From NCBI GenBank assembly GCA_963674755.2, contig CAXXVS010000001.1, positions 1,088,001 through 1,152,000 of the forward strand: a stretch of DNA of 64,000 nucleotides. Reading direction: 5' to 3'. The translations under genes were made by a program, and so were the position numbers. Shown here in pieces: positions 1 to 64,000 of this stretch. The DNA comes from Desulfobacterales bacterium (GTDB taxonomy: Bacteria > Desulfobacterota > Desulfobacteria > Desulfobacterales > UBA5852). Position 1 is the first letter of the stretch. Each line of letters starts with the position of its first letter. The notes under the pieces were generated by a model that worked only from the letters and a program-made list of their open reading frames with translations, was not told where the DNA came from and ran no database searches.

Positions 1-48
1 CCGCCGCCGGCCAGCGGGGTTGTGAACACGCCATTGCTTTGAGGTCAT
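1..48 (-). CDS. 5' end of a gene running off the window (MTSKQWRVHNPAGRRR...), possibly D-glycerate dehydrogenase/hydroxypyruvate reductase-like
   Basis: ATG at 48-46 with AAGGAG RBS upstream. Only 16 codons are visible, so the product is guessed from the W-x-V-H-N-P N-terminus. Confidence 0.35.
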   Translation of the reverse strand, partial: MTSKQWRVHNPAGRRR

Positions 49-227
49 GCGGGGCTCCTTAACGCTTGCCATACCATGATTTAGTCTGTGGGGAGGTAGG
101 CGTCTTGCTGATCCGTCATCCAATAGCCGGGGCGCTGGCGGCCGTCAATCAAATCTTGATCAATAGGGTCCCAGGTATTATATGCCCTTTTTTAACCTCG
201 TGATGGCATTTTTCGGAAGGATGCGCC

Positions 228-473
228 TTGGCCTACGAACTCCTCTATGGCTACTGCCACTGTTTTGGAAAAACAACCTACCGCAAGGGGGTCGTCGCTT
301 CGGAGAAGGAAGCGCGTCGCTGGGTGGCGGCGTCCCGCGAAGATTTGCGCCGGCCCGTGCCCCCCGGCAGCGACCCGGTCTGGACCTGTCCGGTGGCTGG
401 CTGTCCGGGGCATGTTCAGCGGCCCTGGTTCGCCTATCGCCTCGCGCCCGGCGGTGAGGATGCCCAACCATGA
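228..473 (+). CDS. small Cys-containing hypothetical protein (81 aa)
   Basis: TTG start after GGAAGG; CHC and CPVAGC motifs; stop overlaps next ATG (ATGA). Confidence 0.55.
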   Translation: MAYELLYGYCHCFGKTTYRKGVVASEKEARRWVAASREDLRRPVPPGSDPVWTCPVAGCPGHVQRPWFAYRLAPGGEDAQP

Positions 474-790
474 AACGCTTTTGGCCGGTCATGGGCGGGG
501 CGCTTCTGGCGGTGGTGCATTTCGCGGCCAGCCTGGCCATCGTACCGCTCACCCTCAAGATCGGGGCAACCCTGCCGGAGGGGCCGGCCAATTCGCTTTT
601 CTACAATGTGCTGGCCGGGGTGACCAAGGTGCTCTACTTCCCGATTATATCCCTGGCCCTCTATCCGCGCCACTGGTTTCCGGGGGACATGATCACCATC
701 CCCATCGCCTGCAACAGCCTGCTGTGGGGCATCGGGTTGATGGCCGCCATCGGGCTGGCACGGCGCATGCGACGGCGGGGCGGACATTAA
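470..790 (+). CDS. hypothetical membrane protein (3 predicted TM)
   Basis: Hydrophobic segments; RBS GAGGA; ATGA coupling to upstream ORF. Confidence 0.7.
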   Translation: MKRFWPVMGGALLAVVHFAASLAIVPLTLKIGATLPEGPANSLFYNVLAGVTKVLYFPIISLALYPRHWFPGDMITIPIACNSLLWGIGLMAAIGLARRMRRRGGH

Positions 791-871
791 CGGCCACGGC
801 CCGGGGGTTATTCCCGCCGGGGCGCCGGAGCCGCCCAGCGATTCTATTCATAAAGGAGCTAAGAGAATCCT

Positions 872-1222
872 ATGCTGCACCACATCGTCCTGATGAAGTT
901 CAAACCCGATATCAGTGAGGACCAGATCCACCACCTGGCGCAAATGCTCGACGCCCTGCCCGACAAGATCATCGAAATCCAGACCTACGAATTCGGCCGG
1001 GATATCGTCCACTCGGAGCGCTCCTACGACTTCGCCCTGGTGTCGGGGTTTGCCAACTTGGGAGCCATGCAGCGCTACCAGACCCATCCCGAGCACCAGA
1101 AGGTGGTGGCCCACATCCGCGACATCTGCGACGACATTCGGGCCGTGGACTTTACCACGGAATACGCAGCCCCCGATGGGCTGGCGGACCCTGATCCGTT
1201 TAAGGGCTTTAAAATGCCCTGA
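872..1222 (+). CDS. Dabb family (stress-responsive A/B barrel) protein
   Basis: MLHHIVLMKFK N-terminus, YQTHPEH motif, AVDF C-terminal motif; RBS AAGGAG. Confidence 0.85.
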   Translation: MLHHIVLMKFKPDISEDQIHHLAQMLDALPDKIIEIQTYEFGRDIVHSERSYDFALVSGFANLGAMQRYQTHPEHQKVVAHIRDICDDIRAVDFTTEYAAPDGLADPDPFKGFKMP

Positions 1223-1281
1223 ACAGCAGGATGGCGGTGGAACCCTATCCGATAGCACGTTCCCCCTGGGATGAGAGGAGA

Positions 1282-2190
1282 ATGAAAGCCATGCGTCAGC
1301 TCGTAGCCGCCGCCGTGCAGATGCGCTGCACGGCCGATCCGGAAGCCAACATCGCCAAGGCCGAGCGCTTCGTCCGCGAGGCTGCTGCCCAGGGCGCCCG
1401 TCTGATCCTTCTTCAGGAACTTTTCGAAACCCTCTATTTCTGCCAGCGCGAAAAGCCGGACTTCTATGACCTGGCCGCTCCCTTGGAAGAGAACCGGGCG
1501 GTGCGCCGCTTTGCCGCTCTGGCCCGGGAACTCGGTGTCGTCCTGCCCGTCAGCTTTTACGAGCGCAAGCATCAGGCCCATTACAACGCCGTGGCCGTAG
1601 TCGACGCCGACGGCAGCATCCTGGGGGTCTACCGCAAGACCCATATTCCGGACGGCCCGGGTTATGAAGAGAAATATTACTTCAATCCCGGCGACACCGG
1701 TTTCAAGGTGTGGGACACCCGGGCCGGCCGGATCGGGGTGGGCATCTGCTGGGACCAGTGGTTCCCGGAAACCGCCCGCAGCCTGGCCCTGATGGGGGCG
1801 GAAGTCCTGCTCTTTCCCACCGCCATCGGTTCCGAACCCCAGGATCCGGACTACGACAGCCGGGACCACTGGCAGCTGTGCATGCGGGGGCATGCCGCCG
1901 CCAACATGATGCCGGTGATTGCCGCCAACCGGGTCGGCACCGAACACATCGATGACGCCCGGCAAACCTTCTACGGGTCCTCTTTCATTACGGACCACAC
2001 GGGTCGGCTCCTGGCGGAAATGGACCGCACCGAGGAAGGCATTATCCAGGCTTCCCTGGACCTGGATGCCATGCGGCAGGCACGCCGCAGTTGGGGCGTT
2101 TTCCGCGACCGGCGCCCGAGTCTTTACGGGACCCTGTTGACGAGCGACGGCGTGATGCGGCGTGAAGCAGGCGGGCCCCACGGGCGGTGA
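1282..2190 (+). CDS. aguB: N-carbamoylputrescine amidase (carbon-nitrogen hydrolase family)
   Basis: LLQELF, YRKTHIPDGPGYEEKYYF, ICWDQWFPE, PTAIGSEP motifs (E-K-C triad); start moved to ATG after GAGAGGAG. Confidence 0.9.
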   Translation: MKAMRQLVAAAVQMRCTADPEANIAKAERFVREAAAQGARLILLQELFETLYFCQREKPDFYDLAAPLEENRAVRRFAALARELGVVLPVSFYERKHQAHYNAVAVVDADGSILGVYRKTHIPDGPGYEEKYYFNPGDTGFKVWDTRAGRIGVGICWDQWFPETARSLALMGAEVLLFPTAIGSEPQDPDYDSRDHWQLCMRGHAAANMMPVIAANRVGTEHIDDARQTFYGSSFITDHTGRLLAEMDRTEEGIIQASLDLDAMRQARRSWGVFRDRRPSLYGTLLTSDGVMRREAGGPHGR

Positions 2191-2517
2191 TTTCCGACGG
2201 CCGGATGCCCCCCATCAGGCCTCGCAGCCCGGCCGGCGGTTTCCGAAGCCCATCGCCGCCGCGTAAGGTGCGGCATGGCAGCGCTCCGATCATGGACACG
2301 GCACAGACATCCCACGATATAGAGACGACGCGGCCCCTGATAAGCCGGGGGTTCCTTGATGCGCGATGCTTGAGCCTCCGGGAAGAGGTGTGCTATGGTT
2401 AAAGTGCATCGATTTCAGCGGCATGGGCGTCTGGCCGGGTCGCGGCGGTTTCGCGGCATCCGGGCAGGCGGTTCCGTATTTCAACAGCAACCTGACAGCT
2501 GCAAAGGGACCCTCGTG

Positions 2518-4581
2518 ATGCCCTTCAACCATACGGCTTCCATTATTCGGATCACTGTCATTTTGACCTGCTTATGGCTGGCGGCTTGTGCGCCGCGCGG
2601 CATCAGCCCGCCGCCACCGGCTGCCGCGACGGATTCGGCCTTGCAGTTACAGGCGGAAGAGGCGTTTCAAAAAGGCCAATTGCACACCGCCCTGGACTAC
2701 TACCAGACCTTGGTCCAGAATTTTCCGGACAGCCCCCTGGTCCCCCTGGCCTTCCTGAAGATCGGCCGCATCCAGACCGCCCTGGCCGACGATCCCGCCG
2801 CCCTGGAGAGCTATCAGCAATTGATAAGCCGTTTCCCGGAGACGCCGGAGGCCATGGACGCCCGGATCGAGATGCTGGGGGCCCTGCAGCGGTTGGGCCG
2901 CAACCAGGAGATCATCGACACGGCCCCGGCCTTTGCCGATCAGGTGCAGGGTGATATCCAACAGTTTCGTCTCTACAGTATTCTGGGGGATGCGTATGGG
3001 GCCCTGTCCATGTGGGACCAGGCCGTCTTTTTCTATGACCTGGCCCTGTCGCTGGCGCCGCCCCTGCATCAGTCCGCCCTCAAGGAGAAGATTGCGGCGG
3101 CCGTGCCCCGGCTGCCGGAGGACCAGATCGACCTTCTGCTGGGCCAGGTGCAAACCGATGCGGTCGCGGGGTATCTTACGTTTCAACAGGCGGTCAACAT
3201 GGCCGGTCAATCCCATTACGACGACGCGGTCTGGCACCTGGAGACCTTTCTGGCCCGTTTTCCGACCCATGAAGACGCGCCCCACGCCCGGGAGCTGATC
3301 GCCCAACTGAAGGACAAGGTCGATTTCGATCGTTCGGCCCTGGGGTGCCTGCTGCCCCTCAGCGGACCCTATAAACTTTTCGGCGCCCGGGCCCTGGACG
3401 GCATTCAACTGGCGTTCAGCGAGGTGAACGCGGCCCACGAGGGAAGACCCCTGAAACTGGTGGTCAAGGATACGGGCTCCGATCCCAATCAGGCCGCCCG
3501 GGCCATGCAAGCCCTGGCCGATGCCAAGGTGGCGGCCGTGGTGGGCCCTATTGCCACGGCCGAGTCGGCCGCCGAGGTGGCCCAGATGAACCGCATTCCC
3601 ATCATGACCATTTCCCAGCGGGAAGGCGTGACCGATATCGGTGACAATGTTTTTCGCAATTTCATCACCCCCCGCATGCAGGCCGCCGCCCTGGCGTCCT
3701 ATGTGATGGACACCCTCGGTATGCACCGTTTGGCAATCCTCTATCCCAACGAGAATTACGGACGCACCTTCCGGGATGCCTTCTGGGATGAGGTCTACCA
3801 GCGGAAGGGCGAGATCGTGGCATTGGAAGCCTACGACCCCCAGAAGACGGATTTCGAGGCGGCCATCAAGAAGCTCGCGGGGCGCTACTATGAAACGCCG
3901 GCCGATCTGGCTTCCCTGCGGGAACCCCTGGATCTGTTAGGACCTTTGACGGCGCTGCCGGGCTACACCCCACCGGCCGAGGAGGCGGATCAGGAGAAGG
4001 CTCCGGGCAAGCGGTCCTCCCGGAAGGGGGACGATACACCACCGCCCATCGTGGACTTCGAAGCCCTGCTAGTGCCGGATTCCCCCAAAATGCTGGGGTT
4101 GGTGATCCCCCAGCTGGCCTACTATGACATCGTCAACGTCACTCTGCTGGGCACCAATCTGTGGTATGCGGACAAAGTGCTCAAAGAGACCGGTGAATAC
4201 GCCCAGGGAGCGGTATTGCCCATCGATTTTTTCCCGGACAGCCAATCCCCCCGGGTTCAACGGTTCAAAGCCGCCTTCGAAGCCGTCTATGGCCGCTCGC
4301 CGGGCTTTATCGAGGCCATCGCCTATGATAGCGCCATGATGATGCTGGACATCCTGCGCAACCCCGATGTGCGGTTGCGCGCCGCCATACGGCACGTCCT
4401 GCAGGAAGGGTGGAGCAGGGAAGGGGTGACCGGACGCATCGCTTTCGATGCCCATGGGGAACCCGTTAAGAATTTGGTGCTGTTGCAGATCCGCGGCAAT
4501 GCTTTCGTGGAAATCGATCCGTCCCAACCGCCTCCGGTGAAGAGCGAACCGGCGGGCGTACCGCCCACGCCGCCCCTCTGA
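2518..4581 (+). CDS. penicillin-binding protein activator LpoA-like lipoprotein (TPR + periplasmic binding fold)
   Basis: Lipobox LAAC; TPR-like helices (YQTLVQNFPDSPL); LLPLSG...GIQLA...VGP and AYD motifs of the PBP1 family. Confidence 0.8.
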   Translation: MPFNHTASIIRITVILTCLWLAACAPRGISPPPPAAATDSALQLQAEEAFQKGQLHTALDYYQTLVQNFPDSPLVPLAFLKIGRIQTALADDPAALESYQQLISRFPETPEAMDARIEMLGALQRLGRNQEIIDTAPAFADQVQGDIQQFRLYSILGDAYGALSMWDQAVFFYDLALSLAPPLHQSALKEKIAAAVPRLPEDQIDLLLGQVQTDAVAGYLTFQQAVNMAGQSHYDDAVWHLETFLARFPTHEDAPHARELIAQLKDKVDFDRSALGCLLPLSGPYKLFGARALDGIQLAFSEVNAAHEGRPLKLVVKDTGSDPNQAARAMQALADAKVAAVVGPIATAESAAEVAQMNRIPIMTISQREGVTDIGDNVFRNFITPRMQAAALASYVMDTLGMHRLAILYPNENYGRTFRDAFWDEVYQRKGEIVALEAYDPQKTDFEAAIKKLAGRYYETPADLASLREPLDLLGPLTALPGYTPPAEEADQEKAPGKRSSRKGDDTPPPIVDFEALLVPDSPKMLGLVIPQLAYYDIVNVTLLGTNLWYADKVLKETGEYAQGAVLPIDFFPDSQSPRVQRFKAAFEAVYGRSPGFIEAIAYDSAMMMLDILRNPDVRLRAAIRHVLQEGWSREGVTGRIAFDAHGEPVKNLVLLQIRGNAFVEIDPSQPPPVKSEPAGVPPTPPL

Positions 4582-4592
4582 CGTCTATTCGG

Positions 4593-4833
4593 TAGTGCCC
4601 ATCCAGAGATGGCATCTTTTGGCCCCTGGCCCGCCGCCGGTATACCATTTCACCTTTGGCGGACAAGCCGGCGTTCTCGCCTCCTGTCGGTCCTCGGCGT
4701 AGCCCGGGCTACGCCTGTGGGCGCCCGTCGGCAGCGGTTTGTTGAACAGCGATGTGTTAAAAGAATCAGACGTGAAATCCCGCGCTGTACGGCGGGACCA
4801 GGAACCAAAATCTACCATTTATGGATGGCACTA
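4593..4833. repeat. palindromic intergenic repeat family A, copy 1 (with internal insertions)
   Basis: Left arm TAGTGCCCATCCAGAGATGGCATCTTTTGG is an imperfect inverted repeat of right arm CCAAAATCTACCATTTATGGATGGCACTA; shares GGCGTTCTC and CGTAGC..GCTACG core with other copies. Confidence 0.85.
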
Positions 4834-6159
4834 GGTGGGATTTTTCAGGGAACCCTGGCCGGTGGCTTCCAGCACGGTGGACCAGAGTTTGCCCTTGGGA
4901 TCGACCTGTTTGCGCTGCACCGCCGAAACAGCCATGGGCACGTGGACAAAGTGGTTGTTCCAGTGGCCCACCAGCATGCGGGTTTTGCCGGCCATCCCGG
5001 CATGCACGGCATCGCGCCCCAGAAACCCGCAGAAGACACTGTCATTGGCATTGGCCTGCAGGCTGCGGATCATGTAGCTGGGATCGATGTATTTGAGATT
5101 GATTTCGATGCCCTTCTCCTGAAAATAAGCCTGAATCCGGGCTTTCAGAAAGAGCCCCACGTCGTGCAGCTTGACATTGCCGCTGGCATCCCGGGCGGTC
5201 TCCTCTTCGTGAAAGTAGCCCTGCAAAGCGCCTTCCGCCACCACGATCACGGCATGCCCCCGCTGCTTGAGACGCTCCTCGAGTTTGGTCAGCAGCCCGA
5301 AAGGCCCGTCCAGATCGATGGAAATTTCCGGAATCAGGACGAAATTGACATCCTGTTTAGCCAGGGTCGCCGTGGCGGCGATAAAGCCCGAATGGCGTCC
5401 CATGAGTTTGATCAGGCCGATCCCATTGGGATAGCCTGCGGCTTCGTTGTGGGCTCCGCGAATGGCCTGGGTGGCGACATCCACGGCGGTATCGAAGCCA
5501 AACGAGCGGGACACCATGTGGATGTCGTTGTCGATGGTTTTGGGGATGCCGATGACGCTGATTTTCAATCCGTTGGCGGCGATGGCGTCAGCGATGGCAC
5601 TGGCCGCTTTCAGGGTGCCGTCCCCGCCCACCATGAAGAGGATGCCGATGTTCATGCGGTCCAGGGTGTCCACGATGTCTTCGATGGGCTGGGGGCCCCG
5701 GGACGATCCCAGAATCGAGCCCCCCATGTCCTGGATATCCGCCACCATGTCGGGTGTCAGGTCGATCACATCGTGTCCGTAGCGGGGAATGAAACCCTGC
5801 AGGCCGTACTTGATGCCATAGATGTGACGCACGCCATAGCCGTAGTAAAGTTCCAGCACCACCGAGCGGAGGATGTCGTTCAGGCCGGGGCACAGGCCGC
5901 CGCAGGTCACGATGGCGCACCGCAGCTTGCTGGGATCGAAATAGATGCGGTGGCGGGGTCCGGCCATCTCAAACGATGGAACCGGCTGATTTTCCAGGCA
6001 CGAATTTTCCAGGTCGGGGGGGGTGACATCCACCAGCACCCGGTGGTGATCGTCAATGAAGTTGGTTTCCTCGTTGCCGTTTTTCCATCCCTGGATCGGG
6101 GTGGGGATCTTGGCGTCGCCAAGCACCGGAATGGTCGTGTCGATATGGCCGAAAAACAT
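4831..6159 (-). CDS. pfkA: ATP-dependent 6-phosphofructokinase
   Basis: TCGGLCPGLN, GSSRG, GGDGT (Gly at the ATP/PPi discriminating site), PKTIDND, MGR, YIDPSY motifs. Confidence 0.9.
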   Translation of the reverse strand: MFFGHIDTTIPVLGDAKIPTPIQGWKNGNEETNFIDDHHRVLVDVTPPDLENSCLENQPVPSFEMAGPRHRIYFDPSKLRCAIVTCGGLCPGLNDILRSVVLELYYGYGVRHIYGIKYGLQGFIPRYGHDVIDLTPDMVADIQDMGGSILGSSRGPQPIEDIVDTLDRMNIGILFMVGGDGTLKAASAIADAIAANGLKISVIGIPKTIDNDIHMVSRSFGFDTAVDVATQAIRGAHNEAAGYPNGIGLIKLMGRHSGFIAATATLAKQDVNFVLIPEISIDLDGPFGLLTKLEERLKQRGHAVIVVAEGALQGYFHEEETARDASGNVKLHDVGLFLKARIQAYFQEKGIEINLKYIDPSYMIRSLQANANDSVFCGFLGRDAVHAGMAGKTRMLVGHWNNHFVHVPMAVSAVQRKQVDPKGKLWSTVLEATGQGSLKNPT

Positions 6160-6420
6160 GATGCCCTCGTTCGTATAGGGTATGGATGGTGTGGTGCCGG
6201 CCGGGTGCCCCGCGTTCGGGGATCATACTGCCGGGGCACCTTACAATCGATAAAAGTGCACCTCAATTCCGCATTGTCAATATGCGCGCCGGCAAGCTGG
6301 TCCGGCCCGCCCGCAACCCGCCGCGATCGTGCCGCTAGAGGGTCAGCCCTCAAATGGCTAAAGGTTCGGCGCCCGCAACCGATAAGCGTTTTTATCCGGG
6401 ATGAACTTCCAAAAAAGGGG

Positions 6421-6449
6421 TTGACAAGCCCCGGTGAATCATTTAGGTT
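6421..6449 (+). promoter_or_regulatory. sigma70-like promoter
   Basis: TTGACA-17 nt-TAGGTT upstream of the PxxKW gene. Confidence 0.55.
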
Positions 6450-6538
6450 CCGGCGGCTTTAAAAGAGACTTGCATTAGGCCGGGTGCAGCATTGTCCCGG
6501 CCTTTCTGCATTAAAATTCCCCTAAGGAGGCGATACCC

Positions 6539-6817
6539 ATGCTTTGTACAACCGTTCGTAAAGATAAGGAATGCCCGTTCATGACCGCCAATGGTTGCTC
6601 TTACAACGGCGGCATCTGTCACGAAATCGTGGAAGCCTGTGACGGCTGCGGCCGTAAGGTTGAATTCGATGCCGGCTGGTTCTGCAGCGCCTGCCCCCAG
6701 CCTTCCACCAAATGGAAGGCCGGCCACTGCAATCTGGCCACCCATGTCAGCCGTGCGGCGGCCGACAACAAGCAGAAAATCAATCCTCTCAAAGCTTCCA
6801 AGCGCGCCCATCGCTAA
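6539..6817 (+). CDS. PxxKW family cysteine-rich protein
   Basis: Many Cys, C..PSTKW..G.CNLATH and C-terminal KINPLKASKR; RBS AAGGAGG. Confidence 0.85.
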   Translation: MLCTTVRKDKECPFMTANGCSYNGGICHEIVEACDGCGRKVEFDAGWFCSACPQPSTKWKAGHCNLATHVSRAAADNKQKINPLKASKRAHR

Positions 6818-6837
6818 AGGGCACGGTGCCTTGTCTT

Positions 6838-6871
6838 AAACCCCCGTTTGTTCGCAAACGGGGGTTTTTTT
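6838..6871. terminator. intrinsic terminator, probably bidirectional
   Basis: AAACCCCCGTTTG-TTCG-CAAACGGGGGTTTTTTT between convergent genes. Confidence 0.85.
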
Positions 6872-8147
6872 ATGCCAGCTGCCGGTCGATGGCCACGATC
6901 TGGGTGCCGATGGCCAGCACTTCCACCGCTATGCGCACGTCGTCCACCGCGGCAAAGGTGGGGGCAATCCGGATATTGCTGTCACGCGGATCGTTCTTCA
7001 ATGGATAGGTGGCACCGGCCGGCGTCAGTTTGACCCCGGCCTCGGCCGCCATCCGAACGACCCGGCGTGCGCATCCCGCTGGCGTGTCGAAGCTCACGAA
7101 ATAGCCGCCTTCCGGTCGGGTCCAGGTCGCAATATCCTTTCCGTCGAGTTCGCGTGCGAGGACGTCCTGGACGGCCTGGAAGCGGGGGGCTACGATGGCG
7201 GCATGCTTTTCCATGTGGCGGTGGATGCCGGACAGATCGCCAAAGAAACGGACGTGCCGCAGCTGGTTGAGCTTGTCCGGGCCGATGGTCTGGAAAAACA
7301 TGTGGGCCCGCACCCAGTCCATGTTGGCCGTACTGCCGGCGATCATGGCCAGGCCGGCGCCGGGAAATGTGATTTTAGAGGTCGAGCCGAACAAAAAGGG
7401 CCGCTCCGGGTTGCCTGCCGCCTTGCACGCGGCGAGGATGTTGCGTACACGGGGCGGGCCGCCACCGAAATGGTGAACGGCGTAGGCGTTGTCCCAGAAA
7501 ATCCGGAAATCGGCGGCCCGGGTGGTCATCCGCGCCAGGCGCTCGACGGTCGCATCCGCATAAACCGCGCCCGTGGGATTGCTGTAGACGGGCACGCACC
7601 AGATGCCTTTGACCGCCTCATCTTCCGCCGCCAGGGATTCCACCGCATCCATGTCCGGGCCGTCCCCGGTCATGGGCACGGGGATCATTTCGATCCCCAG
7701 ATGTTCGCAGATCGCGAAATGCCGGTCGTAGCCGGGGCTGGGGCAGATGAATTTCAGTGCGGGCTGACGCCCCCAGGGGGGATGGCCATTGCCGACACCG
7801 TGCACCATGGCCCGCAGGAAGGTGTCGTACATGAGATTGAGACTGCTGTTGCCGCCGATAATGATTTCTTCCGGGGTGACCCCCATGTAGTCGGCAAACA
7901 GGCGGCGGGCTTCCGGCAGACCGTCTATGCCGCCGTAATTGCGGCAATCGGTGCCCCCTGCCGAACGAAAGCTGCTCTCATCGAGGTTGCTGAGCAGTCC
8001 GTTGGATAGATCCAGCTGCTCCGCGGAAGGCTTGCCGCGGGTAATGTCCAAAGACAGGCGCCGCTCGCAAATGGCGTCGTAGCGGTTTTGCAATGCATCG
8101 CGTAGGCGGTGCAATTCTTCCGGCGCGAGGGCGCTGAATTCGGTCAT
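6870..8147 (-). CDS. PLP-dependent aminotransferase class I/II (aspartate aminotransferase-like)
   Basis: LDITRGKP, DCRNYGG, PGYDRHF, YSNPTG, WDNAY, STSKIT (PLP Lys), NIRIAPT; RBS AGGAGA. Confidence 0.88.
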   Translation of the reverse strand: MTEFSALAPEELHRLRDALQNRYDAICERRLSLDITRGKPSAEQLDLSNGLLSNLDESSFRSAGGTDCRNYGGIDGLPEARRLFADYMGVTPEEIIIGGNSSLNLMYDTFLRAMVHGVGNGHPPWGRQPALKFICPSPGYDRHFAICEHLGIEMIPVPMTGDGPDMDAVESLAAEDEAVKGIWCVPVYSNPTGAVYADATVERLARMTTRAADFRIFWDNAYAVHHFGGGPPRVRNILAACKAAGNPERPFLFGSTSKITFPGAGLAMIAGSTANMDWVRAHMFFQTIGPDKLNQLRHVRFFGDLSGIHRHMEKHAAIVAPRFQAVQDVLARELDGKDIATWTRPEGGYFVSFDTPAGCARRVVRMAAEAGVKLTPAGATYPLKNDPRDSNIRIAPTFAAVDDVRIAVEVLAIGTQIVAIDRQLA

Positions 8148-8350
8148 GGCCGGTTCTCCTCTGCAATCAATAGTGTTTTGGTTCGGCGTCGAGCGGTTTT
8201 GCCTTATAGCACCGCTCCACAGGGTCATCAAGAGCGGTTCATAGACGGAGTGTCAATTTTCCTTGCAATTCAACGGGCGAGCGTTTAGACAAAATGTCAC
8301 ACGTTGACCCAACGGCCGGTTGCGGCCGCCGGACTACGAAAAGCAGGCGC

Positions 8351-10177
8351 ATGTCCCCATCGTTATTCAGCCGGACCCCAAACTTGGATCCCTATTCCCT
8401 CTCTGCCTGGATCAGCCGGGCCGGGAAATACTCATTTTACTTCATCATCATCGGGCTCATTGCCGGGTTGGGATCGGTTGTCTTCCACTATCTGTGCCTG
8501 ATAGGCGTTCACTGGCTCATGGATTTCCTGGCCGGCTACGTCCCCCCTTCGCCGGCCGGCGAACATCACCTCTGGCCGCCCACCGGAAAACCCCTCAACC
8601 GCTATATCCTCCTCTTCCTGCCGGCCCTGGGCGGGATTTTCAGCGGCTGGATCGTCTACACCTTCGCCCCGGAGGCCGAAGGGCACGGGACTGACGCCGC
8701 CATCGACGCCTACCATCGTCATGACGGCTTTATGCGGGGACGGGTGCCGTTCGTCAAGACCATCGCATCCGCCATCACCCTGTCCACCGGCGGATCCGGG
8801 GGGCGTGAAGGACCAATTGCCCAGATCGGAGCCGGCTTCGGATCCTTTCTGGCCACGCGCCTGAAACTCTCTGTTCGGGAACGCCGCATCATGATGGCGG
8901 CCGGGATCAGCGCCGGGGTCGGCAGTATTTTCCGGGCCCCCATGGCCGGCGCGCTCTTCGCGGCGGAAGTTCTCTACCGGGATCCGGAATTCGAATCGGA
9001 GGTGATCATTCCGGCCGGCATATCATCGGTGGTGGCCTATTGCGTGTTCTGCCTGTTCTTCGGCTGGGGTGCCCTTTTTGAAACCCCGCCGTTTACCTTC
9101 GAGAACCCGCTGGAGCTGGGCCCCTATCTGGTCCTGGCCCTGGTACTGGTGGCCACCGGGGCTTTCTACGTCAAGTCTTTCTATGGGATCACGGCCTTTT
9201 TCAAGAAGATCAAGGTCCCCAACCACATCAAGCCCGCCATCGGCGGGTTGTGTACGGGCCTGATCGGGTTCTACTTCCCCCAGTGCCTGGCGTTCGGGTA
9301 TGGTTTCGCCCAGCAGGCCCTGCACAATGAGGCTACGGTCCCCTTTTTGCTGGCCCTGGCCATCGGGAAGGTCCTGACCACCTCTTTTTCTATCGGCTCC
9401 GGCGGCAGCGGCGGGGTTTTCGGGCCTTCGGTCGTGATCGGCGGTGCCATGGGCGGGGTCGTGGGGCGGATTTTCCATGACATCATGCCCGGGGTGGTAA
9501 CCGAACCGGGGGCCTTCGTCGTGGTGGGCATGGCCGGCTTTTTCACGGCCGTTTCCAACACGCCCATCTCGACGATCATATTCGTCAGCGAAATGACGGA
9601 TTCCTATCAGCTGCTACTGCCCTGTCTGCTGGTGTGCTCGGTGGCGTATCTGGCGTCCAAGCGCTGGACCATCTACGACAAACAAGCCCTCAATCGCATC
9701 GATTCGCCGGCCCACGCCGGCGAGTTTTTCGTGGATATCCTGCAGACTTTCAAGGTGAAGGACCTGATGCCGCGCGTCCGCAAGGTCAACCTGATCCCCG
9801 AGGACATGCATTTTGTGGATTTCAAGCGCTACTTCGCCAAGACCAAGCAGCATTACTTTCCTGTCATGGACCAGAACGGGCGGTTGAACGGCATTTTTTC
9901 CAGCACGGATATCCGCGGTGTTCTGTTCTCCCCGGAAATCGAGGACCTGGTGGTGATGAAGGACATCGCTACCAGCGACATCATTTTGACCACCCCGGAA
10001 GAAGATCTCAACATCGTCCTGCAGAAGTTTACCCGGAAGAACATCGACAGCCTGCCGGTGGTGGAGACGACGGATCATGGCATCCTGGTGGGCATGCTGA
10101 CCCGCCGCGAGGTGATTTCCTTTTACAACGAGCGTATTCAGGAGATCAAAGACGGCCATGCGGCTTCCGCGGTATAG
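8351..10177 (+). CDS. ClC chloride channel/antiporter with C-terminal CBS pair
   Basis: GHGTD, GREGP (gating Glu), GGVFGP motifs; CBS domains at C-terminus; start uncertain (8294 also possible). Confidence 0.9.
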   Translation: MSPSLFSRTPNLDPYSLSAWISRAGKYSFYFIIIGLIAGLGSVVFHYLCLIGVHWLMDFLAGYVPPSPAGEHHLWPPTGKPLNRYILLFLPALGGIFSGWIVYTFAPEAEGHGTDAAIDAYHRHDGFMRGRVPFVKTIASAITLSTGGSGGREGPIAQIGAGFGSFLATRLKLSVRERRIMMAAGISAGVGSIFRAPMAGALFAAEVLYRDPEFESEVIIPAGISSVVAYCVFCLFFGWGALFETPPFTFENPLELGPYLVLALVLVATGAFYVKSFYGITAFFKKIKVPNHIKPAIGGLCTGLIGFYFPQCLAFGYGFAQQALHNEATVPFLLALAIGKVLTTSFSIGSGGSGGVFGPSVVIGGAMGGVVGRIFHDIMPGVVTEPGAFVVVGMAGFFTAVSNTPISTIIFVSEMTDSYQLLLPCLLVCSVAYLASKRWTIYDKQALNRIDSPAHAGEFFVDILQTFKVKDLMPRVRKVNLIPEDMHFVDFKRYFAKTKQHYFPVMDQNGRLNGIFSSTDIRGVLFSPEIEDLVVMKDIATSDIILTTPEEDLNIVLQKFTRKNIDSLPVVETTDHGILVGMLTRREVISFYNERIQEIKDGHAASAV

Positions 10178-10389
10178 CCGGCTGTGGCGAAACGCCGCCT
10201 AAGAGCGAGATGCGGCCTGCAGCCTTTGCGAAACGGCCTACATTGGGGTTGCAGCGCTTTTCGCCTCGGCCGGTGCTTTGCCGTGCGGCCCAATTCTTGT
10301 TTACCCACAATCTGCTAGGGCCCAACCTTCCCGGCGTTTTTCCGCATCCTTTCTGGCGATGATCTCCACCCTGAACAGGGCCTCCCCGA

Positions 10390-11172
10390 CTAGGGGGCCG
10401 GCGCGTAGTGGACCTGCATCAGGAACAATCCCTGGGGAGGTGCCGCGGCCGGCGCCCGGCGGCGGTCGGCGGCCTGCAGCAGTTCCGGCAGAAAGGCGGC
10501 CGGCCGTTGACCCATGCCCACGGCCACCAGGGTCCCCACCATATTGCGCACCATGCCGCGCAGGAAGCCGTTGGCACGGATGTCGAATTCCAGGTGGTCG
10601 TCGGATTCCCGCCAGGCGGCTTCCATGACCTCGCGCACAGTGTGGGCGCGCGGGCTGCCGCTGCTTTCGAAGGATTTGAAGTCGTGCCGGCCCACCAGGT
10701 ATGTGGCTGCGATCTGCATGGCGGCCAGGTCGAGGGGGCGCTGGATGTGCCAGGCATAGCGGTGGCCCACGGCGCGGCGCACGGGTTGGTTTAAGATGCG
10801 ATAGCGGTAGCGTTTCCAGCGGCAGTCGAAGCGGGCGTGAAAGGTCAGGGGGACCCTCTGGCAGGTCCGCACGGCAATATCGGCCGGCAGCAGGCTGTTC
10901 AGTCCCTTGTGCAGTTCTTCAGGGGACAGCCGGGTGCGGCTCCGGAAATGGGCCGTCTGCCCCAGGGCGTGAACACCGGCATCGGTGCGGCCGGAGCCGT
11001 GCAGGGTGACGGGCGCCTGGGTCATACGCTGCAAAACGTCTTCCAGCAGGCCCTGGATGGTGGGCCGGTCGGGCTGGCGCTGCCAGCCGCAATAGGCCGT
11101 GCCGTCGTATTCCACGATCAGCTTGAAATTCTTTTCCGGCAGCGGTTTGGGGGGCGGCGGCATGGCAGACAT
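10390..11172 (-). CDS. truA: tRNA pseudouridine(38-40) synthase
   Basis: YDGTAYCGWQRQ, GRTDAGVHA, FHARF, GFLRGMVR motifs. Confidence 0.95.
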   Translation of the reverse strand: MSAMPPPPKPLPEKNFKLIVEYDGTAYCGWQRQPDRPTIQGLLEDVLQRMTQAPVTLHGSGRTDAGVHALGQTAHFRSRTRLSPEELHKGLNSLLPADIAVRTCQRVPLTFHARFDCRWKRYRYRILNQPVRRAVGHRYAWHIQRPLDLAAMQIAATYLVGRHDFKSFESSGSPRAHTVREVMEAAWRESDDHLEFDIRANGFLRGMVRNMVGTLVAVGMGQRPAAFLPELLQAADRRRAPAAAPPQGLFLMQVHYAPAP

Positions 11173-11176
11173 GGTC

Positions 11177-12091
11177 CTATCCAAAAACCGTCAGCACGAT
11201 CGTGAGCGAGATGAAGGACAGCATCGTGGACAGCACGATGGAGGCCGAGGCCAGGCGGGTGTCGCTTTTCAGCTGGGAGGAGAGCACGTAGATGGCCGGC
11301 GAAGTCGGCAGCGCAAAGAAGATCATGCCGATTTGCAGGTCCAGGCCTTGGACCCCGCTCCAGGTGAACAGCCACCAGCCGGTAAGGGGCAAAAGCACGA
11401 TCTTGAAGGCCGCGCCCGCCAGTGAGCGCGGCCAGTGTTCGCGCAGGCCGTTTAACGTCAGCGCGCCGCCGATGGACAACAGCGCCATGGGCAGGGTAAT
11501 CGCGGCCATCAACCCCAGGGCGTTGTTCACGAATGGCGGAAAATAGCCGACCCCCCGGGAATAGAGCAGCCCGACCAGGCAGGCGATGATCAGGGGGTTG
11601 GAGAGCATGGCGCGGACGGCCTGCCGGATGCGGGCCCGGCCGGCGGTGTGGCCTTCCGCAAACCAGGTCAGGGTCGAGACGGCCAGGACATTGATGATGG
11701 GGATGAGAATACTGATCAGAATCCCGAATTGCCGCACCCCCTCCTCGCCCAGGGCATTGATGATGATGGCCATGCCGATATAGGTGTTGAAGCGGTAGCA
11801 GCTTTGGGAAAAGGTGCCGGCCTGGAAGGCCGGCACCCGCCAGACGATATAGGCCAGGGAAACCAGGTAGACCAATACGACCGTCAGCACGGCCGCCAGG
11901 TAGAAATGGCCGTTGGCGTTAGGCGAGGGGGAGGATCCCCCGATTTTCCAAAACAGCAGGGCCGGAAAGAAGATGAAGTAGACCAGGCGGTCGGCCGTTC
12001 GCAGGAAATCGGTGGTGGTGAACTGCCAGTGCCTGAGCGCCATCCCCATGGCGATGAGGGTAAAAACCGGGAAAAGGCTGTTTAACACCAT
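11177..12091 (-). CDS. AEC (auxin efflux carrier) family transporter
   Basis: FFPALLF, RFNTYIG, NPLIIA, LLSIGG, ALPT motifs; about 10 TM. Confidence 0.88.
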   Translation of the reverse strand: MVLNSLFPVFTLIAMGMALRHWQFTTTDFLRTADRLVYFIFFPALLFWKIGGSSPSPNANGHFYLAAVLTVVLVYLVSLAYIVWRVPAFQAGTFSQSCYRFNTYIGMAIIINALGEEGVRQFGILISILIPIINVLAVSTLTWFAEGHTAGRARIRQAVRAMLSNPLIIACLVGLLYSRGVGYFPPFVNNALGLMAAITLPMALLSIGGALTLNGLREHWPRSLAGAAFKIVLLPLTGWWLFTWSGVQGLDLQIGMIFFALPTSPAIYVLSSQLKSDTRLASASIVLSTMLSFISLTIVLTVFG

Positions 12092-12097
12092 GGGATC

Positions 12098-12286
12098 TCA
12101 GATCCTGTCGCAGGGGATGTCGGCCAGGGCATCCTCAAGGGCGTCATCCATATCCTCGACCATCCCCTCGACGGGGTAATCCGCACCGCAGACCCGGCAG
12201 TGCAAGGTGACACGGCGTCAGGTGCGCTGGAGAACGAGGGGGTGTCCGCAACGGCGGCAAACCATCGGAGGCGGGTTCATATCCAT
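12098..12286 (-). CDS. dual CXXC motif small selenoprotein (62 aa; UGA=Sec at 12220-12218)
   Basis: Manual translation: MDMNPPPMVCRRCGHPLVLQRT-U-RRVTLHCRVCGADYPVEGMVEDMDDALEDALADIPCDRI*. SECIS-like hairpin just after the UGA; not in the ORF track. Confidence 0.8.
12181..12205 (-). promoter_or_regulatory. bacterial SECIS-like hairpin
   Basis: mRNA GCACUGC-CGGGUCU-GCGGUGC starting about 14 nt after the in-frame UGA, with GGUCU in the apical region as in E. coli fdhF SECIS. Confidence 0.7.
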
Positions 12287-12469
12287 TCCACCATTGATAC
12301 GCAGGGGTTTCGAGTTGACGGCAAGGTGTAAGCCGGACACCGGGTGTTGTCAAGAAAAGAGTCGCCGGGCGTTGACAAAGAAACGGGTTTCCTGCATGGA
12401 GCTTTTGACCGGGAGGCCTGCATGGCTTGTCCCGGAATCGACATCGACCTTCGCGAAAGGATAGCGTAT

Positions 12470-13654
12470 ATGACGGCATTTGCCTGCAACGGGTTGCAAG
12501 CGGCCGGAGTTGCTGCGGGTTTGAAAAAAAACGGCCGGCCCGATCTGGGGCTGCTCTATTCCACCACACCGGCCACGGCGGCCGCCGTGTTTACGCGCAA
12601 TGTGGTCCAGGCGGCGCCGGTGCTGCTCGACCGGCAGCGCATCCGTTCCGGCCGCTGTCGGGCCATCGTGGCCAACAGCGGCAATGCCAATTGCTGCACC
12701 GGCGAGGAGGGCCTGCGCCATGCCGCGGCTGTCTGTGCCGCCGTGGCCCGGGCCCTGGATATCCCGGAAGAAGAAGTGCTGGCGGCGTCCACCGGGGTGA
12801 TCGGCAATCCCCTGCCCGTCGACCGCGTGATCGGGGCGGTGCCGGGCTTGGTGGCCGAGCTCCATGAAGACGGCATCCCAAAACTGGCCTCCGCCATCAT
12901 GACCACCGACACGGAACCCAAATACCTTCACCGCCAGGGGCGCATCGGCGAGCGGACCTATAACATCGTGGCCGTGGCCAAGGGGGCCGGCATGATCCGT
13001 CCGGACATGGCCACCATGCTCTGTTTTGCCGGCACCGATGCGGCCGTGGATGCCCCGCGTCTGGATGCCATGCTGCGCCGGGCCGTGGAGCAGTCTTTCA
13101 ACCGCATCACCATCGACGGGGATACCAGCACCAACGACACGGTGATTCTCCTGGCCAACGGGGCCAGCGCTGCCGTGGTGGAGGACGAAGCCGACCAGGC
13201 CCGGTTTCAGGCCCTGCTGGACGAGATCTTTCTGGAGCTGGCCAAATGGCTGGTGCGCGACGGCGAAGGCGTCAACAAACTGGTGGAGGTGCGGGTACAG
13301 GGGGCGCCCTCCGATGCCGCCGCCCGGCGCGTGGCGGATACCATTGCCCACTCCCCTTTGGTCAAGACCGCCCTTTTCGGCGAAGATGCCAACTGGGGAC
13401 GGATTCTGGGGGCGGCCGGCCGGGCCGGCGTGACCTTCGACCCGGGACAGGTAGCCCTCTATTTCGACCAGGTCCGGATGGTGGCGAACGGGGTCGGCTG
13501 TGGGGCCGAGGCCGAAGCGGCCGCCACGGCGGTGCTGAAGCAGCCCGAACTGCAGATCACCTTGGATCTCAACTGCGGGGAGGGAAAGGCCAGTGTGTTG
13601 ACGTGCGATTTTTCGATCGAGTACGTAAAGATCAACGCCGACTACCGCAGCTGA
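12470..13654 (+). CDS. argJ: bifunctional ornithine acetyltransferase/N-acetylglutamate synthase
   Basis: NSGNANC, STGVIG, IMTTDT, KGAGMIRPDMATML (autocleavage Thr), DGDTSTND, DANWGR, INADYRS. Confidence 0.95.
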   Translation: MTAFACNGLQAAGVAAGLKKNGRPDLGLLYSTTPATAAAVFTRNVVQAAPVLLDRQRIRSGRCRAIVANSGNANCCTGEEGLRHAAAVCAAVARALDIPEEEVLAASTGVIGNPLPVDRVIGAVPGLVAELHEDGIPKLASAIMTTDTEPKYLHRQGRIGERTYNIVAVAKGAGMIRPDMATMLCFAGTDAAVDAPRLDAMLRRAVEQSFNRITIDGDTSTNDTVILLANGASAAVVEDEADQARFQALLDEIFLELAKWLVRDGEGVNKLVEVRVQGAPSDAAARRVADTIAHSPLVKTALFGEDANWGRILGAAGRAGVTFDPGQVALYFDQVRMVANGVGCGAEAEAAATAVLKQPELQITLDLNCGEGKASVLTCDFSIEYVKINADYRS

Positions 13655-13796
13655 TCGCCTGCCATAAGGGGCATCTTTTGCCCCCGGCCGGCGTTCTCGG
13701 GATTTTGCAATCCTCGACGTAGCGCTGCTACGTCTGCGGTTTCAAAATCCCTGCGGCCTTGGCCAGAGGCAAAATCTACCCCTTATGGCAGGCGAT
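13654..13796. repeat. palindromic repeat family A, copy 2
   Basis: ATCGCCTGCCATAAGGGGCATCTTTTGCC ... GGCAAAATCTACCCCTTATGGCAGGCGAT; core GGCGTTCTC...CGTAGC.GCTACG. Confidence 0.85.
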
Positions 13797-13831
13797 TGAA
13801 GTAAACATCATGCCCTATCATAGTATATAAA

Positions 13832-14563
13832 ATGACAGACGTAAGACTGCAGAAATGGCTGGCGTCGGTGGGGGTTTGCTCCCGGCGGCGGGGGGAGGCG
13901 CTGATCCTGGAAGGCCGGGTGGCGGTCAACGGGACGGTGGTCACCCAACTGGGGGTCAAGATCGATCCGGATGTGGACCGGGTGGCGGTGGACGGCGTAG
14001 CCGTGGCGGCCGCCGAGGACCCTCTGGTCTATATCATCCTTAACAAGCCCCGGGGTGTGGTGACCTCCTGCGAACAGGAGGGGGTGCCGGTGGTGGTGGA
14101 CCTGGTGGACTGCGCGACCCGGATCTATCCGGTGGGCCGCCTGGACAAGGATTCCACCGGACTGGTACTGCTCACCAACGACGGGCGTCTGCACCACGGC
14201 CTGCTGCACCCCTCTTTCGATCATGAAAAGGAATACGAGGTGACGGTGGCCCGGCCGATTCCCGACGGCGCCCTGCAGCACATGGCCGAGGGGATGCCCC
14301 TGATGGGCACCCGCACCCGCCCGGCCCGGGTGCGCCGGACCTCGGGCCGGCATTTCCGGATCACCCTCCAGGAGGGTAAGAATCGCCAGATCCGCCGGAT
14401 GGTGCGCAAGGTGGGCAACCATGTGGTAAGGCTCAAGCGTATCCGCATGGCCTCCCTTCGCCTAGGCAACCTCAAGGAGGGCCAATGGCGTCACCTCACC
14501 GCCAAAGAAGTCACAGCGCTTCTCGACACCCTGCCCAGTGACGTTTTATCCAAGGGGATCTAA
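13832..14563 (+). CDS. rRNA pseudouridine synthase, RsuA/RluB/RluF family
   Basis: S4 domain RLQKWLA..G.CSRR; GRLDKDSTGL; EGKNRQIRRM. Confidence 0.92.
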   Translation: MTDVRLQKWLASVGVCSRRRGEALILEGRVAVNGTVVTQLGVKIDPDVDRVAVDGVAVAAAEDPLVYIILNKPRGVVTSCEQEGVPVVVDLVDCATRIYPVGRLDKDSTGLVLLTNDGRLHHGLLHPSFDHEKEYEVTVARPIPDGALQHMAEGMPLMGTRTRPARVRRTSGRHFRITLQEGKNRQIRRMVRKVGNHVVRLKRIRMASLRLGNLKEGQWRHLTAKEVTALLDTLPSDVLSKGI

Positions 14564-14638
14564 CGGGCGAATCCCCCCCTGCCCGGCGGCATTTCCTCCA
14601 AAAATACCTGTGCGATGCATTTTCCGAAAACATGCCTG

Positions 14639-14763
14639 GGAAGGCTGCGGGAAACGGTCAAGATCAAGGCGTGCGAATACCGGGGAACGCGGCGTACATT
14701 TGTACGCCGCAGTGACCTGGTATGAAGCACAACGCCGATATTGGGCGTTTCACGAAGCCGTCA
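14639..14763. repeat. MITE-like palindromic element (family C, single copy here)
   Basis: Imperfect terminal IR (GGAAGGCTGCGGGAAACG.. / ..CGTTTCACGAAGCCGTCA), central perfect IR GCGGCGTACA-TT-TGTACGCCGC; end overlaps dctM stop. Confidence 0.6.
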
Positions 14764-16062
14764 GTGCATCATGTTGGGTAGCCAAAGCGCAATTTCGGGG
14801 AACGGCAGCATGAGCAGGGTGGCCACGATCAAGGCGATCAAAAGCGGCACGACCCCCTTGAAGATGACGTGCAGGGGGATGTCCCGGGCCACCCCGCTGA
14901 CCACATAGACATTGACCCCCACCGGCGGGGTGATCACCCCGATCTGGGTCACCAGGACAATGACGACCCCGAACCAGATGGGGTTGTAACCCAGGGAAAT
15001 GACAACCGGATAGAAGATCGGCACGGTCAGCATGATCAGCGCCAGGGAATCGATGACGCAGCCCCCCACCAGGTAGACCAGGATAATCAGGGCCATGATG
15101 GCGTACGCCGGCAGGTTGAAACCGGCCACCCATTCGGCGATGTCGAAAGGGATGCGGGTGATGGCCAGGAAATGGCCGAAAATCGTGGCCCCGGCCACGA
15201 TGACCAGGATCATGCAGGAAATGCGGGTGGTTTCGAAGAGGGACTGGATAAAGCCTTTCCAGCTGATGTTGCGGCGGAAGACGGCGATCAGGAGCGATCC
15301 CATGGCCCCCACGGCCCCGGCCTCGGTGGGGGTGAAAAATCCCAGGAAAAGGCCTCCCATGACCAGCAGGAACAGCAGCAGGGTTTCGATCAGACCCGAA
15401 AGGGAGGCCAGGCGGGCCCGGAAATCCGCCCGCGGGCCGCGCGGCGCCACCTCGGGGGACAGGTACGCCCAGAGGACCACGGTCAGCATGAACAGGCCGG
15501 CCAGCAGGATGCCGGGCAGGATGCCGGCCATGAAGAGTTTGCCGATGGACTGCTCGGTCATGATGCCGTAGATGATGAAGACCACGCTGGGGGGCACCAA
15601 AATCCCCAGGCTGCCCCCGGCCGCCACCACGCCGGCCGCCAGGGTGTCTTTATAGTGGTATTTGCGCATTTCGGGCAGGGTCACGGCGGCCATGGTGGCG
15701 GCCGTGGCGTTGGTGGAGCCGCAAATGGCCGAGAAGCCGGCGCAGGCGCCGATGGTGGCGATGGCCATGCCCCCCGGCCAGTGGCCGATGAATTTGTAGG
15801 CCACCTCGAACAGACGGCTGCTGATCCCGGCATGGAAGGAGATCTGCCCCATCAGGATGAAAAGGGGAATCACCGTGAGATTGTAGGAGCCGAAGACATC
15901 GAAGATATCCTTGGCGATCAGGCTCAGGGCAGCATCGGTGTTGACGATGGTGCCGAAGCCGACGAAGCCGATCAGGGCCATGACAAAGCCTACCGGCATG
16001 CGGGAGAAGATCAGGGTGAAGAGCGCGAACAGACCGATAATGCCGATAACCGTCGGGGTCAT
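14761..16062 (-). CDS. dctM: TRAP transporter large permease
   Basis: IPLFILMG, GSLGILVPPS, FTPTEAG, ITPPVG motifs. Confidence 0.92.
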   Translation of the reverse strand: MTPTVIGIIGLFALFTLIFSRMPVGFVMALIGFVGFGTIVNTDAALSLIAKDIFDVFGSYNLTVIPLFILMGQISFHAGISSRLFEVAYKFIGHWPGGMAIATIGACAGFSAICGSTNATAATMAAVTLPEMRKYHYKDTLAAGVVAAGGSLGILVPPSVVFIIYGIMTEQSIGKLFMAGILPGILLAGLFMLTVVLWAYLSPEVAPRGPRADFRARLASLSGLIETLLLFLLVMGGLFLGFFTPTEAGAVGAMGSLLIAVFRRNISWKGFIQSLFETTRISCMILVIVAGATIFGHFLAITRIPFDIAEWVAGFNLPAYAIMALIILVYLVGGCVIDSLALIMLTVPIFYPVVISLGYNPIWFGVVIVLVTQIGVITPPVGVNVYVVSGVARDIPLHVIFKGVVPLLIALIVATLLMLPFPEIALWLPNMMH

Positions 16063-16074
16063 GCTACCATCCTT

Positions 16075-16563
16075 TCATTGCCCCAGGGCGACGGCCAGGT
16101 CCTTGAGAAACCGGACCGCCAGCACCAGGGTCAGCAGGCCGCAGCCGGCTGCAAGGCCATAGACAAAAGGATAGATCGGCATTTGCAGGGTCATGGAAAC
16201 TTCCCCGAAGGTTTTCAGGTCGCCGGCGTAGATCACGCACTGGCGCGCCACCAATCCAAAAAAGACCGCGCATATCAAGGCGTTGACCCCGTCCACGAGG
16301 GACTGCACCCGGCCGGGGAACTTCTGCACCAGAAAATCCACGGCGATATGGCCCCGGTTGATAGAGGTGTAGCCCAGGGAGAAGGCCGCGAACACGGCGC
16401 CCAGAAATCCCACCATTTCATAAGTGCCGGGGATCGGATGCCGGAATAGCCGCAAGATGACGTCCATGCAGGTCAGCACCATCATGCCCGCCACAGCGGC
16501 CGCCGATACCCAGTTGAAGGCTTCGGCGGCTTTGGCTGTCCATTGTTCGATGCGTAAAATCAA
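16075..16563 (-). CDS. dctQ: TRAP transporter small permease
   Basis: DVILR..F..PIPG.YE, GHIAVD; 4 TM; TTG start after AAGGAG. Confidence 0.9.
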   Translation of the reverse strand: MILRIEQWTAKAAEAFNWVSAAAVAGMMVLTCMDVILRLFRHPIPGTYEMVGFLGAVFAAFSLGYTSINRGHIAVDFLVQKFPGRVQSLVDGVNALICAVFFGLVARQCVIYAGDLKTFGEVSMTLQMPIYPFVYGLAAGCGLLTLVLAVRFLKDLAVALGQ

Positions 16564-16575
16564 GCGATCTCCTTA

Positions 16576-16701
16576 TGTTTCCGTTCAGGGGTGGTATCTT
16601 TTGGCTTCGGCTCCGCCGTCGGTGGGGAAACCCCTGGCGGACAAGGCAGCGTTCTCGGTCATTGGCCGGAACCAAAATCGGCCACCTCTGAACGGACACT
16701 A
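16576..16701. repeat. palindromic repeat family A, copy 3 (internally deleted, with nested hairpin)
   Basis: GTTTCCGTTCAGGGGTGGTATCTTTTGG ... CCAAAATCGGCCACCTCTGAACGGACAC. Confidence 0.8.
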
Positions 16702-16778
16702 AATATGGTCAGGCCGTCGCCGGTGGTCGTCAGCCCTGGTTGCTGCGGGGCACCGGTTTTCACGCGGCCTGACATGCC

Positions 16779-16815
16779 GAACCGGGTGATGCCGTGCCGC
16801 GGCATCACCCGGTTC
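16779..16815. other. perfect 16-bp hairpin 3' of dctP (mRNA stabiliser/partial terminator)
   Basis: GAACCGGGTGATGCCG-TGCCG-CGGCATCACCCGGTTC. Confidence 0.6.
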
Positions 16816-16830
16816 CGTGAAGCTTTGGTT

Positions 16831-17841
16831 CTAATTACCCGACGTGATCAGTTCCTTCAACGTACTGATATAGGCCTTCCCGTCCAGCCCCTTGGCGCTG
16901 ACCGTGGCGGCATAGTCGTCCATGATGGGTTGCACGGCCTGCTCCCAGCGGGCTGTTTCGGCAGCCGAGAGCTCCAGGATCTGGTTGCCCAGGCTTAAGG
17001 TGTATTCGCGGCCGGCGGCATCGTCCTTGTCCCATTGTTCGCCGTGTACGTCAATCCATTCCCGGCTCACCTCTTCGAATATCTTTTGGACATCCGCCGG
17101 CAGCTTGGCCCATTTGCCGCGGTTCATTACCACATACATGGCCGTGGTGTAGCCGATGGCGCGGCAATCGGTGGTATCTTTGATGACTTCGGCCTGTTTC
17201 CAGCCCTTGAGGGTTTCCATGGGCGCGAAGGTGCCCTCCACGACGCCCTTCTGCAGGGCTTCGTAGGCGGCATTCTGGGGCATGGCCACCGGCACGCCGC
17301 CCAGGGCTTCCACGATGCGGGCGCTCAGTCCGGTGGAGCGGATCTTGAGGCCTTTCATATCTTCCATGGAGCGGACGGGCTTTTGGGTGTGCAGCAGGCC
17401 GGGCCCATGGCCGTGCAGGTAGAGCACTTTGACATCGTTCAACTCGGCGGGCCTGAATTTCTGATAATAGGCGTTGGCGGCGCGGGTGGCCACTTTGCCG
17501 CTGGGGTAGCCCAGGGGCAGGTCGAGGGCTTCCATGACCGGGAAACGTCCCCGGGTGTAGGCAAACACCGACATGCCGATGTCGGAGATGCCGTTGACCA
17601 CGCCGTCATAGCACTGCTGGGGTTTGGTCAGGGTGCCGGTGGGAAAGATTTGAATGGCGACCTGGCCGTTGGTGCGTTTCTCGATTTCCTTGGCCCAGCT
17701 CATGGCGGCCTTGCACTGGCCGTGGGAGGGGGGGAAGAAGATGCTGTAGGTCAGATTGGTGGTCTGGGCGGCGGCCGGCCCGGTCAGGACCATACCGACG
17801 ACGATGGCCAGAATCGTGAGAGATGCGAATTGTTTTTTCAT
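16831..17841 (-). CDS. dctP: TRAP transporter substrate-binding protein
   Basis: Signal peptide; MKGLKIRST (carboxylate-binding Arg); [20 protein letters not shown]. Confidence 0.92.
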
Positions 17842-18052
17842 GACGTCTCCTTGCTGTCATCCTGCGGGGTGAATCAGATGCCGGGCAGCCATGCGCGCCG
17901 CAGGCGAAGCGTTGCGGCGCTGACGCGGCAACCTGAATGAACGCGTTAAATGCAAGTTTTAATGAATGACGGTAACGGTGTTCGGCCGGCAGGGCCGTAC
18001 TTCGGGGTCGGTGTCGGGCCTGCCTGCCCGTCGCGGGACGAGCAGCAGGCCT

Positions 18053-18109
18053 TCAATAGGTATAATCGTAGGTGTGGTGGCGGATATGTTGTAAAATTCG
18101 CGGCAGCAT
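18053..18109 (-). CDS. putative Tyr/His-rich leader peptide MLPRILQHIRHHTYDYTY
   Basis: AAGGA RBS 8 nt upstream; TTGACA-17-CAGAAT promoter at 18163-18135; GC hairpin at 18017-18051 directly after stop; lies in the 5' leader of dctP. Confidence 0.55.
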   Translation of the reverse strand: MLPRILQHIRHHTYDYTY

Positions 18110-18338
18110 TGAACCCATCCTTGCGTGATGGGCGATTCTGATCAATGGGGGCGTTCTTGTCAAGCCTTTTCTACGCGCCCAGGGAGAGGGCCGGGGCTGG
18201 TGGACGTGAGGCCAAGTCTTCCTTGACTTAGCGGCCGGTTGCGATAGAAATGGGATGCTGTCAGGCCGATGGCCGGCCCTGACCGCTGCCGTTGTTCCAG
18301 TTTATCATCTGTGTACACATACGGATTGGGGAACGATC

Positions 18339-19649
18339 ATGGTGACATTTGAATCACTGGAAGACCGCCGCGACCGGATTGCCGTGGTGGGGCTGGGCTA
18401 TGTCGGCCTGCCCCTGGCCATTCACCTGGCGCGGCATTTCGATGTGGTGGGCTTCGATCTCAAGCAGACGCGCATCGCCGAACTCCAGGCGGGACACGAC
18501 CGCACCCTGGAGGTGGACGATGCCGCTTTGCGCGCCTCGGCGTTGCAGTACTCTGCCGATCCCGAAGAACTGGTCCGCTGCCGCCTGATCATCGTGGCGG
18601 TGCCGACCCCCATCGACGATCATCGCATCCCCGACCTGGCCCCGCTGCGGGGCGCGGCCCAGACCGTCGGTGCCCGGCTGTCCGCCGGCGCCTGCGTGGT
18701 CTTCGAATCGACCGTCTTCCCGGGAGCCACCGAAGATATCTGTGTGCCCATCATGGAGGCCCAGTCCGGCCTGGTCTGCGGAAAAGATTTTACGGTGGGG
18801 TATTCCCCCGAACGGATCAATCCGGGAGACAAGGTCCATACGGTGGACAAGATCACCAAGATCGTGGCCGGCTCCGATGCGGCAACCACCCGGCTGCTGG
18901 CAGCGGTCTACGGCCGGGTGGTGTCGGCCGGCATCCACCAGGCGCCCTCCATCAAGGTCGCCGAGGCCGCCAAGGTGATCGAGAATACCCAGCGGGACAT
19001 CAATATCGCCCTGATGAACGAACTGGCCATGATTTTCGACCACATGGACATCGATACCCTCGATGTGCTCTCGGCGGCCGGCACCAAATGGAATTTTCTC
19101 AATTTCCGTCCCGGGCTGGTGGGCGGTCATTGCATCGGCGTCGATCCTTACTACCTGACCTTCAAGGCCGAGGCCATCGGCTATCACCCCAACATGATCC
19201 TGGCGGGCCGCCGCATCAACGACAACGTGGGCAAATTCGTGGCGGAGAAGACCGTCAAAATGCTCATCAAAGGCAAACGCCAGGTGCGCGGCGCCATCGT
19301 GGCCGTTTTGGGGCTGACCTTCAAGGAGAATGTGCCCGACCTGCGCAACACCAAGGTGGTGGACATCATCCGTGAACTGGAGGATTACGGCGTGAACGTG
19401 CGGATCCACGATCCCCTGGCGGATCCGGAGGAGGCCCGGCACTACTATGGCCTCGAACTGACCGCCTGGGACCAGCTGGGCACCGTGGATGCCGTGATCC
19501 TGACGGTGCTGCACGACGACTACCGCGAGCGGGGGCTGAAGGCCATCAGCGCCCTTCTGCACCCGGAGTATCCCCTGCTCCTGGATGTGAAGGGGGCCTT
19601 TCATGCGGAGGATGCCCAGCCCCTGGGACTGCATTACTGGCGGCTGTAG
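18339..19649 (+). CDS. nucleotide-sugar dehydrogenase (UDP-GlcNAc/GalNAc 6-dehydrogenase, WbpO/TviB-like)
   Basis: GLGYVGLP, ESTVFPG, YSPERINPG, KVIENTQRD, GGHCIGVDP, FKENVPDLRN. Confidence 0.92.
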   Translation: MVTFESLEDRRDRIAVVGLGYVGLPLAIHLARHFDVVGFDLKQTRIAELQAGHDRTLEVDDAALRASALQYSADPEELVRCRLIIVAVPTPIDDHRIPDLAPLRGAAQTVGARLSAGACVVFESTVFPGATEDICVPIMEAQSGLVCGKDFTVGYSPERINPGDKVHTVDKITKIVAGSDAATTRLLAAVYGRVVSAGIHQAPSIKVAEAAKVIENTQRDINIALMNELAMIFDHMDIDTLDVLSAAGTKWNFLNFRPGLVGGHCIGVDPYYLTFKAEAIGYHPNMILAGRRINDNVGKFVAEKTVKMLIKGKRQVRGAIVAVLGLTFKENVPDLRNTKVVDIIRELEDYGVNVRIHDPLADPEEARHYYGLELTAWDQLGTVDAVILTVLHDDYRERGLKAISALLHPEYPLLLDVKGAFHAEDAQPLGLHYWRL

Positions 19650-19666
19650 CCGGGCAGGAACGATCC

Positions 19667-19723
19667 GTGTCCGTCCGTAAATGGCATCTTCTGGCCCCTG
19701 CCGGCCTGACAGGAACCGAATCT
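19667..19723. repeat. palindromic repeat family A, copy 4 (truncated)
   Basis: GTGTCCGTCCGTAAATGGCATCTTCTGGCCCC left arm plus partial GGAACCGAATCT right arm. Confidence 0.6.
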
Positions 19724-19731
19724 TGAACGCC

Positions 19732-20454
19732 ATGCTGCGCAAGCTCTACAAAATTTACACCTGGCTGGTATTTGCCCCGATTCTGGGTTTGTCCACCGTG
19801 TTTTTCGGAACGGCCACCGTCCTTCTGCTCTTCTTCCTCAAACCGCGGCAGGTCAGTACTCTGTGCGGCAAAAGCTGGGCGCGGGTCAACAGCTTCTTCA
19901 CCCCCATGCGCGTGACCGTGATCGGTCGGGAAAACGTGGACCCCCGCCAGTCTTACGTGATCGTCAGCAATCACCAGAGCCAGTTCGATATCTTCATGCT
20001 TTACGGGTGGCTGGATATCGACTTCAAATGGGTCATGAAGAAGGAGTTGCGCAAGGTGCCCGCGATCGGGATCGCCTGTGAACGACTGGGGCATATCTAC
20101 GTGGACCGCTCCAATCGGGAAGCGGCCCTGGCCTCGATCAACGCGGCCAAGCAGCGTATCGTGGACGGCACTTCGGTGCTGTTCTTCCCGGAAGGCACCC
20201 GCAGCCGTGACAGCCACATGCGGCCTTTTAAAAAAGGCGCTTTCCGCATGGCGCTCGATCTGCAGCTGCCGATCCTGCCGGTCACCATTTTGGGAACCCG
20301 GGATATTTTGCCTTCCGATACGCTGGACCTTTATCCGGGGCGGGCCACCATGATCATTCACCCCCCCATTGCCGTCGATCCATACGACAACACCCGCCTG
20401 ACAGAACTCATCGAGCGGACCCGCGAGGTGATCGCGGCTCCCGGAATCGAGTAA
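19732..20454 (+). CDS. plsC: 1-acyl-sn-glycerol-3-phosphate acyltransferase
   Basis: NHQSQFD (HX4D), FPEGTRS, PFKKGAF. Confidence 0.9.
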   Translation: MLRKLYKIYTWLVFAPILGLSTVFFGTATVLLLFFLKPRQVSTLCGKSWARVNSFFTPMRVTVIGRENVDPRQSYVIVSNHQSQFDIFMLYGWLDIDFKWVMKKELRKVPAIGIACERLGHIYVDRSNREAALASINAAKQRIVDGTSVLFFPEGTRSRDSHMRPFKKGAFRMALDLQLPILPVTILGTRDILPSDTLDLYPGRATMIIHPPIAVDPYDNTRLTELIERTREVIAAPGIE

Positions 20455-20479
20455 TCCTGGCAGGCCCTGGAGACCGCGC

Positions 20480-21133
20480 ATGCTTCTTTCGGCGATTTTT
20501 TTGCTTGCACCGGTATTACTGGCCATACTGTTGATTTTCGAGCGTCAGGAGCGTCTGGGAGGCAAGCTGCTGGTCAAACCGCTGCTCTCCGGCCTATTCG
20601 TCCTGACGGCCCTGGTGGCGGCGCCCCGCTTTTCGTCTTATACTGTTATTGTGGTCAGCGGCCTGGTGCTGTGTCTGGCGGGCGACGTCTGCCTGGCGTT
20701 GCCCCAGCCAACCGGCTTCCGTGTCGGTCTGGTGGCGTTTCTGCTGGGCCATGTGGCCTATATCGCCGCCTTCGCTTCGACGGCCTCTCCCAACTGGGGA
20801 TTGTGGATCGCCGCCGTGGCGGCCCTGCCGGTCAGCAGCCTGGTCTACCACCGCTTGCAGCCGTTTCTGGGGCCCATGCGAACGGCGGTCATGGCCTATA
20901 TCGTGGTGATCACGGTCATGCTGATTGCCGCCGGCGGTTTGTTCGGCGATTTGCGTTTACCCGTGACGGGGCGCTTTCTGGTATTGAACGGGGCTTTCAG
21001 TTTTTACCTTTCCGATATTTTTGTAGCGCGGCAGCGCTTTGTCCAGCCGTCCTTCTGGAATCGCCTGATCGGCCTGCCGCTCTACTACCTGGGGCAGTTC
21101 CAGATTGCCTACACCACCGGATTGATCGGTTGA
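20480..21133 (+). CDS. YhhN family membrane protein (lysoplasmalogenase-like)
   Basis: KP, GD.CL, GLVAFLLGH..YI, FYLSD, YYLGQ motifs. Confidence 0.85.
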   Translation: MLLSAIFLLAPVLLAILLIFERQERLGGKLLVKPLLSGLFVLTALVAAPRFSSYTVIVVSGLVLCLAGDVCLALPQPTGFRVGLVAFLLGHVAYIAAFASTASPNWGLWIAAVAALPVSSLVYHRLQPFLGPMRTAVMAYIVVITVMLIAAGGLFGDLRLPVTGRFLVLNGAFSFYLSDIFVARQRFVQPSFWNRLIGLPLYYLGQFQIAYTTGLIG

Positions 21134-21173
21134 CGGCCGCCCCATGACGATGGTCACAAGAAGGAATCGGTCC

Positions 21174-22856
21174 ATGCCTATCCACGGCAAAGACGAAGAT
21201 CTTCCGGCCATTCTGGCGCGTTGTTTGGATACCCTGCAGTCCGCATGGGACGATGCGCGGGCGCCCGCCGCGCGGGAGGCGCTGATCCGGGATCTCCGTC
21301 TGGCGGTCACCCGGGCGGAGCGGGCCCTGGCGGAGCGGGAACGCATCGATGAAGAGCGCACCCGCCTGGCCACGGCCGTGGACCAGGCCAGCGAGCTGAT
21401 CTTTATCACGGATACCGAAGGCCTCATCCAATACGTCAATCCTTCCTTTGAAAAAGTCACGGGCTATACCCGGGCGGAAGTCCTGGGCCGCAAACCCTCC
21501 CTGCTCAGAAGCGGTAAACACGACCCGGCCTTTTATGCCGGCATGTGGTCCACCATCGCACGCGGCGCGGTCTGGAACGGCCGGATCGTCAATCGCAAGA
21601 AAGACGGGACGCTCTACGAGGAAGAGGCCACCATCACCCCCATCCGGGACCACACCGGCCGTATCGTCAGCTATGTGGCCGTCAAGCGGGACGTCACCCG
21701 GGAGATTACCCTGAAAAAGCAGCTGCGCCAGGCCCAGAAGATGGAAGCCATCGGCACACTGGCCGGGGGGATCGCCCACGACTTCAACAACATCCTGGCG
21801 GCCATCATCGGCTACACCGAACTGGTCCGCATGGATCTGGCGGAAGACAGCGCCCTCATGGCGAACGTCAACAAGGTTCTCGGCGCCAGCTACCGGGCCC
21901 GGGATCTGGTGGCCCAGATTCTGGCCTTCAGCCGCCAGACCGAACAGGAATTGAAACCGGTCAGCATCAGCGCCATCGTCAAGGAGGCCCTCAAACTGCT
22001 GCGGGCCTCCCTGCCGGTCACCATTGAAATCCGACAGCGGATTTGTATGGAGCCCGCCACCATTCTGGCCGATGCCACCCAGATCCATCAGGTGCTCATG
22101 AATATCTGCACCAATGCCGGTCATGCCATGCGGTTGACCGGCGGGATTCTCGACGTCTATCTGGGCGAGCCCCGGGAAGAATTCGAACCACCGCTGCCCC
22201 TGCAGCACCTGGCTGCGGATCATTATCTGTGCCTTGCCATCCGGGATACCGGACACGGCATGTCCCCCGAGGTGCTGGAACGGATTTTCGACCCCTATTT
22301 CACCACCAAGAAAAAGGAAGAGGGGACCGGACTCGGCCTGGCCGTGGTGCACGGCATCGTCACCAGCCACAACGGCCATATCACCGTCGAGAGTACGCCG
22401 GGGCAAGGCACGGTTTTCAAGATCTACTTTCCGTTTATTCCGGCCAAGGTTTTCGATCACAAAAAAACCATGGGATCGCGGTTGCCCGGAGGGACGGAGC
22501 GCGTGCTGCTCATCGACGACGAGGTCGATATCGTGCATGTGAACCGCCTGATGCTCGAACGTCTGGGCTATACCGTGTCCGCTTACAGCGACAGCCACAA
22601 GGCGGTGGCCGCTTTCGAAAGCGATCCGCAAAGCATCGACCTGCTGATCACGGACATGACCATGCCGGGGCTGACCGGCGACCTGGTGGTGCGGGCCGTC
22701 CACGCCCGGCGTCCGGATCTGCCCATCATCATGTGTACGGGCTTCAGCGAAATTATCACGGCGGAGAAGGCCCAGGCCCTGGGGGTGCGCAAGTTGATGA
22801 TGAAACCCCTGTTGGTGGGGGAGTTGGCGCGGTCGATTCGGGAGTTGCTGGATTGA
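21174..22856 (+). CDS. cytoplasmic PAS-domain hybrid histidine kinase/response regulator
   Basis: PAS ([12 protein letters not shown]), H-box [11 protein letters not shown] boxes ([14 protein letters not shown]), receiver (DDE, TDMTMP, KP). Confidence 0.93.
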
Positions 22857-22979
22857 TTCCTGTCGATAGGTAACCTTGGTTAAGGTATCTTTAATCAGTA
22901 CCCGTGCGTCATCCGCTATACCCTCTAAATTTTTTCTCAGAGCACACCTAAGTTTACACGATGTATTTGCCTTGAGCAT

Positions 22980-23972
22980 TCAGGGTCGGGCGCGGTTGAG
23001 GCCCACGAAGGCCCCGCCGTTGCGTTCGCACATGGCACGCATGAGGGTGGCGAAGCGCAGGCCGGTGATGCCACGGGGGTCGCGGAGCACGGTGGGGAAG
23101 CCCACGGCGTGGATGCGTACCCGGCGCTGGCCGCCCGGGCCGGCGTGGTTGAGCCGGTCCACGGTGTTGATGGCAGCCTGCATGTCCTTGCCGGAATACT
23201 CGTCCCCGAAGACATAGAGGCTGATCTTCTTCCGGGGATCGTAGAAGGCGCGGATGGCCATGGCGATGCCCTCCACCGGGCTGCTGTTGCTGAAGGGCTG
23301 CCAGGTGGCCAGGGTTTCCAGGATCACCCGCCGGCGGCGGGCCGTGTCCGGAATCCAACGACCGCGGTATTGCGGGAACATATAGTCCCCCATGTCATTC
23401 ATGATCTGGATGCCTTTCACCTTGGGGTAGACGTTGAGCGTTTCGCGCAGTTTCTGCTGCACGCTGCCCCAGGCGCCCCGCTGCATGCTGCCGGAGGTGT
23501 CGATGATGAAAATGATGTACTCGCTGTCCACCGGGATGCCTCCCACCGAAGCGCTGGGGGGAGGCGGCCGGCGGGCGGCGAGGCGCTTCATCTCCGCGGT
23601 GAGGTCCTGCAGGGTGCGGGCCATGCGGCCTTCGATGATGTTCTGCACCTCGGCGTTGTCGCGGGAGGCGGCAAATTCCCCTTTCAGGGAAGACAAATCC
23701 CCCTGCAACCGGGCCAGGTGTTCCTGGGCTGCGGTGAGCTGCCGGCGCTTGGCCTCGAGCTCCCGCTCCAGCACGAGGGATTCGCCTCGGATATCGTGTT
23801 TTTCCTCCTCCAGCCGAACGATGGCCGCATCCAGGTCGGTGCGGGTCTGTTCGATCACCAGGGGCTCGCCGAACTTGGAGAGCACGAAAAGCAGGATGAT
23901 GGCCCCGAAGGCGCAGCAGATGCAGTCCAGGAAGGAGAGGCTGAAGACGTGGATTTCGCGGCGGGTGCGCAT
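22980..23972 (-). CDS. TM-anchored coiled-coil vWA-domain protein 2 (ExbD/TolR-like N-terminus)
   Basis: FSLSFLDCICCAFGAIILLF TM with Asp; heptad coiled coil; MIDAS IIDTSGSM ... FGDE. Confidence 0.8.
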   Translation of the reverse strand: MRTRREIHVFSLSFLDCICCAFGAIILLFVLSKFGEPLVIEQTRTDLDAAIVRLEEEKHDIRGESLVLERELEAKRRQLTAAQEHLARLQGDLSSLKGEFAASRDNAEVQNIIEGRMARTLQDLTAEMKRLAARRPPPPSASVGGIPVDSEYIIFIIDTSGSMQRGAWGSVQQKLRETLNVYPKVKGIQIMNDMGDYMFPQYRGRWIPDTARRRRVILETLATWQPFSNSSPVEGIAMAIRAFYDPRKKISLYVFGDEYSGKDMQAAINTVDRLNHAGPGGQRRVRIHAVGFPTVLRDPRGITGLRFATLMRAMCERNGGAFVGLNRARP

Positions 23973-23974
23973 GA

Positions 23975-25063
23975 TCAGGGCCAGTCCGGTGAGGGGCAGA
24001 AGTAGGCGCCCCGGGTAAGGACGGCCAGCTGCCAGTAGGCGCTGGCCGCCGCCGGATCCCCTTCCAGGGGGAAGAGGATGACGTTGACCGGAATGTCGGG
24101 CAGCATCTTGACCGCCTCGTTGAACAGGCTGAGGCGTTTTTCGCCGGAGACTTTCTTGAACCAGGGCGTGCCACTGCCCATGGTGGGCAGGCCGTCCGTG
24201 ATCAGGAAGACGTTTTCGGGCATTGGCCGCAGCTTGCGCAGTTCCGCAAAGGCGTTGGCCAGGCTGGTGCTCTTCTCCGGCACCAGTTGGTAGAGACGGT
24301 TGACCGCGTCGTTGAGCTGCTTGCTATCGGCGGTTTTAAGCCAGCGGCCGTCGGTGCCCGGCACCAGAAAACGCGCGGTCTCGTTGAAGACGACGATCTG
24401 GTAGCGGCTTCCCGGCGGGAACTGGGCTGTCAGCCAGTCCACCGTGGCCAGCGCCTTGCGCCACTTGGGGGCCTGGCGCTGCTGGTCTTTGGCCAGGTTG
24501 CGGCGGCGGACGATGCCCACGATGGAATGGTCCAGCATGCTGGCCGAGGCATCCAGCAGAATCAGAATATGGCCGCCGTCCACCCGCAGATCGGTGAGAT
24601 ACTGGCGGCGGCCCTCCCCGGCAAAGGCGCGGACCTTGGACCCGTAGTCGTCTTCCTCCTGGCTGCCGGCTTTGAGCCGTTTGACGTCTTCTTCCATGGA
24701 ACGCAGGTCGGCCTTGAGTTGGTCGGCATGTTCCTTCCGGGCCAGGGTCTGGTCCTGGTAGTGGGCGATTTCTTCCTGGCGCGCCTCGAGGACGGGCACG
24801 ATCTGGCGGGTGGTGCCGCGGATGTCGACGATTTCCTGCTCGGCCGCTTCCAGGGCGTTGCGCAGGTCGGCCATGCGCTTGCGCCCATCCAGAACCTCGC
24901 GCTCCAGCCGGTCCACTTCACTGCTCAGGTCCTGGGTGATCTGGTCGCGGCGGACGGCCGAACGGGCGTTGACGATGACGAACAGCAGAATGACGGCCCC
25001 CAGACCGCAGCAGATGCAGTCGATGAAGGAGAGGCTGAAGACGTTAAGCGGCCGGCGTTTCAT
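23975..25063 (-). CDS. TM-anchored coiled-coil vWA-domain protein 1 (ExbD/TolR-like N-terminus)
   Basis: FSLSFIDCICCGLGAVILLF TM; coiled coil; MIDAS LLDASASM ... ITDGLP. Confidence 0.8.
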   Translation of the reverse strand: MKRRPLNVFSLSFIDCICCGLGAVILLFVIVNARSAVRRDQITQDLSSEVDRLEREVLDGRKRMADLRNALEAAEQEIVDIRGTTRQIVPVLEARQEEIAHYQDQTLARKEHADQLKADLRSMEEDVKRLKAGSQEEDDYGSKVRAFAGEGRRQYLTDLRVDGGHILILLDASASMLDHSIVGIVRRRNLAKDQQRQAPKWRKALATVDWLTAQFPPGSRYQIVVFNETARFLVPGTDGRWLKTADSKQLNDAVNRLYQLVPEKSTSLANAFAELRKLRPMPENVFLITDGLPTMGSGTPWFKKVSGEKRLSLFNEAVKMLPDIPVNVILFPLEGDPAAASAYWQLAVLTRGAYFCPSPDWP

Positions 25064-26462
25064 CGTTTTCCCGGCAGGCAATCACCTGCAGCGTTTCGCC
25101 CGGGGTTCCCACCCGGATGGTCTGCCCCACGGTCAATTCGGTTTCGCCGTCCACCTTGTCACCGTCCACGTAGGTGCCGTAGGTGCTGGTATCGCTGAGC
25201 ACCAGGCGATCCCCCCGGCGGGTCACGATGCAGTGGCGGCGGGAGACCCCGGCGGTTTTGCCCTGGATAAGGATGCCGGCGCAGCCGGCCGGGATGTCGC
25301 GGCCGATGATCAGCGGACGCTCTGACAGGGGATACCCCCGGCTGCAATACAGGAGATGGGTGGCGGCCGGCTCCTGGTCCGTGGCATGCCCGGGGGAGGG
25401 GACGGCCGCGGGCGGCCTTTTGCCCTTGCGCGGTCGGCGGTTGAGCAAGGGCACACCCTGGCCGGCCTCCCCGGGTGGGAAGGCCTTTGCGAAGGCAAGC
25501 ACCCCTGACGCGGCGGCCCCTTGGGCCAACGGCACCACCCGGGCGCCGACGGCGGCCGCCAGGCGGCGGCTAAAGCCGGGCAGACAAGAGGCGCGGTGGC
25601 TCACGAGAATCGTTTCCAGGGGGTGCCCATGGAAAAAATCCTGCTGCAAGGCACCGATCTCACGCTGGAGGGCCTCCATCAAGGGGTGCAGGGCCTGTTC
25701 CACCACCTCCCGGGTCAACTGAATGCGGTGCACGGCGGCGGGCGTGTCCATCGCCACGGCGACCTCTTCGGAGGTTTCCAGGGCGGCCAGCAGGCCCGGC
25801 AGTTGGTCGTAGAGGGCCTGCTCGGTGTCGGCGGCATGGAAAGGATCGAAACGGGTGTGGCGCACGAATTCGTCGGCCATGGCCTGCATCCAGGCCTTCC
25901 GCAGGGCTTCCAGGCCCAGGCCTGCGATGGCCGTCTTCTCCGGATGGACGGCCTCCCGGCGCAAGTTCAGCACGGTCAGGAGGGTTTGGTGCAAGCCGAG
26001 GTCGAGGTGCAGCAGGATTTCGGCCGGGGCATTTGGCGGGAGGGCCGCCAGGGACAGGGGCACGAAGCCCTGGACGGGCATCGCTAGCGCGTTCATGATG
26101 CCCGCCAGCAGTCCCAGCTGGTGTTCGCTGAAGCTATCCGGTACCGCCACCAGAAGCGCCTCACGGGCCGGGGCCAGTTGCTGCCAGATATGGGACAGGT
26201 GGGCGTGGGCCAGGTCGGCCTGGGTCCAGCCGGCATAGGCCGGATCCTGCAGGGGATCACTGGCCAATTCACTCCAGAAATGGCGGTTGATCTGACGCGG
26301 CAGCCGCCGGCAGCGCTTTTCAGCAGCGAGGCCCACCCGGAGGCGGCCTTCCTCGATGAGGGCCACCCCGGGGCTGGCCGTCGCTCCCCGCTCGATCTCC
26401 AACAAATCCCCTTCGGGGCCGGCCGCCAGGAGCCCGGCATCGTTGAGTTCCAGCCCGATCAT
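25044..26462 (-). CDS. actin/Hsp70-like fold protein with C-terminal FHA domain
   Basis: N-terminal IGLELND and LHLDLG resemble ASKHA phosphate motifs; FHA IIGR...GVSRRH...STYGTYVDG; ATGA overlap with upstream gene. Confidence 0.7.
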   Translation of the reverse strand: MIGLELNDAGLLAAGPEGDLLEIERGATASPGVALIEEGRLRVGLAAEKRCRRLPRQINRHFWSELASDPLQDPAYAGWTQADLAHAHLSHIWQQLAPAREALLVAVPDSFSEHQLGLLAGIMNALAMPVQGFVPLSLAALPPNAPAEILLHLDLGLHQTLLTVLNLRREAVHPEKTAIAGLGLEALRKAWMQAMADEFVRHTRFDPFHAADTEQALYDQLPGLLAALETSEEVAVAMDTPAAVHRIQLTREVVEQALHPLMEALQREIGALQQDFFHGHPLETILVSHRASCLPGFSRRLAAAVGARVVPLAQGAAASGVLAFAKAFPPGEAGQGVPLLNRRPRKGKRPPAAVPSPGHATDQEPAATHLLYCSRGYPLSERPLIIGRDIPAGCAGILIQGKTAGVSRRHCIVTRRGDRLVLSDTSTYGTYVDGDKVDGETELTVGQTIRVGTPGETLQVIACRENDETPAA

Positions 26463-27283
26463 GCGGCGTCCTCCTCCCCGCGGCGGGTATGCAGCCGCCG
26501 GGTGAGCCGCTCCTCGCAATAGGCTTCGGTATCCAAAATGTAGCGCTCCTGCAGCAGTTGCAGCTGGTAGAGGAGAAACATGAGCACGATGCTGATGAGC
26601 AGGGCCACCAGGGTGGAGTTGAAGGCCACCCCCAGGCTGCGGGTGACTTCCAGGATATCCCCCTGGACGGCCTTGTGCGCATTGCCCAGGGCCTGGCCGA
26701 TGCCGCGTACCGTGCCGATAAAGCCCACAGACGGGATGGCCCAGGCGATGTAGCGGATCATGGCCAGTTCGGCGTCCAGCCGTTCCCCTTCCGTGTCGCA
26801 GGAGGCGTGCATGGCATTGGCCACGTCCTGGATGTTGCGGGTGGACCCGAAACGGTGCAGGGCCGCCAGCAGGGTCCGGGGCAGGAGTGATTCCCGCTGG
26901 GCCGGCGGCAGGGCTTCGATGCGGCGGGAAAAGGCGAGGGCGTCCTCCGGCAGGATGCGGACCCCCTCGGCCAGGGGAATCAGGTCGAGATTGAGCAGGC
27001 CGCGATGCTTTAAGGTCGCAACGCTTTTATAGCCCATGATGGCCAGGGCCCAGAACATGAGGATGAAACAGGATTCCTGTTCGTAGTCCTTGATCATGAC
27101 AAACAAGGATTGTTCGCTGGTGGTTGTGCCTTCGGCGGCCTGGGCCGTCTCCTGGGCGTCTTGGAAGGCGGCCGCATTAGGCCGGATGACGGCCACATAG
27201 GCGGCATGCACCAGGATAACGATCACGATCAGGGCGAAGATCTGGTAGATGAATTCCAGCGAAACGGGGAGATTTTGTTTCAT
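26459..27283 (-). CDS. MotA/TolQ/ExbB proton channel family protein
   Basis: AIPSVGFIGTVRGIGQAL and LGVAFNSTLVAL TM motifs. Confidence 0.88.
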   Translation of the reverse strand: MKQNLPVSLEFIYQIFALIVIVILVHAAYVAVIRPNAAAFQDAQETAQAAEGTTTSEQSLFVMIKDYEQESCFILMFWALAIMGYKSVATLKHRGLLNLDLIPLAEGVRILPEDALAFSRRIEALPPAQRESLLPRTLLAALHRFGSTRNIQDVANAMHASCDTEGERLDAELAMIRYIAWAIPSVGFIGTVRGIGQALGNAHKAVQGDILEVTRSLGVAFNSTLVALLISIVLMFLLYQLQLLQERYILDTEAYCEERLTRRLHTRRGEEDAA

Positions 27284-27448
27284 TAAGCCATACCTATTGT
27301 TGAAGTAAGCTTCTGGATGCCTTGCGCTTGAACGTTTTCGAAACCCTGGTCAGAATGATTTCTTGCTCTCTAACGCGGTCGTGGTTCTTCGCAGCCCATG
27401 CAAGGCCTAATCCTTTCATCAAGCAACAGTATCAAAATATACCTAAAC

Positions 27449-27594
27449 AGTATCTGTTCGGAGAGGGTAGATTTCGGTTCCGGCCAAGGCCGCAGGGAAT
27501 TGGAAACCGGAGGCGTAGCTGGGCTACGGCGAGGATTTCCAATGACCGAGAACGCCAGCCGGGGCCGAAAGATGCCCCCTCCGGACGGATACTA
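27449..27594. repeat. palindromic repeat family A, copy 5 (full length, reverse orientation)
   Basis: Reverse complement reads TAGTATCCGTCCGGAGGGGGCATCTTTCGGCCCC...GGCGTTCTC...CGTAGCCCAGCTACG...GGAACCGAAATCTACCCTCTCCGAACAGATACT. Confidence 0.85.
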
Positions 27595-27897
27595 GATGTC
27601 TGCCGGGAAGTCCACGGCCTTATCCACCCGGATTTCTTCGGACGGTTCAAAGGGTTTCAGGTTGTCCTTTTGTTTGCGATAGGCGCTGCCCTGCTCTGGG
27701 GGGGGCTGCGCCATGTCGGTTGCGGTGCCCTTGGGCGGTGCGGCCTTGTCGGCACGCTGTTCCGTCTGTTGCGGGACCTCCCCGGCGGGTGCGGTCTGGG
27801 CCAAAACCAGCGGCGGCGGCCCGCTCAGCAGCAGGAGGATCATCACACCAGCGCCACAGGCCAGGCGTCGGCAGCTGAAAAAGCGTTTGATCGTCAT
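27592..27897 (-). CDS. small exported protein (101 aa), Pro-rich linker, C-terminal FEPSEEIRVDKAVDFPADI motif
   Basis: ATGA overlap with upstream stop; RBS GGGAG; signal peptide ending VLA-Q. Confidence 0.7.
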   Translation of the reverse strand: MTIKRFFSCRRLACGAGVMILLLLSGPPPLVLAQTAPAGEVPQQTEQRADKAAPPKGTATDMAQPPPEQGSAYRKQKDNLKPFEPSEEIRVDKAVDFPADI

Positions 27898-30056
27898 GGG
27901 GTACTCCCGGCCGCTTCGGCATAGCGGCAGATGCGGAAGCCCAGGTCCGGACGGGCTTCGTCCTGGTAATCCCGGTAGGCGGCCCGCAGGGTGCGGATGG
28001 AGGCGTCCTGCCAGCTGCTGCCCCGGATGACGTGGTGCTGGCCCTGGGCCGGGCCGCTGGGATCGGTGGCCACCAGACCGGGCTGGGCCGGATAGATGCT
28101 GTAAAAATCGTGGCACCATTCGGCCACGTTGCCCCCCAGGTCGTACAGGCCGTCGGGGTTGGGGGCAAAGGATCCCACCGGGGATGCGGTGGGAAAGGTA
28201 TCGTCGTATTTTTCCACCACCAGGTTCAACAGACGCGCGGCGCTGGCATCGGCGATATTGACGCTTTGGGCCGGGGGCGGGTAGCCCGTGCCCCAGGGGT
28301 ATTTCCAGCCCCGGGCGGCGGCCCCGTAACGGGCGCAAAATTCCCACTCGGCCTCGGTGGGCAGCCGGTAGCCGTTGCCCATGGGATCCGTTGGCCTGAG
28401 TTTGCCGTCGGTTTCTTTGTACACCGGTTTGAGGCCTTCCTGGCGGCTCAGCCAGTTGCAGAAACGGGCGGCCTGCTCCCAGGTGACCTGCGCCACCGGC
28501 TGGTCATCCAGATTCAGCGGGGCACCCTTGAACGAGCCGGAATCGTGGGCCGGATCAAAGGCCCGGAATTCCCGGTTGCTGACTTCCTTGAGGCCCATGA
28601 AGAACGGCCGTGTCAACAGGATCAGCCGCAGGGTCTCGTTGGCGCGCCGGCCCTGCTCGCGCCGGGAGGCCCCCATTTGAAAGCGGGCCGGGGCGATCAG
28701 TTTCAGGCGGTACCCGTCGGCCGCCCGGATGATCCCCGGGACCTGGGTGGCGTTGGTCCGTTGGAGGCCGGCCTTTAGTTCGAGGGGGAACCCCGGCCGG
28801 GGCGTGACCTGGTGAATGACGGGGGTAAACCCTTCCTTGCGGATCTCGATGCGGTGGGGCACGGCCAGCAGGGTAAGCTGTTCCGGGACCGGGCCCTGGT
28901 CGCGGCCGTCCACCCGGAGAGTGGCCCCCGGCGGTGCGCCGCGCAGATAGAGGATGCCCCGGCGCGGCGCCAGCTCCACCTGGAGGGCGGTTTCCTCGCC
29001 CGACCGCAAGGTGACCTCCCGGGCGGCAGGGGCATAGCCGGCCTTGGAGAGCTGAACCTTGTGGGGTTGGTCCGGCGGCAGATCGATGGTCAGGGGGGTT
29101 TGGCCGTGATACCGGGTGCCCACCATGACGCTGGCGCCCTCCGGCTGTGAATTGACGACCAGACGGCCGTCCAGGGGCGCCAGGACCGCGGTTTCCAGGG
29201 TGAGGGGCGATCCGGCCGTGACCGGCACGGTTCGGGTCCAGGGCTTGTAGCCCGGGTGCTGCAATTCCAGCTGACGCGGGCCGGCCGCCATGGCCAGGGT
29301 GGCCGGGGTGAGGCCCTGGCGGACGCCATCCACCTGGATGACGGCCTCCGGAGGGTCCGAGCTTACGGTAACCCGGGCATAATCGGGCGTCAGCGCATAG
29401 GTCAGGCCCTGCCGGTGTTCCATGCCCTCCACCGTCAGGGGGGTTTCCAGCGGGCGGTAGAGATCGGCTTCGATGCGCAGCTGGTGTTCTCCGGCGGGGA
29501 CCGGCCGATCCTTCAGTGGCGTGACGCCCGCGTCGCTTCCGTCGATGAAAACCCGGGCCCGTTCGATCGCGAGATCGGGCTGGCCCGCCTCGTGGGCGCT
29601 GATGTCCAGGCGGCCCGGCAACTTCTCCAGGGTCAGGGTGAGGGTCTGGCGGTCCTGGTTTGCCACCACCACATCGGTTGCCAGCGGTGTATACCCGGTT
29701 TTGACGGCGCGGATGTGATAGGTACCGGGGCGCAGCAGATAATAGCCGCGCAGCTGCGGGGTCAGCCAGGCGCCCTGGAGATCCACCCGGTCGGGCTCCG
29801 GCTGGATATCGAGCCGCAGCTGGCGGGCCGTGAAGACGAACCATAGACTGTAGAGGAGCACCGCCAGGAGGGCGGCGGCCAGCAGGCTGACAGACAGTCG
29901 GTAGGATGAAGCGCGAACAGGCGGCGCCTGGTGGGCCGGCTCGAAGGGGAAGGGCTCGATCCTCCGGGGCGCGCTTAGGTCCGGCGGCGTGGTGCGGCGG
30001 ACGCTTTTAGCCGCATCCTGTGGAGGTGCGGCAGGATCTATATCTTTTCCGTGCAT
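27894..30056 (-). CDS. membrane-anchored PEGA-repeat + FGE/SUMF1 domain protein
   Basis: N-terminal TM; repeated V.S.P..A...VDG...G.TP PEGA motifs; FGE-sulfatase motifs FQMG, RLPTEAEWE, GLYDLGGNVAEW, GFR. Confidence 0.88.
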   Translation of the reverse strand: MHGKDIDPAAPPQDAAKSVRRTTPPDLSAPRRIEPFPFEPAHQAPPVRASSYRLSVSLLAAALLAVLLYSLWFVFTARQLRLDIQPEPDRVDLQGAWLTPQLRGYYLLRPGTYHIRAVKTGYTPLATDVVVANQDRQTLTLTLEKLPGRLDISAHEAGQPDLAIERARVFIDGSDAGVTPLKDRPVPAGEHQLRIEADLYRPLETPLTVEGMEHRQGLTYALTPDYARVTVSSDPPEAVIQVDGVRQGLTPATLAMAAGPRQLELQHPGYKPWTRTVPVTAGSPLTLETAVLAPLDGRLVVNSQPEGASVMVGTRYHGQTPLTIDLPPDQPHKVQLSKAGYAPAAREVTLRSGEETALQVELAPRRGILYLRGAPPGATLRVDGRDQGPVPEQLTLLAVPHRIEIRKEGFTPVIHQVTPRPGFPLELKAGLQRTNATQVPGIIRAADGYRLKLIAPARFQMGASRREQGRRANETLRLILLTRPFFMGLKEVSNREFRAFDPAHDSGSFKGAPLNLDDQPVAQVTWEQAARFCNWLSRQEGLKPVYKETDGKLRPTDPMGNGYRLPTEAEWEFCARYGAAARGWKYPWGTGYPPPAQSVNIADASAARLLNLVVEKYDDTFPTASPVGSFAPNPDGLYDLGGNVAEWCHDFYSIYPAQPGLVATDPSGPAQGQHHVIRGSSWQDASIRTLRAAYRDYQDEARPDLGFRICRYAEAAGSTP

Positions 30057-32431
30057 TGAATCACGACCTGGGTTGGCCCCTGACCGGGGCGGATGCGGAG
30101 CGTATGGCGCACGTCCTTGTAGCCGTCCCGGGCTCCAGCAATGGTGTAGGTGCCCGGGCGCAGTTCCAGCTGGCGGGTCGCAAACTGCCCCAACCGGCCG
30201 ATCCGATAGACGGTCACCACGGTCTGTTCATCGGATTTGAGGGTGACCACGACCGGGGTGCGGGCATTCTGCACCATCCGCTCCAGGGATGCAATCTGGG
30301 ATTGCAGGTGCGGCCCCCGGGGATCCAGGCGCTTCAGCTCGGTCAGCAGGTCCTCGGCCTCGGCCAGATAGGCGTCATGTCCCAGGTCGTCCGGATGGTC
30401 CATGTAGTAGGTCACCCGTTTTTCAAGGCGCAGCCGTTCCCCGGTCCGAACCACTCCCTGGGCGGCAAAGCGGACAGCCGGATCGATGCCCTGCACCTGG
30501 CGGTAGTATGCCAGGGCCTGGTCCCAGGCCTCATCGGACTCGGCCTTGCCGGCCAGCGTTCTTAGACGGGCGATGCGGTCCTCGCGGGCGGCGGTCTCGA
30601 TCTGGGTGAGGGCGTCGCGGGCTTCCGGGGCCTGTGGGTTAAAGGTCAGGGCCTTGTCGATTTCCCGCCGGGCCTCGTCATAGGCTTTACGGCCCAGCGC
30701 TGTCAGGCCGGCCGACATGTGGCGCTGGAACTGGTCGGCGGCAATCTGGTCCCGGACGCGGGGCACGGCCGTCCGGGCCGGCTGCCAGTCCGGATCCAGC
30801 GCCAGGGCGGCTTCGTAATCCGTCAGGGCCAGGGCCAGGCGGCCGGCGGTTTCCTGGGCCGCACCGGATGCCATCAGGGCGGTCACTTCCGCCACCTTGG
30901 CGGCCCGTGCGAGTCCCTCGCGGGCCACGCTGTTCTGAGGATCGATTTTAAGGGCCAGTTCGAAACTCCGTTTTGATTCGGCGCCGTCCCCCGCTTCCAG
31001 GGCCGCCCGGCCTTCCGCCAGGAGTCGGACCAGGGCTTCCGGGGCCCGGGCCGCAAGTTGACGCGCATCCCGCGCGGCAGTGGCGTAGTGCTCGGCTGCC
31101 GCGGCGAAGTCGGCCGCCAGGAAGGCTGCATCGCCGGCGTCGGCCTGTGCGCTGAGGGCGGCAAAGGCGTCCGCCCCCCATTGGGGTCCCCCGATGGCTT
31201 CAAGGTCGGTTTGGGCCTGACGCCAGTCGGCCAGCGCCTGTTCCGCTGTGTTCTCATCGACCGCCGACGGGGCGGAGGGGGCTACGGCCGCCGGCCGCGA
31301 TGGGGGCGGGGCGGGTTTTTCAGGGGTCGTGAGGGCGGCGGGTTTGGGCACCCATGGATGGCTTGCCAGATAGTGGAGCAGCCATCCACCCCCGGCCAGG
31401 AGCATGAGCCCCATCAGACCGAGGAAAACAGGGGCGCGCCACCCGGAACGTTTCGTCCCGGCGGGGTGGTCTTCAGGCCCTGTAAACGGCTGGGGGGCGA
31501 TGACGGTGGCCGCGGACCCGGAGGCCACTTCACGCCGTTCCGCTGTTTCGCCAGACGGAGGGATGGTTCGGCGGTCATGACGGGCCAGGAGCTGGTCCAG
31601 GGCGGCGGCCACGGCGGCCATGTCCCCGGGACGGTCTTCCCGCCGTTCGGCCAGGGTGCCGGCCAGCCATTCGATCCACTCGGCCGGTGCGCCGTTCCGG
31701 TCCTGGAGAGACCGCCGCAGGGCCGCGCGGCGCGCCTCGGGTTCAGGGGTGTCGTTCGCTGCGGAAGGCTCCAGGGCTTCCAGGAGGAGGACGCCGAAAC
31801 TATAGATGTCGTCGCCGGGGTGGGGCGGCCGGCCGGCGCGCTGCTGGGGGCTCATGCAGAACCGGGAACCGCCGGAATAGCGGATGGCGGGGTCCGACCC
31901 CATCTGCGCGACCCCGGCAATGCCGAAATCGGTCCAGTACGGGCGGGTCTGCCGGTCCAGCAGCAGGTTGCCGGCCTTGACGTCCCGATGGACCAGCCCC
32001 TTTTCATGAACATAGTCGAGGGCCCGGGCGGCCGGCACGAGGGGGCGCAGCCGCTCGATCCAGGGGCGCCCGGGCGCCTGGTTCCAGCGTTCGAAGCTGG
32101 GGCCGTCCACCCAGGCCATGGAGATAAAGACCGTGTCGCCGTCCTGGTGGAAGTCATAGACCTGCACGATATGCGGGTGATGGAGGCCGCGGGCCAGGCG
32201 GCATTCATTGCGGAGGAATTCCACCTGGGCCGGGACGGCGGCCAGCTCCGGGTGCAGCAGTTTGAGGGCGATGTCCAGACCGAGGGCCCGGTCCCGGGCT
32301 TGCCAGACTTCACCCATACCACCCTGCCCCAGGGGGTGGGACAGCTCGAAGCGCTCGATCAGCACCTGGCCGCGGCAGGCCTGCCATGATGCGCCGCGGG
32401 GCATCTCGTTGGTACGTCCGTCTTCTGTCAT
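30038..32431 (-). CDS. membrane Hanks-type Ser/Thr protein kinase with periplasmic TPR-like region
   Basis: LGQGGMGEV, ALK, HRDVKAGN, DFG, DIYSFG; TM helix, Pro-rich linker, TPR-like helices, C-terminal beta domain. Confidence 0.88.
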   Translation of the reverse strand: MTEDGRTNEMPRGASWQACRGQVLIERFELSHPLGQGGMGEVWQARDRALGLDIALKLLHPELAAVPAQVEFLRNECRLARGLHHPHIVQVYDFHQDGDTVFISMAWVDGPSFERWNQAPGRPWIERLRPLVPAARALDYVHEKGLVHRDVKAGNLLLDRQTRPYWTDFGIAGVAQMGSDPAIRYSGGSRFCMSPQQRAGRPPHPGDDIYSFGVLLLEALEPSAANDTPEPEARRAALRRSLQDRNGAPAEWIEWLAGTLAERREDRPGDMAAVAAALDQLLARHDRRTIPPSGETAERREVASGSAATVIAPQPFTGPEDHPAGTKRSGWRAPVFLGLMGLMLLAGGGWLLHYLASHPWVPKPAALTTPEKPAPPPSRPAAVAPSAPSAVDENTAEQALADWRQAQTDLEAIGGPQWGADAFAALSAQADAGDAAFLAADFAAAAEHYATAARDARQLAARAPEALVRLLAEGRAALEAGDGAESKRSFELALKIDPQNSVAREGLARAAKVAEVTALMASGAAQETAGRLALALTDYEAALALDPDWQPARTAVPRVRDQIAADQFQRHMSAGLTALGRKAYDEARREIDKALTFNPQAPEARDALTQIETAAREDRIARLRTLAGKAESDEAWDQALAYYRQVQGIDPAVRFAAQGVVRTGERLRLEKRVTYYMDHPDDLGHDAYLAEAEDLLTELKRLDPRGPHLQSQIASLERMVQNARTPVVVTLKSDEQTVVTVYRIGRLGQFATRQLELRPGTYTIAGARDGYKDVRHTLRIRPGQGPTQVVIQCTEKI

Positions 32432-32463
32432 GTCCCCCAAAGCCCCCCGTAAGGGGACATTCC

Positions 32464-33735
32464 TCAGCCGCCGATCGTTTCCGCCGGGATCGGGTCCGGG
32501 GCCACAAGGCCCGTTTCCCGCAGATAGATTTCCTTGAGCAGCCGGCGCCACTGGCGGTATTGTTCCTGGGCGCTGCCCGAGAGCTCGTGGATTTCGCCCT
32601 CGACGTCCATCAGAACCGGCGCCATGTCGGCGCCGAAAGATTCGCTGAGCTCCTGAATGGCGGCGGAATGCATTTCCGCCTGCTTGGAGATGTTCATCCC
32701 GCTCATGAAGACCTTGCCGCCGGAGATCACCAACAGCCCCTCCAGGATATTGGAACTGCTGCTGCCGCCGTAGATTTCCAGGGCGATGGCCGCGGCCACC
32801 AGCAGGGCGCCGCCGACCTTGTGCAGCAGGGCGGAATTTTCCACTTCTTCACGAGCCAGGCGTTCGGTCAGGTCCAGTTTGCGCCAGTTCTCGTAGGGCG
32901 GCCACATGCTGGCGTAAAAACCGTCGTAGTACTGGTTGAGCGTGTCGATGAACATGTAGTCCCGCTCGCGGATGGTCATGAGCCGCTGCATCAGGGGATC
33001 GTTGTCGGCCGGGAGACGTTTGGGCCGCAGCTGGCCCTCCTCGTTTTCCGCCAGGTAGTCGCCGTAGGCCTCGGGCGCGAAGTCCCGGGCGAATTTCAGC
33101 TGGGCGACCCGGCGAATCGTCAGGATTTCCTCGGGCGCCAGGCTGTCGCGATAGACCGCCATCTCGTTGGCGATAGTGTTGTAGAGATCCTGGAAAGCGT
33201 CCTTCTGCCAGGGCACGTTGTCCCGATAATTCTCCCCCGTGGCCTCGGCCTCGTACACCTCCTCGAACCACCGGCGTCCCGTGGCATCGGCCACGCTGAT
33301 TTTGAGCACCAGGGTCTGGCCGTTGGATTCGAGAATCTCCCCGTTGACCACCACGTCGTGGGTCTCACCGGCTTCGGGCAGCACCCGCACGGCTCCCCAC
33401 TGGGCGCTTTGCTGGAGGGTGTTGCGCAGGTGGCAGGGGATGAAATGATCCTCGGACTGGCGCACCTTGTTGTCGGTACCTTTGTCCTGGGCCTCCTCCT
33501 CGGTCATTTTGGGGCTGCTGAAGACCACCAGGCCCACATCGAGCAGTTCGGTTTCCGGGATTTCCGTCTGGGCGATCTGGATATCGGCCGGTGCAACCTT
33601 GCGGGCGTTATAAGAGGCGCAGCCGCTGGTGAGCAGGGAGAGGGCGTAGAGGCCCACGACGAAGCCCGCCGTCCAACGGCGCCGCCGTCCAAGCGGCCCG
33701 CGCGGCCGTCGCCAACCGATGCGGCCCCACATCAT
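32464..33735 (-). CDS. hypothetical lipoprotein
   Basis: Basic N-region and lipobox LTSGC; TGATG overlap with upstream gene; glycine-zipper-like hydrophobic stretch near C-terminus. Confidence 0.75.
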   Translation of the reverse strand: MMWGRIGWRRPRGPLGRRRRWTAGFVVGLYALSLLTSGCASYNARKVAPADIQIAQTEIPETELLDVGLVVFSSPKMTEEEAQDKGTDNKVRQSEDHFIPCHLRNTLQQSAQWGAVRVLPEAGETHDVVVNGEILESNGQTLVLKISVADATGRRWFEEVYEAEATGENYRDNVPWQKDAFQDLYNTIANEMAVYRDSLAPEEILTIRRVAQLKFARDFAPEAYGDYLAENEEGQLRPKRLPADNDPLMQRLMTIRERDYMFIDTLNQYYDGFYASMWPPYENWRKLDLTERLAREEVENSALLHKVGGALLVAAAIALEIYGGSSSSNILEGLLVISGGKVFMSGMNISKQAEMHSAAIQELSESFGADMAPVLMDVEGEIHELSGSAQEQYRQWRRLLKEIYLRETGLVAPDPIPAETIGG

Positions 33736-34649
33736 CAGAGCCCCTTTTTGTAGTCGTAATATTCCTTCCAAAGCTTTTCTTTCAGCGCGGGATCGGTTTC
33801 CTTCTCGGCGGCTTCGCGCAGCTGCCGGGCCACGATGTCGTCATCCTGGGCGGCCTCGGCTTGCGCGCCGTCTCCGGCCGGGGCCTGGCCCCCCTGGCCC
33901 GGGGCGGGTTTGACGCGGGCTTTGTCCCGGTAGCGCCCTCCGCCGGTTTCCTGGGGGCCGCCTTCCTGGGCTGCCGCTTCGTCGTTATTCCCCTCCAGGC
34001 CTTCCGTGCCGCCTTCCCCGGAAGTGTTGCCGGTTTCCTCCCCGCCGCCGGAGGAGGAGGTGCCGCTTTCCAGGCCGGTCTCGCTTCCTTCGCTGCCCTC
34101 AGCGCCGCCTCCCTCGTCTTCCCTGAGGCTGCGGGCGGCCTGGGCCGCTTCCTGGGCGAGCTGCTTCATTTTCAGTTCGGACTGGACGCGGGCCACTTCG
34201 CTTTCGGTCAGGAGCATGTCGTCGAACGCGGCGATGGACTGATCCAGCTCCCGCTGGAGGGCCCGCAGCTTATCGAGTTCCCGGTCTTCCGGGATGTCGA
34301 GATCGGGCGGGGGCGGGTCGGGTGCGGCCGGGTGGACGCCGGCCGCCGATGCGGGCCGCGGGCGGGCTTTTTCCAACTGGAGGACCTGTTTCCGTTTTTC
34401 CTCGGTAAGCTGCCGGACCCGGTCCAGATAGGTTTCATAGAGTGCGATGCGCTCCGGGGAGGTTTCGCCGGACGCGCGGTAGCGGTTGAGTTCGTCCAAA
34501 ATCCGCTGTTCGGTGGCCCTGCCGATTTCAAGCGCCCGCCGCGCCTCGGTCAGACGTTCCGCCGGGGAGAGGGCCAACCCGGGCGGGCACAGCAGCAGCC
34601 CGAGGGCCACCAGGACCACCGCGGTGATGACGGGGCGCGGCGCTGTCAT
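33735..34649 (-). CDS. exported coiled-coil protein with acidic Gly-rich linker and C-terminal DDDIVARQLREAA..E.DP.LKEKLW.EY motif
   Basis: RBS GGAGAGG; signal peptide; low-complexity G/E/S region. Confidence 0.75.
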   Translation of the reverse strand: MTAPRPVITAVVLVALGLLLCPPGLALSPAERLTEARRALEIGRATEQRILDELNRYRASGETSPERIALYETYLDRVRQLTEEKRKQVLQLEKARPRPASAAGVHPAAPDPPPPDLDIPEDRELDKLRALQRELDQSIAAFDDMLLTESEVARVQSELKMKQLAQEAAQAARSLREDEGGGAEGSEGSETGLESGTSSSGGGEETGNTSGEGGTEGLEGNNDEAAAQEGGPQETGGGRYRDKARVKPAPGQGGQAPAGDGAQAEAAQDDDIVARQLREAAEKETDPALKEKLWKEYYDYKKGL

Positions 34650-34744
34650 CGGGCCTCTCCCTTCCACGCAAGCCACATGGTAAAAGCCGGCTGTGAAGCG
34701 CTGCCGATCAGGGGCGCGATCGCTTCCGGTTCCGGACGGTGATG

Positions 34745-34799
34745 GATATTGATAACCATTATTAATGGTGTGCTTAGTGGTTTGCGCCGCCGGTGTCAA
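34745..34799 (-). promoter_or_regulatory. sigma70-like promoter with Fur-like box
   Basis: TTGACA (34799-34794)-17-TAAGCA; GATATTGATAACCATTATT (34745-34763) matches 16/19 of GATAATGATAATCATTATC. Confidence 0.6.
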
Positions 34800-34939
34800 G
34801 CGCCGGCAGGGGCGCTGCCCATGGGCCGGCCTTAAAAGGGGGTCGGCCCGTGCTTAGTGGGGGCAGCGTATGGCTGTCTGGGCACGTTCCGTATCCGGGC
34901 CGGCCGCCAGGTGCGTTGCGGCCGGCCCGGTTCCGGGGA

Positions 34940-37666
34940 TTATTGCTTGTCCCGCAGAGCCGCGTGGGCGGCGGCCAGCCGGGCCACCGGCACCCGGTAG
35001 GGGGAGCAGGAGACGTAGTCGAGCCCCAGGTGGTGGCATTGGATGATGGAATCCGGGTCGCCGCCGTGCTCGCCGCAGATGCCGCATTCCAGATCCGGAT
35101 TGACGCTGCGTCCTTTCCGGATGGCAATGGCCATCAATTCCCCCACCCCGTCTTCGTCGATGGTGGCAAAGGGGTTGTTGGGCAGGATCTTGTTTTCCAT
35201 GTAGTCCACCAGGAAGCCGGTTTCGGCGTCGTCCCGGGAGAGGCCGAAGGTGGTCTGGGTCAGGTCGTTGGTGCCGAAGGAGAAGAACCCGGCATAGCCC
35301 GCGATCTGGTCGGCCGTGAGGGCCGCCCGGGGGATTTCGATCATCGTGCCGAACTTGTAGGCCACCTCCATGCCCTGTTCGTCCATCACCTTGCGGGCCT
35401 CCTCTTCAAGGATGTCGCGCTGGTATTTCAGCTCGTTGACGTGGCTGATGAGCGGAATCATGATTTCGGGCTGAACGTCGACGCCTTCCCGGGTAACCTC
35501 GCAGGCCGCCTCGAAGACGGCCCGCACCTGCATGGTGGTCAACTCGGGCACCAGCATGCCCAGGCGCACCCCGCGCAGTCCCAGCATGGGGTTGTCCTCG
35601 CGCAGGCTTTCCACCCGTTTGAGGATGCGGGTCTTCTTCTGGTACTCGTCCAGGAGCCCGTCGATGGCTTCCAGATCGGCGGCGTGCTGCAGGCGGATTT
35701 TCAGATCGGAGAGCTCTTTGAGCAGGACGACATAGTTGGGCAGAAATTCATGCAGCGGGGGGTCGATCAGCCGGATGATGACCGGCAGGCCTTCCATGGC
35801 GCGGAACAGGCCGGCAAAATCCTCCCGCTGGAAGGGCAGCAGGGCCCCCAGGGCTTCCCGCCGTTCCACGGGCAGGTCCGCCATGATCATTTTCTGGATA
35901 TGGGGCAGCCGGTCGGTTTCGAAGAACATGTGCTCGGTGCGGCACAGCCCGATGCCTTCGGCGCCGTATTCCCGGGCCCGGAGGGCATCCTCGGGATAGT
36001 CGGCGTTGGTGCGGACCCCCAGGTGGCGGTACTGATCGGCCCAGGACAAGAGCTTGATCAGCCAGGGGTCCTTGATGTGGGGGGCCGTGGTGGTCAATTG
36101 CCCGCTGTAGAGCTCACCGATGGTGCCGTCGATGGAGATCCAGTCGCCTTCATGAATGGTGTGCTCGCCGATCAGGATGCGCCGTTTGGCCATATCGATC
36201 TTGAGCTGGGAGACGCCCACCACGGCGGGTTTGCCGAACTGGCGGGCCACCAGGGCGGCGTGGCTGGTGCGCCCCCCCCGGCTGGTGAGAATGCCCTTGG
36301 CAGCCAGCATGCCGTGCACGTCGTCGGGTTTGGTTTCCGGCCGCACCATGATGACGGCACGGCCCTCGTCCTTGGCCCAGTGCTCCGCCAGATCGGCTTC
36401 CAGGGCCACCACGCCCACCGCCGCCCCGGGGGAGACGTTGAGCCCGCGGGCCAGCATCTGGCCCATTTCACGGGCCGCCTGGACCGACTCCAGGCTGAAC
36501 TGGGGATGGAGGAAGAAATCCACCTGATCCGGGCTTACCCGCAGCACGGCTTCCTCCCGGGAGATCAGGCCCTCTTCGGCCATTTCCACGGCAATGCGCA
36601 CGGCGGCCTGGGCGGTGCGCTTCCCGTCGCGGGTCTGGAGCATCCAGAGGCGGCCTTCTTCAATGGTGAATTCCATGTCCTGCATCTCGCGGTAGTGCTT
36701 TTCCAGCCGTTCGGCGATATCGATGAGCTCCTGGTAGGCCTGCGGCATTTCGTCTTTCAGTTGGGAGATGTCGCGCGTCATGCGGATGCCGGCCACCACG
36801 TCCTCTCCCTGGGCGTTGGTCAGGTAGTCGCCCTCGACGGCCTTTTCTCCGGTGGATCCGTTGCGCGTCATGGCCACGCCGGTGGCGCTGGTCTCCCCCA
36901 GGTTGCCGAAGACCATGGTGACGATGTTGACCGCGGTGCCCAGGTCGTGGGCGATACCGGCGGCATTGCGGTAATCGATGGCGCGTTTGCCGTTCCAGCT
37001 CTTGAACACGGCTTCGGTGGCCAGGCGCAGCTGGTTGTAAGGATCCTGGGGGAATTCCATTTTGGCGTGCCGGTAAAAAATGGACTTGAAGTCTTCGACG
37101 ACGCCCCGCAGGGTTTCGGGCGGCAGTTCGGCGTCGTTTTCCACCTGGTTTTGCTGGCGGGCTTTGGCCAGCACCTCTTCGAAAAAGTCGTCCGAAATCT
37201 CCATGACCACGCTGCCGAACATCTGAACCAGGCGACGGTAGGCGTCGTAGACGAAGCGCGGGTCGTTGGTGAGCGCGATCATGCCCTCGATCGTCTCGTC
37301 GTTCAGGCCGATATTGAGCACGGTGTCCATCATGCCGGGCATGGAAAATTTGGCGCCGCTGCGGCAGGAGACCAGCAACGGCCGGGCCGGGTCTCCGAAG
37401 ACTTTGCCGCTGGTCTTTTCCACGGCCTTTAAGGCGTTCAGCAGCTGGTCCCACATGCCCTCGGGAAAGATGTTGCCTGCTTCGAGATAGGCATTGCAGG
37501 CCTCGGTGGTGATGGTAAACCCCGGGGGCACGGGCATGCCGATGCGGGCCATCTCGGCCAGGTTGGCGCCCTTGCCGCCCAGGAGCCCGCGAACCGCTTC
37601 CCAGTCGCCGCCGGCTTTGGCCTGTATTTCTTCCACCTCGTCAAACCCATAGACCCATTTTGTCAT
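34940..37666 (-). CDS. ppdK: pyruvate, phosphate dikinase
   Basis: LGGKGANL, SMPGMMDT, GGRTSHAA (phospho-His), GLCRTEHMF, FSFGTNDLTQ, GICGEHGG. Confidence 0.96.
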   Translation of the reverse strand: MTKWVYGFDEVEEIQAKAGGDWEAVRGLLGGKGANLAEMARIGMPVPPGFTITTEACNAYLEAGNIFPEGMWDQLLNALKAVEKTSGKVFGDPARPLLVSCRSGAKFSMPGMMDTVLNIGLNDETIEGMIALTNDPRFVYDAYRRLVQMFGSVVMEISDDFFEEVLAKARQQNQVENDAELPPETLRGVVEDFKSIFYRHAKMEFPQDPYNQLRLATEAVFKSWNGKRAIDYRNAAGIAHDLGTAVNIVTMVFGNLGETSATGVAMTRNGSTGEKAVEGDYLTNAQGEDVVAGIRMTRDISQLKDEMPQAYQELIDIAERLEKHYREMQDMEFTIEEGRLWMLQTRDGKRTAQAAVRIAVEMAEEGLISREEAVLRVSPDQVDFFLHPQFSLESVQAAREMGQMLARGLNVSPGAAVGVVALEADLAEHWAKDEGRAVIMVRPETKPDDVHGMLAAKGILTSRGGRTSHAALVARQFGKPAVVGVSQLKIDMAKRRILIGEHTIHEGDWISIDGTIGELYSGQLTTTAPHIKDPWLIKLLSWADQYRHLGVRTNADYPEDALRAREYGAEGIGLCRTEHMFFETDRLPHIQKMIMADLPVERREALGALLPFQREDFAGLFRAMEGLPVIIRLIDPPLHEFLPNYVVLLKELSDLKIRLQHAADLEAIDGLLDEYQKKTRILKRVESLREDNPMLGLRGVRLGMLVPELTTMQVRAVFEAACEVTREGVDVQPEIMIPLISHVNELKYQRDILEEEARKVMDEQGMEVAYKFGTMIEIPRAALTADQIAGYAGFFSFGTNDLTQTTFGLSRDDAETGFLVDYMENKILPNNPFATIDEDGVGELMAIAIRKGRSVNPDLECGICGEHGGDPDSIIQCHHLGLDYVSCSPYRVPVARLAAAHAALRDKQ

Positions 37667-37982
37667 TTTCGACCCCTTTCGCAATGAAGTGCAATATCCC
37701 GCTGCAGGCGGCAAATTGTCTGCGCCCGCGGCTCGATGCAATATAACGTTGGATAAGCCCGGAGGATGATCAGAAGCCGTCCAGCAAACTGAACGGCGCG
37801 TGGTATACCGAGTGTGAGCACCTGTCAGCGACGCTGCTAAAATTATATGTCATGGCACGAAAACCTGTCAATCACTCTGACGATCTGATTGGGGTGGCCG
37901 GGGTTAAGCCGTCTAAATGGCTGAAATAGCACAAAGTTATAATGAATAAGGAGCGTAACATTCCCACCGGATGGTGCTACGT

Positions 37983-38186
37983 CTATACGTCTGGAGCTCC
38001 GGAGTGCCTCTTTTGCGCTTCCGCCTGCCCTTCAAAAAGAACGGCACCTGATACGGCGATAAGGATGATCATGACGGTTCCTAAAATCCAGGCAAAATAC
38101 CAGGGCGCCATATCTCCCAGTAAAATGGAGAGCAGGAGTATGACGGCGGCGATCACAAAATAGACCAAAAACTTCAGTAGTCCCAT
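37983..38186 (-). CDS. cydX: cytochrome bd small subunit CydX-like protein with extra N-terminal TM
   Basis: Internal WYFAWILGT..E equals the CydX signature; directly after cydB; RBS GAGGAG. Confidence 0.7.
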   Translation of the reverse strand: MGLLKFLVYFVIAAVILLLSILLGDMAPWYFAWILGTVMIILIAVSGAVLFEGQAEAQKRHSGAPDV

Positions 38187-38222
38187 GGGGTTCTCCTCAG
38201 AAATGGGTCACAGGATTCCTTC

Positions 38223-39347
38223 TCAGTAAGAATGATCCGGATCGACCTCGGCGACCTTCCCGCGCATAACCCAGAACGCCCAGCTGGTATAGGCGATGAC
38301 GGCGGGGACGAAAATAGCCGCAACGCCCAGCATCCAGGCCAGGGTGGGCAGGCTGGAGGAGGCATCCCATACCGTCAGGCTTTGCGAGGGGTGACTGACG
38401 GACGGCATGAGAAAGGGGAACATGGCCCCGAAGACCGTTCCGATGATGCTGATCCAGCCAAGGGCTCCCAGCCACCAGGCGACATGGGAGCGGCCTTTGA
38501 AAATCATGAAGACACCCGACAAAATGGCGGTGTACGTCAACAGGGGGAGAATCCAGAGCACCGGTTGGGCCCGGAAGTTGTTCAACCAGGCCCCGGAAAC
38601 GATTTCCACGGTCTTATGCAGGGGATTGGCGGCGCCGTTTGGCAAGGCACCGCCGGTAATCACAAAGCCGTCCAGCCGGCCGGCCCAGATGCCTACCAGG
38701 GTGAAAAGGACCATGGCCAGGAGCCCGAAGGTGATGGCCGCCCGCCGCGCCCGGTCAAAAAGGATTCCCTCCGTCCGGTTCATGATCATGCTGCCCCCCT
38801 GGTAGACCGCCATGGAGACGGAGAGCAATCCGGCCAGAATGGCAAACGGGTTGAAGAGGGACAGGAAGCTGCCGGTGTAGTAGGACTGCATGTTCCAGCC
38901 GAAATGGAAGGGCACCCCCTGGAGCATGTTGCCTATGGCCGCCCCGTAAACGAGCATGGGGACAAAACCGCTGATAAAAAGGCTCCAGTCCCAGAGGTTG
39001 CGCCACCGGGCCGAGGGCAGTTTGCTCCTGTATTCGAAGCCCAGCGGCCTCACGATCATGCTCCAGAGCAGGATCAGCATGACCACGTAGAGCCCTGAGA
39101 AGGCCGTGGCATAGATGGTCGGCCAGGCGGCAAAAATGGCGCCTCCCCCCAGAATAAACCAAACCTGGTTGCCGTCCCAGTGGGGGCCGATGACGTTTAA
39201 CACAATCCTGCGTTCATTGTCGGTTCGCGCGACATAGCGGAGGATGGTCCCGACCCCCATGTCCATGCCCACCATGATGGCCAGCCCCGCGAGCAAGACG
39301 CCCAGAAGCACCCACCACGTCAATTTAAGCAGCGCATACGCTTCCAT
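38223..39347 (-). CDS. cydB: cytochrome bd ubiquinol oxidase subunit II
   Basis: GPHWDGNQVW, FEYRSK, YTSW motifs. Confidence 0.95.
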   Translation of the reverse strand: MEAYALLKLTWWVLLGVLLAGLAIMVGMDMGVGTILRYVARTDNERRIVLNVIGPHWDGNQVWFILGGGAIFAAWPTIYATAFSGLYVVMLILLWSMIVRPLGFEYRSKLPSARWRNLWDWSLFISGFVPMLVYGAAIGNMLQGVPFHFGWNMQSYYTGSFLSLFNPFAILAGLLSVSMAVYQGGSMIMNRTEGILFDRARRAAITFGLLAMVLFTLVGIWAGRLDGFVITGGALPNGAANPLHKTVEIVSGAWLNNFRAQPVLWILPLLTYTAILSGVFMIFKGRSHVAWWLGALGWISIIGTVFGAMFPFLMPSVSHPSQSLTVWDASSSLPTLAWMLGVAAIFVPAVIAYTSWAFWVMRGKVAEVDPDHSY

Positions 39348-39368
39348 CTCTTTTCCTTTTCTGTCTGC

Positions 39369-40931
39369 TCAACGCACGGTCCATGCCGGCTTGTTGGCAG
39401 CGTCCCCCTCCTCTTCAGGCCCCTGGCGGGCCACCCTGAACATCAGGAACATCTCCACACAGATGAAAAGGCTGTAGAGCAGCACAAACCCGCCAAGTGA
39501 AAAGATCATATACGCCGGGCTGTGGCTCGAGGCCGCATTCCAGGTGGGAAGCATTCCGTAAACCGCCCAGGGCTGTCGTCCCATTTCGGCGGTGAGCCAT
39601 CCGGCTTCGGAGGCCATAAAAGGCACCGGTATCATCCAAAGCGCCGTCTTGAGCAGCCAGCGCTTCTCCTGCACCAGGTTCCGCAACGAGTAGTAGGCGG
39701 ACAGGATAAGCAGCGTCAGCATCGCAAAGCCTGCGCCAACCATCAAGCGGAAGGTCCAGAAGATGACCGGGACATAGGGCACCGAATCCCGGGCGGCCTG
39801 TTGGATATCGTCCGGCGTGGCCTTGGATACGTCCTGGTCCGGTGAGAAGCGCTGGAGCAGCATGGCGTAGCCCAGGTCCTCTTTATGGCGCTGGAATTGC
39901 TGCAAGGCCTGAGTGTCGCCAGGGGTGCCGCTCAGGGTTTTGAGGGCCTCCAGGGCCGGTATTCCGTTTTTGATCCGTTCCATGGACGCCGCCTGAATCT
40001 CCTTTATCCCGGGCAGCTTGTCGGTCAGCGTATGGGTGACCAGAGGGGTCAATACATAGGGAATCTTGAGCGCGAAAAGATTTCTTCTTTCTTCCTGGCT
40101 GGGAAACGCGATCAGATTGAAGCCCGCCGGCACCCCCTCGGTTTCCCATATGGCTTCCATGGCGGCGAGCTTGCCCGGCTGAACCTTGGCATCCAAATAG
40201 CCCAGGGCGTCGCCCAGGGTTATCACGGCGAAGATGGAAATGACGCCGAAAATCGACGCCAGGCGGAAGGAGCGTTGGGCCATCGCCAGATGCCGCCCTT
40301 TGAGCATGTACCAGGCGCTTATCCCCATCACGAAGAGGCTGGCCGTGGCATAGCCCGCCGCGGTGGTATGAACGAATTTGTTTTGGGCGTCCGGGTTGAA
40401 GATGAGGCTTGCAAAACTGTCCAGTTGCATCCGCAGCGTGAGCGGGTCGAAGTAGGCCCCCACCGGATTTTGCATGAAGCCGTTGGCCACCAGGATCCAC
40501 AGGGCCGACAGGTTGGCGCCCAATGCGGCCATATACGTGACGACCAGGTGGCTGAGTGCGCTGAGCCTTCGCCACCCGAAGATCATGAGCCCGACGAAAG
40601 TGGATTCCAGGAAAAAGGCCATCAGGCCCTCGATGGCCAGAGGGGCCCCGAAGATATCGCCCACATAGTGCGAATAAAATGACCAGTTGGTGCCGAACTC
40701 GAACTCCATGGTGAGCCCGGTTGCCACGCCAAGGGCGAAATTAATCCCGAACAATTTGCTCCAGAAGATCGTCATTTCTCTGTAGATGTCCTTTTTGGTG
40801 ATGAAATAGACGGTCTCCATGGCGGCAAGGATAAAGCCCATTCCCAGCGTCAGGGGTACAAACAGAAAATGGTAAAGGGCTGTGGCCGCAAACTGGAGGC
40901 GGGACAGGTCGACAACGGTGGTGGATATCAT
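39369..40931 (-). CDS. cydA: cytochrome bd ubiquinol oxidase subunit I (long Q-loop)
   Basis: SRLQFA..A.YHFLFVP, EFEFGTNW, EGLMAFFLE, KLAAME, EMGRQPW. Confidence 0.96.
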   Translation of the reverse strand: MISTTVVDLSRLQFAATALYHFLFVPLTLGMGFILAAMETVYFITKKDIYREMTIFWSKLFGINFALGVATGLTMEFEFGTNWSFYSHYVGDIFGAPLAIEGLMAFFLESTFVGLMIFGWRRLSALSHLVVTYMAALGANLSALWILVANGFMQNPVGAYFDPLTLRMQLDSFASLIFNPDAQNKFVHTTAAGYATASLFVMGISAWYMLKGRHLAMAQRSFRLASIFGVISIFAVITLGDALGYLDAKVQPGKLAAMEAIWETEGVPAGFNLIAFPSQEERRNLFALKIPYVLTPLVTHTLTDKLPGIKEIQAASMERIKNGIPALEALKTLSGTPGDTQALQQFQRHKEDLGYAMLLQRFSPDQDVSKATPDDIQQAARDSVPYVPVIFWTFRLMVGAGFAMLTLLILSAYYSLRNLVQEKRWLLKTALWMIPVPFMASEAGWLTAEMGRQPWAVYGMLPTWNAASSHSPAYMIFSLGGFVLLYSLFICVEMFLMFRVARQGPEEEGDAANKPAWTVR

Positions 40932-41522
40932 GGGGCTTTCCCATTAATGGGGGTTAATGAAGGAGTATTGGAATCCCGGTATGAAGAAACCCCTTAGAAA
41001 TTCTCAGCGACAGCAATTACCGTACGCTTTGGTTCCTCCGTGAGACGGGCCGCTTTTTTTTACAATCCGGGTTGTATTTTTTGTTGAGTACGCATTTCCC
41101 CTCCTGTCGATTTCTTCATTATAGGCTTAACTCAAACCACCCGTTAACAGACAATAGGGCCAATGGTGTATTTCTTTTTCCGCAGTCGCGTATTGCCTAT
41201 TTTTATCTGATTGATCGCTGAGATCTTCAAAAAAGTTGAGAAGGGTGTCTTTATCGAGGGCCGAGCAGGCGTATTATTCGCAGATGGCAAAAAAAAGATG
41301 GGTATTGGTCGATTTCGAGCTGCGCATCCTCGTGAAAAAGCGGGTGGGTTTATAGACTGGGTTTCATGACTGTCCAGGAGACAGTCATGAGTACGGTCCC
41401 TATGGTCTTGTGTCGTGGAAATCACACCATGTAGTGAGGATGTGATTTGGCTGATGTTATAACTATGGAAATATGAAAGATGGCCATCTTTCGCGAGCAA
41501 CTTGGCATCCTGCAATCTCCAC

Positions 41523-41550
41523 TTGACATGGTACTAAAAATTGGTACTAT
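41523..41550 (+). promoter_or_regulatory. hicAB-1 promoter/operator (leaderless)
   Basis: TTGACA-16-TACTAT ending 6 nt before ATG; near-palindrome GTACTAAAAATTGGTAC between -35 and -10. Confidence 0.6.
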
Positions 41551-41556
41551 AAGTCC

Positions 41557-41811
41557 ATGAAGCGCAAGCACCAAAAAACTTTGGATTCGATCTTTTCCCG
41601 TCCCACCAGTGGCAGTATCAAATGGGCGGACATCGAGGCCTTGTTTGTCGCGCTTGGCGCGGAATTGAGTGAGCGGGAGGGATCCCGCATAGGGGTGCGC
41701 TTGTTCGGAGAAAGGCGCGTATTCCACCGACCGCACCCCTCTCCGGCTACCGACAAGGGCGCGGTGGCCAGTATTCGCAACTGGCTGAAAGAAAATGGGG
41801 TGAAGCCATGA
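41557..41811 (+). CDS. hicA: HicA family toxin
   Basis: REGSR...FHRPHP motif; ATGA overlap with hicB. Confidence 0.88.
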   Translation: MKRKHQKTLDSIFSRPTSGSIKWADIEALFVALGAELSEREGSRIGVRLFGERRVFHRPHPSPATDKGAVASIRNWLKENGVKP

Positions 41812-42155
41812 TGAACATTATGGAAATCAACGGTTATCGGGCCATAATCAAATATGACCCTGAGATTGATATGTTTCGTGGGGAATTTCTTGATCTTAAC
41901 GGCGGCGCCGATTTTTACGCCAAAACCATTGAAGACCTGCACAAGGAAGCTAAAACATCGTTAAAGGTGTTTCTCGATATGTGCAAAGAGGATGGGGTTG
42001 CGCCACGAAAGAAATTTTCCGGCAAATTCAATCTGCGTGTCCCGCCCAAACTGCATGCCACGATCGTGGCCAGGGCCACGGCCGAGGGCAAGAGTCTGAA
42101 TCAATGGGTAACCGATCTGCTGAAGGAATATGCAGATGATCCGCCCAATGTTTGA
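41808..42155 (+). CDS. hicB: HicB family antitoxin (RHH C-terminus)
   Basis: FRGEFL.LNGGADF; SGKFNLRVP..LH...A...GKSLNQW. Confidence 0.9.
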   Translation: MMNIMEINGYRAIIKYDPEIDMFRGEFLDLNGGADFYAKTIEDLHKEAKTSLKVFLDMCKEDGVAPRKKFSGKFNLRVPPKLHATIVARATAEGKSLNQWVTDLLKEYADDPPNV

Positions 42156-42393
42156 AGATGTTGCAGCGCTCGATATCACAAACGACGATGCGGGGCGTCA
42201 GGAGTGTCTAAGTGGGAATGGCTTGGCATAGCGGAAAAGAAGAACGAGGTTTAAATTTTAGTAACGCAGAATTTCATGGACGACACCGTTCCCCAGCCTT
42301 GTGAAAAAACTGCTGGGCCTATAAGTGGATTCCTTAGCAGCCTAAGGGGCGGCAGTGATGAACGCGAGCTGGCCGAAACGAAAGGTCCAGCCT

Positions 42394-42452
42394 GCTCAAT
42401 GCCACGGCTCAGGCGCCGCTAATAGCAGTCGCTTGCAGCCGCTTTGTTCGGC
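42394..42452 (-). mobile_element. attC-like site (59 bp), degenerate R' box
   Basis: GCCGAAC-AAAGC-GGCT(G)CAAGCG(A)CTGCT-ATT-AGCGGCGCCTGAGCC-GTGGC-ATTGAGC immediately after the stop codon. Confidence 0.6.
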
Positions 42453-42454
42453 TC

Positions 42455-43195
42455 CTATATCCTCACTGATCCATAGTCTGTTGTGCCCAGATCCTTGTCC
42501 ATCAAAAACAGGAAATGGTGGGTATGGGGAGATATCTGCTTCGCCAAATCTCCTAATCCACCGATCGTAAACAGCCGACTTAGCGAACGAGTGAGTCGTT
42601 CACAATGGACTGTCAGTTTTCTATTGATCAGACAATGGATAGCTGTGCTTTGCTTTGGATTCGCTATACGTTCCACCCAATTCGGATCATCTTGCAGGAC
42701 TTCCATTTCGAGTTTTTGCCACTCTTCGTCCGGAGAGGGGCCTGGATCAGCGTCATCAAGAACAACATTGAGATTATAGTACCTTGCACTTTGAGCAAAC
42801 TGTGACATGATTTCGACAAGTCGTCTCAGCCTCTTGTCGTTTCGGAGGAATTCGATATCATGCTTGGCAGCAGGGATCTGTGAGAGGTATTCGTTGGAGA
42901 AGCAATCTTGGGTTATTCGCTTCAACAGCCATGTGAGATCATGAGTTGGATTCTTGCTACCGCTTTTCTTTGAAAGGGCACTTCGGTCAGGGAATTGACC
43001 TTTTATCTGCAGATAATGGCAGCATATCACTACCTTCATAAGTCTTTCCAGACCTGACGATAGCAAGAGAATTGGCATATGGAAAAAATCCGATTCTCCA
43101 TTCATCCGATTAAGTTCACGCAAGCCCGTTTTTACGAGCCTCATTGCTGTAAGTAGCTCTTCTCCGATCATTACATTTTGCATAATAGTTGGCAT
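42455..43195 (-). CDS. low-GC hypothetical protein, HEPN-like; probable integron gene cassette
   Basis: AT-rich; GLERLMK...THDL..L...ARY pattern reminiscent of HEPN; flanked by attC-like sites. Confidence 0.7.
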   Translation of the reverse strand: MPTIMQNVMIGEELLTAMRLVKTGLRELNRMNGESDFFHMPILLLSSGLERLMKVVICCHYLQIKGQFPDRSALSKKSGSKNPTHDLTWLLKRITQDCFSNEYLSQIPAAKHDIEFLRNDKRLRRLVEIMSQFAQSARYYNLNVVLDDADPGPSPDEEWQKLEMEVLQDDPNWVERIANPKQSTAIHCLINRKLTVHCERLTRSLSRLFTIGGLGDLAKQISPHTHHFLFLMDKDLGTTDYGSVRI

Positions 43196-43196
43196 C

Positions 43197-43257
43197 GTCT
43201 AACTACAAAACCGAACGGCTCGGGCGTCCAGGACGCCCATGATTTCATGCGTTAGCA
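43197..43257 (-). mobile_element. second attC-like site upstream of the cassette
   Basis: Minus strand TGCTAAC...GGGCGTCC-T-GGACGCCC...GTTAGAC, 1 nt before the ATG; matches GTTRRRY core. Confidence 0.45.
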
Positions 43258-43834
43258 TCTATCGAATGGTGTCCCGTCTTTGCGGCTTCCTTATCTCGCG
43301 GGGTGATATAGACGGCCGTTCATACTAATGGGGTCCTTTTACACCCGACACGCGAATCATCTTGTAAGCGTCGATAGAGGGGTTAGAACTTCTCCATGTC
43401 GGGTACGTTTTAACCCCATTGGTAAGTATCAGCATATAATTTTATGGCAACATGTGCGCAAGTTCCAAAGCGCGACATATTAGCAGAACGGTGACACTAA
43501 CACCGCGTTGTTCCGCATTGCACGGGTAAGGCAGGTCCGGCTTGGGGGATTATGCCAAAAACGCATACCAGAATTTCGTTATAAGGACAAGGACTTGCTG
43601 ATTGAGCAGTAGATGAAAACAGGGAGTTGGCTTGTTCGGAGAATGGCAAAAGGGCCGCGACCTTCACACCTGACATCCCTTTAATATGCACATCGATTAA
43701 GAGGCCTTCCGCATCGCCGGCTTGTTGAAAGCTATTCGTCTTTATTTTGGGGGTGTACGTAACTCAATAGGGCGAAATCAGCGCAGCGGTGTTCTATTCG
43801 ATAAGTTTCCTGACGCTGATGGGATTGGAAGGCA

Positions 43835-44257
43835 TCAATCGATTCTGCTTTCATTGATCACGATATCGGTGTACGGAGAAACGGCATAAAGTAGTTCATT
43901 TAATTTTTCGACGGTGGGCGTTGATTTGCCCTGCTCGTACCGGGCATACGCGTTGCGGGACGACATTCCCAAACGCTGGGCGACCTGGGCGAGTGAAAGG
44001 CCACTGCTTTCGCGTTTTCGCCTCAAAAGCAGGCTGATTAAGTGTTTCGGTTCTGTAGCACCGATTTCAAACGTTCCCTTCGGCCCTTTAAACACCTTGG
44101 CTTTAAATCCATCCTTATTGACCATCGTTTCGAGCATATCGGCGACCATTTCGTAGGCCTCTTTTTGGGTCCGCCCCTGGGTCATTAAATCCAGCATTGG
44201 GATTTCAGCCAACCAAAATTTATCGTCCTTATAAATTCTTCCCGTAAATCGCATCAT
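43835..44257 (-). CDS. HicB-like antitoxin with C-terminal Xre HTH
   Basis: WLAEIP.LDLMTQGRT..EA..M; SGLSLAQVAQRLG..SRNAYARYEQGK..PT. Confidence 0.82.
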   Translation of the reverse strand: MMRFTGRIYKDDKFWLAEIPMLDLMTQGRTQKEAYEMVADMLETMVNKDGFKAKVFKGPKGTFEIGATEPKHLISLLLRRKRESSGLSLAQVAQRLGMSSRNAYARYEQGKSTPTVEKLNELLYAVSPYTDIVINESRID

Positions 44258-44258
44258 T

Positions 44259-44432
44259 TTATCTCCGTCGTGCTTTGCGCAAAATTGAGCGGGCAAGCTT
44301 TTCATTAATTTCGTTATGCCTCGGGATGGGTTCTTGTCGGTCGCCGTTTGTCCAAATATCATGGTTCCCGCCGTGGCGCAGCAGCCACCATCCCAATTTT
44401 TTAAGCTCATCTTCCAAATTTTTTCTCTTCAT
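44259..44432 (-). CDS. HicA family toxin (57 aa)
   Basis: L...GW..LRHGGNHDIW......PIPRH.EI; leaderless promoter TTGACA-17-TACGTT at 44467-44439. Confidence 0.85.
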   Translation of the reverse strand: MKRKNLEDELKKLGWWLLRHGGNHDIWTNGDRQEPIPRHNEINEKLARSILRKARRR

Positions 44433-44676
44433 GGATAAAACGTACACGTATAAGTGTGCATTGTCAACCTGGATGTCAAGTGACATTAAGCGGCAGATGC
44501 TGAAGGACGCGGAGGTTATGCAAAACCGATGATGTGTTTAGGTCGGATAGGCAACGACGTTATGCGTTTGCCGCAACAATATGGCACATAGCATTTGTTG
44601 CACATTACGCTGTTCTGGCTCCGTTCGACTATATCTCTAAGAAAAATCCTAGTTTTGAAAAACCACTATGTGGCAT

Positions 44677-45078
44677 CTAGATCCGGGGGATAGGCGGGGA
44701 CGTGCTACAATTGATACTGTCTCCCTCCAACCATGCCAAGGCTTCGGTCATATCGAGAAAGATTTCCGAGCAGCAGCCGGCACATTCGGCATTGATACAG
44801 AACATGCGGCCTATGGCGTAGGTAAAGGAGCCGCGCTCGGCCACGAATACGATTTTTTTGAAGAGCTGATGGCGCTTCAAGTCGTAAACGATCGCTTCGA
44901 TCTCCTGGCCGGACAGGTCGACATGGGCTTCCCGGAGATCGACCATGAGATCGATCGGCAGGTGAAAACAGGGATCCGTCTTGATTTGATCCCAAGTGTC
45001 GAAGAAATCTTGGGCGGTGACGTCGCCCTGGGCCTTGAACATCAGCACATCATTTTTAATGAGGTGGGCAACAGGCAT
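44677..45078 (-). CDS. hypothetical protein (STAS/SEC14-like alpha/beta)
   Basis: LMVDLRE...KIVFVA...YAIGRMF...IF..MTEALAWL pattern. Confidence 0.6.
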   Translation of the reverse strand: MPVAHLIKNDVLMFKAQGDVTAQDFFDTWDQIKTDPCFHLPIDLMVDLREAHVDLSGQEIEAIVYDLKRHQLFKKIVFVAERGSFTYAIGRMFCINAECAGCCSEIFLDMTEALAWLEGDSINCSTSPPIPRI

Positions 45079-45350
45079 AAGGTTTGATATCGCTATCTGG
45101 GTGGCGGAATTGCCGGCTTGAGGTAATGATTAACAGAAAAAATGAACAATATCAACAACAGGGGAGTTGTGGTGATTTCCCGGAGGAACAAATGCGGAAC
45201 AATTGCCATGTAACCTTTGGCCCGAACCCTGGTCTGTAGTCGACAAGAGCCCGGCATCCGACGCGGGAGGTGGTCGTCCGACCGGCCGCCGGAAGCAGCG
45301 ATGCGGAAAACTTCCAACGACAATCAAATTTCCATAGAGGAGAACAGGGT

Positions 45351-45881
45351 ATGCGACAACGATGGAACCCTTATCTGGCCGGTGGTCTGGCCGGGATTGT
45401 GCTGGTGGCCTCCGTGGCAGTGGCCGGACACTACTTCGGCGCTTCGACGACTTTCGCCCGGGGAGCGGCGGCTATTGAACAGACCGTGGGCGTCGATACC
45501 GCGCAGTATGAATACTTTACCGCCAAAAACGGCAAATACGGCGCCGGATCGCTTCCCAACTGGCAGCTGCTCTTCGTTTTCGGGGTCGCTTTGGGAAGCC
45601 TGGGGGCGGCGTTGGCCTCCCGGACGTTTGAAATCAAAAAGGTGCCTGACATGTGGGCCGCCCGTTTCGGCGATCGTCCACTGTGGCGCAACCTGACTGC
45701 TTTTGCCGGCGGCCTGGTGCTCATCATCGGGGCCCGCCTGGCCGGCGGATGTCCCAGCGGCCATGGGTTGAGCGGATTGTCCCAACTGGCGGTGAGCGGT
45801 TTTGTGGCCCTGGCCTTTTTCTTCGTCGGCGGATGGCTGACAGCCAATTTACTCTATGCGAAGCGGGGAGGTCGCTCATGA
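45351..45881 (+). CDS. YeeE/YedE sulfur-compound transporter, subunit 1
   Basis: WNPYLAG, GARLAGGCPSGHGLSG; RBS GAGGAG. Confidence 0.88.
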   Translation: MRQRWNPYLAGGLAGIVLVASVAVAGHYFGASTTFARGAAAIEQTVGVDTAQYEYFTAKNGKYGAGSLPNWQLLFVFGVALGSLGAALASRTFEIKKVPDMWAARFGDRPLWRNLTAFAGGLVLIIGARLAGGCPSGHGLSGLSQLAVSGFVALAFFFVGGWLTANLLYAKRGGRS

Positions 45882-46402
45882 GTCTCATATATGGTTTGGT
45901 TTCGGGAATTCTTTTCGGCATCCTGCTGCAGCGGGCGGAAGTCCTGCGCTACGATCGCCAGGTGGGCGCCCTGCGGCTCCTGGACATGACGATTTTCAAA
46001 TTCATGCTGTCGGCGATCCTGGTGGCGTCGGTGGGCATTTATCTTCTGAAAGACATGGGACTGGCGGCGCTCAATATCAAGGCCACCGGATTGGGGGCCC
46101 AGATCGTGGGCGGCACCCTGTTCGGGATCGGCTGGGGACTCCTGGGCTACTGCCCGGGCACGGCCGGCGGGGCGCTGGCCGAAGGCCGCCTGGACGCCTT
46201 CTGGGGTCTGGCGGGCATGCTGGCGGGCGGCGGTATTTACGCGGCCCTCTATCCGACCTTCAAGGCCACCGTATTATCCTGGGGCAACCTGGGCAAGGTG
46301 ACGCTGCCCCAGGCGATGGGAGTTTCCCCTTGGATCGTGATCGTCACCATGGCCCTCTTGTTTTTGGCGATGTTCCGGCTGTTTGAGAAAAGGGGACTTT
46401 AA
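45878..46402 (+). CDS. YeeE/YedE sulfur-compound transporter, subunit 2
   Basis: GILFG..LQ, FGIGWGLLGYCPGT; ATGA overlap. Confidence 0.88.
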   Translation: MSLIYGLVSGILFGILLQRAEVLRYDRQVGALRLLDMTIFKFMLSAILVASVGIYLLKDMGLAALNIKATGLGAQIVGGTLFGIGWGLLGYCPGTAGGALAEGRLDAFWGLAGMLAGGGIYAALYPTFKATVLSWGNLGKVTLPQAMGVSPWIVIVTMALLFLAMFRLFEKRGL

Positions 46403-46407
46403 TATGG

Positions 46408-46705
46408 TCTAATTCCGTCAACTCTGGTGCAGGATCCGGAGAGGTTTTGCCGATCCTGGGTGCTTTCCAATAAAAAGTTTCTTCCTTTTCTTTCCCGTGA
46501 AAGAAAAGGAAGCCAAAAGAAACCGCCCGTGTCCCGCTCAACCCTGCGCGTCGTCGTGGCGGACGGAGCGCGCGGAAACTCGCTTTGCTCAAACCCGCCT
46601 GCGGCAAGCCTTCGGCGGACAAGCAGTCCGCGCGCTTTAATCCGTCCGCCCCGCCGATGCTCGGCGCGGGACAAAGGGAATAATGAAAACCATAAACCCA
46701 AAAAC
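46408..46705 (+). repeat. intergenic repeat family B, copy 1 (with 30-nt nested insert)
   Basis: Near-identical core to 51427-51695 (CTTTCCCGTGAAAGAAAAGGAAGCCAAAAGAAACCGCCCGTGTCCCGC...GGCGCGGGACAAAGGG). Confidence 0.88.
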
Positions 46706-46902
46706 CGACCCCTCTGCAACCGGCCGGCTACCTGACCATCATTCCCCGGTGGGGCCACCTTTCTGTATGATGGTGTCCCCTGACCGTCCTTTCCTCCCCG
46801 TCCGAGACGTTGACAACGACCGTTGGCGCCTGTCGGTCCTGCTTGATTCCCTGTCGTTTTCCGCCTAAACTGGCTGTCAGATACCAGGTTTGCCTTCATG
46901 GC

Positions 46903-46971
46903 GTGTCCGTCCAGCGATGGCATCTTTTGGCCCCGGCCGGAACTAACATCGACCACCTCTGGACCGATACT
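46903..46971. repeat. palindromic repeat family A, copy 6 (arms only)
   Basis: GTGTCCGTCCAGCGATGGCATCTTTTGGCCCCGG/CCGGAACTAACATCGACCACCTCTGGACCGATACT, adjacent to the next RBS. Confidence 0.7.
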
Positions 46972-46985
46972 GAGGAGACTTTATC

Positions 46986-48671
46986 ATGCCAGAAATGACC
47001 AAATCCCAAAAAGCCCGGGTGGCGATCCGCAGCTTCAAAACCGGTGTGGACGCCATCGGGTTGCGCGGTTATTACCGCCCCAAAGATATGATCGGGCAGG
47101 TCCTGGCCGACAGCCTGCGCACCCTGAGCCCGGAGATTTACGGCTCCATGAACGATCCCCGGGTGGTGGAGCTCCAGGGGCTGGAATACGTGATCGACCG
47201 GCTGCCGCGGGGCATCGAGCGTTGCAGCCGCATCATTCTGACGGAAGAGGAGGGCTTCGAAGGGACCAATTTCGAAAAGATCGAGCCGCCCAAACGCCGC
47301 CGGACGTCCTACCTGGTGAGCGAGACCGAAATGTGCTTCGTCATCACCCGGGGCTTGAGCGAGATCTACGACATCATGACCCACCTGACCTTTCTCAACA
47401 GCGAAGCCCAGAAAATCCAGGAACGCATGCGGGATGAGTCCGGGCGCCTGACGGTGGAATGGAAGGAGCTGGAAAAGGTCGTCCAGGGACGGCTGCCCTC
47501 CGGCGGCGAACTGGACCAGGCCCTCTGGAATCTGAGCATCATTCTGGGCCGCTCCTTTCAGCAAACCCGGGCGACCTTCGAAAATTTCGAGGAAGAACGC
47601 CAGAAGAGCAACAGCAATGCCGGCCTGTTTGCCCTGATCTATCACCTCGGCCGCCGCATCGACGAAGAAAAGCAGCACCCGGAAAGCGCCCTGATCGTCT
47701 ACCTGACGCCCTCCCTGATGAACGGCATCGGCCACCACAAGTACGGCAAGCCCTGGGCCATCGCCATCAAACGCAAACTGATCGAACTGGGACTGGCCGA
47801 CCGCCCCTTGCACATCATCAGTGCCAACCTGCACAGCGTGGTCAATTTGCTCTATGGGCCGGCGGCCCTGCAAGCAGCCGGCCGGGGGGATGCGGCGGGC
47901 TCCATGGTGGACATGGTCAAACTGATCCTTGAAGAAAAAATCGATGTCTGCGCCGCCGGTGCGTGCGGTGGCCTGACCTTTATGCCGGATGAGGCCGGAA
48001 CCCACGTGGGCTGCCAGATCATCGACACCGCCCGGCTGGACCCGGCGGCGGCCCATCCGGATCTGAATCTGGCCCCGCTGCGGGAAGGCGCCGTCCGGCC
48101 CGTCATTCTCGTCATGGACTACGCCTTCGGCGTGCAGGCCTTCGAGCTGATGGAAAACCTGCTCTATCCGCACTGGGACAACGATCACCCCCACCTGTTC
48201 GATATCCGCTCCATTGCCGTGATGGGCAAGGCCGGCATTCTCTCGGGCAATAAAGGGGATATCATGCTGGCCAGCGCCCATGTGATCGAGGGCACCACCG
48301 ACAACTACACCGTGCCCAACGATCTGACGCCGGAAGATTTCGGCGCCGACATCCCCGTCTACACGGGCCCCATGCTGACGGTGCTGGGCACTTCGCTGCA
48401 GAACCGGGACGTGCTGCGCCGCATCCAGCGCGGCTGGAATGCCGTGGGGCTAGAAATGGAGGGCGGCCACTACCAGCGCGCCATCAATGCGGCGATTATC
48501 AAGGGCAACATCCCGTCCCATACCAAGACCCGCTATGTCTACTATGCCTCGGACAATCCCCTGCAAAGCGGTCAGACCCTGGCGTCCGGCCCCATGGGGC
48601 TGGAGGGGCTCGCGCCAACCTACCTGATTACCAAGGTCCTGCTGGAAAAAATTCTGGCCGCAAGCGTTTGA
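46986..48671 (+). CDS. DUF6909-like protein (C-terminal nucleoside phosphorylase-like fold)
   Basis: GLEYVIDRLPRGIE.C, MGKAG...GDI, TVLGTSLQN, GLEMEG motifs; RBS GAGGAG. Confidence 0.7.
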   Translation: MPEMTKSQKARVAIRSFKTGVDAIGLRGYYRPKDMIGQVLADSLRTLSPEIYGSMNDPRVVELQGLEYVIDRLPRGIERCSRIILTEEEGFEGTNFEKIEPPKRRRTSYLVSETEMCFVITRGLSEIYDIMTHLTFLNSEAQKIQERMRDESGRLTVEWKELEKVVQGRLPSGGELDQALWNLSIILGRSFQQTRATFENFEEERQKSNSNAGLFALIYHLGRRIDEEKQHPESALIVYLTPSLMNGIGHHKYGKPWAIAIKRKLIELGLADRPLHIISANLHSVVNLLYGPAALQAAGRGDAAGSMVDMVKLILEEKIDVCAAGACGGLTFMPDEAGTHVGCQIIDTARLDPAAAHPDLNLAPLREGAVRPVILVMDYAFGVQAFELMENLLYPHWDNDHPHLFDIRSIAVMGKAGILSGNKGDIMLASAHVIEGTTDNYTVPNDLTPEDFGADIPVYTGPMLTVLGTSLQNRDVLRRIQRGWNAVGLEMEGGHYQRAINAAIIKGNIPSHTKTRYVYYASDNPLQSGQTLASGPMGLEGLAPTYLITKVLLEKILAASV

Positions 48672-48801
48672 GGCCGGCCGCCTTCCGGCATCGCCGATCC
48701 CACTGATAAAACGGTTGTTCTTTTACCGGGGCCTTGTTAAGGGAGCCTGCCATGGAGCCACCCGGGGAAGCTCACCATTGGAGCGAGGGGAAGATCAGGC
48801 C

Positions 48802-50115
48802 GTGCTGGAATGGCAGCATGACATACCGACGCGCTATTTTGCGACCTACGAAGATCTGGAAGAAGCCTTCCGCCGGCGTGTGGGCGGGCTGGTGCCGCGT
48901 TACCATGCCGGCACGCGTGTCTTCTGGGAGGATTTTCAGCAGCTCTACGAACGCCCCCTGACCGGCGTGGAAGAACCCTACCAGGCCTATATTACCAGCA
49001 ACCCCCGGGACTGCCTGGCCTTTGGCACCCCGTCCCAGGTCCTCCAGGGGGCCTGGCTGTCGGCCGCCCGGCGCCACGCCGATCCCCTGGCGGAACCGGA
49101 CCGGGTGGCGGAGCACTTCCAGCTGACCGGCCACCTGCACCAGTCGATCCGATCGCTATCCGGCGGGGAAACCGTGCGCCTGGCCCTGGCCAAGGCCTAC
49201 CTGCTGGCCTCCTGCGCGTCGCGTCTGACGGTGGCCAGCCCTTTCAGCTGGCTGGCTCTCGATCATTGGGGGGATTTCCGGCGTTTGGCCGACTACTACC
49301 GGGCCTGCCGGACCGCGGTCGAGCTTTTGGCCCTGGAAGGCGAAGACAGCATGGCGCCGGCCGCCCCGGATCGTCATCCCGATCCGGCGTCCGTCCATTT
49401 TGCCTGGCGTTTGAAGGACCTCCGCCTGGACCTGGGATCCCTGCTGGATCATCTGCACGACCGGCCGGTGCAGGCCGCGGTGGCCGCGGTCGAAGAACCC
49501 CTGCTATCCCCCTGCCTCTTCCAGGGCGACAACGGCCAGGGCAAAAGCCTGGTCGCCAAGGCCCTTGCGGCGGCCATGCCGTATCGGGGGGAGGCCGCCG
49601 TCCTGGGACCCGACGGCCCCCTGCGCGTGCGCCTTGTTTTTCAGGATGTTCTCAATCAGACCCTGATGCGGTCCCGCAGGCAGCTGATCCCGCGGGAGAG
49701 GGCCGATGAGGCCGCCCGGGCCTATGATGATATCCTGGCCGGCATGCAGCGCCGCGGGCCGGCCTTAAACGGCGGCCTGCCCGCTTTTGCGCAGCAGGGA
49801 AAGACGACGGCCCCCTTGCGGCTGCTGGAGATCAAAATGCTTCTGGCGGCCGTGCGGCTGGCCGAGCCGCAGACCGCCCTGGTTCTGGACGAACCGGACT
49901 GGGGCCTGACCCGCGACCAGGCCATCGCTTATGTAGCGGCGGTGGTGGATGCCGCCCATGGGCGCGGCATCCCGGTGATGTTAATTTCCCACAAACCCTG
50001 GTGGCGGTCCGTGGCCCACAGCGTGCGCACCTTTCGCAAGGAGGCGTCCCCTGATAGTGAAACAGGGGTTCTCTTTCGGATCTGTATCGACGCCACTCCG
50101 GCAGGTGCGCCGTGA
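48802..50115 (+). CDS. divergent ABC ATPase (ECF A component-like)
   Basis: LSGGE in N-half, GDNGQGKS and LVLDEP/ISH in C-half; start uncertain. Confidence 0.65.
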   Translation: MLEWQHDIPTRYFATYEDLEEAFRRRVGGLVPRYHAGTRVFWEDFQQLYERPLTGVEEPYQAYITSNPRDCLAFGTPSQVLQGAWLSAARRHADPLAEPDRVAEHFQLTGHLHQSIRSLSGGETVRLALAKAYLLASCASRLTVASPFSWLALDHWGDFRRLADYYRACRTAVELLALEGEDSMAPAAPDRHPDPASVHFAWRLKDLRLDLGSLLDHLHDRPVQAAVAAVEEPLLSPCLFQGDNGQGKSLVAKALAAAMPYRGEAAVLGPDGPLRVRLVFQDVLNQTLMRSRRQLIPRERADEAARAYDDILAGMQRRGPALNGGLPAFAQQGKTTAPLRLLEIKMLLAAVRLAEPQTALVLDEPDWGLTRDQAIAYVAAVVDAAHGRGIPVMLISHKPWWRSVAHSVRTFRKEASPDSETGVLFRICIDATPAGAP

Positions 50116-50828
50116 AAGTTATTCTGCGATTGATCGGTCTGGCGGTTCTGGCCGTGCCGGTTTTTGCCGGTCTCGCCCTCGTGCCGGAAGGACAGGCGGC
50201 GCTGCCCGGCGTGGCCTGGGGGCCGGTGGTGAATACGGCGCTGGTCATGGCAGGTGTGGCCGGTTTGTGCGGGCGGGCTTTCCTGGCCAACGCCCTGGCG
50301 GTCACGACCCTCATTCTGGTGCCCATTGCCTTCGGGGGCGGCCTGGTCGCCTGGCTGCTGGAGATTATGGGCGGGGTGTCCCCGGCTGCCGCCGGAGCCT
50401 TGCACGGTGCCCATTACATCCGTCTGACCCTGAACATGCTGGGCGTGATTCCCCTGGCGCTGGCCCTGGTGGCGTCCATCCCTTTCGACCGCCTGGAGCA
50501 GGGGCTGCTGCGCCGGGAGCGGGGCATAGCGACCGGCGAGAAATATCTTCTCATGTTTATCCGCGTATTCCATCATATCGTCTATTTTGTTATACCCAAT
50601 ATTCTGGAAGTCATGCGGGAGGAGGCCCTCCTGCGCCGCTTTTCCGAAACCGCGCCGGGTTTGACGGGCCGTCGCCGCGGGCGGGTGTGGGTCCGCCGCC
50701 TGATGGCCGGCCTTGTGCAGGTAGGCGTCAGCGGCATCTGCGCGGCGCTGCGCTTTATCCCGCTCTGGGCCAGGGAGATCGATGACCTGCCCGGCCGAAC
50801 CGCTCAACAGCACAGGAGCCAATTGTGA
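50112..50828 (+). CDS. membrane protein, ECF T component-like
   Basis: Multi-TM; RFIP near C-terminus; GTGA overlaps on both sides; lies between ATPase and S component. Confidence 0.55.
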   Translation: MKVILRLIGLAVLAVPVFAGLALVPEGQAALPGVAWGPVVNTALVMAGVAGLCGRAFLANALAVTTLILVPIAFGGGLVAWLLEIMGGVSPAAAGALHGAHYIRLTLNMLGVIPLALALVASIPFDRLEQGLLRRERGIATGEKYLLMFIRVFHHIVYFVIPNILEVMREEALLRRFSETAPGLTGRRRGRVWVRRLMAGLVQVGVSGICAALRFIPLWAREIDDLPGRTAQQHRSQL

Positions 50829-51364
50829 CGGCCAACACGCAGATGAAACAGCTCGTATTGGTGGGGATTACCGCGGCGTTTGCGACCCTTGCCTTTTTGG
50901 GGACGACGGTGATCCGGATTCCCCTGCCGGCCTCCGGCGGTTATTTCAACCTGGGGGACACCTTCGTCATGGCGGCGGCCCTGCTTTACGGCCCCCTGGT
51001 GGGCGGGCTGGTGGGGGCCATCGGCCCGGCCATGGCGGACGCCCTGGGGTTTCCCCAGTTCATCCTGGCGACAGCCGTGGTCAAGGGGATCGAGGGCGCC
51101 CTGATCGGCCTGCTGGCCGGCAAGCGGCCCCGTCCGCGGCGCGTCGTGATCGCCCTGGTGGCCGGCGTGGTTGTTCTGGTGGGCGGCTACTATTTCTTCG
51201 AGGCCTCCCTTTATCCTCTCCTGGCCCGCCGGATTCCCTTCTTCGGCGTGACCGACCCCGCCGCAGCCCTGGCGGAAATCGTACCGAACCTGCTGCAGGG
51301 CGGCATCAGTGCCGTCATTGCCTTTGGCATCTGGCGCATTCTGGCCCGCCGCAACGACAGATAA
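50825..51364 (+). CDS. ECF transporter S component
   Basis: IRIP.PASGGYFNLGD, GP..G...GAIG.A.AD, VKG.EG, PNLLQ. Confidence 0.88.
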   Translation: MTANTQMKQLVLVGITAAFATLAFLGTTVIRIPLPASGGYFNLGDTFVMAAALLYGPLVGGLVGAIGPAMADALGFPQFILATAVVKGIEGALIGLLAGKRPRPRRVVIALVAGVVVLVGGYYFFEASLYPLLARRIPFFGVTDPAAALAEIVPNLLQGGISAVIAFGIWRILARRNDR

Positions 51365-51426
51365 ATGGCCGGAGGCCGGGGTGCGCCCGGGCGTATGATG
51401 TGGTGATGAGCATGGTTAAGTTCAGA

Positions 51427-51695
51427 TCTAAGCCCTCCACCCCTGGTGAGGGACCTGGAAAGGTTTTGCCGATCCGGGGTGTTTTTTAAAGATGGTCTCT
51501 TCCTTATTCTTTCCCGTGAAAGAAAAGGAAGCCAAAAGAAACCGCCCGTGTCCCGCTCAACCCTGCGCGTCGTCGTGACGGACGGAGCACGCGGAAACTC
51601 GCTTCGCTCAAGCAGTCCGCGCGCTTTTATCCGTCCGCCCCGCCGATGCTCGGCGCGGGACAAAGGGAAGCATGAAACCCCCCCAAAAAATCCGC
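51427..51695 (+). repeat. intergenic repeat family B, copy 2
   Basis: Homologous to 46408-46705 but lacks the 30-nt insert. Confidence 0.88.
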
Positions 51696-51745
51696 TTTAA
51701 AGTTCCCTTCGAGGGGCTGGGGCCTTCCGCCATGCGGGAGGAGGC

Positions 51746-52381
51746 TCATTTCTGGGGCCTGGCCAGTGCTTTGGCCAGGGCCGTGCGGTGGACGTGGCCG
51801 GCGAAGTGCACCGGGCTGTGGCCGTAGAGGGGGTCCCAGCCGGCCGGGTCGGCCGAACAGAAGAACTGGACTTCCAGCCCCATGCGGGTGGGGGCGTTGT
51901 CAAGCGGATGGCCGATCATCTTCGCGGCGGCCGCCCAGGTGGCGCCGCAGGGGGCCCCGCGCAATACCCGCACGGCCGCCAGGCGGCCGTCGACGACCTC
52001 GACCTCCAGGGACGGGGCGCCGAAAAGGCGGCCGTAGGCGCCCAAGCCCTCCTGGGGGGCCAGGCCGCAGCAGGTGGGCGGGGAGATGGCGTAGCGGATC
52101 TTGCGCCCCGGGGCGATCATGGGAATGGATGCCCGTGCACACAGCGCGGCCAGGTCTTCGGAAAGGTCCGGATGCCGGAGATAGTCCAGGACCAGGTCGG
52201 CCGTGAGCGCTTCCGGCAGGAGCCCCCGGGTGTCGTCTAGGACGGGGGGCAGGGGCCGGTCGATGGCGAAGCATTCCAGGCGGAAACGCTTGCCCCCGTA
52301 ACGGCGGATGCCGGCGATTTTGGCTTCGCCGCTGTTCATCTGCTGGAAGACGGCGATGTGCTGCGGGGCACAGACGGCCAT
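51746..52381 (-). CDS. DUF166 family protein
   Basis: HPDL, P.TCC.L, FGAP.LEV, VLRGAPCGATW, C.A motifs; RBS GAGGA. Confidence 0.7.
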   Translation of the reverse strand: MAVCAPQHIAVFQQMNSGEAKIAGIRRYGGKRFRLECFAIDRPLPPVLDDTRGLLPEALTADLVLDYLRHPDLSEDLAALCARASIPMIAPGRKIRYAISPPTCCGLAPQEGLGAYGRLFGAPSLEVEVVDGRLAAVRVLRGAPCGATWAAAAKMIGHPLDNAPTRMGLEVQFFCSADPAGWDPLYGHSPVHFAGHVHRTALAKALARPQK

Positions 52382-52391
52382 GGCGGCTTCC

Positions 52392-54263
52392 TCAGGAGGC
52401 ATGGAGTTTGTCGTCCAGCTCTTTTAACTGCTTGTCAAAGGGACGGGTTTTGAGCGCCAGCTGATCGGTCAGCTCCTCCAGGTAACCGAACTGGGTTTCG
52501 ATTTCCTGCTCGCAGGCGTGGATCGCCTTGCCCAATTCGGCGATACGGGCTCCGTCGCCCACGGCGGTGGCTTCCTGCATGGCGGCGTGCAATCCCTGCA
52601 AGCGTTGATCCCCTTCTTCGATCACCGCCTCGGCCCGGGCGATTTTCTTTTCCAGCGGTTTCACCACGCGGTTGCGCTGCACGATGATTTCGGAGCGCTC
52701 CCGGCGGGCGTCCTTCTTGGAGAGGCGCGCCGTCCCGCCACTGTTGCCGGGCGTGCGTTCGGGACGGCTGATGTCGGACTCATCATGCCAGCCCAGGCGA
52801 TTGAGGAAGCGCTGGTAGCCGCCTTCGAAAAGCGCGGCCTGACGGTTCTGGAAGACAATCAGGCGGCGAGCCACCGCGTGCAGAAACATTTCGTTGTGGG
52901 TCACGATGATGACGGCCCCGTCGAAGGCGTCGATGGCGGCCAGCAGAGCGTCGCAGGATTCCATGTCGAGATGGTTGGACGGTTCGTCCAGCAGCAGCAG
53001 ATTGACCTTGCAGGCCAGGAGCTGCCCCAGCAGGACGCGGCTTTTCTCGCCGCCCGAGAGCACCTTGACCGGTTTGAGGGCGTCGTCGCCCGAAAACATC
53101 ATGGCCCCGCAGATATTGCGGGCTGTTTGGCGGTCCAGATCCTCCCCGGCCCCCAGGATCTCCTCCTCCACCGTGCGTTCGCTCACCAAGCGATTGATGT
53201 GGGTCTGGTCGAAAAACCCCATGCGCACGTTGGGATTGATCTGAATGGCGCCCCGGGCGGCCTTGAGCTCGCCGGCCAGGACCTTGAGGAGGGTGGTCTT
53301 GCCCTGGCCGTTGCGGCCCACCACCCCGATACGGTCGTGCTGATTCACGGCAAAGCTCAGGTTGGCAAACAGCGGGACCTGGTCGTCGTAGCCGAAGGCC
53401 AGGTCTTCGACGGTCATCAGATGCCGGCCTTTGAAAGGCGCTTCGCGGAAACTGAATTCAAGATTCTGGAGGGTGGCCAGCTTGTCTTTTTTCTCCATCT
53501 TGTTCAGGGTTTTGATCCGCGACTGCACCAGATTGGCGAGGCGGGCCTTGGCCCGGAAGCGGGTGATGAACAGCTCGATCTCTTTGCGCTTGCGTTCATC
53601 GTTCATCCGCGTTTTTTCGTAAATTTCTTCATCCTGGGCGATCTGGTCGTAGTATTTCCCGGTATCGCCTTCGATCTTGCGGGCCTTGCCGCGATGGAGC
53701 CCCACGGTGTGGGTGACCGTCTGGTCCATGAAAGACCGGTCGTGGGTGATCAGCAGCAGCTCCCGGGGCCACGACCGCAAAAAGGAGACCACCCAGCGAA
53801 TGGCGGCGATGTCGAGGTAGTTGGTGGGTTCGTCCAGCAGCAGCAGGTCGGGTTCCGAGATCAGGACCTTGGCCAGATTGAGCCGGACCTGGTATCCGCC
53901 GGAGAAAATGGCAGGCGGCTGCTGGAGATCCCGCATGCCGAACCCCAGACCGGCCAGGATGCGTTCAGCCTTCCAGTGCTGGTCGGCCTCGTTGGGCGGC
54001 AGGCTGGCAACGCCTTCCTCGAGCACCGTGGGGTGGGCGAAGCGCAGATGCTGGCGCACGTGTCCGATCCGGTAGTTGCGGGGGATGGTGATGGTGCCGC
54101 TGTCGATATCCTCTTCGCCCACCAGGATGCGCAGCAGGGTGGTCTTGCCATTGCCGTTGCGGCCCACCAGGCCGATTTTTTCCCGCGGGTTCAGGGTGAA
54201 GCTGACCCCGTCGAAAAGGACCCGGCCGCCGAAGCTTTTATGGATATTTTCAATACTGATCAT
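52392..54263 (-). CDS. ABC-F family ATP-binding protein
   Basis: Two NBDs (GRNGNGKTT/FSGG/LDEPTN and GRNGQGKTT/LSGGE/LDEPSN), no TM, C-terminal coiled coil. Confidence 0.93.
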   Translation of the reverse strand: MISIENIHKSFGGRVLFDGVSFTLNPREKIGLVGRNGNGKTTLLRILVGEEDIDSGTITIPRNYRIGHVRQHLRFAHPTVLEEGVASLPPNEADQHWKAERILAGLGFGMRDLQQPPAIFSGGYQVRLNLAKVLISEPDLLLLDEPTNYLDIAAIRWVVSFLRSWPRELLLITHDRSFMDQTVTHTVGLHRGKARKIEGDTGKYYDQIAQDEEIYEKTRMNDERKRKEIELFITRFRAKARLANLVQSRIKTLNKMEKKDKLATLQNLEFSFREAPFKGRHLMTVEDLAFGYDDQVPLFANLSFAVNQHDRIGVVGRNGQGKTTLLKVLAGELKAARGAIQINPNVRMGFFDQTHINRLVSERTVEEEILGAGEDLDRQTARNICGAMMFSGDDALKPVKVLSGGEKSRVLLGQLLACKVNLLLLDEPSNHLDMESCDALLAAIDAFDGAVIIVTHNEMFLHAVARRLIVFQNRQAALFEGGYQRFLNRLGWHDESDISRPERTPGNSGGTARLSKKDARRERSEIIVQRNRVVKPLEKKIARAEAVIEEGDQRLQGLHAAMQEATAVGDGARIAELGKAIHACEQEIETQFGYLEELTDQLALKTRPFDKQLKELDDKLHAS

Positions 54264-54566
54264 AGGGCATCGCTTGTCGCCGTAACGCTATTTGGGGGTG
54301 GCCAAGGCTTGCGCGGGCTCCCCGCGGGCTCCCCGGGACGCCCCGCCTGCGGATATTATATTTGACTTTCAAATTCAAGCTTTATATCCTGCGGCCGTTT
54401 TTTAACCGGTCTGAGAACAACACCCCTGCATGGCCATTCCCCTTGAAGTCAGCCGTCAAGCATCCGGCCGGGTGACGTATCCGACAATCGACCCGGGGGT
54501 GCTGTCGCTTCGCATCCGAGTGGGGGCCGGTGTCGGCAACGACGATGATATTCCGAAACGGGTAAG

Positions 54567-55367
54567 ATGACGACCTTGACCCTTATACAGACGCCCCTGG
54601 CCTGGCTCGGGCAGATCGCCCTTGCGCGGTTGCGCCTGCTGGGCCGCTATGCCCTGTTTTTCCTGCGAAGTTTTGTCCTGATTTTCAGCTGGCCCCTGCC
54701 GGTGGCCAAAATCCTGCAGCAGACCTATTTCATCGGCATGAAATCCGTATCCATCATTTGCCTGACGGCGGTTTTCATCGGTATGGTGCTGGGGCTGCAT
54801 GGCTACTATACACTGGTCAAATTCGGCTCCGAGGGGGTCCTGGGCGCTGCGGTGGCCCTGACCCTGATTCGGGAACTGGGGCCTGTCCTGACCGCCATCA
54901 TGCTCATCGGCCGGGCCGGATCCGCCATGGCGGCGGAACTCGGGATCATGCGTATTTCAGAACAGATCGACGCCCTGGAAACCATGGACATCAACCCCAT
55001 CCGGTTCCTGGTGAGTCCCAAACTGGCGGCGACCCTGATCAGCCTGCCGCTGCTGACCGCCATGGCTGACGTGGTGGGCATTATCGGCGGTTATCTGACC
55101 GGGGTCCTCCTGCTGGGCATCAGTCCGGGCATCTATTTCGCCCGGGTCGAGTCGAGCGTTGCGATGGCGGACGTCATGGGGGGCTTTGCCAAGTCGCTGG
55201 TATTTGCCGTCGTGATCATCACGGTCTGCTGCTTCAAGGGCTATTATACCCATGAAGGGGACGAGCACGGCGCCAAGGGAGTCAGCATTTCCACCACCTC
55301 GGCGGTGGTTGTGGCGAGCGTTCTGGTACTGATTACGAATTATATTCTAACATCGCTATTGCTATAA
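54567..55367 (+). CDS. mlaE: MlaE lipid ABC permease
   Basis: RELGPVLTA, GSAMAAELG.MRISEQIDAL, GAKGV..STT.AVV. Confidence 0.93.
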   Translation: MTTLTLIQTPLAWLGQIALARLRLLGRYALFFLRSFVLIFSWPLPVAKILQQTYFIGMKSVSIICLTAVFIGMVLGLHGYYTLVKFGSEGVLGAAVALTLIRELGPVLTAIMLIGRAGSAMAAELGIMRISEQIDALETMDINPIRFLVSPKLAATLISLPLLTAMADVVGIIGGYLTGVLLLGISPGIYFARVESSVAMADVMGGFAKSLVFAVVIITVCCFKGYYTHEGDEHGAKGVSISTTSAVVVASVLVLITNYILTSLLL

Positions 55368-55370
55368 GAT

Positions 55371-56579
55371 ATGACGACTCCCCTCATCCAATTCAAGGAC
55401 GTCTCCAAAGCCTTTAACGGGAATCGTGTGCTGCAGGGCATCGACCTGGATATCTACCAGGGGCAGATCACCACCATTATCGGCAAGAGCGGCGGCGGCA
55501 AGAGCGTCCTGCTCAAACACATCATCGGTCTGCTGGAACCCGATGCGGGCTGTATTATCATCGACGGCCACGACCTGACCCGGCTGCGCGGGCGGCCGCG
55601 CCGGTTGCTGCTGCGGCGCTTCAGCTATATGTTCCAGGACTCGGCACTTTTCGATTCGATGACCGTCTTCGAAAACATCGCCCTGCCCATCGAGGAGCGG
55701 GGCGGGTTGAAAGCAAATGAAATCAAAGCCCGCGTGCAGGCCCGCATGCGCGATCTCGACCTGGGAGCCATCGATGAGGACTACCCCTCGCAGCTCTCGG
55801 GCGGCATGAAGAAGCGGGTGGCCCTGGCCCGCGCCCTGGTCACCGATCCGGAGGTGGTCCTATTCGATGAACCGACCACCGGTCTGGACCCGATACGGAA
55901 AAACAATGTGCACAACATGATTGCCGAATACCAGCAAAAGCTTGGCTTTACGGCGGTGTTGATCAGCCACGAGATCCCGGACGTGTTCTATTTCTCCCAG
56001 CGGGTCGCCATGCTGCACGAAGGACGCATCATTTATGCGGGAACCCCCCACGAGTTGCAGCAGCTGAACGATCCGGTGGTCAACGAATTCGTCCAGGGGT
56101 TTGAGCGGCCCAGCGGCACCGCGGCCGAGATCGTTCCGGACGAGTCCTGGGAGGCGCAGTTCAACGAAGAAATGGCCCGCATGCAGCGGCACCGTGTGCC
56201 CTTTGCCTTGGTGGTCCTGACGATTGAAAACCTGGAAGACGTCCTGGCGACCGGCTCAGGGGAGCCCCAGGGCCTGACCCGGCGTTTTACCGATCAAGTG
56301 CGGCGCCAATTACGGCTGACGGATACCTGCACTCTGATCGGTCCCAATTCGATCCTGCTGCTGCTGCCCTTTACCAATTTGTCCCAGGCCAAAATGGTTT
56401 GCGGAAAATTGCGAAGAGCCTTGAACGGTAATGAAATCAGTGATATACAATCTCACGAGGGGCCTTGCCTGGCCGTCAGTGCCGGCCTTGCGGAAGTGGC
56501 CGGCAACGGGCATCCGGAGCGTACCCTGGCCCATGCCCTGGCGCATAAGGAGATTTTCTATCAATTCAGTGTCTGTTAG
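55371..56579 (+). CDS. mlaF: MlaF ATPase fused to C-terminal degenerate GGDEF-like domain
   Basis: GKSGGGKS, LSGGMKKR, FDEPTTGLDP; about 150-aa C-terminal extension with RLTD-x5-GPNSI. Confidence 0.85.
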   Translation: MTTPLIQFKDVSKAFNGNRVLQGIDLDIYQGQITTIIGKSGGGKSVLLKHIIGLLEPDAGCIIIDGHDLTRLRGRPRRLLLRRFSYMFQDSALFDSMTVFENIALPIEERGGLKANEIKARVQARMRDLDLGAIDEDYPSQLSGGMKKRVALARALVTDPEVVLFDEPTTGLDPIRKNNVHNMIAEYQQKLGFTAVLISHEIPDVFYFSQRVAMLHEGRIIYAGTPHELQQLNDPVVNEFVQGFERPSGTAAEIVPDESWEAQFNEEMARMQRHRVPFALVVLTIENLEDVLATGSGEPQGLTRRFTDQVRRQLRLTDTCTLIGPNSILLLLPFTNLSQAKMVCGKLRRALNGNEISDIQSHEGPCLAVSAGLAEVAGNGHPERTLAHALAHKEIFYQFSVC

Positions 56580-56594
56580 ATGTGGAGCAACCCC

Positions 56595-57041
56595 ATGAAA
56601 AAAGCCTCTATTGAAACGGCGGTTGGCCTTTTCGTCTTTATCGGCATTTTGTGTGTCGGTTATCTGACCGTGAAACTGGGGAAAATGGAGCTTCTGGGCA
56701 AACATTACTATTCCCTGCAGGCCCAGTTCGAATCCGTGACCGGTCTGAAAGTCGGTGCGAACGTGGAAATGGCCGGTGTGCCAATCGGCAAGGTGGAAGC
56801 CATCGCCCTCGATCCCAAACGGCAGACCGCTAAAGTGCGGCTGAAAATCCAGGACGATGTCGTGGTGACCGACGACGCCATCGCCTCCGTCAAGACCGCT
56901 GGTCTGATCGGTGACAAATACATCAAGCTGAGCCCCGGCGGCTCCGATGTCGTTCTCAAGTCCGGCGATATGCTCGTTGAAACGGAGTCCTCACTGGACA
57001 TCGAGGATTTAATCAGCAAATATGTCTTTGGGGGCGTCTGA
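56595..57041 (+). CDS. mlaD: MlaD (MCE domain)
   Basis: GLKVGANV.MAGV.IGKV, T.GLIGDKYI.LSPGG. Confidence 0.93.
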   Translation: MKKASIETAVGLFVFIGILCVGYLTVKLGKMELLGKHYYSLQAQFESVTGLKVGANVEMAGVPIGKVEAIALDPKRQTAKVRLKIQDDVVVTDDAIASVKTAGLIGDKYIKLSPGGSDVVLKSGDMLVETESSLDIEDLISKYVFGGV

Positions 57042-57172
57042 GAGCCGTCTTTCCCAGAAGGATAGCGGACGGCCGCCCGACCGACCGGCCGGACAGAGGA
57101 GACCGATGGGCCTTGCCCGGCCGGCGGCTTGGATCGAATCATTTGCAAAGCAATGCAAGGGAGACGTTGATA

Positions 57173-57817
57173 ATGAAACGGTACTACCTGTCGATACTCG
57201 TTATGCTGTTGCTGTTGCCATTAACAGGCCGCACAGCGGTGGCCGGTGAACCCATTGACGTGCTCAAAGCGCCCATGGCCGAGGCGTTGGCCGTTCTGCG
57301 GGACCCGCAATACAAGGCGGACGATCCCGCCAAGAAAGCCGAACAGCGTGAAAAATTCTGGGCGATCATCAAGCCGTCTTTCGATTTCGAAGAGCTGTCC
57401 AAGCGCACCCTGGCGCGCAATTGGAAACTGTTCGATGCCGCCCAGCAGGCGGCCTTCACGGACGTATTCTCGGAACTCCTGGGCAATATCTATGTGGATC
57501 GGATCCAGGGGGGCTACAACGATGAAACCATCGAGTTCGGCGATCAGATCAAGCATGAATCGCGTCCCCTGGCCGTGGTCAAGACCTTTATCGTCTCCGC
57601 CCGGAATCGTATCCCGGTGGACTACAGCATGATCGAGAAGGACGGCACCTGGCGGGTCTACGACGTCAAGGTGGAGGGTATCAGCCTGGTCAAGAACTAC
57701 CGCTCCCAGTTCAAGGAAATTTTGTCCAAAGATTCCCCGGATCAGCTGATCGAGATGTTGAAAAAGAAGGTTGCCGAACAAAAAGCCAAACTGGCCCAGG
57801 GGGAGAACGCCGGCTGA
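57173..57817 (+). CDS. mlaC: MlaC/Ttg2D periplasmic lipid-binding protein
   Basis: FDFEELSKR.L..W, WRVYDV.VEGISLV.NYRSQF. Confidence 0.92.
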   Translation: MKRYYLSILVMLLLLPLTGRTAVAGEPIDVLKAPMAEALAVLRDPQYKADDPAKKAEQREKFWAIIKPSFDFEELSKRTLARNWKLFDAAQQAAFTDVFSELLGNIYVDRIQGGYNDETIEFGDQIKHESRPLAVVKTFIVSARNRIPVDYSMIEKDGTWRVYDVKVEGISLVKNYRSQFKEILSKDSPDQLIEMLKKKVAEQKAKLAQGENAG

Positions 57818-57954
57818 TGGGATGGGCCCGGCCGGAAGTGACCGTACCGCATTCTGCACGGTCTTAGCGGAAGCAGCGCCGAACATATTGCCTAACGTGG
57901 CGGCGGACCGGGGAACCCTCCTTCGGTCCGCCGCTTATGATTTGTAGGGGCGGG

Positions 57955-58875
57955 TTACTTTTCGGCCGGCGGTGGCACTTGCACCTGGCTCATATTTTCG
58001 AGGGCCAGCATCAGGGCCTGGGTGCCGGCCTGGGCGCCGCCGTGGGCGGCGACCGACAGGTAAAGCTGGTGGACAAGGGCCAGTCCGGGCAGACAAAGAT
58101 TCATGCAGCGGGCTTCCTCCAGGGCGATGCCCATGTCCTTGATGAAATGGGCCACATAAAATCCCGGATCGAAATTCCGTTTCAGGATGCGCGGGGCCAG
58201 ATTGGTCAACGACCAGCAGCCGGCGGCTCCCCCGGAGATGCTGGCCAGGACCTGATCGAGATCGAGCCCGGCCCGAAAGCCGTACAGCAGCGACTCGCAC
58301 ATGCCGATCATGGTACCCGCAATAACGATCTGGTTGCACATTTTGGTATGCTGGCCGGCCCCCGCCGGTCCCTGGTGGATGATCTGGCGGCCCATGACGT
58401 CCAGCAGCGGCCGGACGGTCGCAACGGTTTCCGGATCGCCGCCCACCATGATGGACAGCTGGGCGTTGCGCGCCCCCACATCACCGCCGGATACCGGGGC
58501 ATCCACCGTGCGGACGCCCAAGGGCTCGGCAGCCGTGTAGATTTCCTTGGCCAGGCTCGGCTCGGTGGTGGTCATGTCCACCGCAATCAGCCCCTGGCGG
58601 GCGCCCGCCAGGACGCCCTGGTCTCCCAGGTAGACAGCACGAACGTCCTGGGGGAACCCCACCATGGTGAAAACGATATCGGCCTGGCCGGCCACGGCCG
58701 CCGGCGACGCTGCCCAGGAAGCGCCCGCGGCGAGCAATGGCTCGGCCTTTGATCGACTGCGGTTATGGACAATGGTCGGATAGCCGCGTTGCATGAGATG
58801 CTGGCACATCCAGCGCCCCATCACACCGGTACCGATCCATCCGATCACTTGTTGACGCTCCGGTGCTGTGGTCAT
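57955..58875 (-). CDS. NAD(P)-dependent beta-hydroxyacid dehydrogenase (GarR/MmsB family)
   Basis: IGTGVMG, DAPVSGGD.GA, GQHTKMCNQ, FIKDM. Confidence 0.9.
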   Translation of the reverse strand: MTTAPERQQVIGWIGTGVMGRWMCQHLMQRGYPTIVHNRSRSKAEPLLAAGASWAASPAAVAGQADIVFTMVGFPQDVRAVYLGDQGVLAGARQGLIAVDMTTTEPSLAKEIYTAAEPLGVRTVDAPVSGGDVGARNAQLSIMVGGDPETVATVRPLLDVMGRQIIHQGPAGAGQHTKMCNQIVIAGTMIGMCESLLYGFRAGLDLDQVLASISGGAAGCWSLTNLAPRILKRNFDPGFYVAHFIKDMGIALEEARCMNLCLPGLALVHQLYLSVAAHGGAQAGTQALMLALENMSQVQVPPPAEK

Positions 58876-59102
58876 GCGGGACCTCCTTTCAGGCACGGAT
58901 TGGGATCATTGACGGCGACAGCATACGCGCCCCCGGGACGCTTGGCAATAGGGAAGCAGGGCGGGTGAAAAGCAAACCGCGCAACGCTCTGAAAGCAGGA
59001 AAAAACCTGTTGAAACCCCCGCCATTTTTCTTTAAGATGGCGTGCGTTTGCCAACTCATTGGAACTAATTGAAATAGTTAAAAATTTATTGGGAGGCCAC
59101 GA

Positions 59103-60698
59103 ATGAAGGTGCTGGTCAGCGACAACCTCGGGGAAGTCGGCATACGCATGCTGGAGGCGGAGCAGGGAATCGATGTAGATGTCAAGACGGGATTGAGCCC
59201 CGAGGCCCTGAAGGAGATCATCGGCGACTACCATGCCCTGATCATCCGCAGCGCCACCAAAGTGACCGAAGACCTGCTGGCCGCCGCGCGCCGGCTCAAG
59301 GTGGTGGGGCGGGCCGGGATCGGTCTGGACAACGTCGACATCCCGGCCGCCACCAAGCGGGGGGTGGTGGTCATGAACACCCCCGACGGCAACGTCATTA
59401 CCACGGCCGAGCATGCCATCGCCATGATGATGGCCCTGGCGCGCAACGTCCCCCAGGGAACCGCTTCCCTGCGGGCCGGACGCTGGGACAAGAAAATGCT
59501 CCAGGGGCGGGAAATTTGCGGGAAGACCCTGGGGGTTGTCGGTTTCGGCAAAATCGGCTCGATCGTGGCCGATCGCGCCCGCGGGCTGCGGTTCAAGGTG
59601 ATCGTCTACGACCCCCATGTCAATCCGGAGCGCATCGCAAAGGCCGGCTATGAAACGGTCTCCCTCGATGAGCTCTACCAGCGCTCCGATTTTATTACGG
59701 TGCATGTGCCCAAACTGAAGGATACCCTCGGCATGATCGACAAGGCGGCCTTCGATCGCATGAAGGAGGGTGTTATGCTGGTCAACTGCGCCCGGGGAGG
59801 GATCGTCAACGAGGCGGACCTCTACGATGCCATGGTGGCCGGGAGGGTGGCGGGGGCGGCCCTGGATGTCTTCGAAGTGGAACCGCCCGAGGAATCCCCC
59901 CTGCTGACCCTTGACCGCGTGATCTGCACGCCGCATCTGGGGGCCTCCACGCGCGAGGCCCAAACCAATGTCGCCGTGGCTGTGGCCAAGCAGATTGTGG
60001 ACTATTTGAAGTCCGGCACCGTGGTCAATGCCGTGAATGTGCCCTCCGTCACCGGTGAACTGCTGGAGCGATTGCGTCCCTTCCTGGAACTGGGGGATCG
60101 CATCGGCTGCCTCATGCCCCAGCTGATCAAGGGGGCCCTCAAGGAGGTGGCGGTCGAATACACCGGGAATTTTCAGGGGCTTGACATGTCGCCGGTGACC
60201 ACGGCCATTCTCAAGGGGCTTTTGACGCCGACGGTCAAGGATGACGTTAACTCCGTTAATGCACCGGTCCTGGCCAAAGAGCGCGGCATCAAGGTCAGCG
60301 AAACCGCCAGCGCCGAGTCGGACGAGTTTCTCAATCTGGTAACGGTGCGCGCCCTGACCACGGAAATGGCCTGCACCCTGGCGGGCACCATTTACGGCAA
60401 AAAGGACTCCCGCATTGTCCGGATCAACAATTTCCGGCTGGAAATGATACCACTGGGCCATATGGCGCTTATCAACAATCTCGACAAACCTGGTGCCATC
60501 GGCAGTATCGGCACCACGCTTGGCAACCATGACATCAATATCGCGCGCATGCAGGTGGGGCAGGAGGAAGAGGGGAATCACAACATCATCTTCCTGAACA
60601 CGGATACCCGGATTCCCGAGGCCGTGCTGGCGGAATTGCGGGCCCTGCCGATGGTGAAGTCCGTCACGCCTCTGGAGTTTACCGAATGCCGGGGATGA
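59103..60698 (+). CDS. serA: D-3-phosphoglycerate dehydrogenase (ASB+ACT type)
   Basis: RAGIGLDNVD, GFGKIG, NCARGG, TPHLGAST, C-terminal ACT (DKPG.IG). Confidence 0.95.
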   Translation: MKVLVSDNLGEVGIRMLEAEQGIDVDVKTGLSPEALKEIIGDYHALIIRSATKVTEDLLAAARRLKVVGRAGIGLDNVDIPAATKRGVVVMNTPDGNVITTAEHAIAMMMALARNVPQGTASLRAGRWDKKMLQGREICGKTLGVVGFGKIGSIVADRARGLRFKVIVYDPHVNPERIAKAGYETVSLDELYQRSDFITVHVPKLKDTLGMIDKAAFDRMKEGVMLVNCARGGIVNEADLYDAMVAGRVAGAALDVFEVEPPEESPLLTLDRVICTPHLGASTREAQTNVAVAVAKQIVDYLKSGTVVNAVNVPSVTGELLERLRPFLELGDRIGCLMPQLIKGALKEVAVEYTGNFQGLDMSPVTTAILKGLLTPTVKDDVNSVNAPVLAKERGIKVSETASAESDEFLNLVTVRALTTEMACTLAGTIYGKKDSRIVRINNFRLEMIPLGHMALINNLDKPGAIGSIGTTLGNHDINIARMQVGQEEEGNHNIIFLNTDTRIPEAVLAELRALPMVKSVTPLEFTECRG

Positions 60699-60796
60699 GC
60701 GTGCGGCGTTATTCCGCCTGACCGGAGGCCTGGCAATGGGGACCGCGAGGCGGTACCGGAGGGCGGACAACCGAACAACAACAGGGAGAAACCAAC

Positions 60797-61168
60797 ATGA
60801 CGGAAGACCCCAAGGATTTTGTTCTCAAGGATTCGCCTCCTGAATCCGATGGTGCCAAAGCCTCCGATTCGGAGGCTGCCCGCGCCAAAAACGCCTATCA
60901 GAGGGAGGTCGAAGGCGCCCGCCTGCCTAAAATCGACTTTGCCACCTTTGTCATCTCACTGAATTCTTCCGCGTTGGTCCAACTGGGGATTCTGGACGAT
61001 CCGACGAGCGGCCAAAAAAGCAAGGACCTCTCTCTGGCCAAACAGACCATCGATATTCTGGGCATGCTGGAGGAAAAAACCAAAGGCAATCTGAGTGCCG
61101 ACGAGGGCCATATGCTCAAGAGCATCCTCTATGATCTGCGCATCCTTTATGTAAAAGAGAAAAGCTGA
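60797..61168 (+). CDS. DUF1844 domain protein
   Basis: IDFATFVISL, AKQTIDIL.ML.EKTKGNL..DE. Confidence 0.85.
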   Translation: MTEDPKDFVLKDSPPESDGAKASDSEAARAKNAYQREVEGARLPKIDFATFVISLNSSALVQLGILDDPTSGQKSKDLSLAKQTIDILGMLEEKTKGNLSADEGHMLKSILYDLRILYVKEKS

Positions 61169-61261
61169 CCGGCGGATAGAGGCCCAAGAGAGGGGGCGCG
61201 GCCCATCGACCGTATATTCCGGATCGGCCGCGTCGGCCGTTCTTTCCCCCTGGGGAGTTGC

Positions 61262-62140
61262 ATGGCTGTGACTGAATCGACCCGGGAATTGTTGTCGCCG
61301 GCCAAGATCAACCTTTTCCTGTCGATTACCGGCCGGCGTCCGGACGGTTATCATGAGTTGACCACCCTCATGGCCGGCATCGATTTGTATGATCGCATCA
61401 CCCTGGACTATTTCGGCCGGGGTATCCGACTGCAATGCGATGCCCCCGATATCCCCCGGGATGAGACCAACCTGGCCTTCCGGGCCGCCCGTTTGTTTGA
61501 GACGACCTATCGCCGGCACCACCACCACGCCCCCTTCAGCGGGCTGGCCATCGGACTTCATAAGCGGATACCGGCCGGCGCCGGTTTGGGCGGCGGCTCC
61601 AGTAATGCCGCCACCGTTCTCAAGGCCCTCAACGCTCAGGTGCCGGACCCGTTGCCCCATGCCGCTCTGGCCGCCCTGGCATTGCAGCTCGGGGCGGATG
61701 TGCCGTTCTTCCTGATCGGCCGCCCGGCGTTGGCCACCGGCATCGGGGAACAGTTGACGCCCTGGACCGATTTGCGGCCCTATGCCCTTCTGGTGGTGTT
61801 CCCGGGATACGCCCTGGCCACCAGGGAGGTCTATGGGGCCCTGAATTTGCGATTGACAAAATGTGAAAAAAAACTTAAAGGCTTCCTTTTAAAACGAGGC
61901 ATTTTCGACGCGGCCGATCACCTCTGCAATGACTTGGAACCGGCTGCTATGCAGCGTTGCCCGGACATCGCCGTGATCAAAAATGAATTTGTTCGGTTAG
62001 GGGCGCGGGGCGCCCTCATGTCCGGGAGCGGATCTTCCGTATTTGGCGTGTTTGGTTCCGCCGTCGAGGCCCGGAACGCCAGGCAGCACATGCGGACACG
62101 TTCTGCCTGGCAGGTTTTTCAGGCCAACGTGATTGTCTAA
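61262..62140 (+). CDS. ispE: 4-diphosphocytidyl-2-C-methyl-D-erythritol kinase
   Basis: PAKINL.L, DGYHEL, PAGAGLGGGSSNAA, GADVPF, MSGSGS. Confidence 0.95.
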   Translation: MAVTESTRELLSPAKINLFLSITGRRPDGYHELTTLMAGIDLYDRITLDYFGRGIRLQCDAPDIPRDETNLAFRAARLFETTYRRHHHHAPFSGLAIGLHKRIPAGAGLGGGSSNAATVLKALNAQVPDPLPHAALAALALQLGADVPFFLIGRPALATGIGEQLTPWTDLRPYALLVVFPGYALATREVYGALNLRLTKCEKKLKGFLLKRGIFDAADHLCNDLEPAAMQRCPDIAVIKNEFVRLGARGALMSGSGSSVFGVFGSAVEARNARQHMRTRSAWQVFQANVIV

Positions 62141-62183
62141 AAAGCGCGGGAAGATTCGTTGGCGGATTTTTTTTGGGACTGTT

Positions 62184-62258
62184 TGGGGCGTCGTCAAGTG
62201 GCAAGACACAGGGTTTTGGTCCCTGCATTCGGAGGTTCGAATCCTCCCGCCCCAGCCA
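62184..62258 (+). tRNA. tRNA-Gln (anticodon TTG)
   Basis: TGGGGCG acceptor stem, anticodon loop TTTTGGT, GTTCGAATC T-loop, encoded CCA; typical ispE-tRNAGln-prs synteny. Confidence 0.96.
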
Positions 62259-62296
62259 ATTTTTTCTAAACTTCTTCCGGCACCGCGGACGCATTG

Positions 62297-63235
62297 ATGA
62301 ATAAACTGGCCATATTCAGCGGTAATTCAAACCCCCGGTTGACGCAAAAAATCTGTGAATATCTCAATATGCCCTTGGGGGGGGCCAAGGTAAAAACCTT
62401 CAGCGACGGTGAAATCCAGATCGAAATCGATGAAAACGTGCGCTCCAAGGATGTTTTCATCGTCCAGTCCACCTGCCATCCCGTGAATGACAACTTGGTG
62501 GAACTGCTGCTGATGATCGATGCCTTCAAGCGGTCTTCCAGCCGGCGCATCACCGCGGTGATTCCCTATTACGGATACGCCCGTCAGGACAAGAAGGTGG
62601 CGCCGCGGGTGCCCATCAGCGCCAAGCTGGTGGCCAACATGCTGGAAGTGGCGGGAGCCAATCGTATCATCACGATGGACCTGCATGCCGGGCAAATCCA
62701 GGGCTTTTTCGATGTCCCGGTGGACAACCTTTTTGCCGCGCCGGTTATTCTCGAGTATATCCGCAACAATCTCAGCGGCAATCTGGTGGTGGTATCCCCG
62801 GATACCGGGGGCGTTGTGCGGGCCCGGGCGTTTGCGAAGCGGCTGGATGCCGATCTGGCCATTATCGACAAACGGCGCGATCAACCCAACGTGGCCAAGG
62901 CCATGGCTGTGATCGGGGATGTTCAGGACAAGATCGCCATCATTTTGGATGATATGGCGGATACGGCGGGGACACTGGTGGAAGCCTCCTCGGCCGTCAT
63001 GGCGCGGGGGGCCGCCGAAGTGCATGCCTGTTGCTCCCATGCGGTGCTCTCCGGGCCAGCCATCGAGCGGATTTGCAATTCCCACTTGAAAAGTGTGGTC
63101 GTGACGGATACCATCCCGCTCAGCAAAAACGCCCTGACGTGCGACAAAATCAAAACGCTGAGTATTGCCGAACTGGTCGGGGAGGCGATTATCCGCAGCC
63201 ACCGGGGGGATTCGGTTACATCCCTTTTTGTTTAA
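62297..63235 (+). CDS. prs: ribose-phosphate pyrophosphokinase
   Basis: [39 protein letters not shown]. Confidence 0.96.
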
Positions 63236-63352
63236 CGATACGGAAACTATCGCCATTAAGGCGACTTTTTAGATAGCTAACAAGCACTTTCAGGACCGCC
63301 TGGGGAAACGTGTGCCCAGCGGCCGGAAGATACGATCAGGGAGGATAGATTT

Positions 63353-63991
63353 TTGGAGTTTTTCGAACTGGCAACCAAACTGCGAACCACCAGAGGAAAC
63401 AGCCCGGCGCGGGCTTTGCGACGTGACGGCTACTTGCCGGCCGTCATTTACGGACCAGGCAAAGAGACGGTCGCCCTCAGTGTCAGTGTCTATGACATGG
63501 AGCAGGTCATCAAGAAGACCAAAACGCTTCAGGTTTTTGTCAACCTGGCGATTGAAGGCCAAGGCATCCGTACCGCCATGCTCAAAGAACTGCAGCGGCA
63601 CCCGGTCAGCGGCAACTTTATTCATGCCGATTTTTATGAAGTTGCCATGGACCGCAAGATTAACGTCATGATTCCGATCGTGACGGTGGGCCAAAGCAAG
63701 GGTGTTGAATTGGGCGGTATGCTCCAGGTTATCCGGCATGAAGTGGAAGCCTTTTGCATCCCTTCCAATATCCCGGAGGTCATCGAGATCGATATTAGCG
63801 ACCTGGACATCGGGGAATCGGTACATATCGAGGATATCGAACTGGAAGGGGATGTCGAGCTCGTTCATGACGTCAATTTCACTATTTTGACCGTTCTTAG
63901 CGCCCGCCAGGCGGAAGAAGAACCCGAAGAAGTCGAAGAGGCTGAAGGCGAAGCTGAAGAAAGTGCCGAAGAGCCTGCCGCCGAATCATAA
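63353..63991 (+). CDS. rplY: 50S ribosomal protein L25/Ctc
   Basis: LRR.G.LPAVIYG, LQRHPV, HADF, acidic tail; TTG start after GGAGG. Confidence 0.93.
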   Translation: MEFFELATKLRTTRGNSPARALRRDGYLPAVIYGPGKETVALSVSVYDMEQVIKKTKTLQVFVNLAIEGQGIRTAMLKELQRHPVSGNFIHADFYEVAMDRKINVMIPIVTVGQSKGVELGGMLQVIRHEVEAFCIPSNIPEVIEIDISDLDIGESVHIEDIELEGDVELVHDVNFTILTVLSARQAEEEPEEVEEAEGEAEESAEEPAAES

Positions 63992-64000
63992 CGGGTCCCG

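Follow-up and report, generated by a model that had tools for sequence, protein, structure and literature searches.

The nine co-oriented genes at positions 22980 to 34649 of the window (the whole 64,000-nucleotide stretch of DNA analysed) probably make up, judging from their sequences, a 5:2 rotary motor architecture. The best overall explanation that we can offer, which falls somewhat short of probable, is that this motor powers export or gating by way of a ring of lipoproteins in the outer membrane.

The genes are read from the minus strand, from an ATG at 34649 to a stop codon at 22980, and all nine ORFs (g1 to g9) were found where the preliminary description had placed them, with a gene-like third-position GC of 0.76–0.87. 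Five of the eight junctions overlap (by 1, 19, 4, 4 and 20 nt) and the others are gaps of 2, 32 and 308 nt, in agreement with its account of co-oriented genes that mostly overlap or abut, and domain search recovered the kinase-TPR, PEGA-FGE, MotA/ExbB, FHA and vWA content that it had listed. The 308-nt gap (27284..27591), between the small gene g5 and the ExbB gene g6, lies outside the system and holds a single copy of a dispersed 110–140 bp repeat with 106 blastn matches across the genome. A promoter and terminator scan gave no signal beyond chance level.

The motor core consists of g6, g8 and g9. The g6 product (26459..27283) is a TolQ/ExbB-family pentamer subunit (PF01618, E 2e-14; TIGR02796, E 7e-7) in which Thr191, Thr224 and Pro184 are each kept in at least 90% of sequences (n=113) and line up, at the sequence level and in an alignment with an E-value of only 0.19, with Thr145, Thr178 and Pro138 of TolQ. 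The g8 product (TPH-vWA1; 23975..25063) has a membrane helix with Asp15, a coiled coil of ~100 residues and a vWA domain (E 1e-8) with a DxSxS MIDAS, and g9 (TPH-vWA2; 22980..23972) has Asp16, a coiled coil and a vWA domain (E only 0.019) with a DTSGS MIDAS. These two proteins are paralogues (hhalign probability 99.8) that both keep DxSxS, and in each head the serines and aspartates of the MIDAS are conserved; g9 had no match among plasmids. At least 90% of sequences have the axle Asp (g8, n=96; g9, n=92), and the helix consensus contains this Asp and no SHLS His. The idea that the vWA proteins serve as 'ExbD' subunits is upheld by an ExbD/TolR-type membrane Asp in both. Probably, five copies of g6 would enclose a g8/g9 heterodimer at its two Asp-bearing helices, and this axle would be turned by ion flow as in ExbBD and TolQR. 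The axle coiled coil, ~15 nm by its length, would extend its two metal-dependent vWA heads over the width of the periplasm; since it would itself carry the heads across, TonB or TolA would not be needed. The membrane helices of g3 and g4 were considered as SHLS-type TonB equivalents and rejected, as they are not conserved.

The g6 protein also carries an extra N-terminal helix in which His26 and Tyr29 are invariant, and its Trp78 falls at the position of the conserved TM1 Trp in the TolQ encoded by the same genome, in a weak alignment (hhalign probability 27, one template) that has Ile where the partner Ser would stand. In the text of PMC12215075, TonB His20 and TolA His22 contact this conserved TM1 Trp of the pentamer subunit. 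The His-bearing helix of g6 possibly fills the Trp site that TonB and TolA use for docking.

The preliminary description proposed a self-standing gene set, and its homologues do prove syntenic across genomes: among detected genes, the window order is kept in 80/80 ExbB-anchored loci, each partner gene is present in 94–99% of such loci with room, and g2, g3, g4, g6, g8 and g9 occur all together in 27/30 vWA2-anchored loci with room. Two loci (L097 and L113) are without g6 at the locus. Gene order and content are conserved across the deepest split of the g8 tree, which was built rapidly from this one gene with midpoint rooting, carries long-branch warnings and does not show the direction of transfer.

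Two membrane proteins would act as anchored struts. The g3 gene (30038..32431) encodes a Ser/Thr kinase domain (an optional N-terminal module), a TM helix, a Pro linker, TPRs and a C-terminal PEGA-like domain, which the preliminary description had missed and which gives a weak Pfam match (E 0.02) and yet is the most conserved region of the protein. The g4 product (27894..30056) has a cytoplasmic tail, a TM helix, five PEGA stretches (E 4e-56) and an FGE fold (E 7e-39) with a conserved Arg patch. A role for g4 as a formylglycine-generating enzyme was rejected because the catalytic Cys pair is absent: the aligned region has no Cys in the window copy, and the catalytic Cys was found in 0 of the 63 sequences with a detectable anchor motif (102 examined).

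The g7 protein (25044..26462) is cytoplasmic, and the entire gene is optional. It was rightly described as actin-like, and more exactly has an Hsp70-type nucleotide-binding fold (Foldseek against isolated Hsp70 NBD entries, E 1.7e-16 to 5e-15, target TM 0.72–0.80), with an optional FHA domain (E 4e-11) in place of the Hsp70 substrate-binding domain. Its glycine loops are degenerate: at the motif positions that we take to be the Hsp70 phosphate and adenosine loops, Leu157 (93%) and His158 (97%) stand where the Gly loop would be and Ser-His takes the place of the adenosine Gly pair. Some nucleotide binding may remain, as the acidic residues Glu5, Asp8 and Asp154 are kept (87–98%). Two clades are without g7, and a motif in the g4 tail tracks the gene, occurring in 56/61 loci with g7 and 1/14 without it, counts that rest on a motif defined post hoc, with three loci dropped and two independent g7-less groups. 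As an optional element of the machine, g7 could bind the cytoplasmic tails of g3 and g4.

On the outer side, g2 (32464..33735) encodes a lipoprotein with an N-domain of the FlgT/PqiC/PelC/TolB-N/CsgG fold followed by a long helical hairpin, and was found in 49/52 ExbB-anchored loci with room. The lipobox was read from the sequence (Cys39) and is recognisable in lipobox-like form in 65/75 relatives; Ala at +2 of Cys39 points to outer-membrane sorting. No sequence match was obtained in Pfam, NCBIfam or PDB, and the Atlas matches of g1 and g2 are unnamed clusters. The AF2 model has a pLDDT of 82, falling below 50 at the hydrophobic, Gly-containing hairpin tip, which is effectively unmodelled. Structural matches to FlgT, XCC0632, PelC, TolB, CsgG and PqiC, supplemented by Foldseek, have VIA Z scores of 9.9–8.2, a range (8–10) only little above typical background. 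The best of them are envelope lipoprotein domains, several of which assemble into rings (FlgT in the LPHT ring, the PelC dodecamer, the curli complex), and the g2 model combines a ring fold of the FlgT/PelC/CsgG type with a hydrophobic hairpin. The same fold is also known from monomeric proteins, for example TolB-N and LptE.

Two exported proteins complete the set. The g1 product (33735..34649) belongs to no family and comprises a signal peptide, a helical segment, a low-complexity linker and a conserved helical C-terminal motif (DDIVARQLRE...LWxEY); it was found in 45/48 ExbB-anchored loci with room. The small g5 peptide (27592..27897), with a signal peptide, a variable linker and a conserved C-terminus, (FxPSE...)FPxDI, is near-universal (98/102 loci) and shrinks in the deep clade to a signal peptide and ~15–20 mature residues ending in FPxDI. 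Two ideas about this peptide were rejected: the TPRs of g3 as a carboxylate clamp for it, since their conservation is limited to structural Ala, Trp and Asp positions, and covariation between peptide and MIDAS at L093, where the peptide Asp is changed to Asn and the MIDAS is intact.

In our preferred model, copies of g2 would assemble into a ring in the outer membrane, and their hydrophobic hairpins may together make a helical channel. The FPxDI peptide of g5 and the C-terminal helix of g1 would be the grip or cargo connecting the scaffold with the moving heads, through attachment to a MIDAS or to the Arg patch that the non-catalytic FGE domain carries. The weakest step is the choice of export or gating as the output over tethering, uptake or adhesion, and we hold it with slightly less than even conviction. 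A bolder version, which we regard as rather doubtful, is TonB-free rotary export in which the vWA heads grip FPxDI as a dedicated secreted peptide and drive an alpha-helical outer-membrane channel made by the PelC/CsgG-fold ring, and the TonB docking site is permanently filled by the His helix of the pentamer. If true, this would be a fourth functional class of diderm 5:2 motor beside Ton, Tol and Mot, and a proteobacterial analogue of T9SS built from unrelated motor parts.

The same motor could instead act as Tol does, tethering or remodelling the outer membrane or shifting g2 relative to the cell wall with no export. Such a role would suit the TolB N-domain fold of g2, the flanks, in which neither a cargo beyond g1 and g5 nor a beta-barrel is conserved, and the presence of the operon in some genomes of only 1.6–1.8 Mb (G704, G583, G353), as might be the case for a housekeeping function. 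However, no OmpA/Pal-type peptidoglycan-binding domain was found in the nine proteins, the same genome has a separate TolQ-TolR-TolA locus, and the distribution within the phylum is patchy (4/301). We consider this reading unlikely.

Still less likely is Ton-like uptake, in which outer-membrane transporters with genes at other loci would be pulled on by the vWA axle via an adaptor. The carriers come largely from marine or sediment settings, judging by record titles, and in 18/54 loci with room a gene for a soluble, secreted TPR-TonB_C protein (TonB_C E 6e-6 and 4e-4 in the two members scanned) is co-oriented just upstream, which favours uptake at those loci. This gene is absent from 35 of the 54, however, and was not found in the window's genome apart from cross-matches to generic domains; nor is there a receptor among the conserved flanking families, and the genome has a separate Ton locus. 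The preliminary description had noted no TonB or T6SS gene adjacent, and the wider search accords with it: PF02472 and PF03544 have no match in the nine proteins, the genome's two ExbD matches (PF02472, on other contigs) and two TonB_C matches all lie beside other ExbB/TolQ genes, leaving none free, and the T6SS sheath VipB (PF05943) gave 0 matches in a genome 97.4% complete, with a positive E. coli control.

We also find a role in surface adhesion or gliding improbable, in which the motor would shift an adhesin on the cell surface in the manner of Agl-Glt or T9SS. The heterodimeric axle and the TPR, FHA and vWA parts are reminiscent of Agl-Glt as described in the text of PMC11761067, and g4 has an FGE fold related to that of GldK/PorK. 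The window's vWA domains are nevertheless anchored to the inner membrane on the axle, whereas the Agl-Glt vWA sits on the outer-membrane adhesin CglB, a lipoprotein in the account of PMC9946355, and neither the nine genes nor the conserved flanks encode a barrel, TonB_C or large adhesin.

The proposal that the complex is phosphorylation-controlled does not hold as a general property, as the kinase domain occurs in only 12/51 of the g3 genes that are complete at ExbB-anchored loci and 2/30 vWA-anchored loci with room, and FHA in 46/69 complete g7 genes of the ExbB-anchored set. A lineage-specific kinase/FHA switch is plausible, because the motifs of the window's kinase (E 1.6e-26) are intact and every kinase-bearing locus has FHA (12/12 and 2/2); where present, as in the window, these modules would add an optional phospho-switch to the preferred machine. 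Five loci, all kinase-bearing, have a further kinase and a PP2C phosphatase upstream. These same observations could be read as an envelope sensor, in which FGE and vWA domains pass peptide or mechanical input to kinase and FHA, like TagR-PpkA-Fha1, and the channel serves signalling. This is very unlikely, given that most loci are without the kinase, 20/44 are without both kinase and FHA, and only 16% of 146 homologues retain the FHA Arg that follows the first Gly. That a three-gene motor merely travels with unrelated envelope genes is scarcely credible: the core does occur alone within 19 kb (L108) or in split loci (L030, L057), but order and content persist over the deepest tree split and the genes overlap. 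Anti-phage defence was rejected, PADLOC having given generic kinase matches for g3 only and none for the other eight proteins.

Carriers make up 39/400 of the gammaproteobacterial class sample, so that a predicted complete ion-powered envelope machine would be present in about one in ten of this sample and in some sulfate-reducer lineages. The system opens to experiment the question of whether a 5:2 motor needs TonB or TolA to do work, or can rely on the rotation of an axle of its own that spans the periplasm. It offers as experimental handles two axle aspartates, two MIDAS sites, a synthesisable ~15–20-residue peptide and a ring-fold lipoprotein.

The surprise is limited, as the motor core has already been predicted in print: Williams-Jones et al. 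(Mol Biol Evol 2025; PMC12204202) describe a computationally predicted 'second family' of TPH-vWA/TolQ-like motors and independently modelled such a core as 5:2, with no phenotype reported in its text. By the features described there, g6, g8 and g9 fit this family, sharing with it an adjacent tolQ-like gene, a heterologous membrane-tethered vWA pair, the trans-pore Asp, the pore threonines and no syntenic tolR or exbD. Nothing on the six partner genes, including those for the FPxDI peptide and the lipoprotein of ring fold, was found in that text, although its Figure 4c may show neighbours: PEGA, kinase and Hsp70 have 0 occurrences in the main text, and PEGA and FGE 0 in the supplement text. 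In literature from which most subscription papers fall outside coverage, no paper was found that combines ExbB/TolQ, vWA and PEGA/FGE/FHA/kinase parts. The partner genes seem undescribed, and the view that the locus matches no named system stands for the whole nine-gene set and fails for the motor-plus-vWA core.

With ExbBD-TonB and TolQR-TolA, as presented in PMC12215075, the nine-gene system shares the pentamer family, pore Thr and Pro, axle Asp and TM Trp; unlike them, it has no ExbD/TolR periplasmic domain, TonB/TolA, receptor or Pal, and has the extra N-terminal His helix. Agl-Glt likewise has a TolQ-type pentamer, a heterodimeric axle and TPR, FHA and vWA parts, but in the text of PMC11761067 its AglQ/AglS axle has a TolR fold and force passes through the TonB_C proteins GltG and GltJ, neither of which is among the nine proteins. 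The PEGA link drawn to Agl-Glt in the preliminary description was not confirmed: a count of 'PEGA' in that paper's main text gave 0. The MotAB and Zorya axle carries an OmpA-like wall-binding domain, where the window's axle carries vWA instead. The T6SS TagR-PpkA-Fha1 switch includes a Ser/Thr kinase in the membrane, an FHA protein and a non-catalytic protein of FGE fold, which resemble the window's parts; no T6SS sheath, however, was found in the genome, and kinase and FHA are optional here. In T9SS, GldLM-GldKN combines a periplasm-spanning axle that works without TonB, an FGE-fold structural subunit and an outer-membrane-associated ring, all with counterparts in the predicted machine. That machine differs in its motor family, in an FGE domain that tips an inner-membrane PEGA stalk and in the absence of a translocon barrel; g4 scores 118 bits against GldK (cut-off 350) and is TM-anchored, unlike the GldK/GldJ lipoproteins, and the nine proteins gave no GldL or GldM match. 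What was first proposed as a self-contained, ion-motor-based envelope system can be upheld as such, and as a conserved one distinct from Ton, Tol-Pal, Agl-Glt, T6SS and T9SS.

The operon is real, conserved and mechanistically unusual. All nine open reading frames named in the preliminary description were found on the minus strand (34649 to 22980) with gene-like codon bias, joined by five overlaps, two gaps of 2 nt and 32 nt, and a 308-nt gap (27284-27591) between g5, a small secreted peptide, and g6, a TolQ/ExbB-family protein, in which blastn places one copy of a dispersed repeat of 110-140 bp (106 blastn hits genome-wide; 67-96% identity among the matches listed). Pfam detected kinase, TPR, five PEGA, FGE, MotA/ExbB, FHA and vWA domains; the exported helical protein g1, the lipoprotein g2 and g5 could be assigned to no family with Pfam or a further family search. 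The C-terminus of g1 (33735-33850) carries a motif that we take to resemble the DP...K...EY motif found at the C-terminus of vWA-TPR proteins in MoxR/Bat operons. Every gene is single-copy in the genome, generic kinase and FGE domains excepted; Tol, Ton and Mot loci lie elsewhere, each ExbD and TonB_C adjoins its own ExbB/TolQ, and VipB was not found in this genome. The operon is flanked by a co-oriented pyruvate phosphate dikinase gene (34940-37741) and a convergent PAS-histidine kinase-receiver gene (21144-22856), neither conserved as an operon neighbour. Further out, we take 38223-40931 to be a probable cytochrome bd oxidase pair, 14761-17841 a TRAP transporter and 18255-19649 a nucleotide-sugar dehydrogenase, and a presumably HicB-like small frame (41808-42155) opens a low-GC stretch (40-46 kb, GC 0.49-0.53).

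Gene neighbourhoods show the operon to be syntenic elsewhere. Among the best 80 of at least 579 relatives from an ExbB alignment scan, the detected genes kept the window order in 80/80 loci, the closest being Desulfobacterales genomes. Where the contig left room, by thresholds of our own, g1 was detected in 45/48 loci, g2 in 49/52, g3 in 60/61, g4 in 63/64, g5 in 72/75 (on inspection, two of the three misses do contain it), g7 in 72/73, g8 in 64/65 and g9 in 49/50. Because close relatives are over-represented in this set, we sampled again with g9, which matched 10/12 other genomes of the genus, 4/301 of the phylum (as a single-protein query) and 39/400 of the class of a Cellvibrionales genome (one, G342, counted only). 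The resulting 32 loci, from 31 of those 39 genomes (eight omitted), and three phylum loci left 30 scorable after five were cut by contig ends; g2, g3, g4, g6, g8 and g9 were all present in 27/30. L108 has only the core (g6, g8, g9), L113 lacks g6, L097 lacks g2, g5 and g6, and in L098 g6 lies downstream. These four, together with L030 and L057, are the versions that retain only the core, lack ExbB, or are rearranged or split; g5 remains behind g4 in L098 and L113 instead of accompanying ExbB. One genome (G467) has two copies (L093, L100), one per deep clade, the L093 peptide ending in NI rather than DI. In three compact loci (L094, L095, L096), g3 is short and lacks the usual membrane segment, PEGA repeats are fewer, g7 is short and divergent, and the g1 C-terminus has two cysteines. 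On a quick, midpoint-rooted g8 tree, 19 Desulfobacterales-type rows form one clade amid gammaproteobacterial rows and three other loci of the phylum fall in two other places, a scatter hinting at several transfers.

The paralogues g8 and g9 keep Asp15 and Asp16, respectively, in a helix of FSLSFLD type that they share, and both keep the metal site (MIDAS) of the vWA domain; g6 keeps Pro184, Thr191 and Thr224 (all in at least 90% of sequences). The three g6 residues align with TolQ Pro138, Thr145 and Thr178 (a weak match, E 0.19, with strong family hits). The sequences support the prediction of a pentamer of TolQ type around a heterodimeric axle that bears the Asp residues and vWA heads of functional appearance; five envelope genes are inherited along with this motor. 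An extra N-terminal helix in g6 has invariant His26 and Tyr29, and Trp78 aligns, weakly and with the partner Ser replaced, to the TM1 Trp of the same genome's TolQ. According to PMC12215075, this Trp is where His20 of TonB and His22 of TolA dock in E. coli; we infer that the built-in His helix may fill this docking site.

The preliminary description had proposed control by phosphorylation, which does not hold as a general property. The kinase domain occurs in just 12/51 complete g3 genes and FHA in 46/69 complete g7 genes of the ExbB-anchored set (scorable for both: kinase and FHA 12, FHA only 12, neither 20, kinase only 0), and the g9-anchored sample has the kinase in 2/30 loci and g7 in 15/30. 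Because kinase, FHA and g7 are missing from so many loci, we regard phospho-control as an add-on, probably live in this window since the Gly loop, Lys, HRD and DFG motifs of its g3 are intact. g7 has the Hsp70 nucleotide-binding fold, with bulky residues in its glycine loops and conserved acidic residues. A double-zinc-ribbon kinase and a PP2C phosphatase lie upstream in L058 (94-2066), L051, L055, L059 and L107, all with a kinase-bearing g3. The g7-less loci form two groups on the g8 tree, one a deep clade with ten members and the other a nested set of three, and the g4 tail motif [IVL]x[PA]xx[FYILW], set post hoc, occurs in 56/61 loci with g7 versus 1/14 without, a comparison that excludes L094-L096 and any locus whose helix was not located, and that rests on two independent g7-less groups.

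The g2 model (pLDDT 82) has an N-domain and a long helical hairpin with an unmodelled hydrophobic tip; the N-domain matches FlgT, XCC0632, PelC, TolB-N, CsgG and PqiC by Foldseek and by VIA, the latter with Z from 9.9 down to 8.2 and an rmsd of 2.7-5.5 over 101-177 residues. The FGE domain of g4 lacks the catalytic cysteines and conserves several arginines. Within 700 nt after g4, 98/102 loci have a frame that ends in [FLMIW]Px[DN]I, and in three of the misses it is more distant or fused; the ending is otherwise rare (113/29,958 frames of all loci, g5 included). Most deep-clade loci have a g5 of 37-50 residues, made up of a signal peptide and some 15-20 further residues (cleavage judged by eye). 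Some neighbours are lineage-specific. A co-oriented secreted TPR-TonB_C gene lies upstream of g1 in 18/54 loci with room (L045, L048, L050, L054, L060, L064, L065, L072, L073, L075, L076, L080, L083, L084, L099, L100, L104, L113), and the window's genome gave generic-domain cross-hits only. A lipoprotein pair without Pfam match directly follows g9 in 23/76 loci (for example L050:13705-14373 and L109:3970-4623; one member is displaced in L110), is followed by an M48 peptidase in eight, and was not found in the window's genome.

In the mechanism we propose, ion flow would rotate the axle, the vWA heads would take hold of a peptide or scaffold, and g3 and g4 would brace the machine. In the outer membrane, g2 would form a ring, which may open a channel made of helices. 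Export or gating is our first-ranked output, held tentatively at somewhat less than even confidence. Tol-like tethering is unlikely, uptake decidedly so, with adhesion or gliding close behind it, and sensing is improbable. That the genes do not form one machine is barely credible.

On the features tested, the operon does not belong to Ton, Tol-Pal, Agl-Glt, T6SS, T9SS or Zorya, and our literature searches found no published description of the full operon. Its nearest counterpart is the TPH-vWA family of PMC12204202, in section 8 of which heterologous pairs of TPH-vWA proteins are encoded next to tolQ homologues with no tolR/exbD; they have a trans-pore Asp and a Thr ring, are modelled with AF3 and are presented there without phenotypes. 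PEGA, kinase and Hsp70 do not occur in its main text as searched, nor PEGA or FGE in the searched text of its supplement. The window's operon shares five features with this family, a likeness at the sequence level. The full machine appears undescribed, and its motor core has already been predicted in print (PMC12204202).
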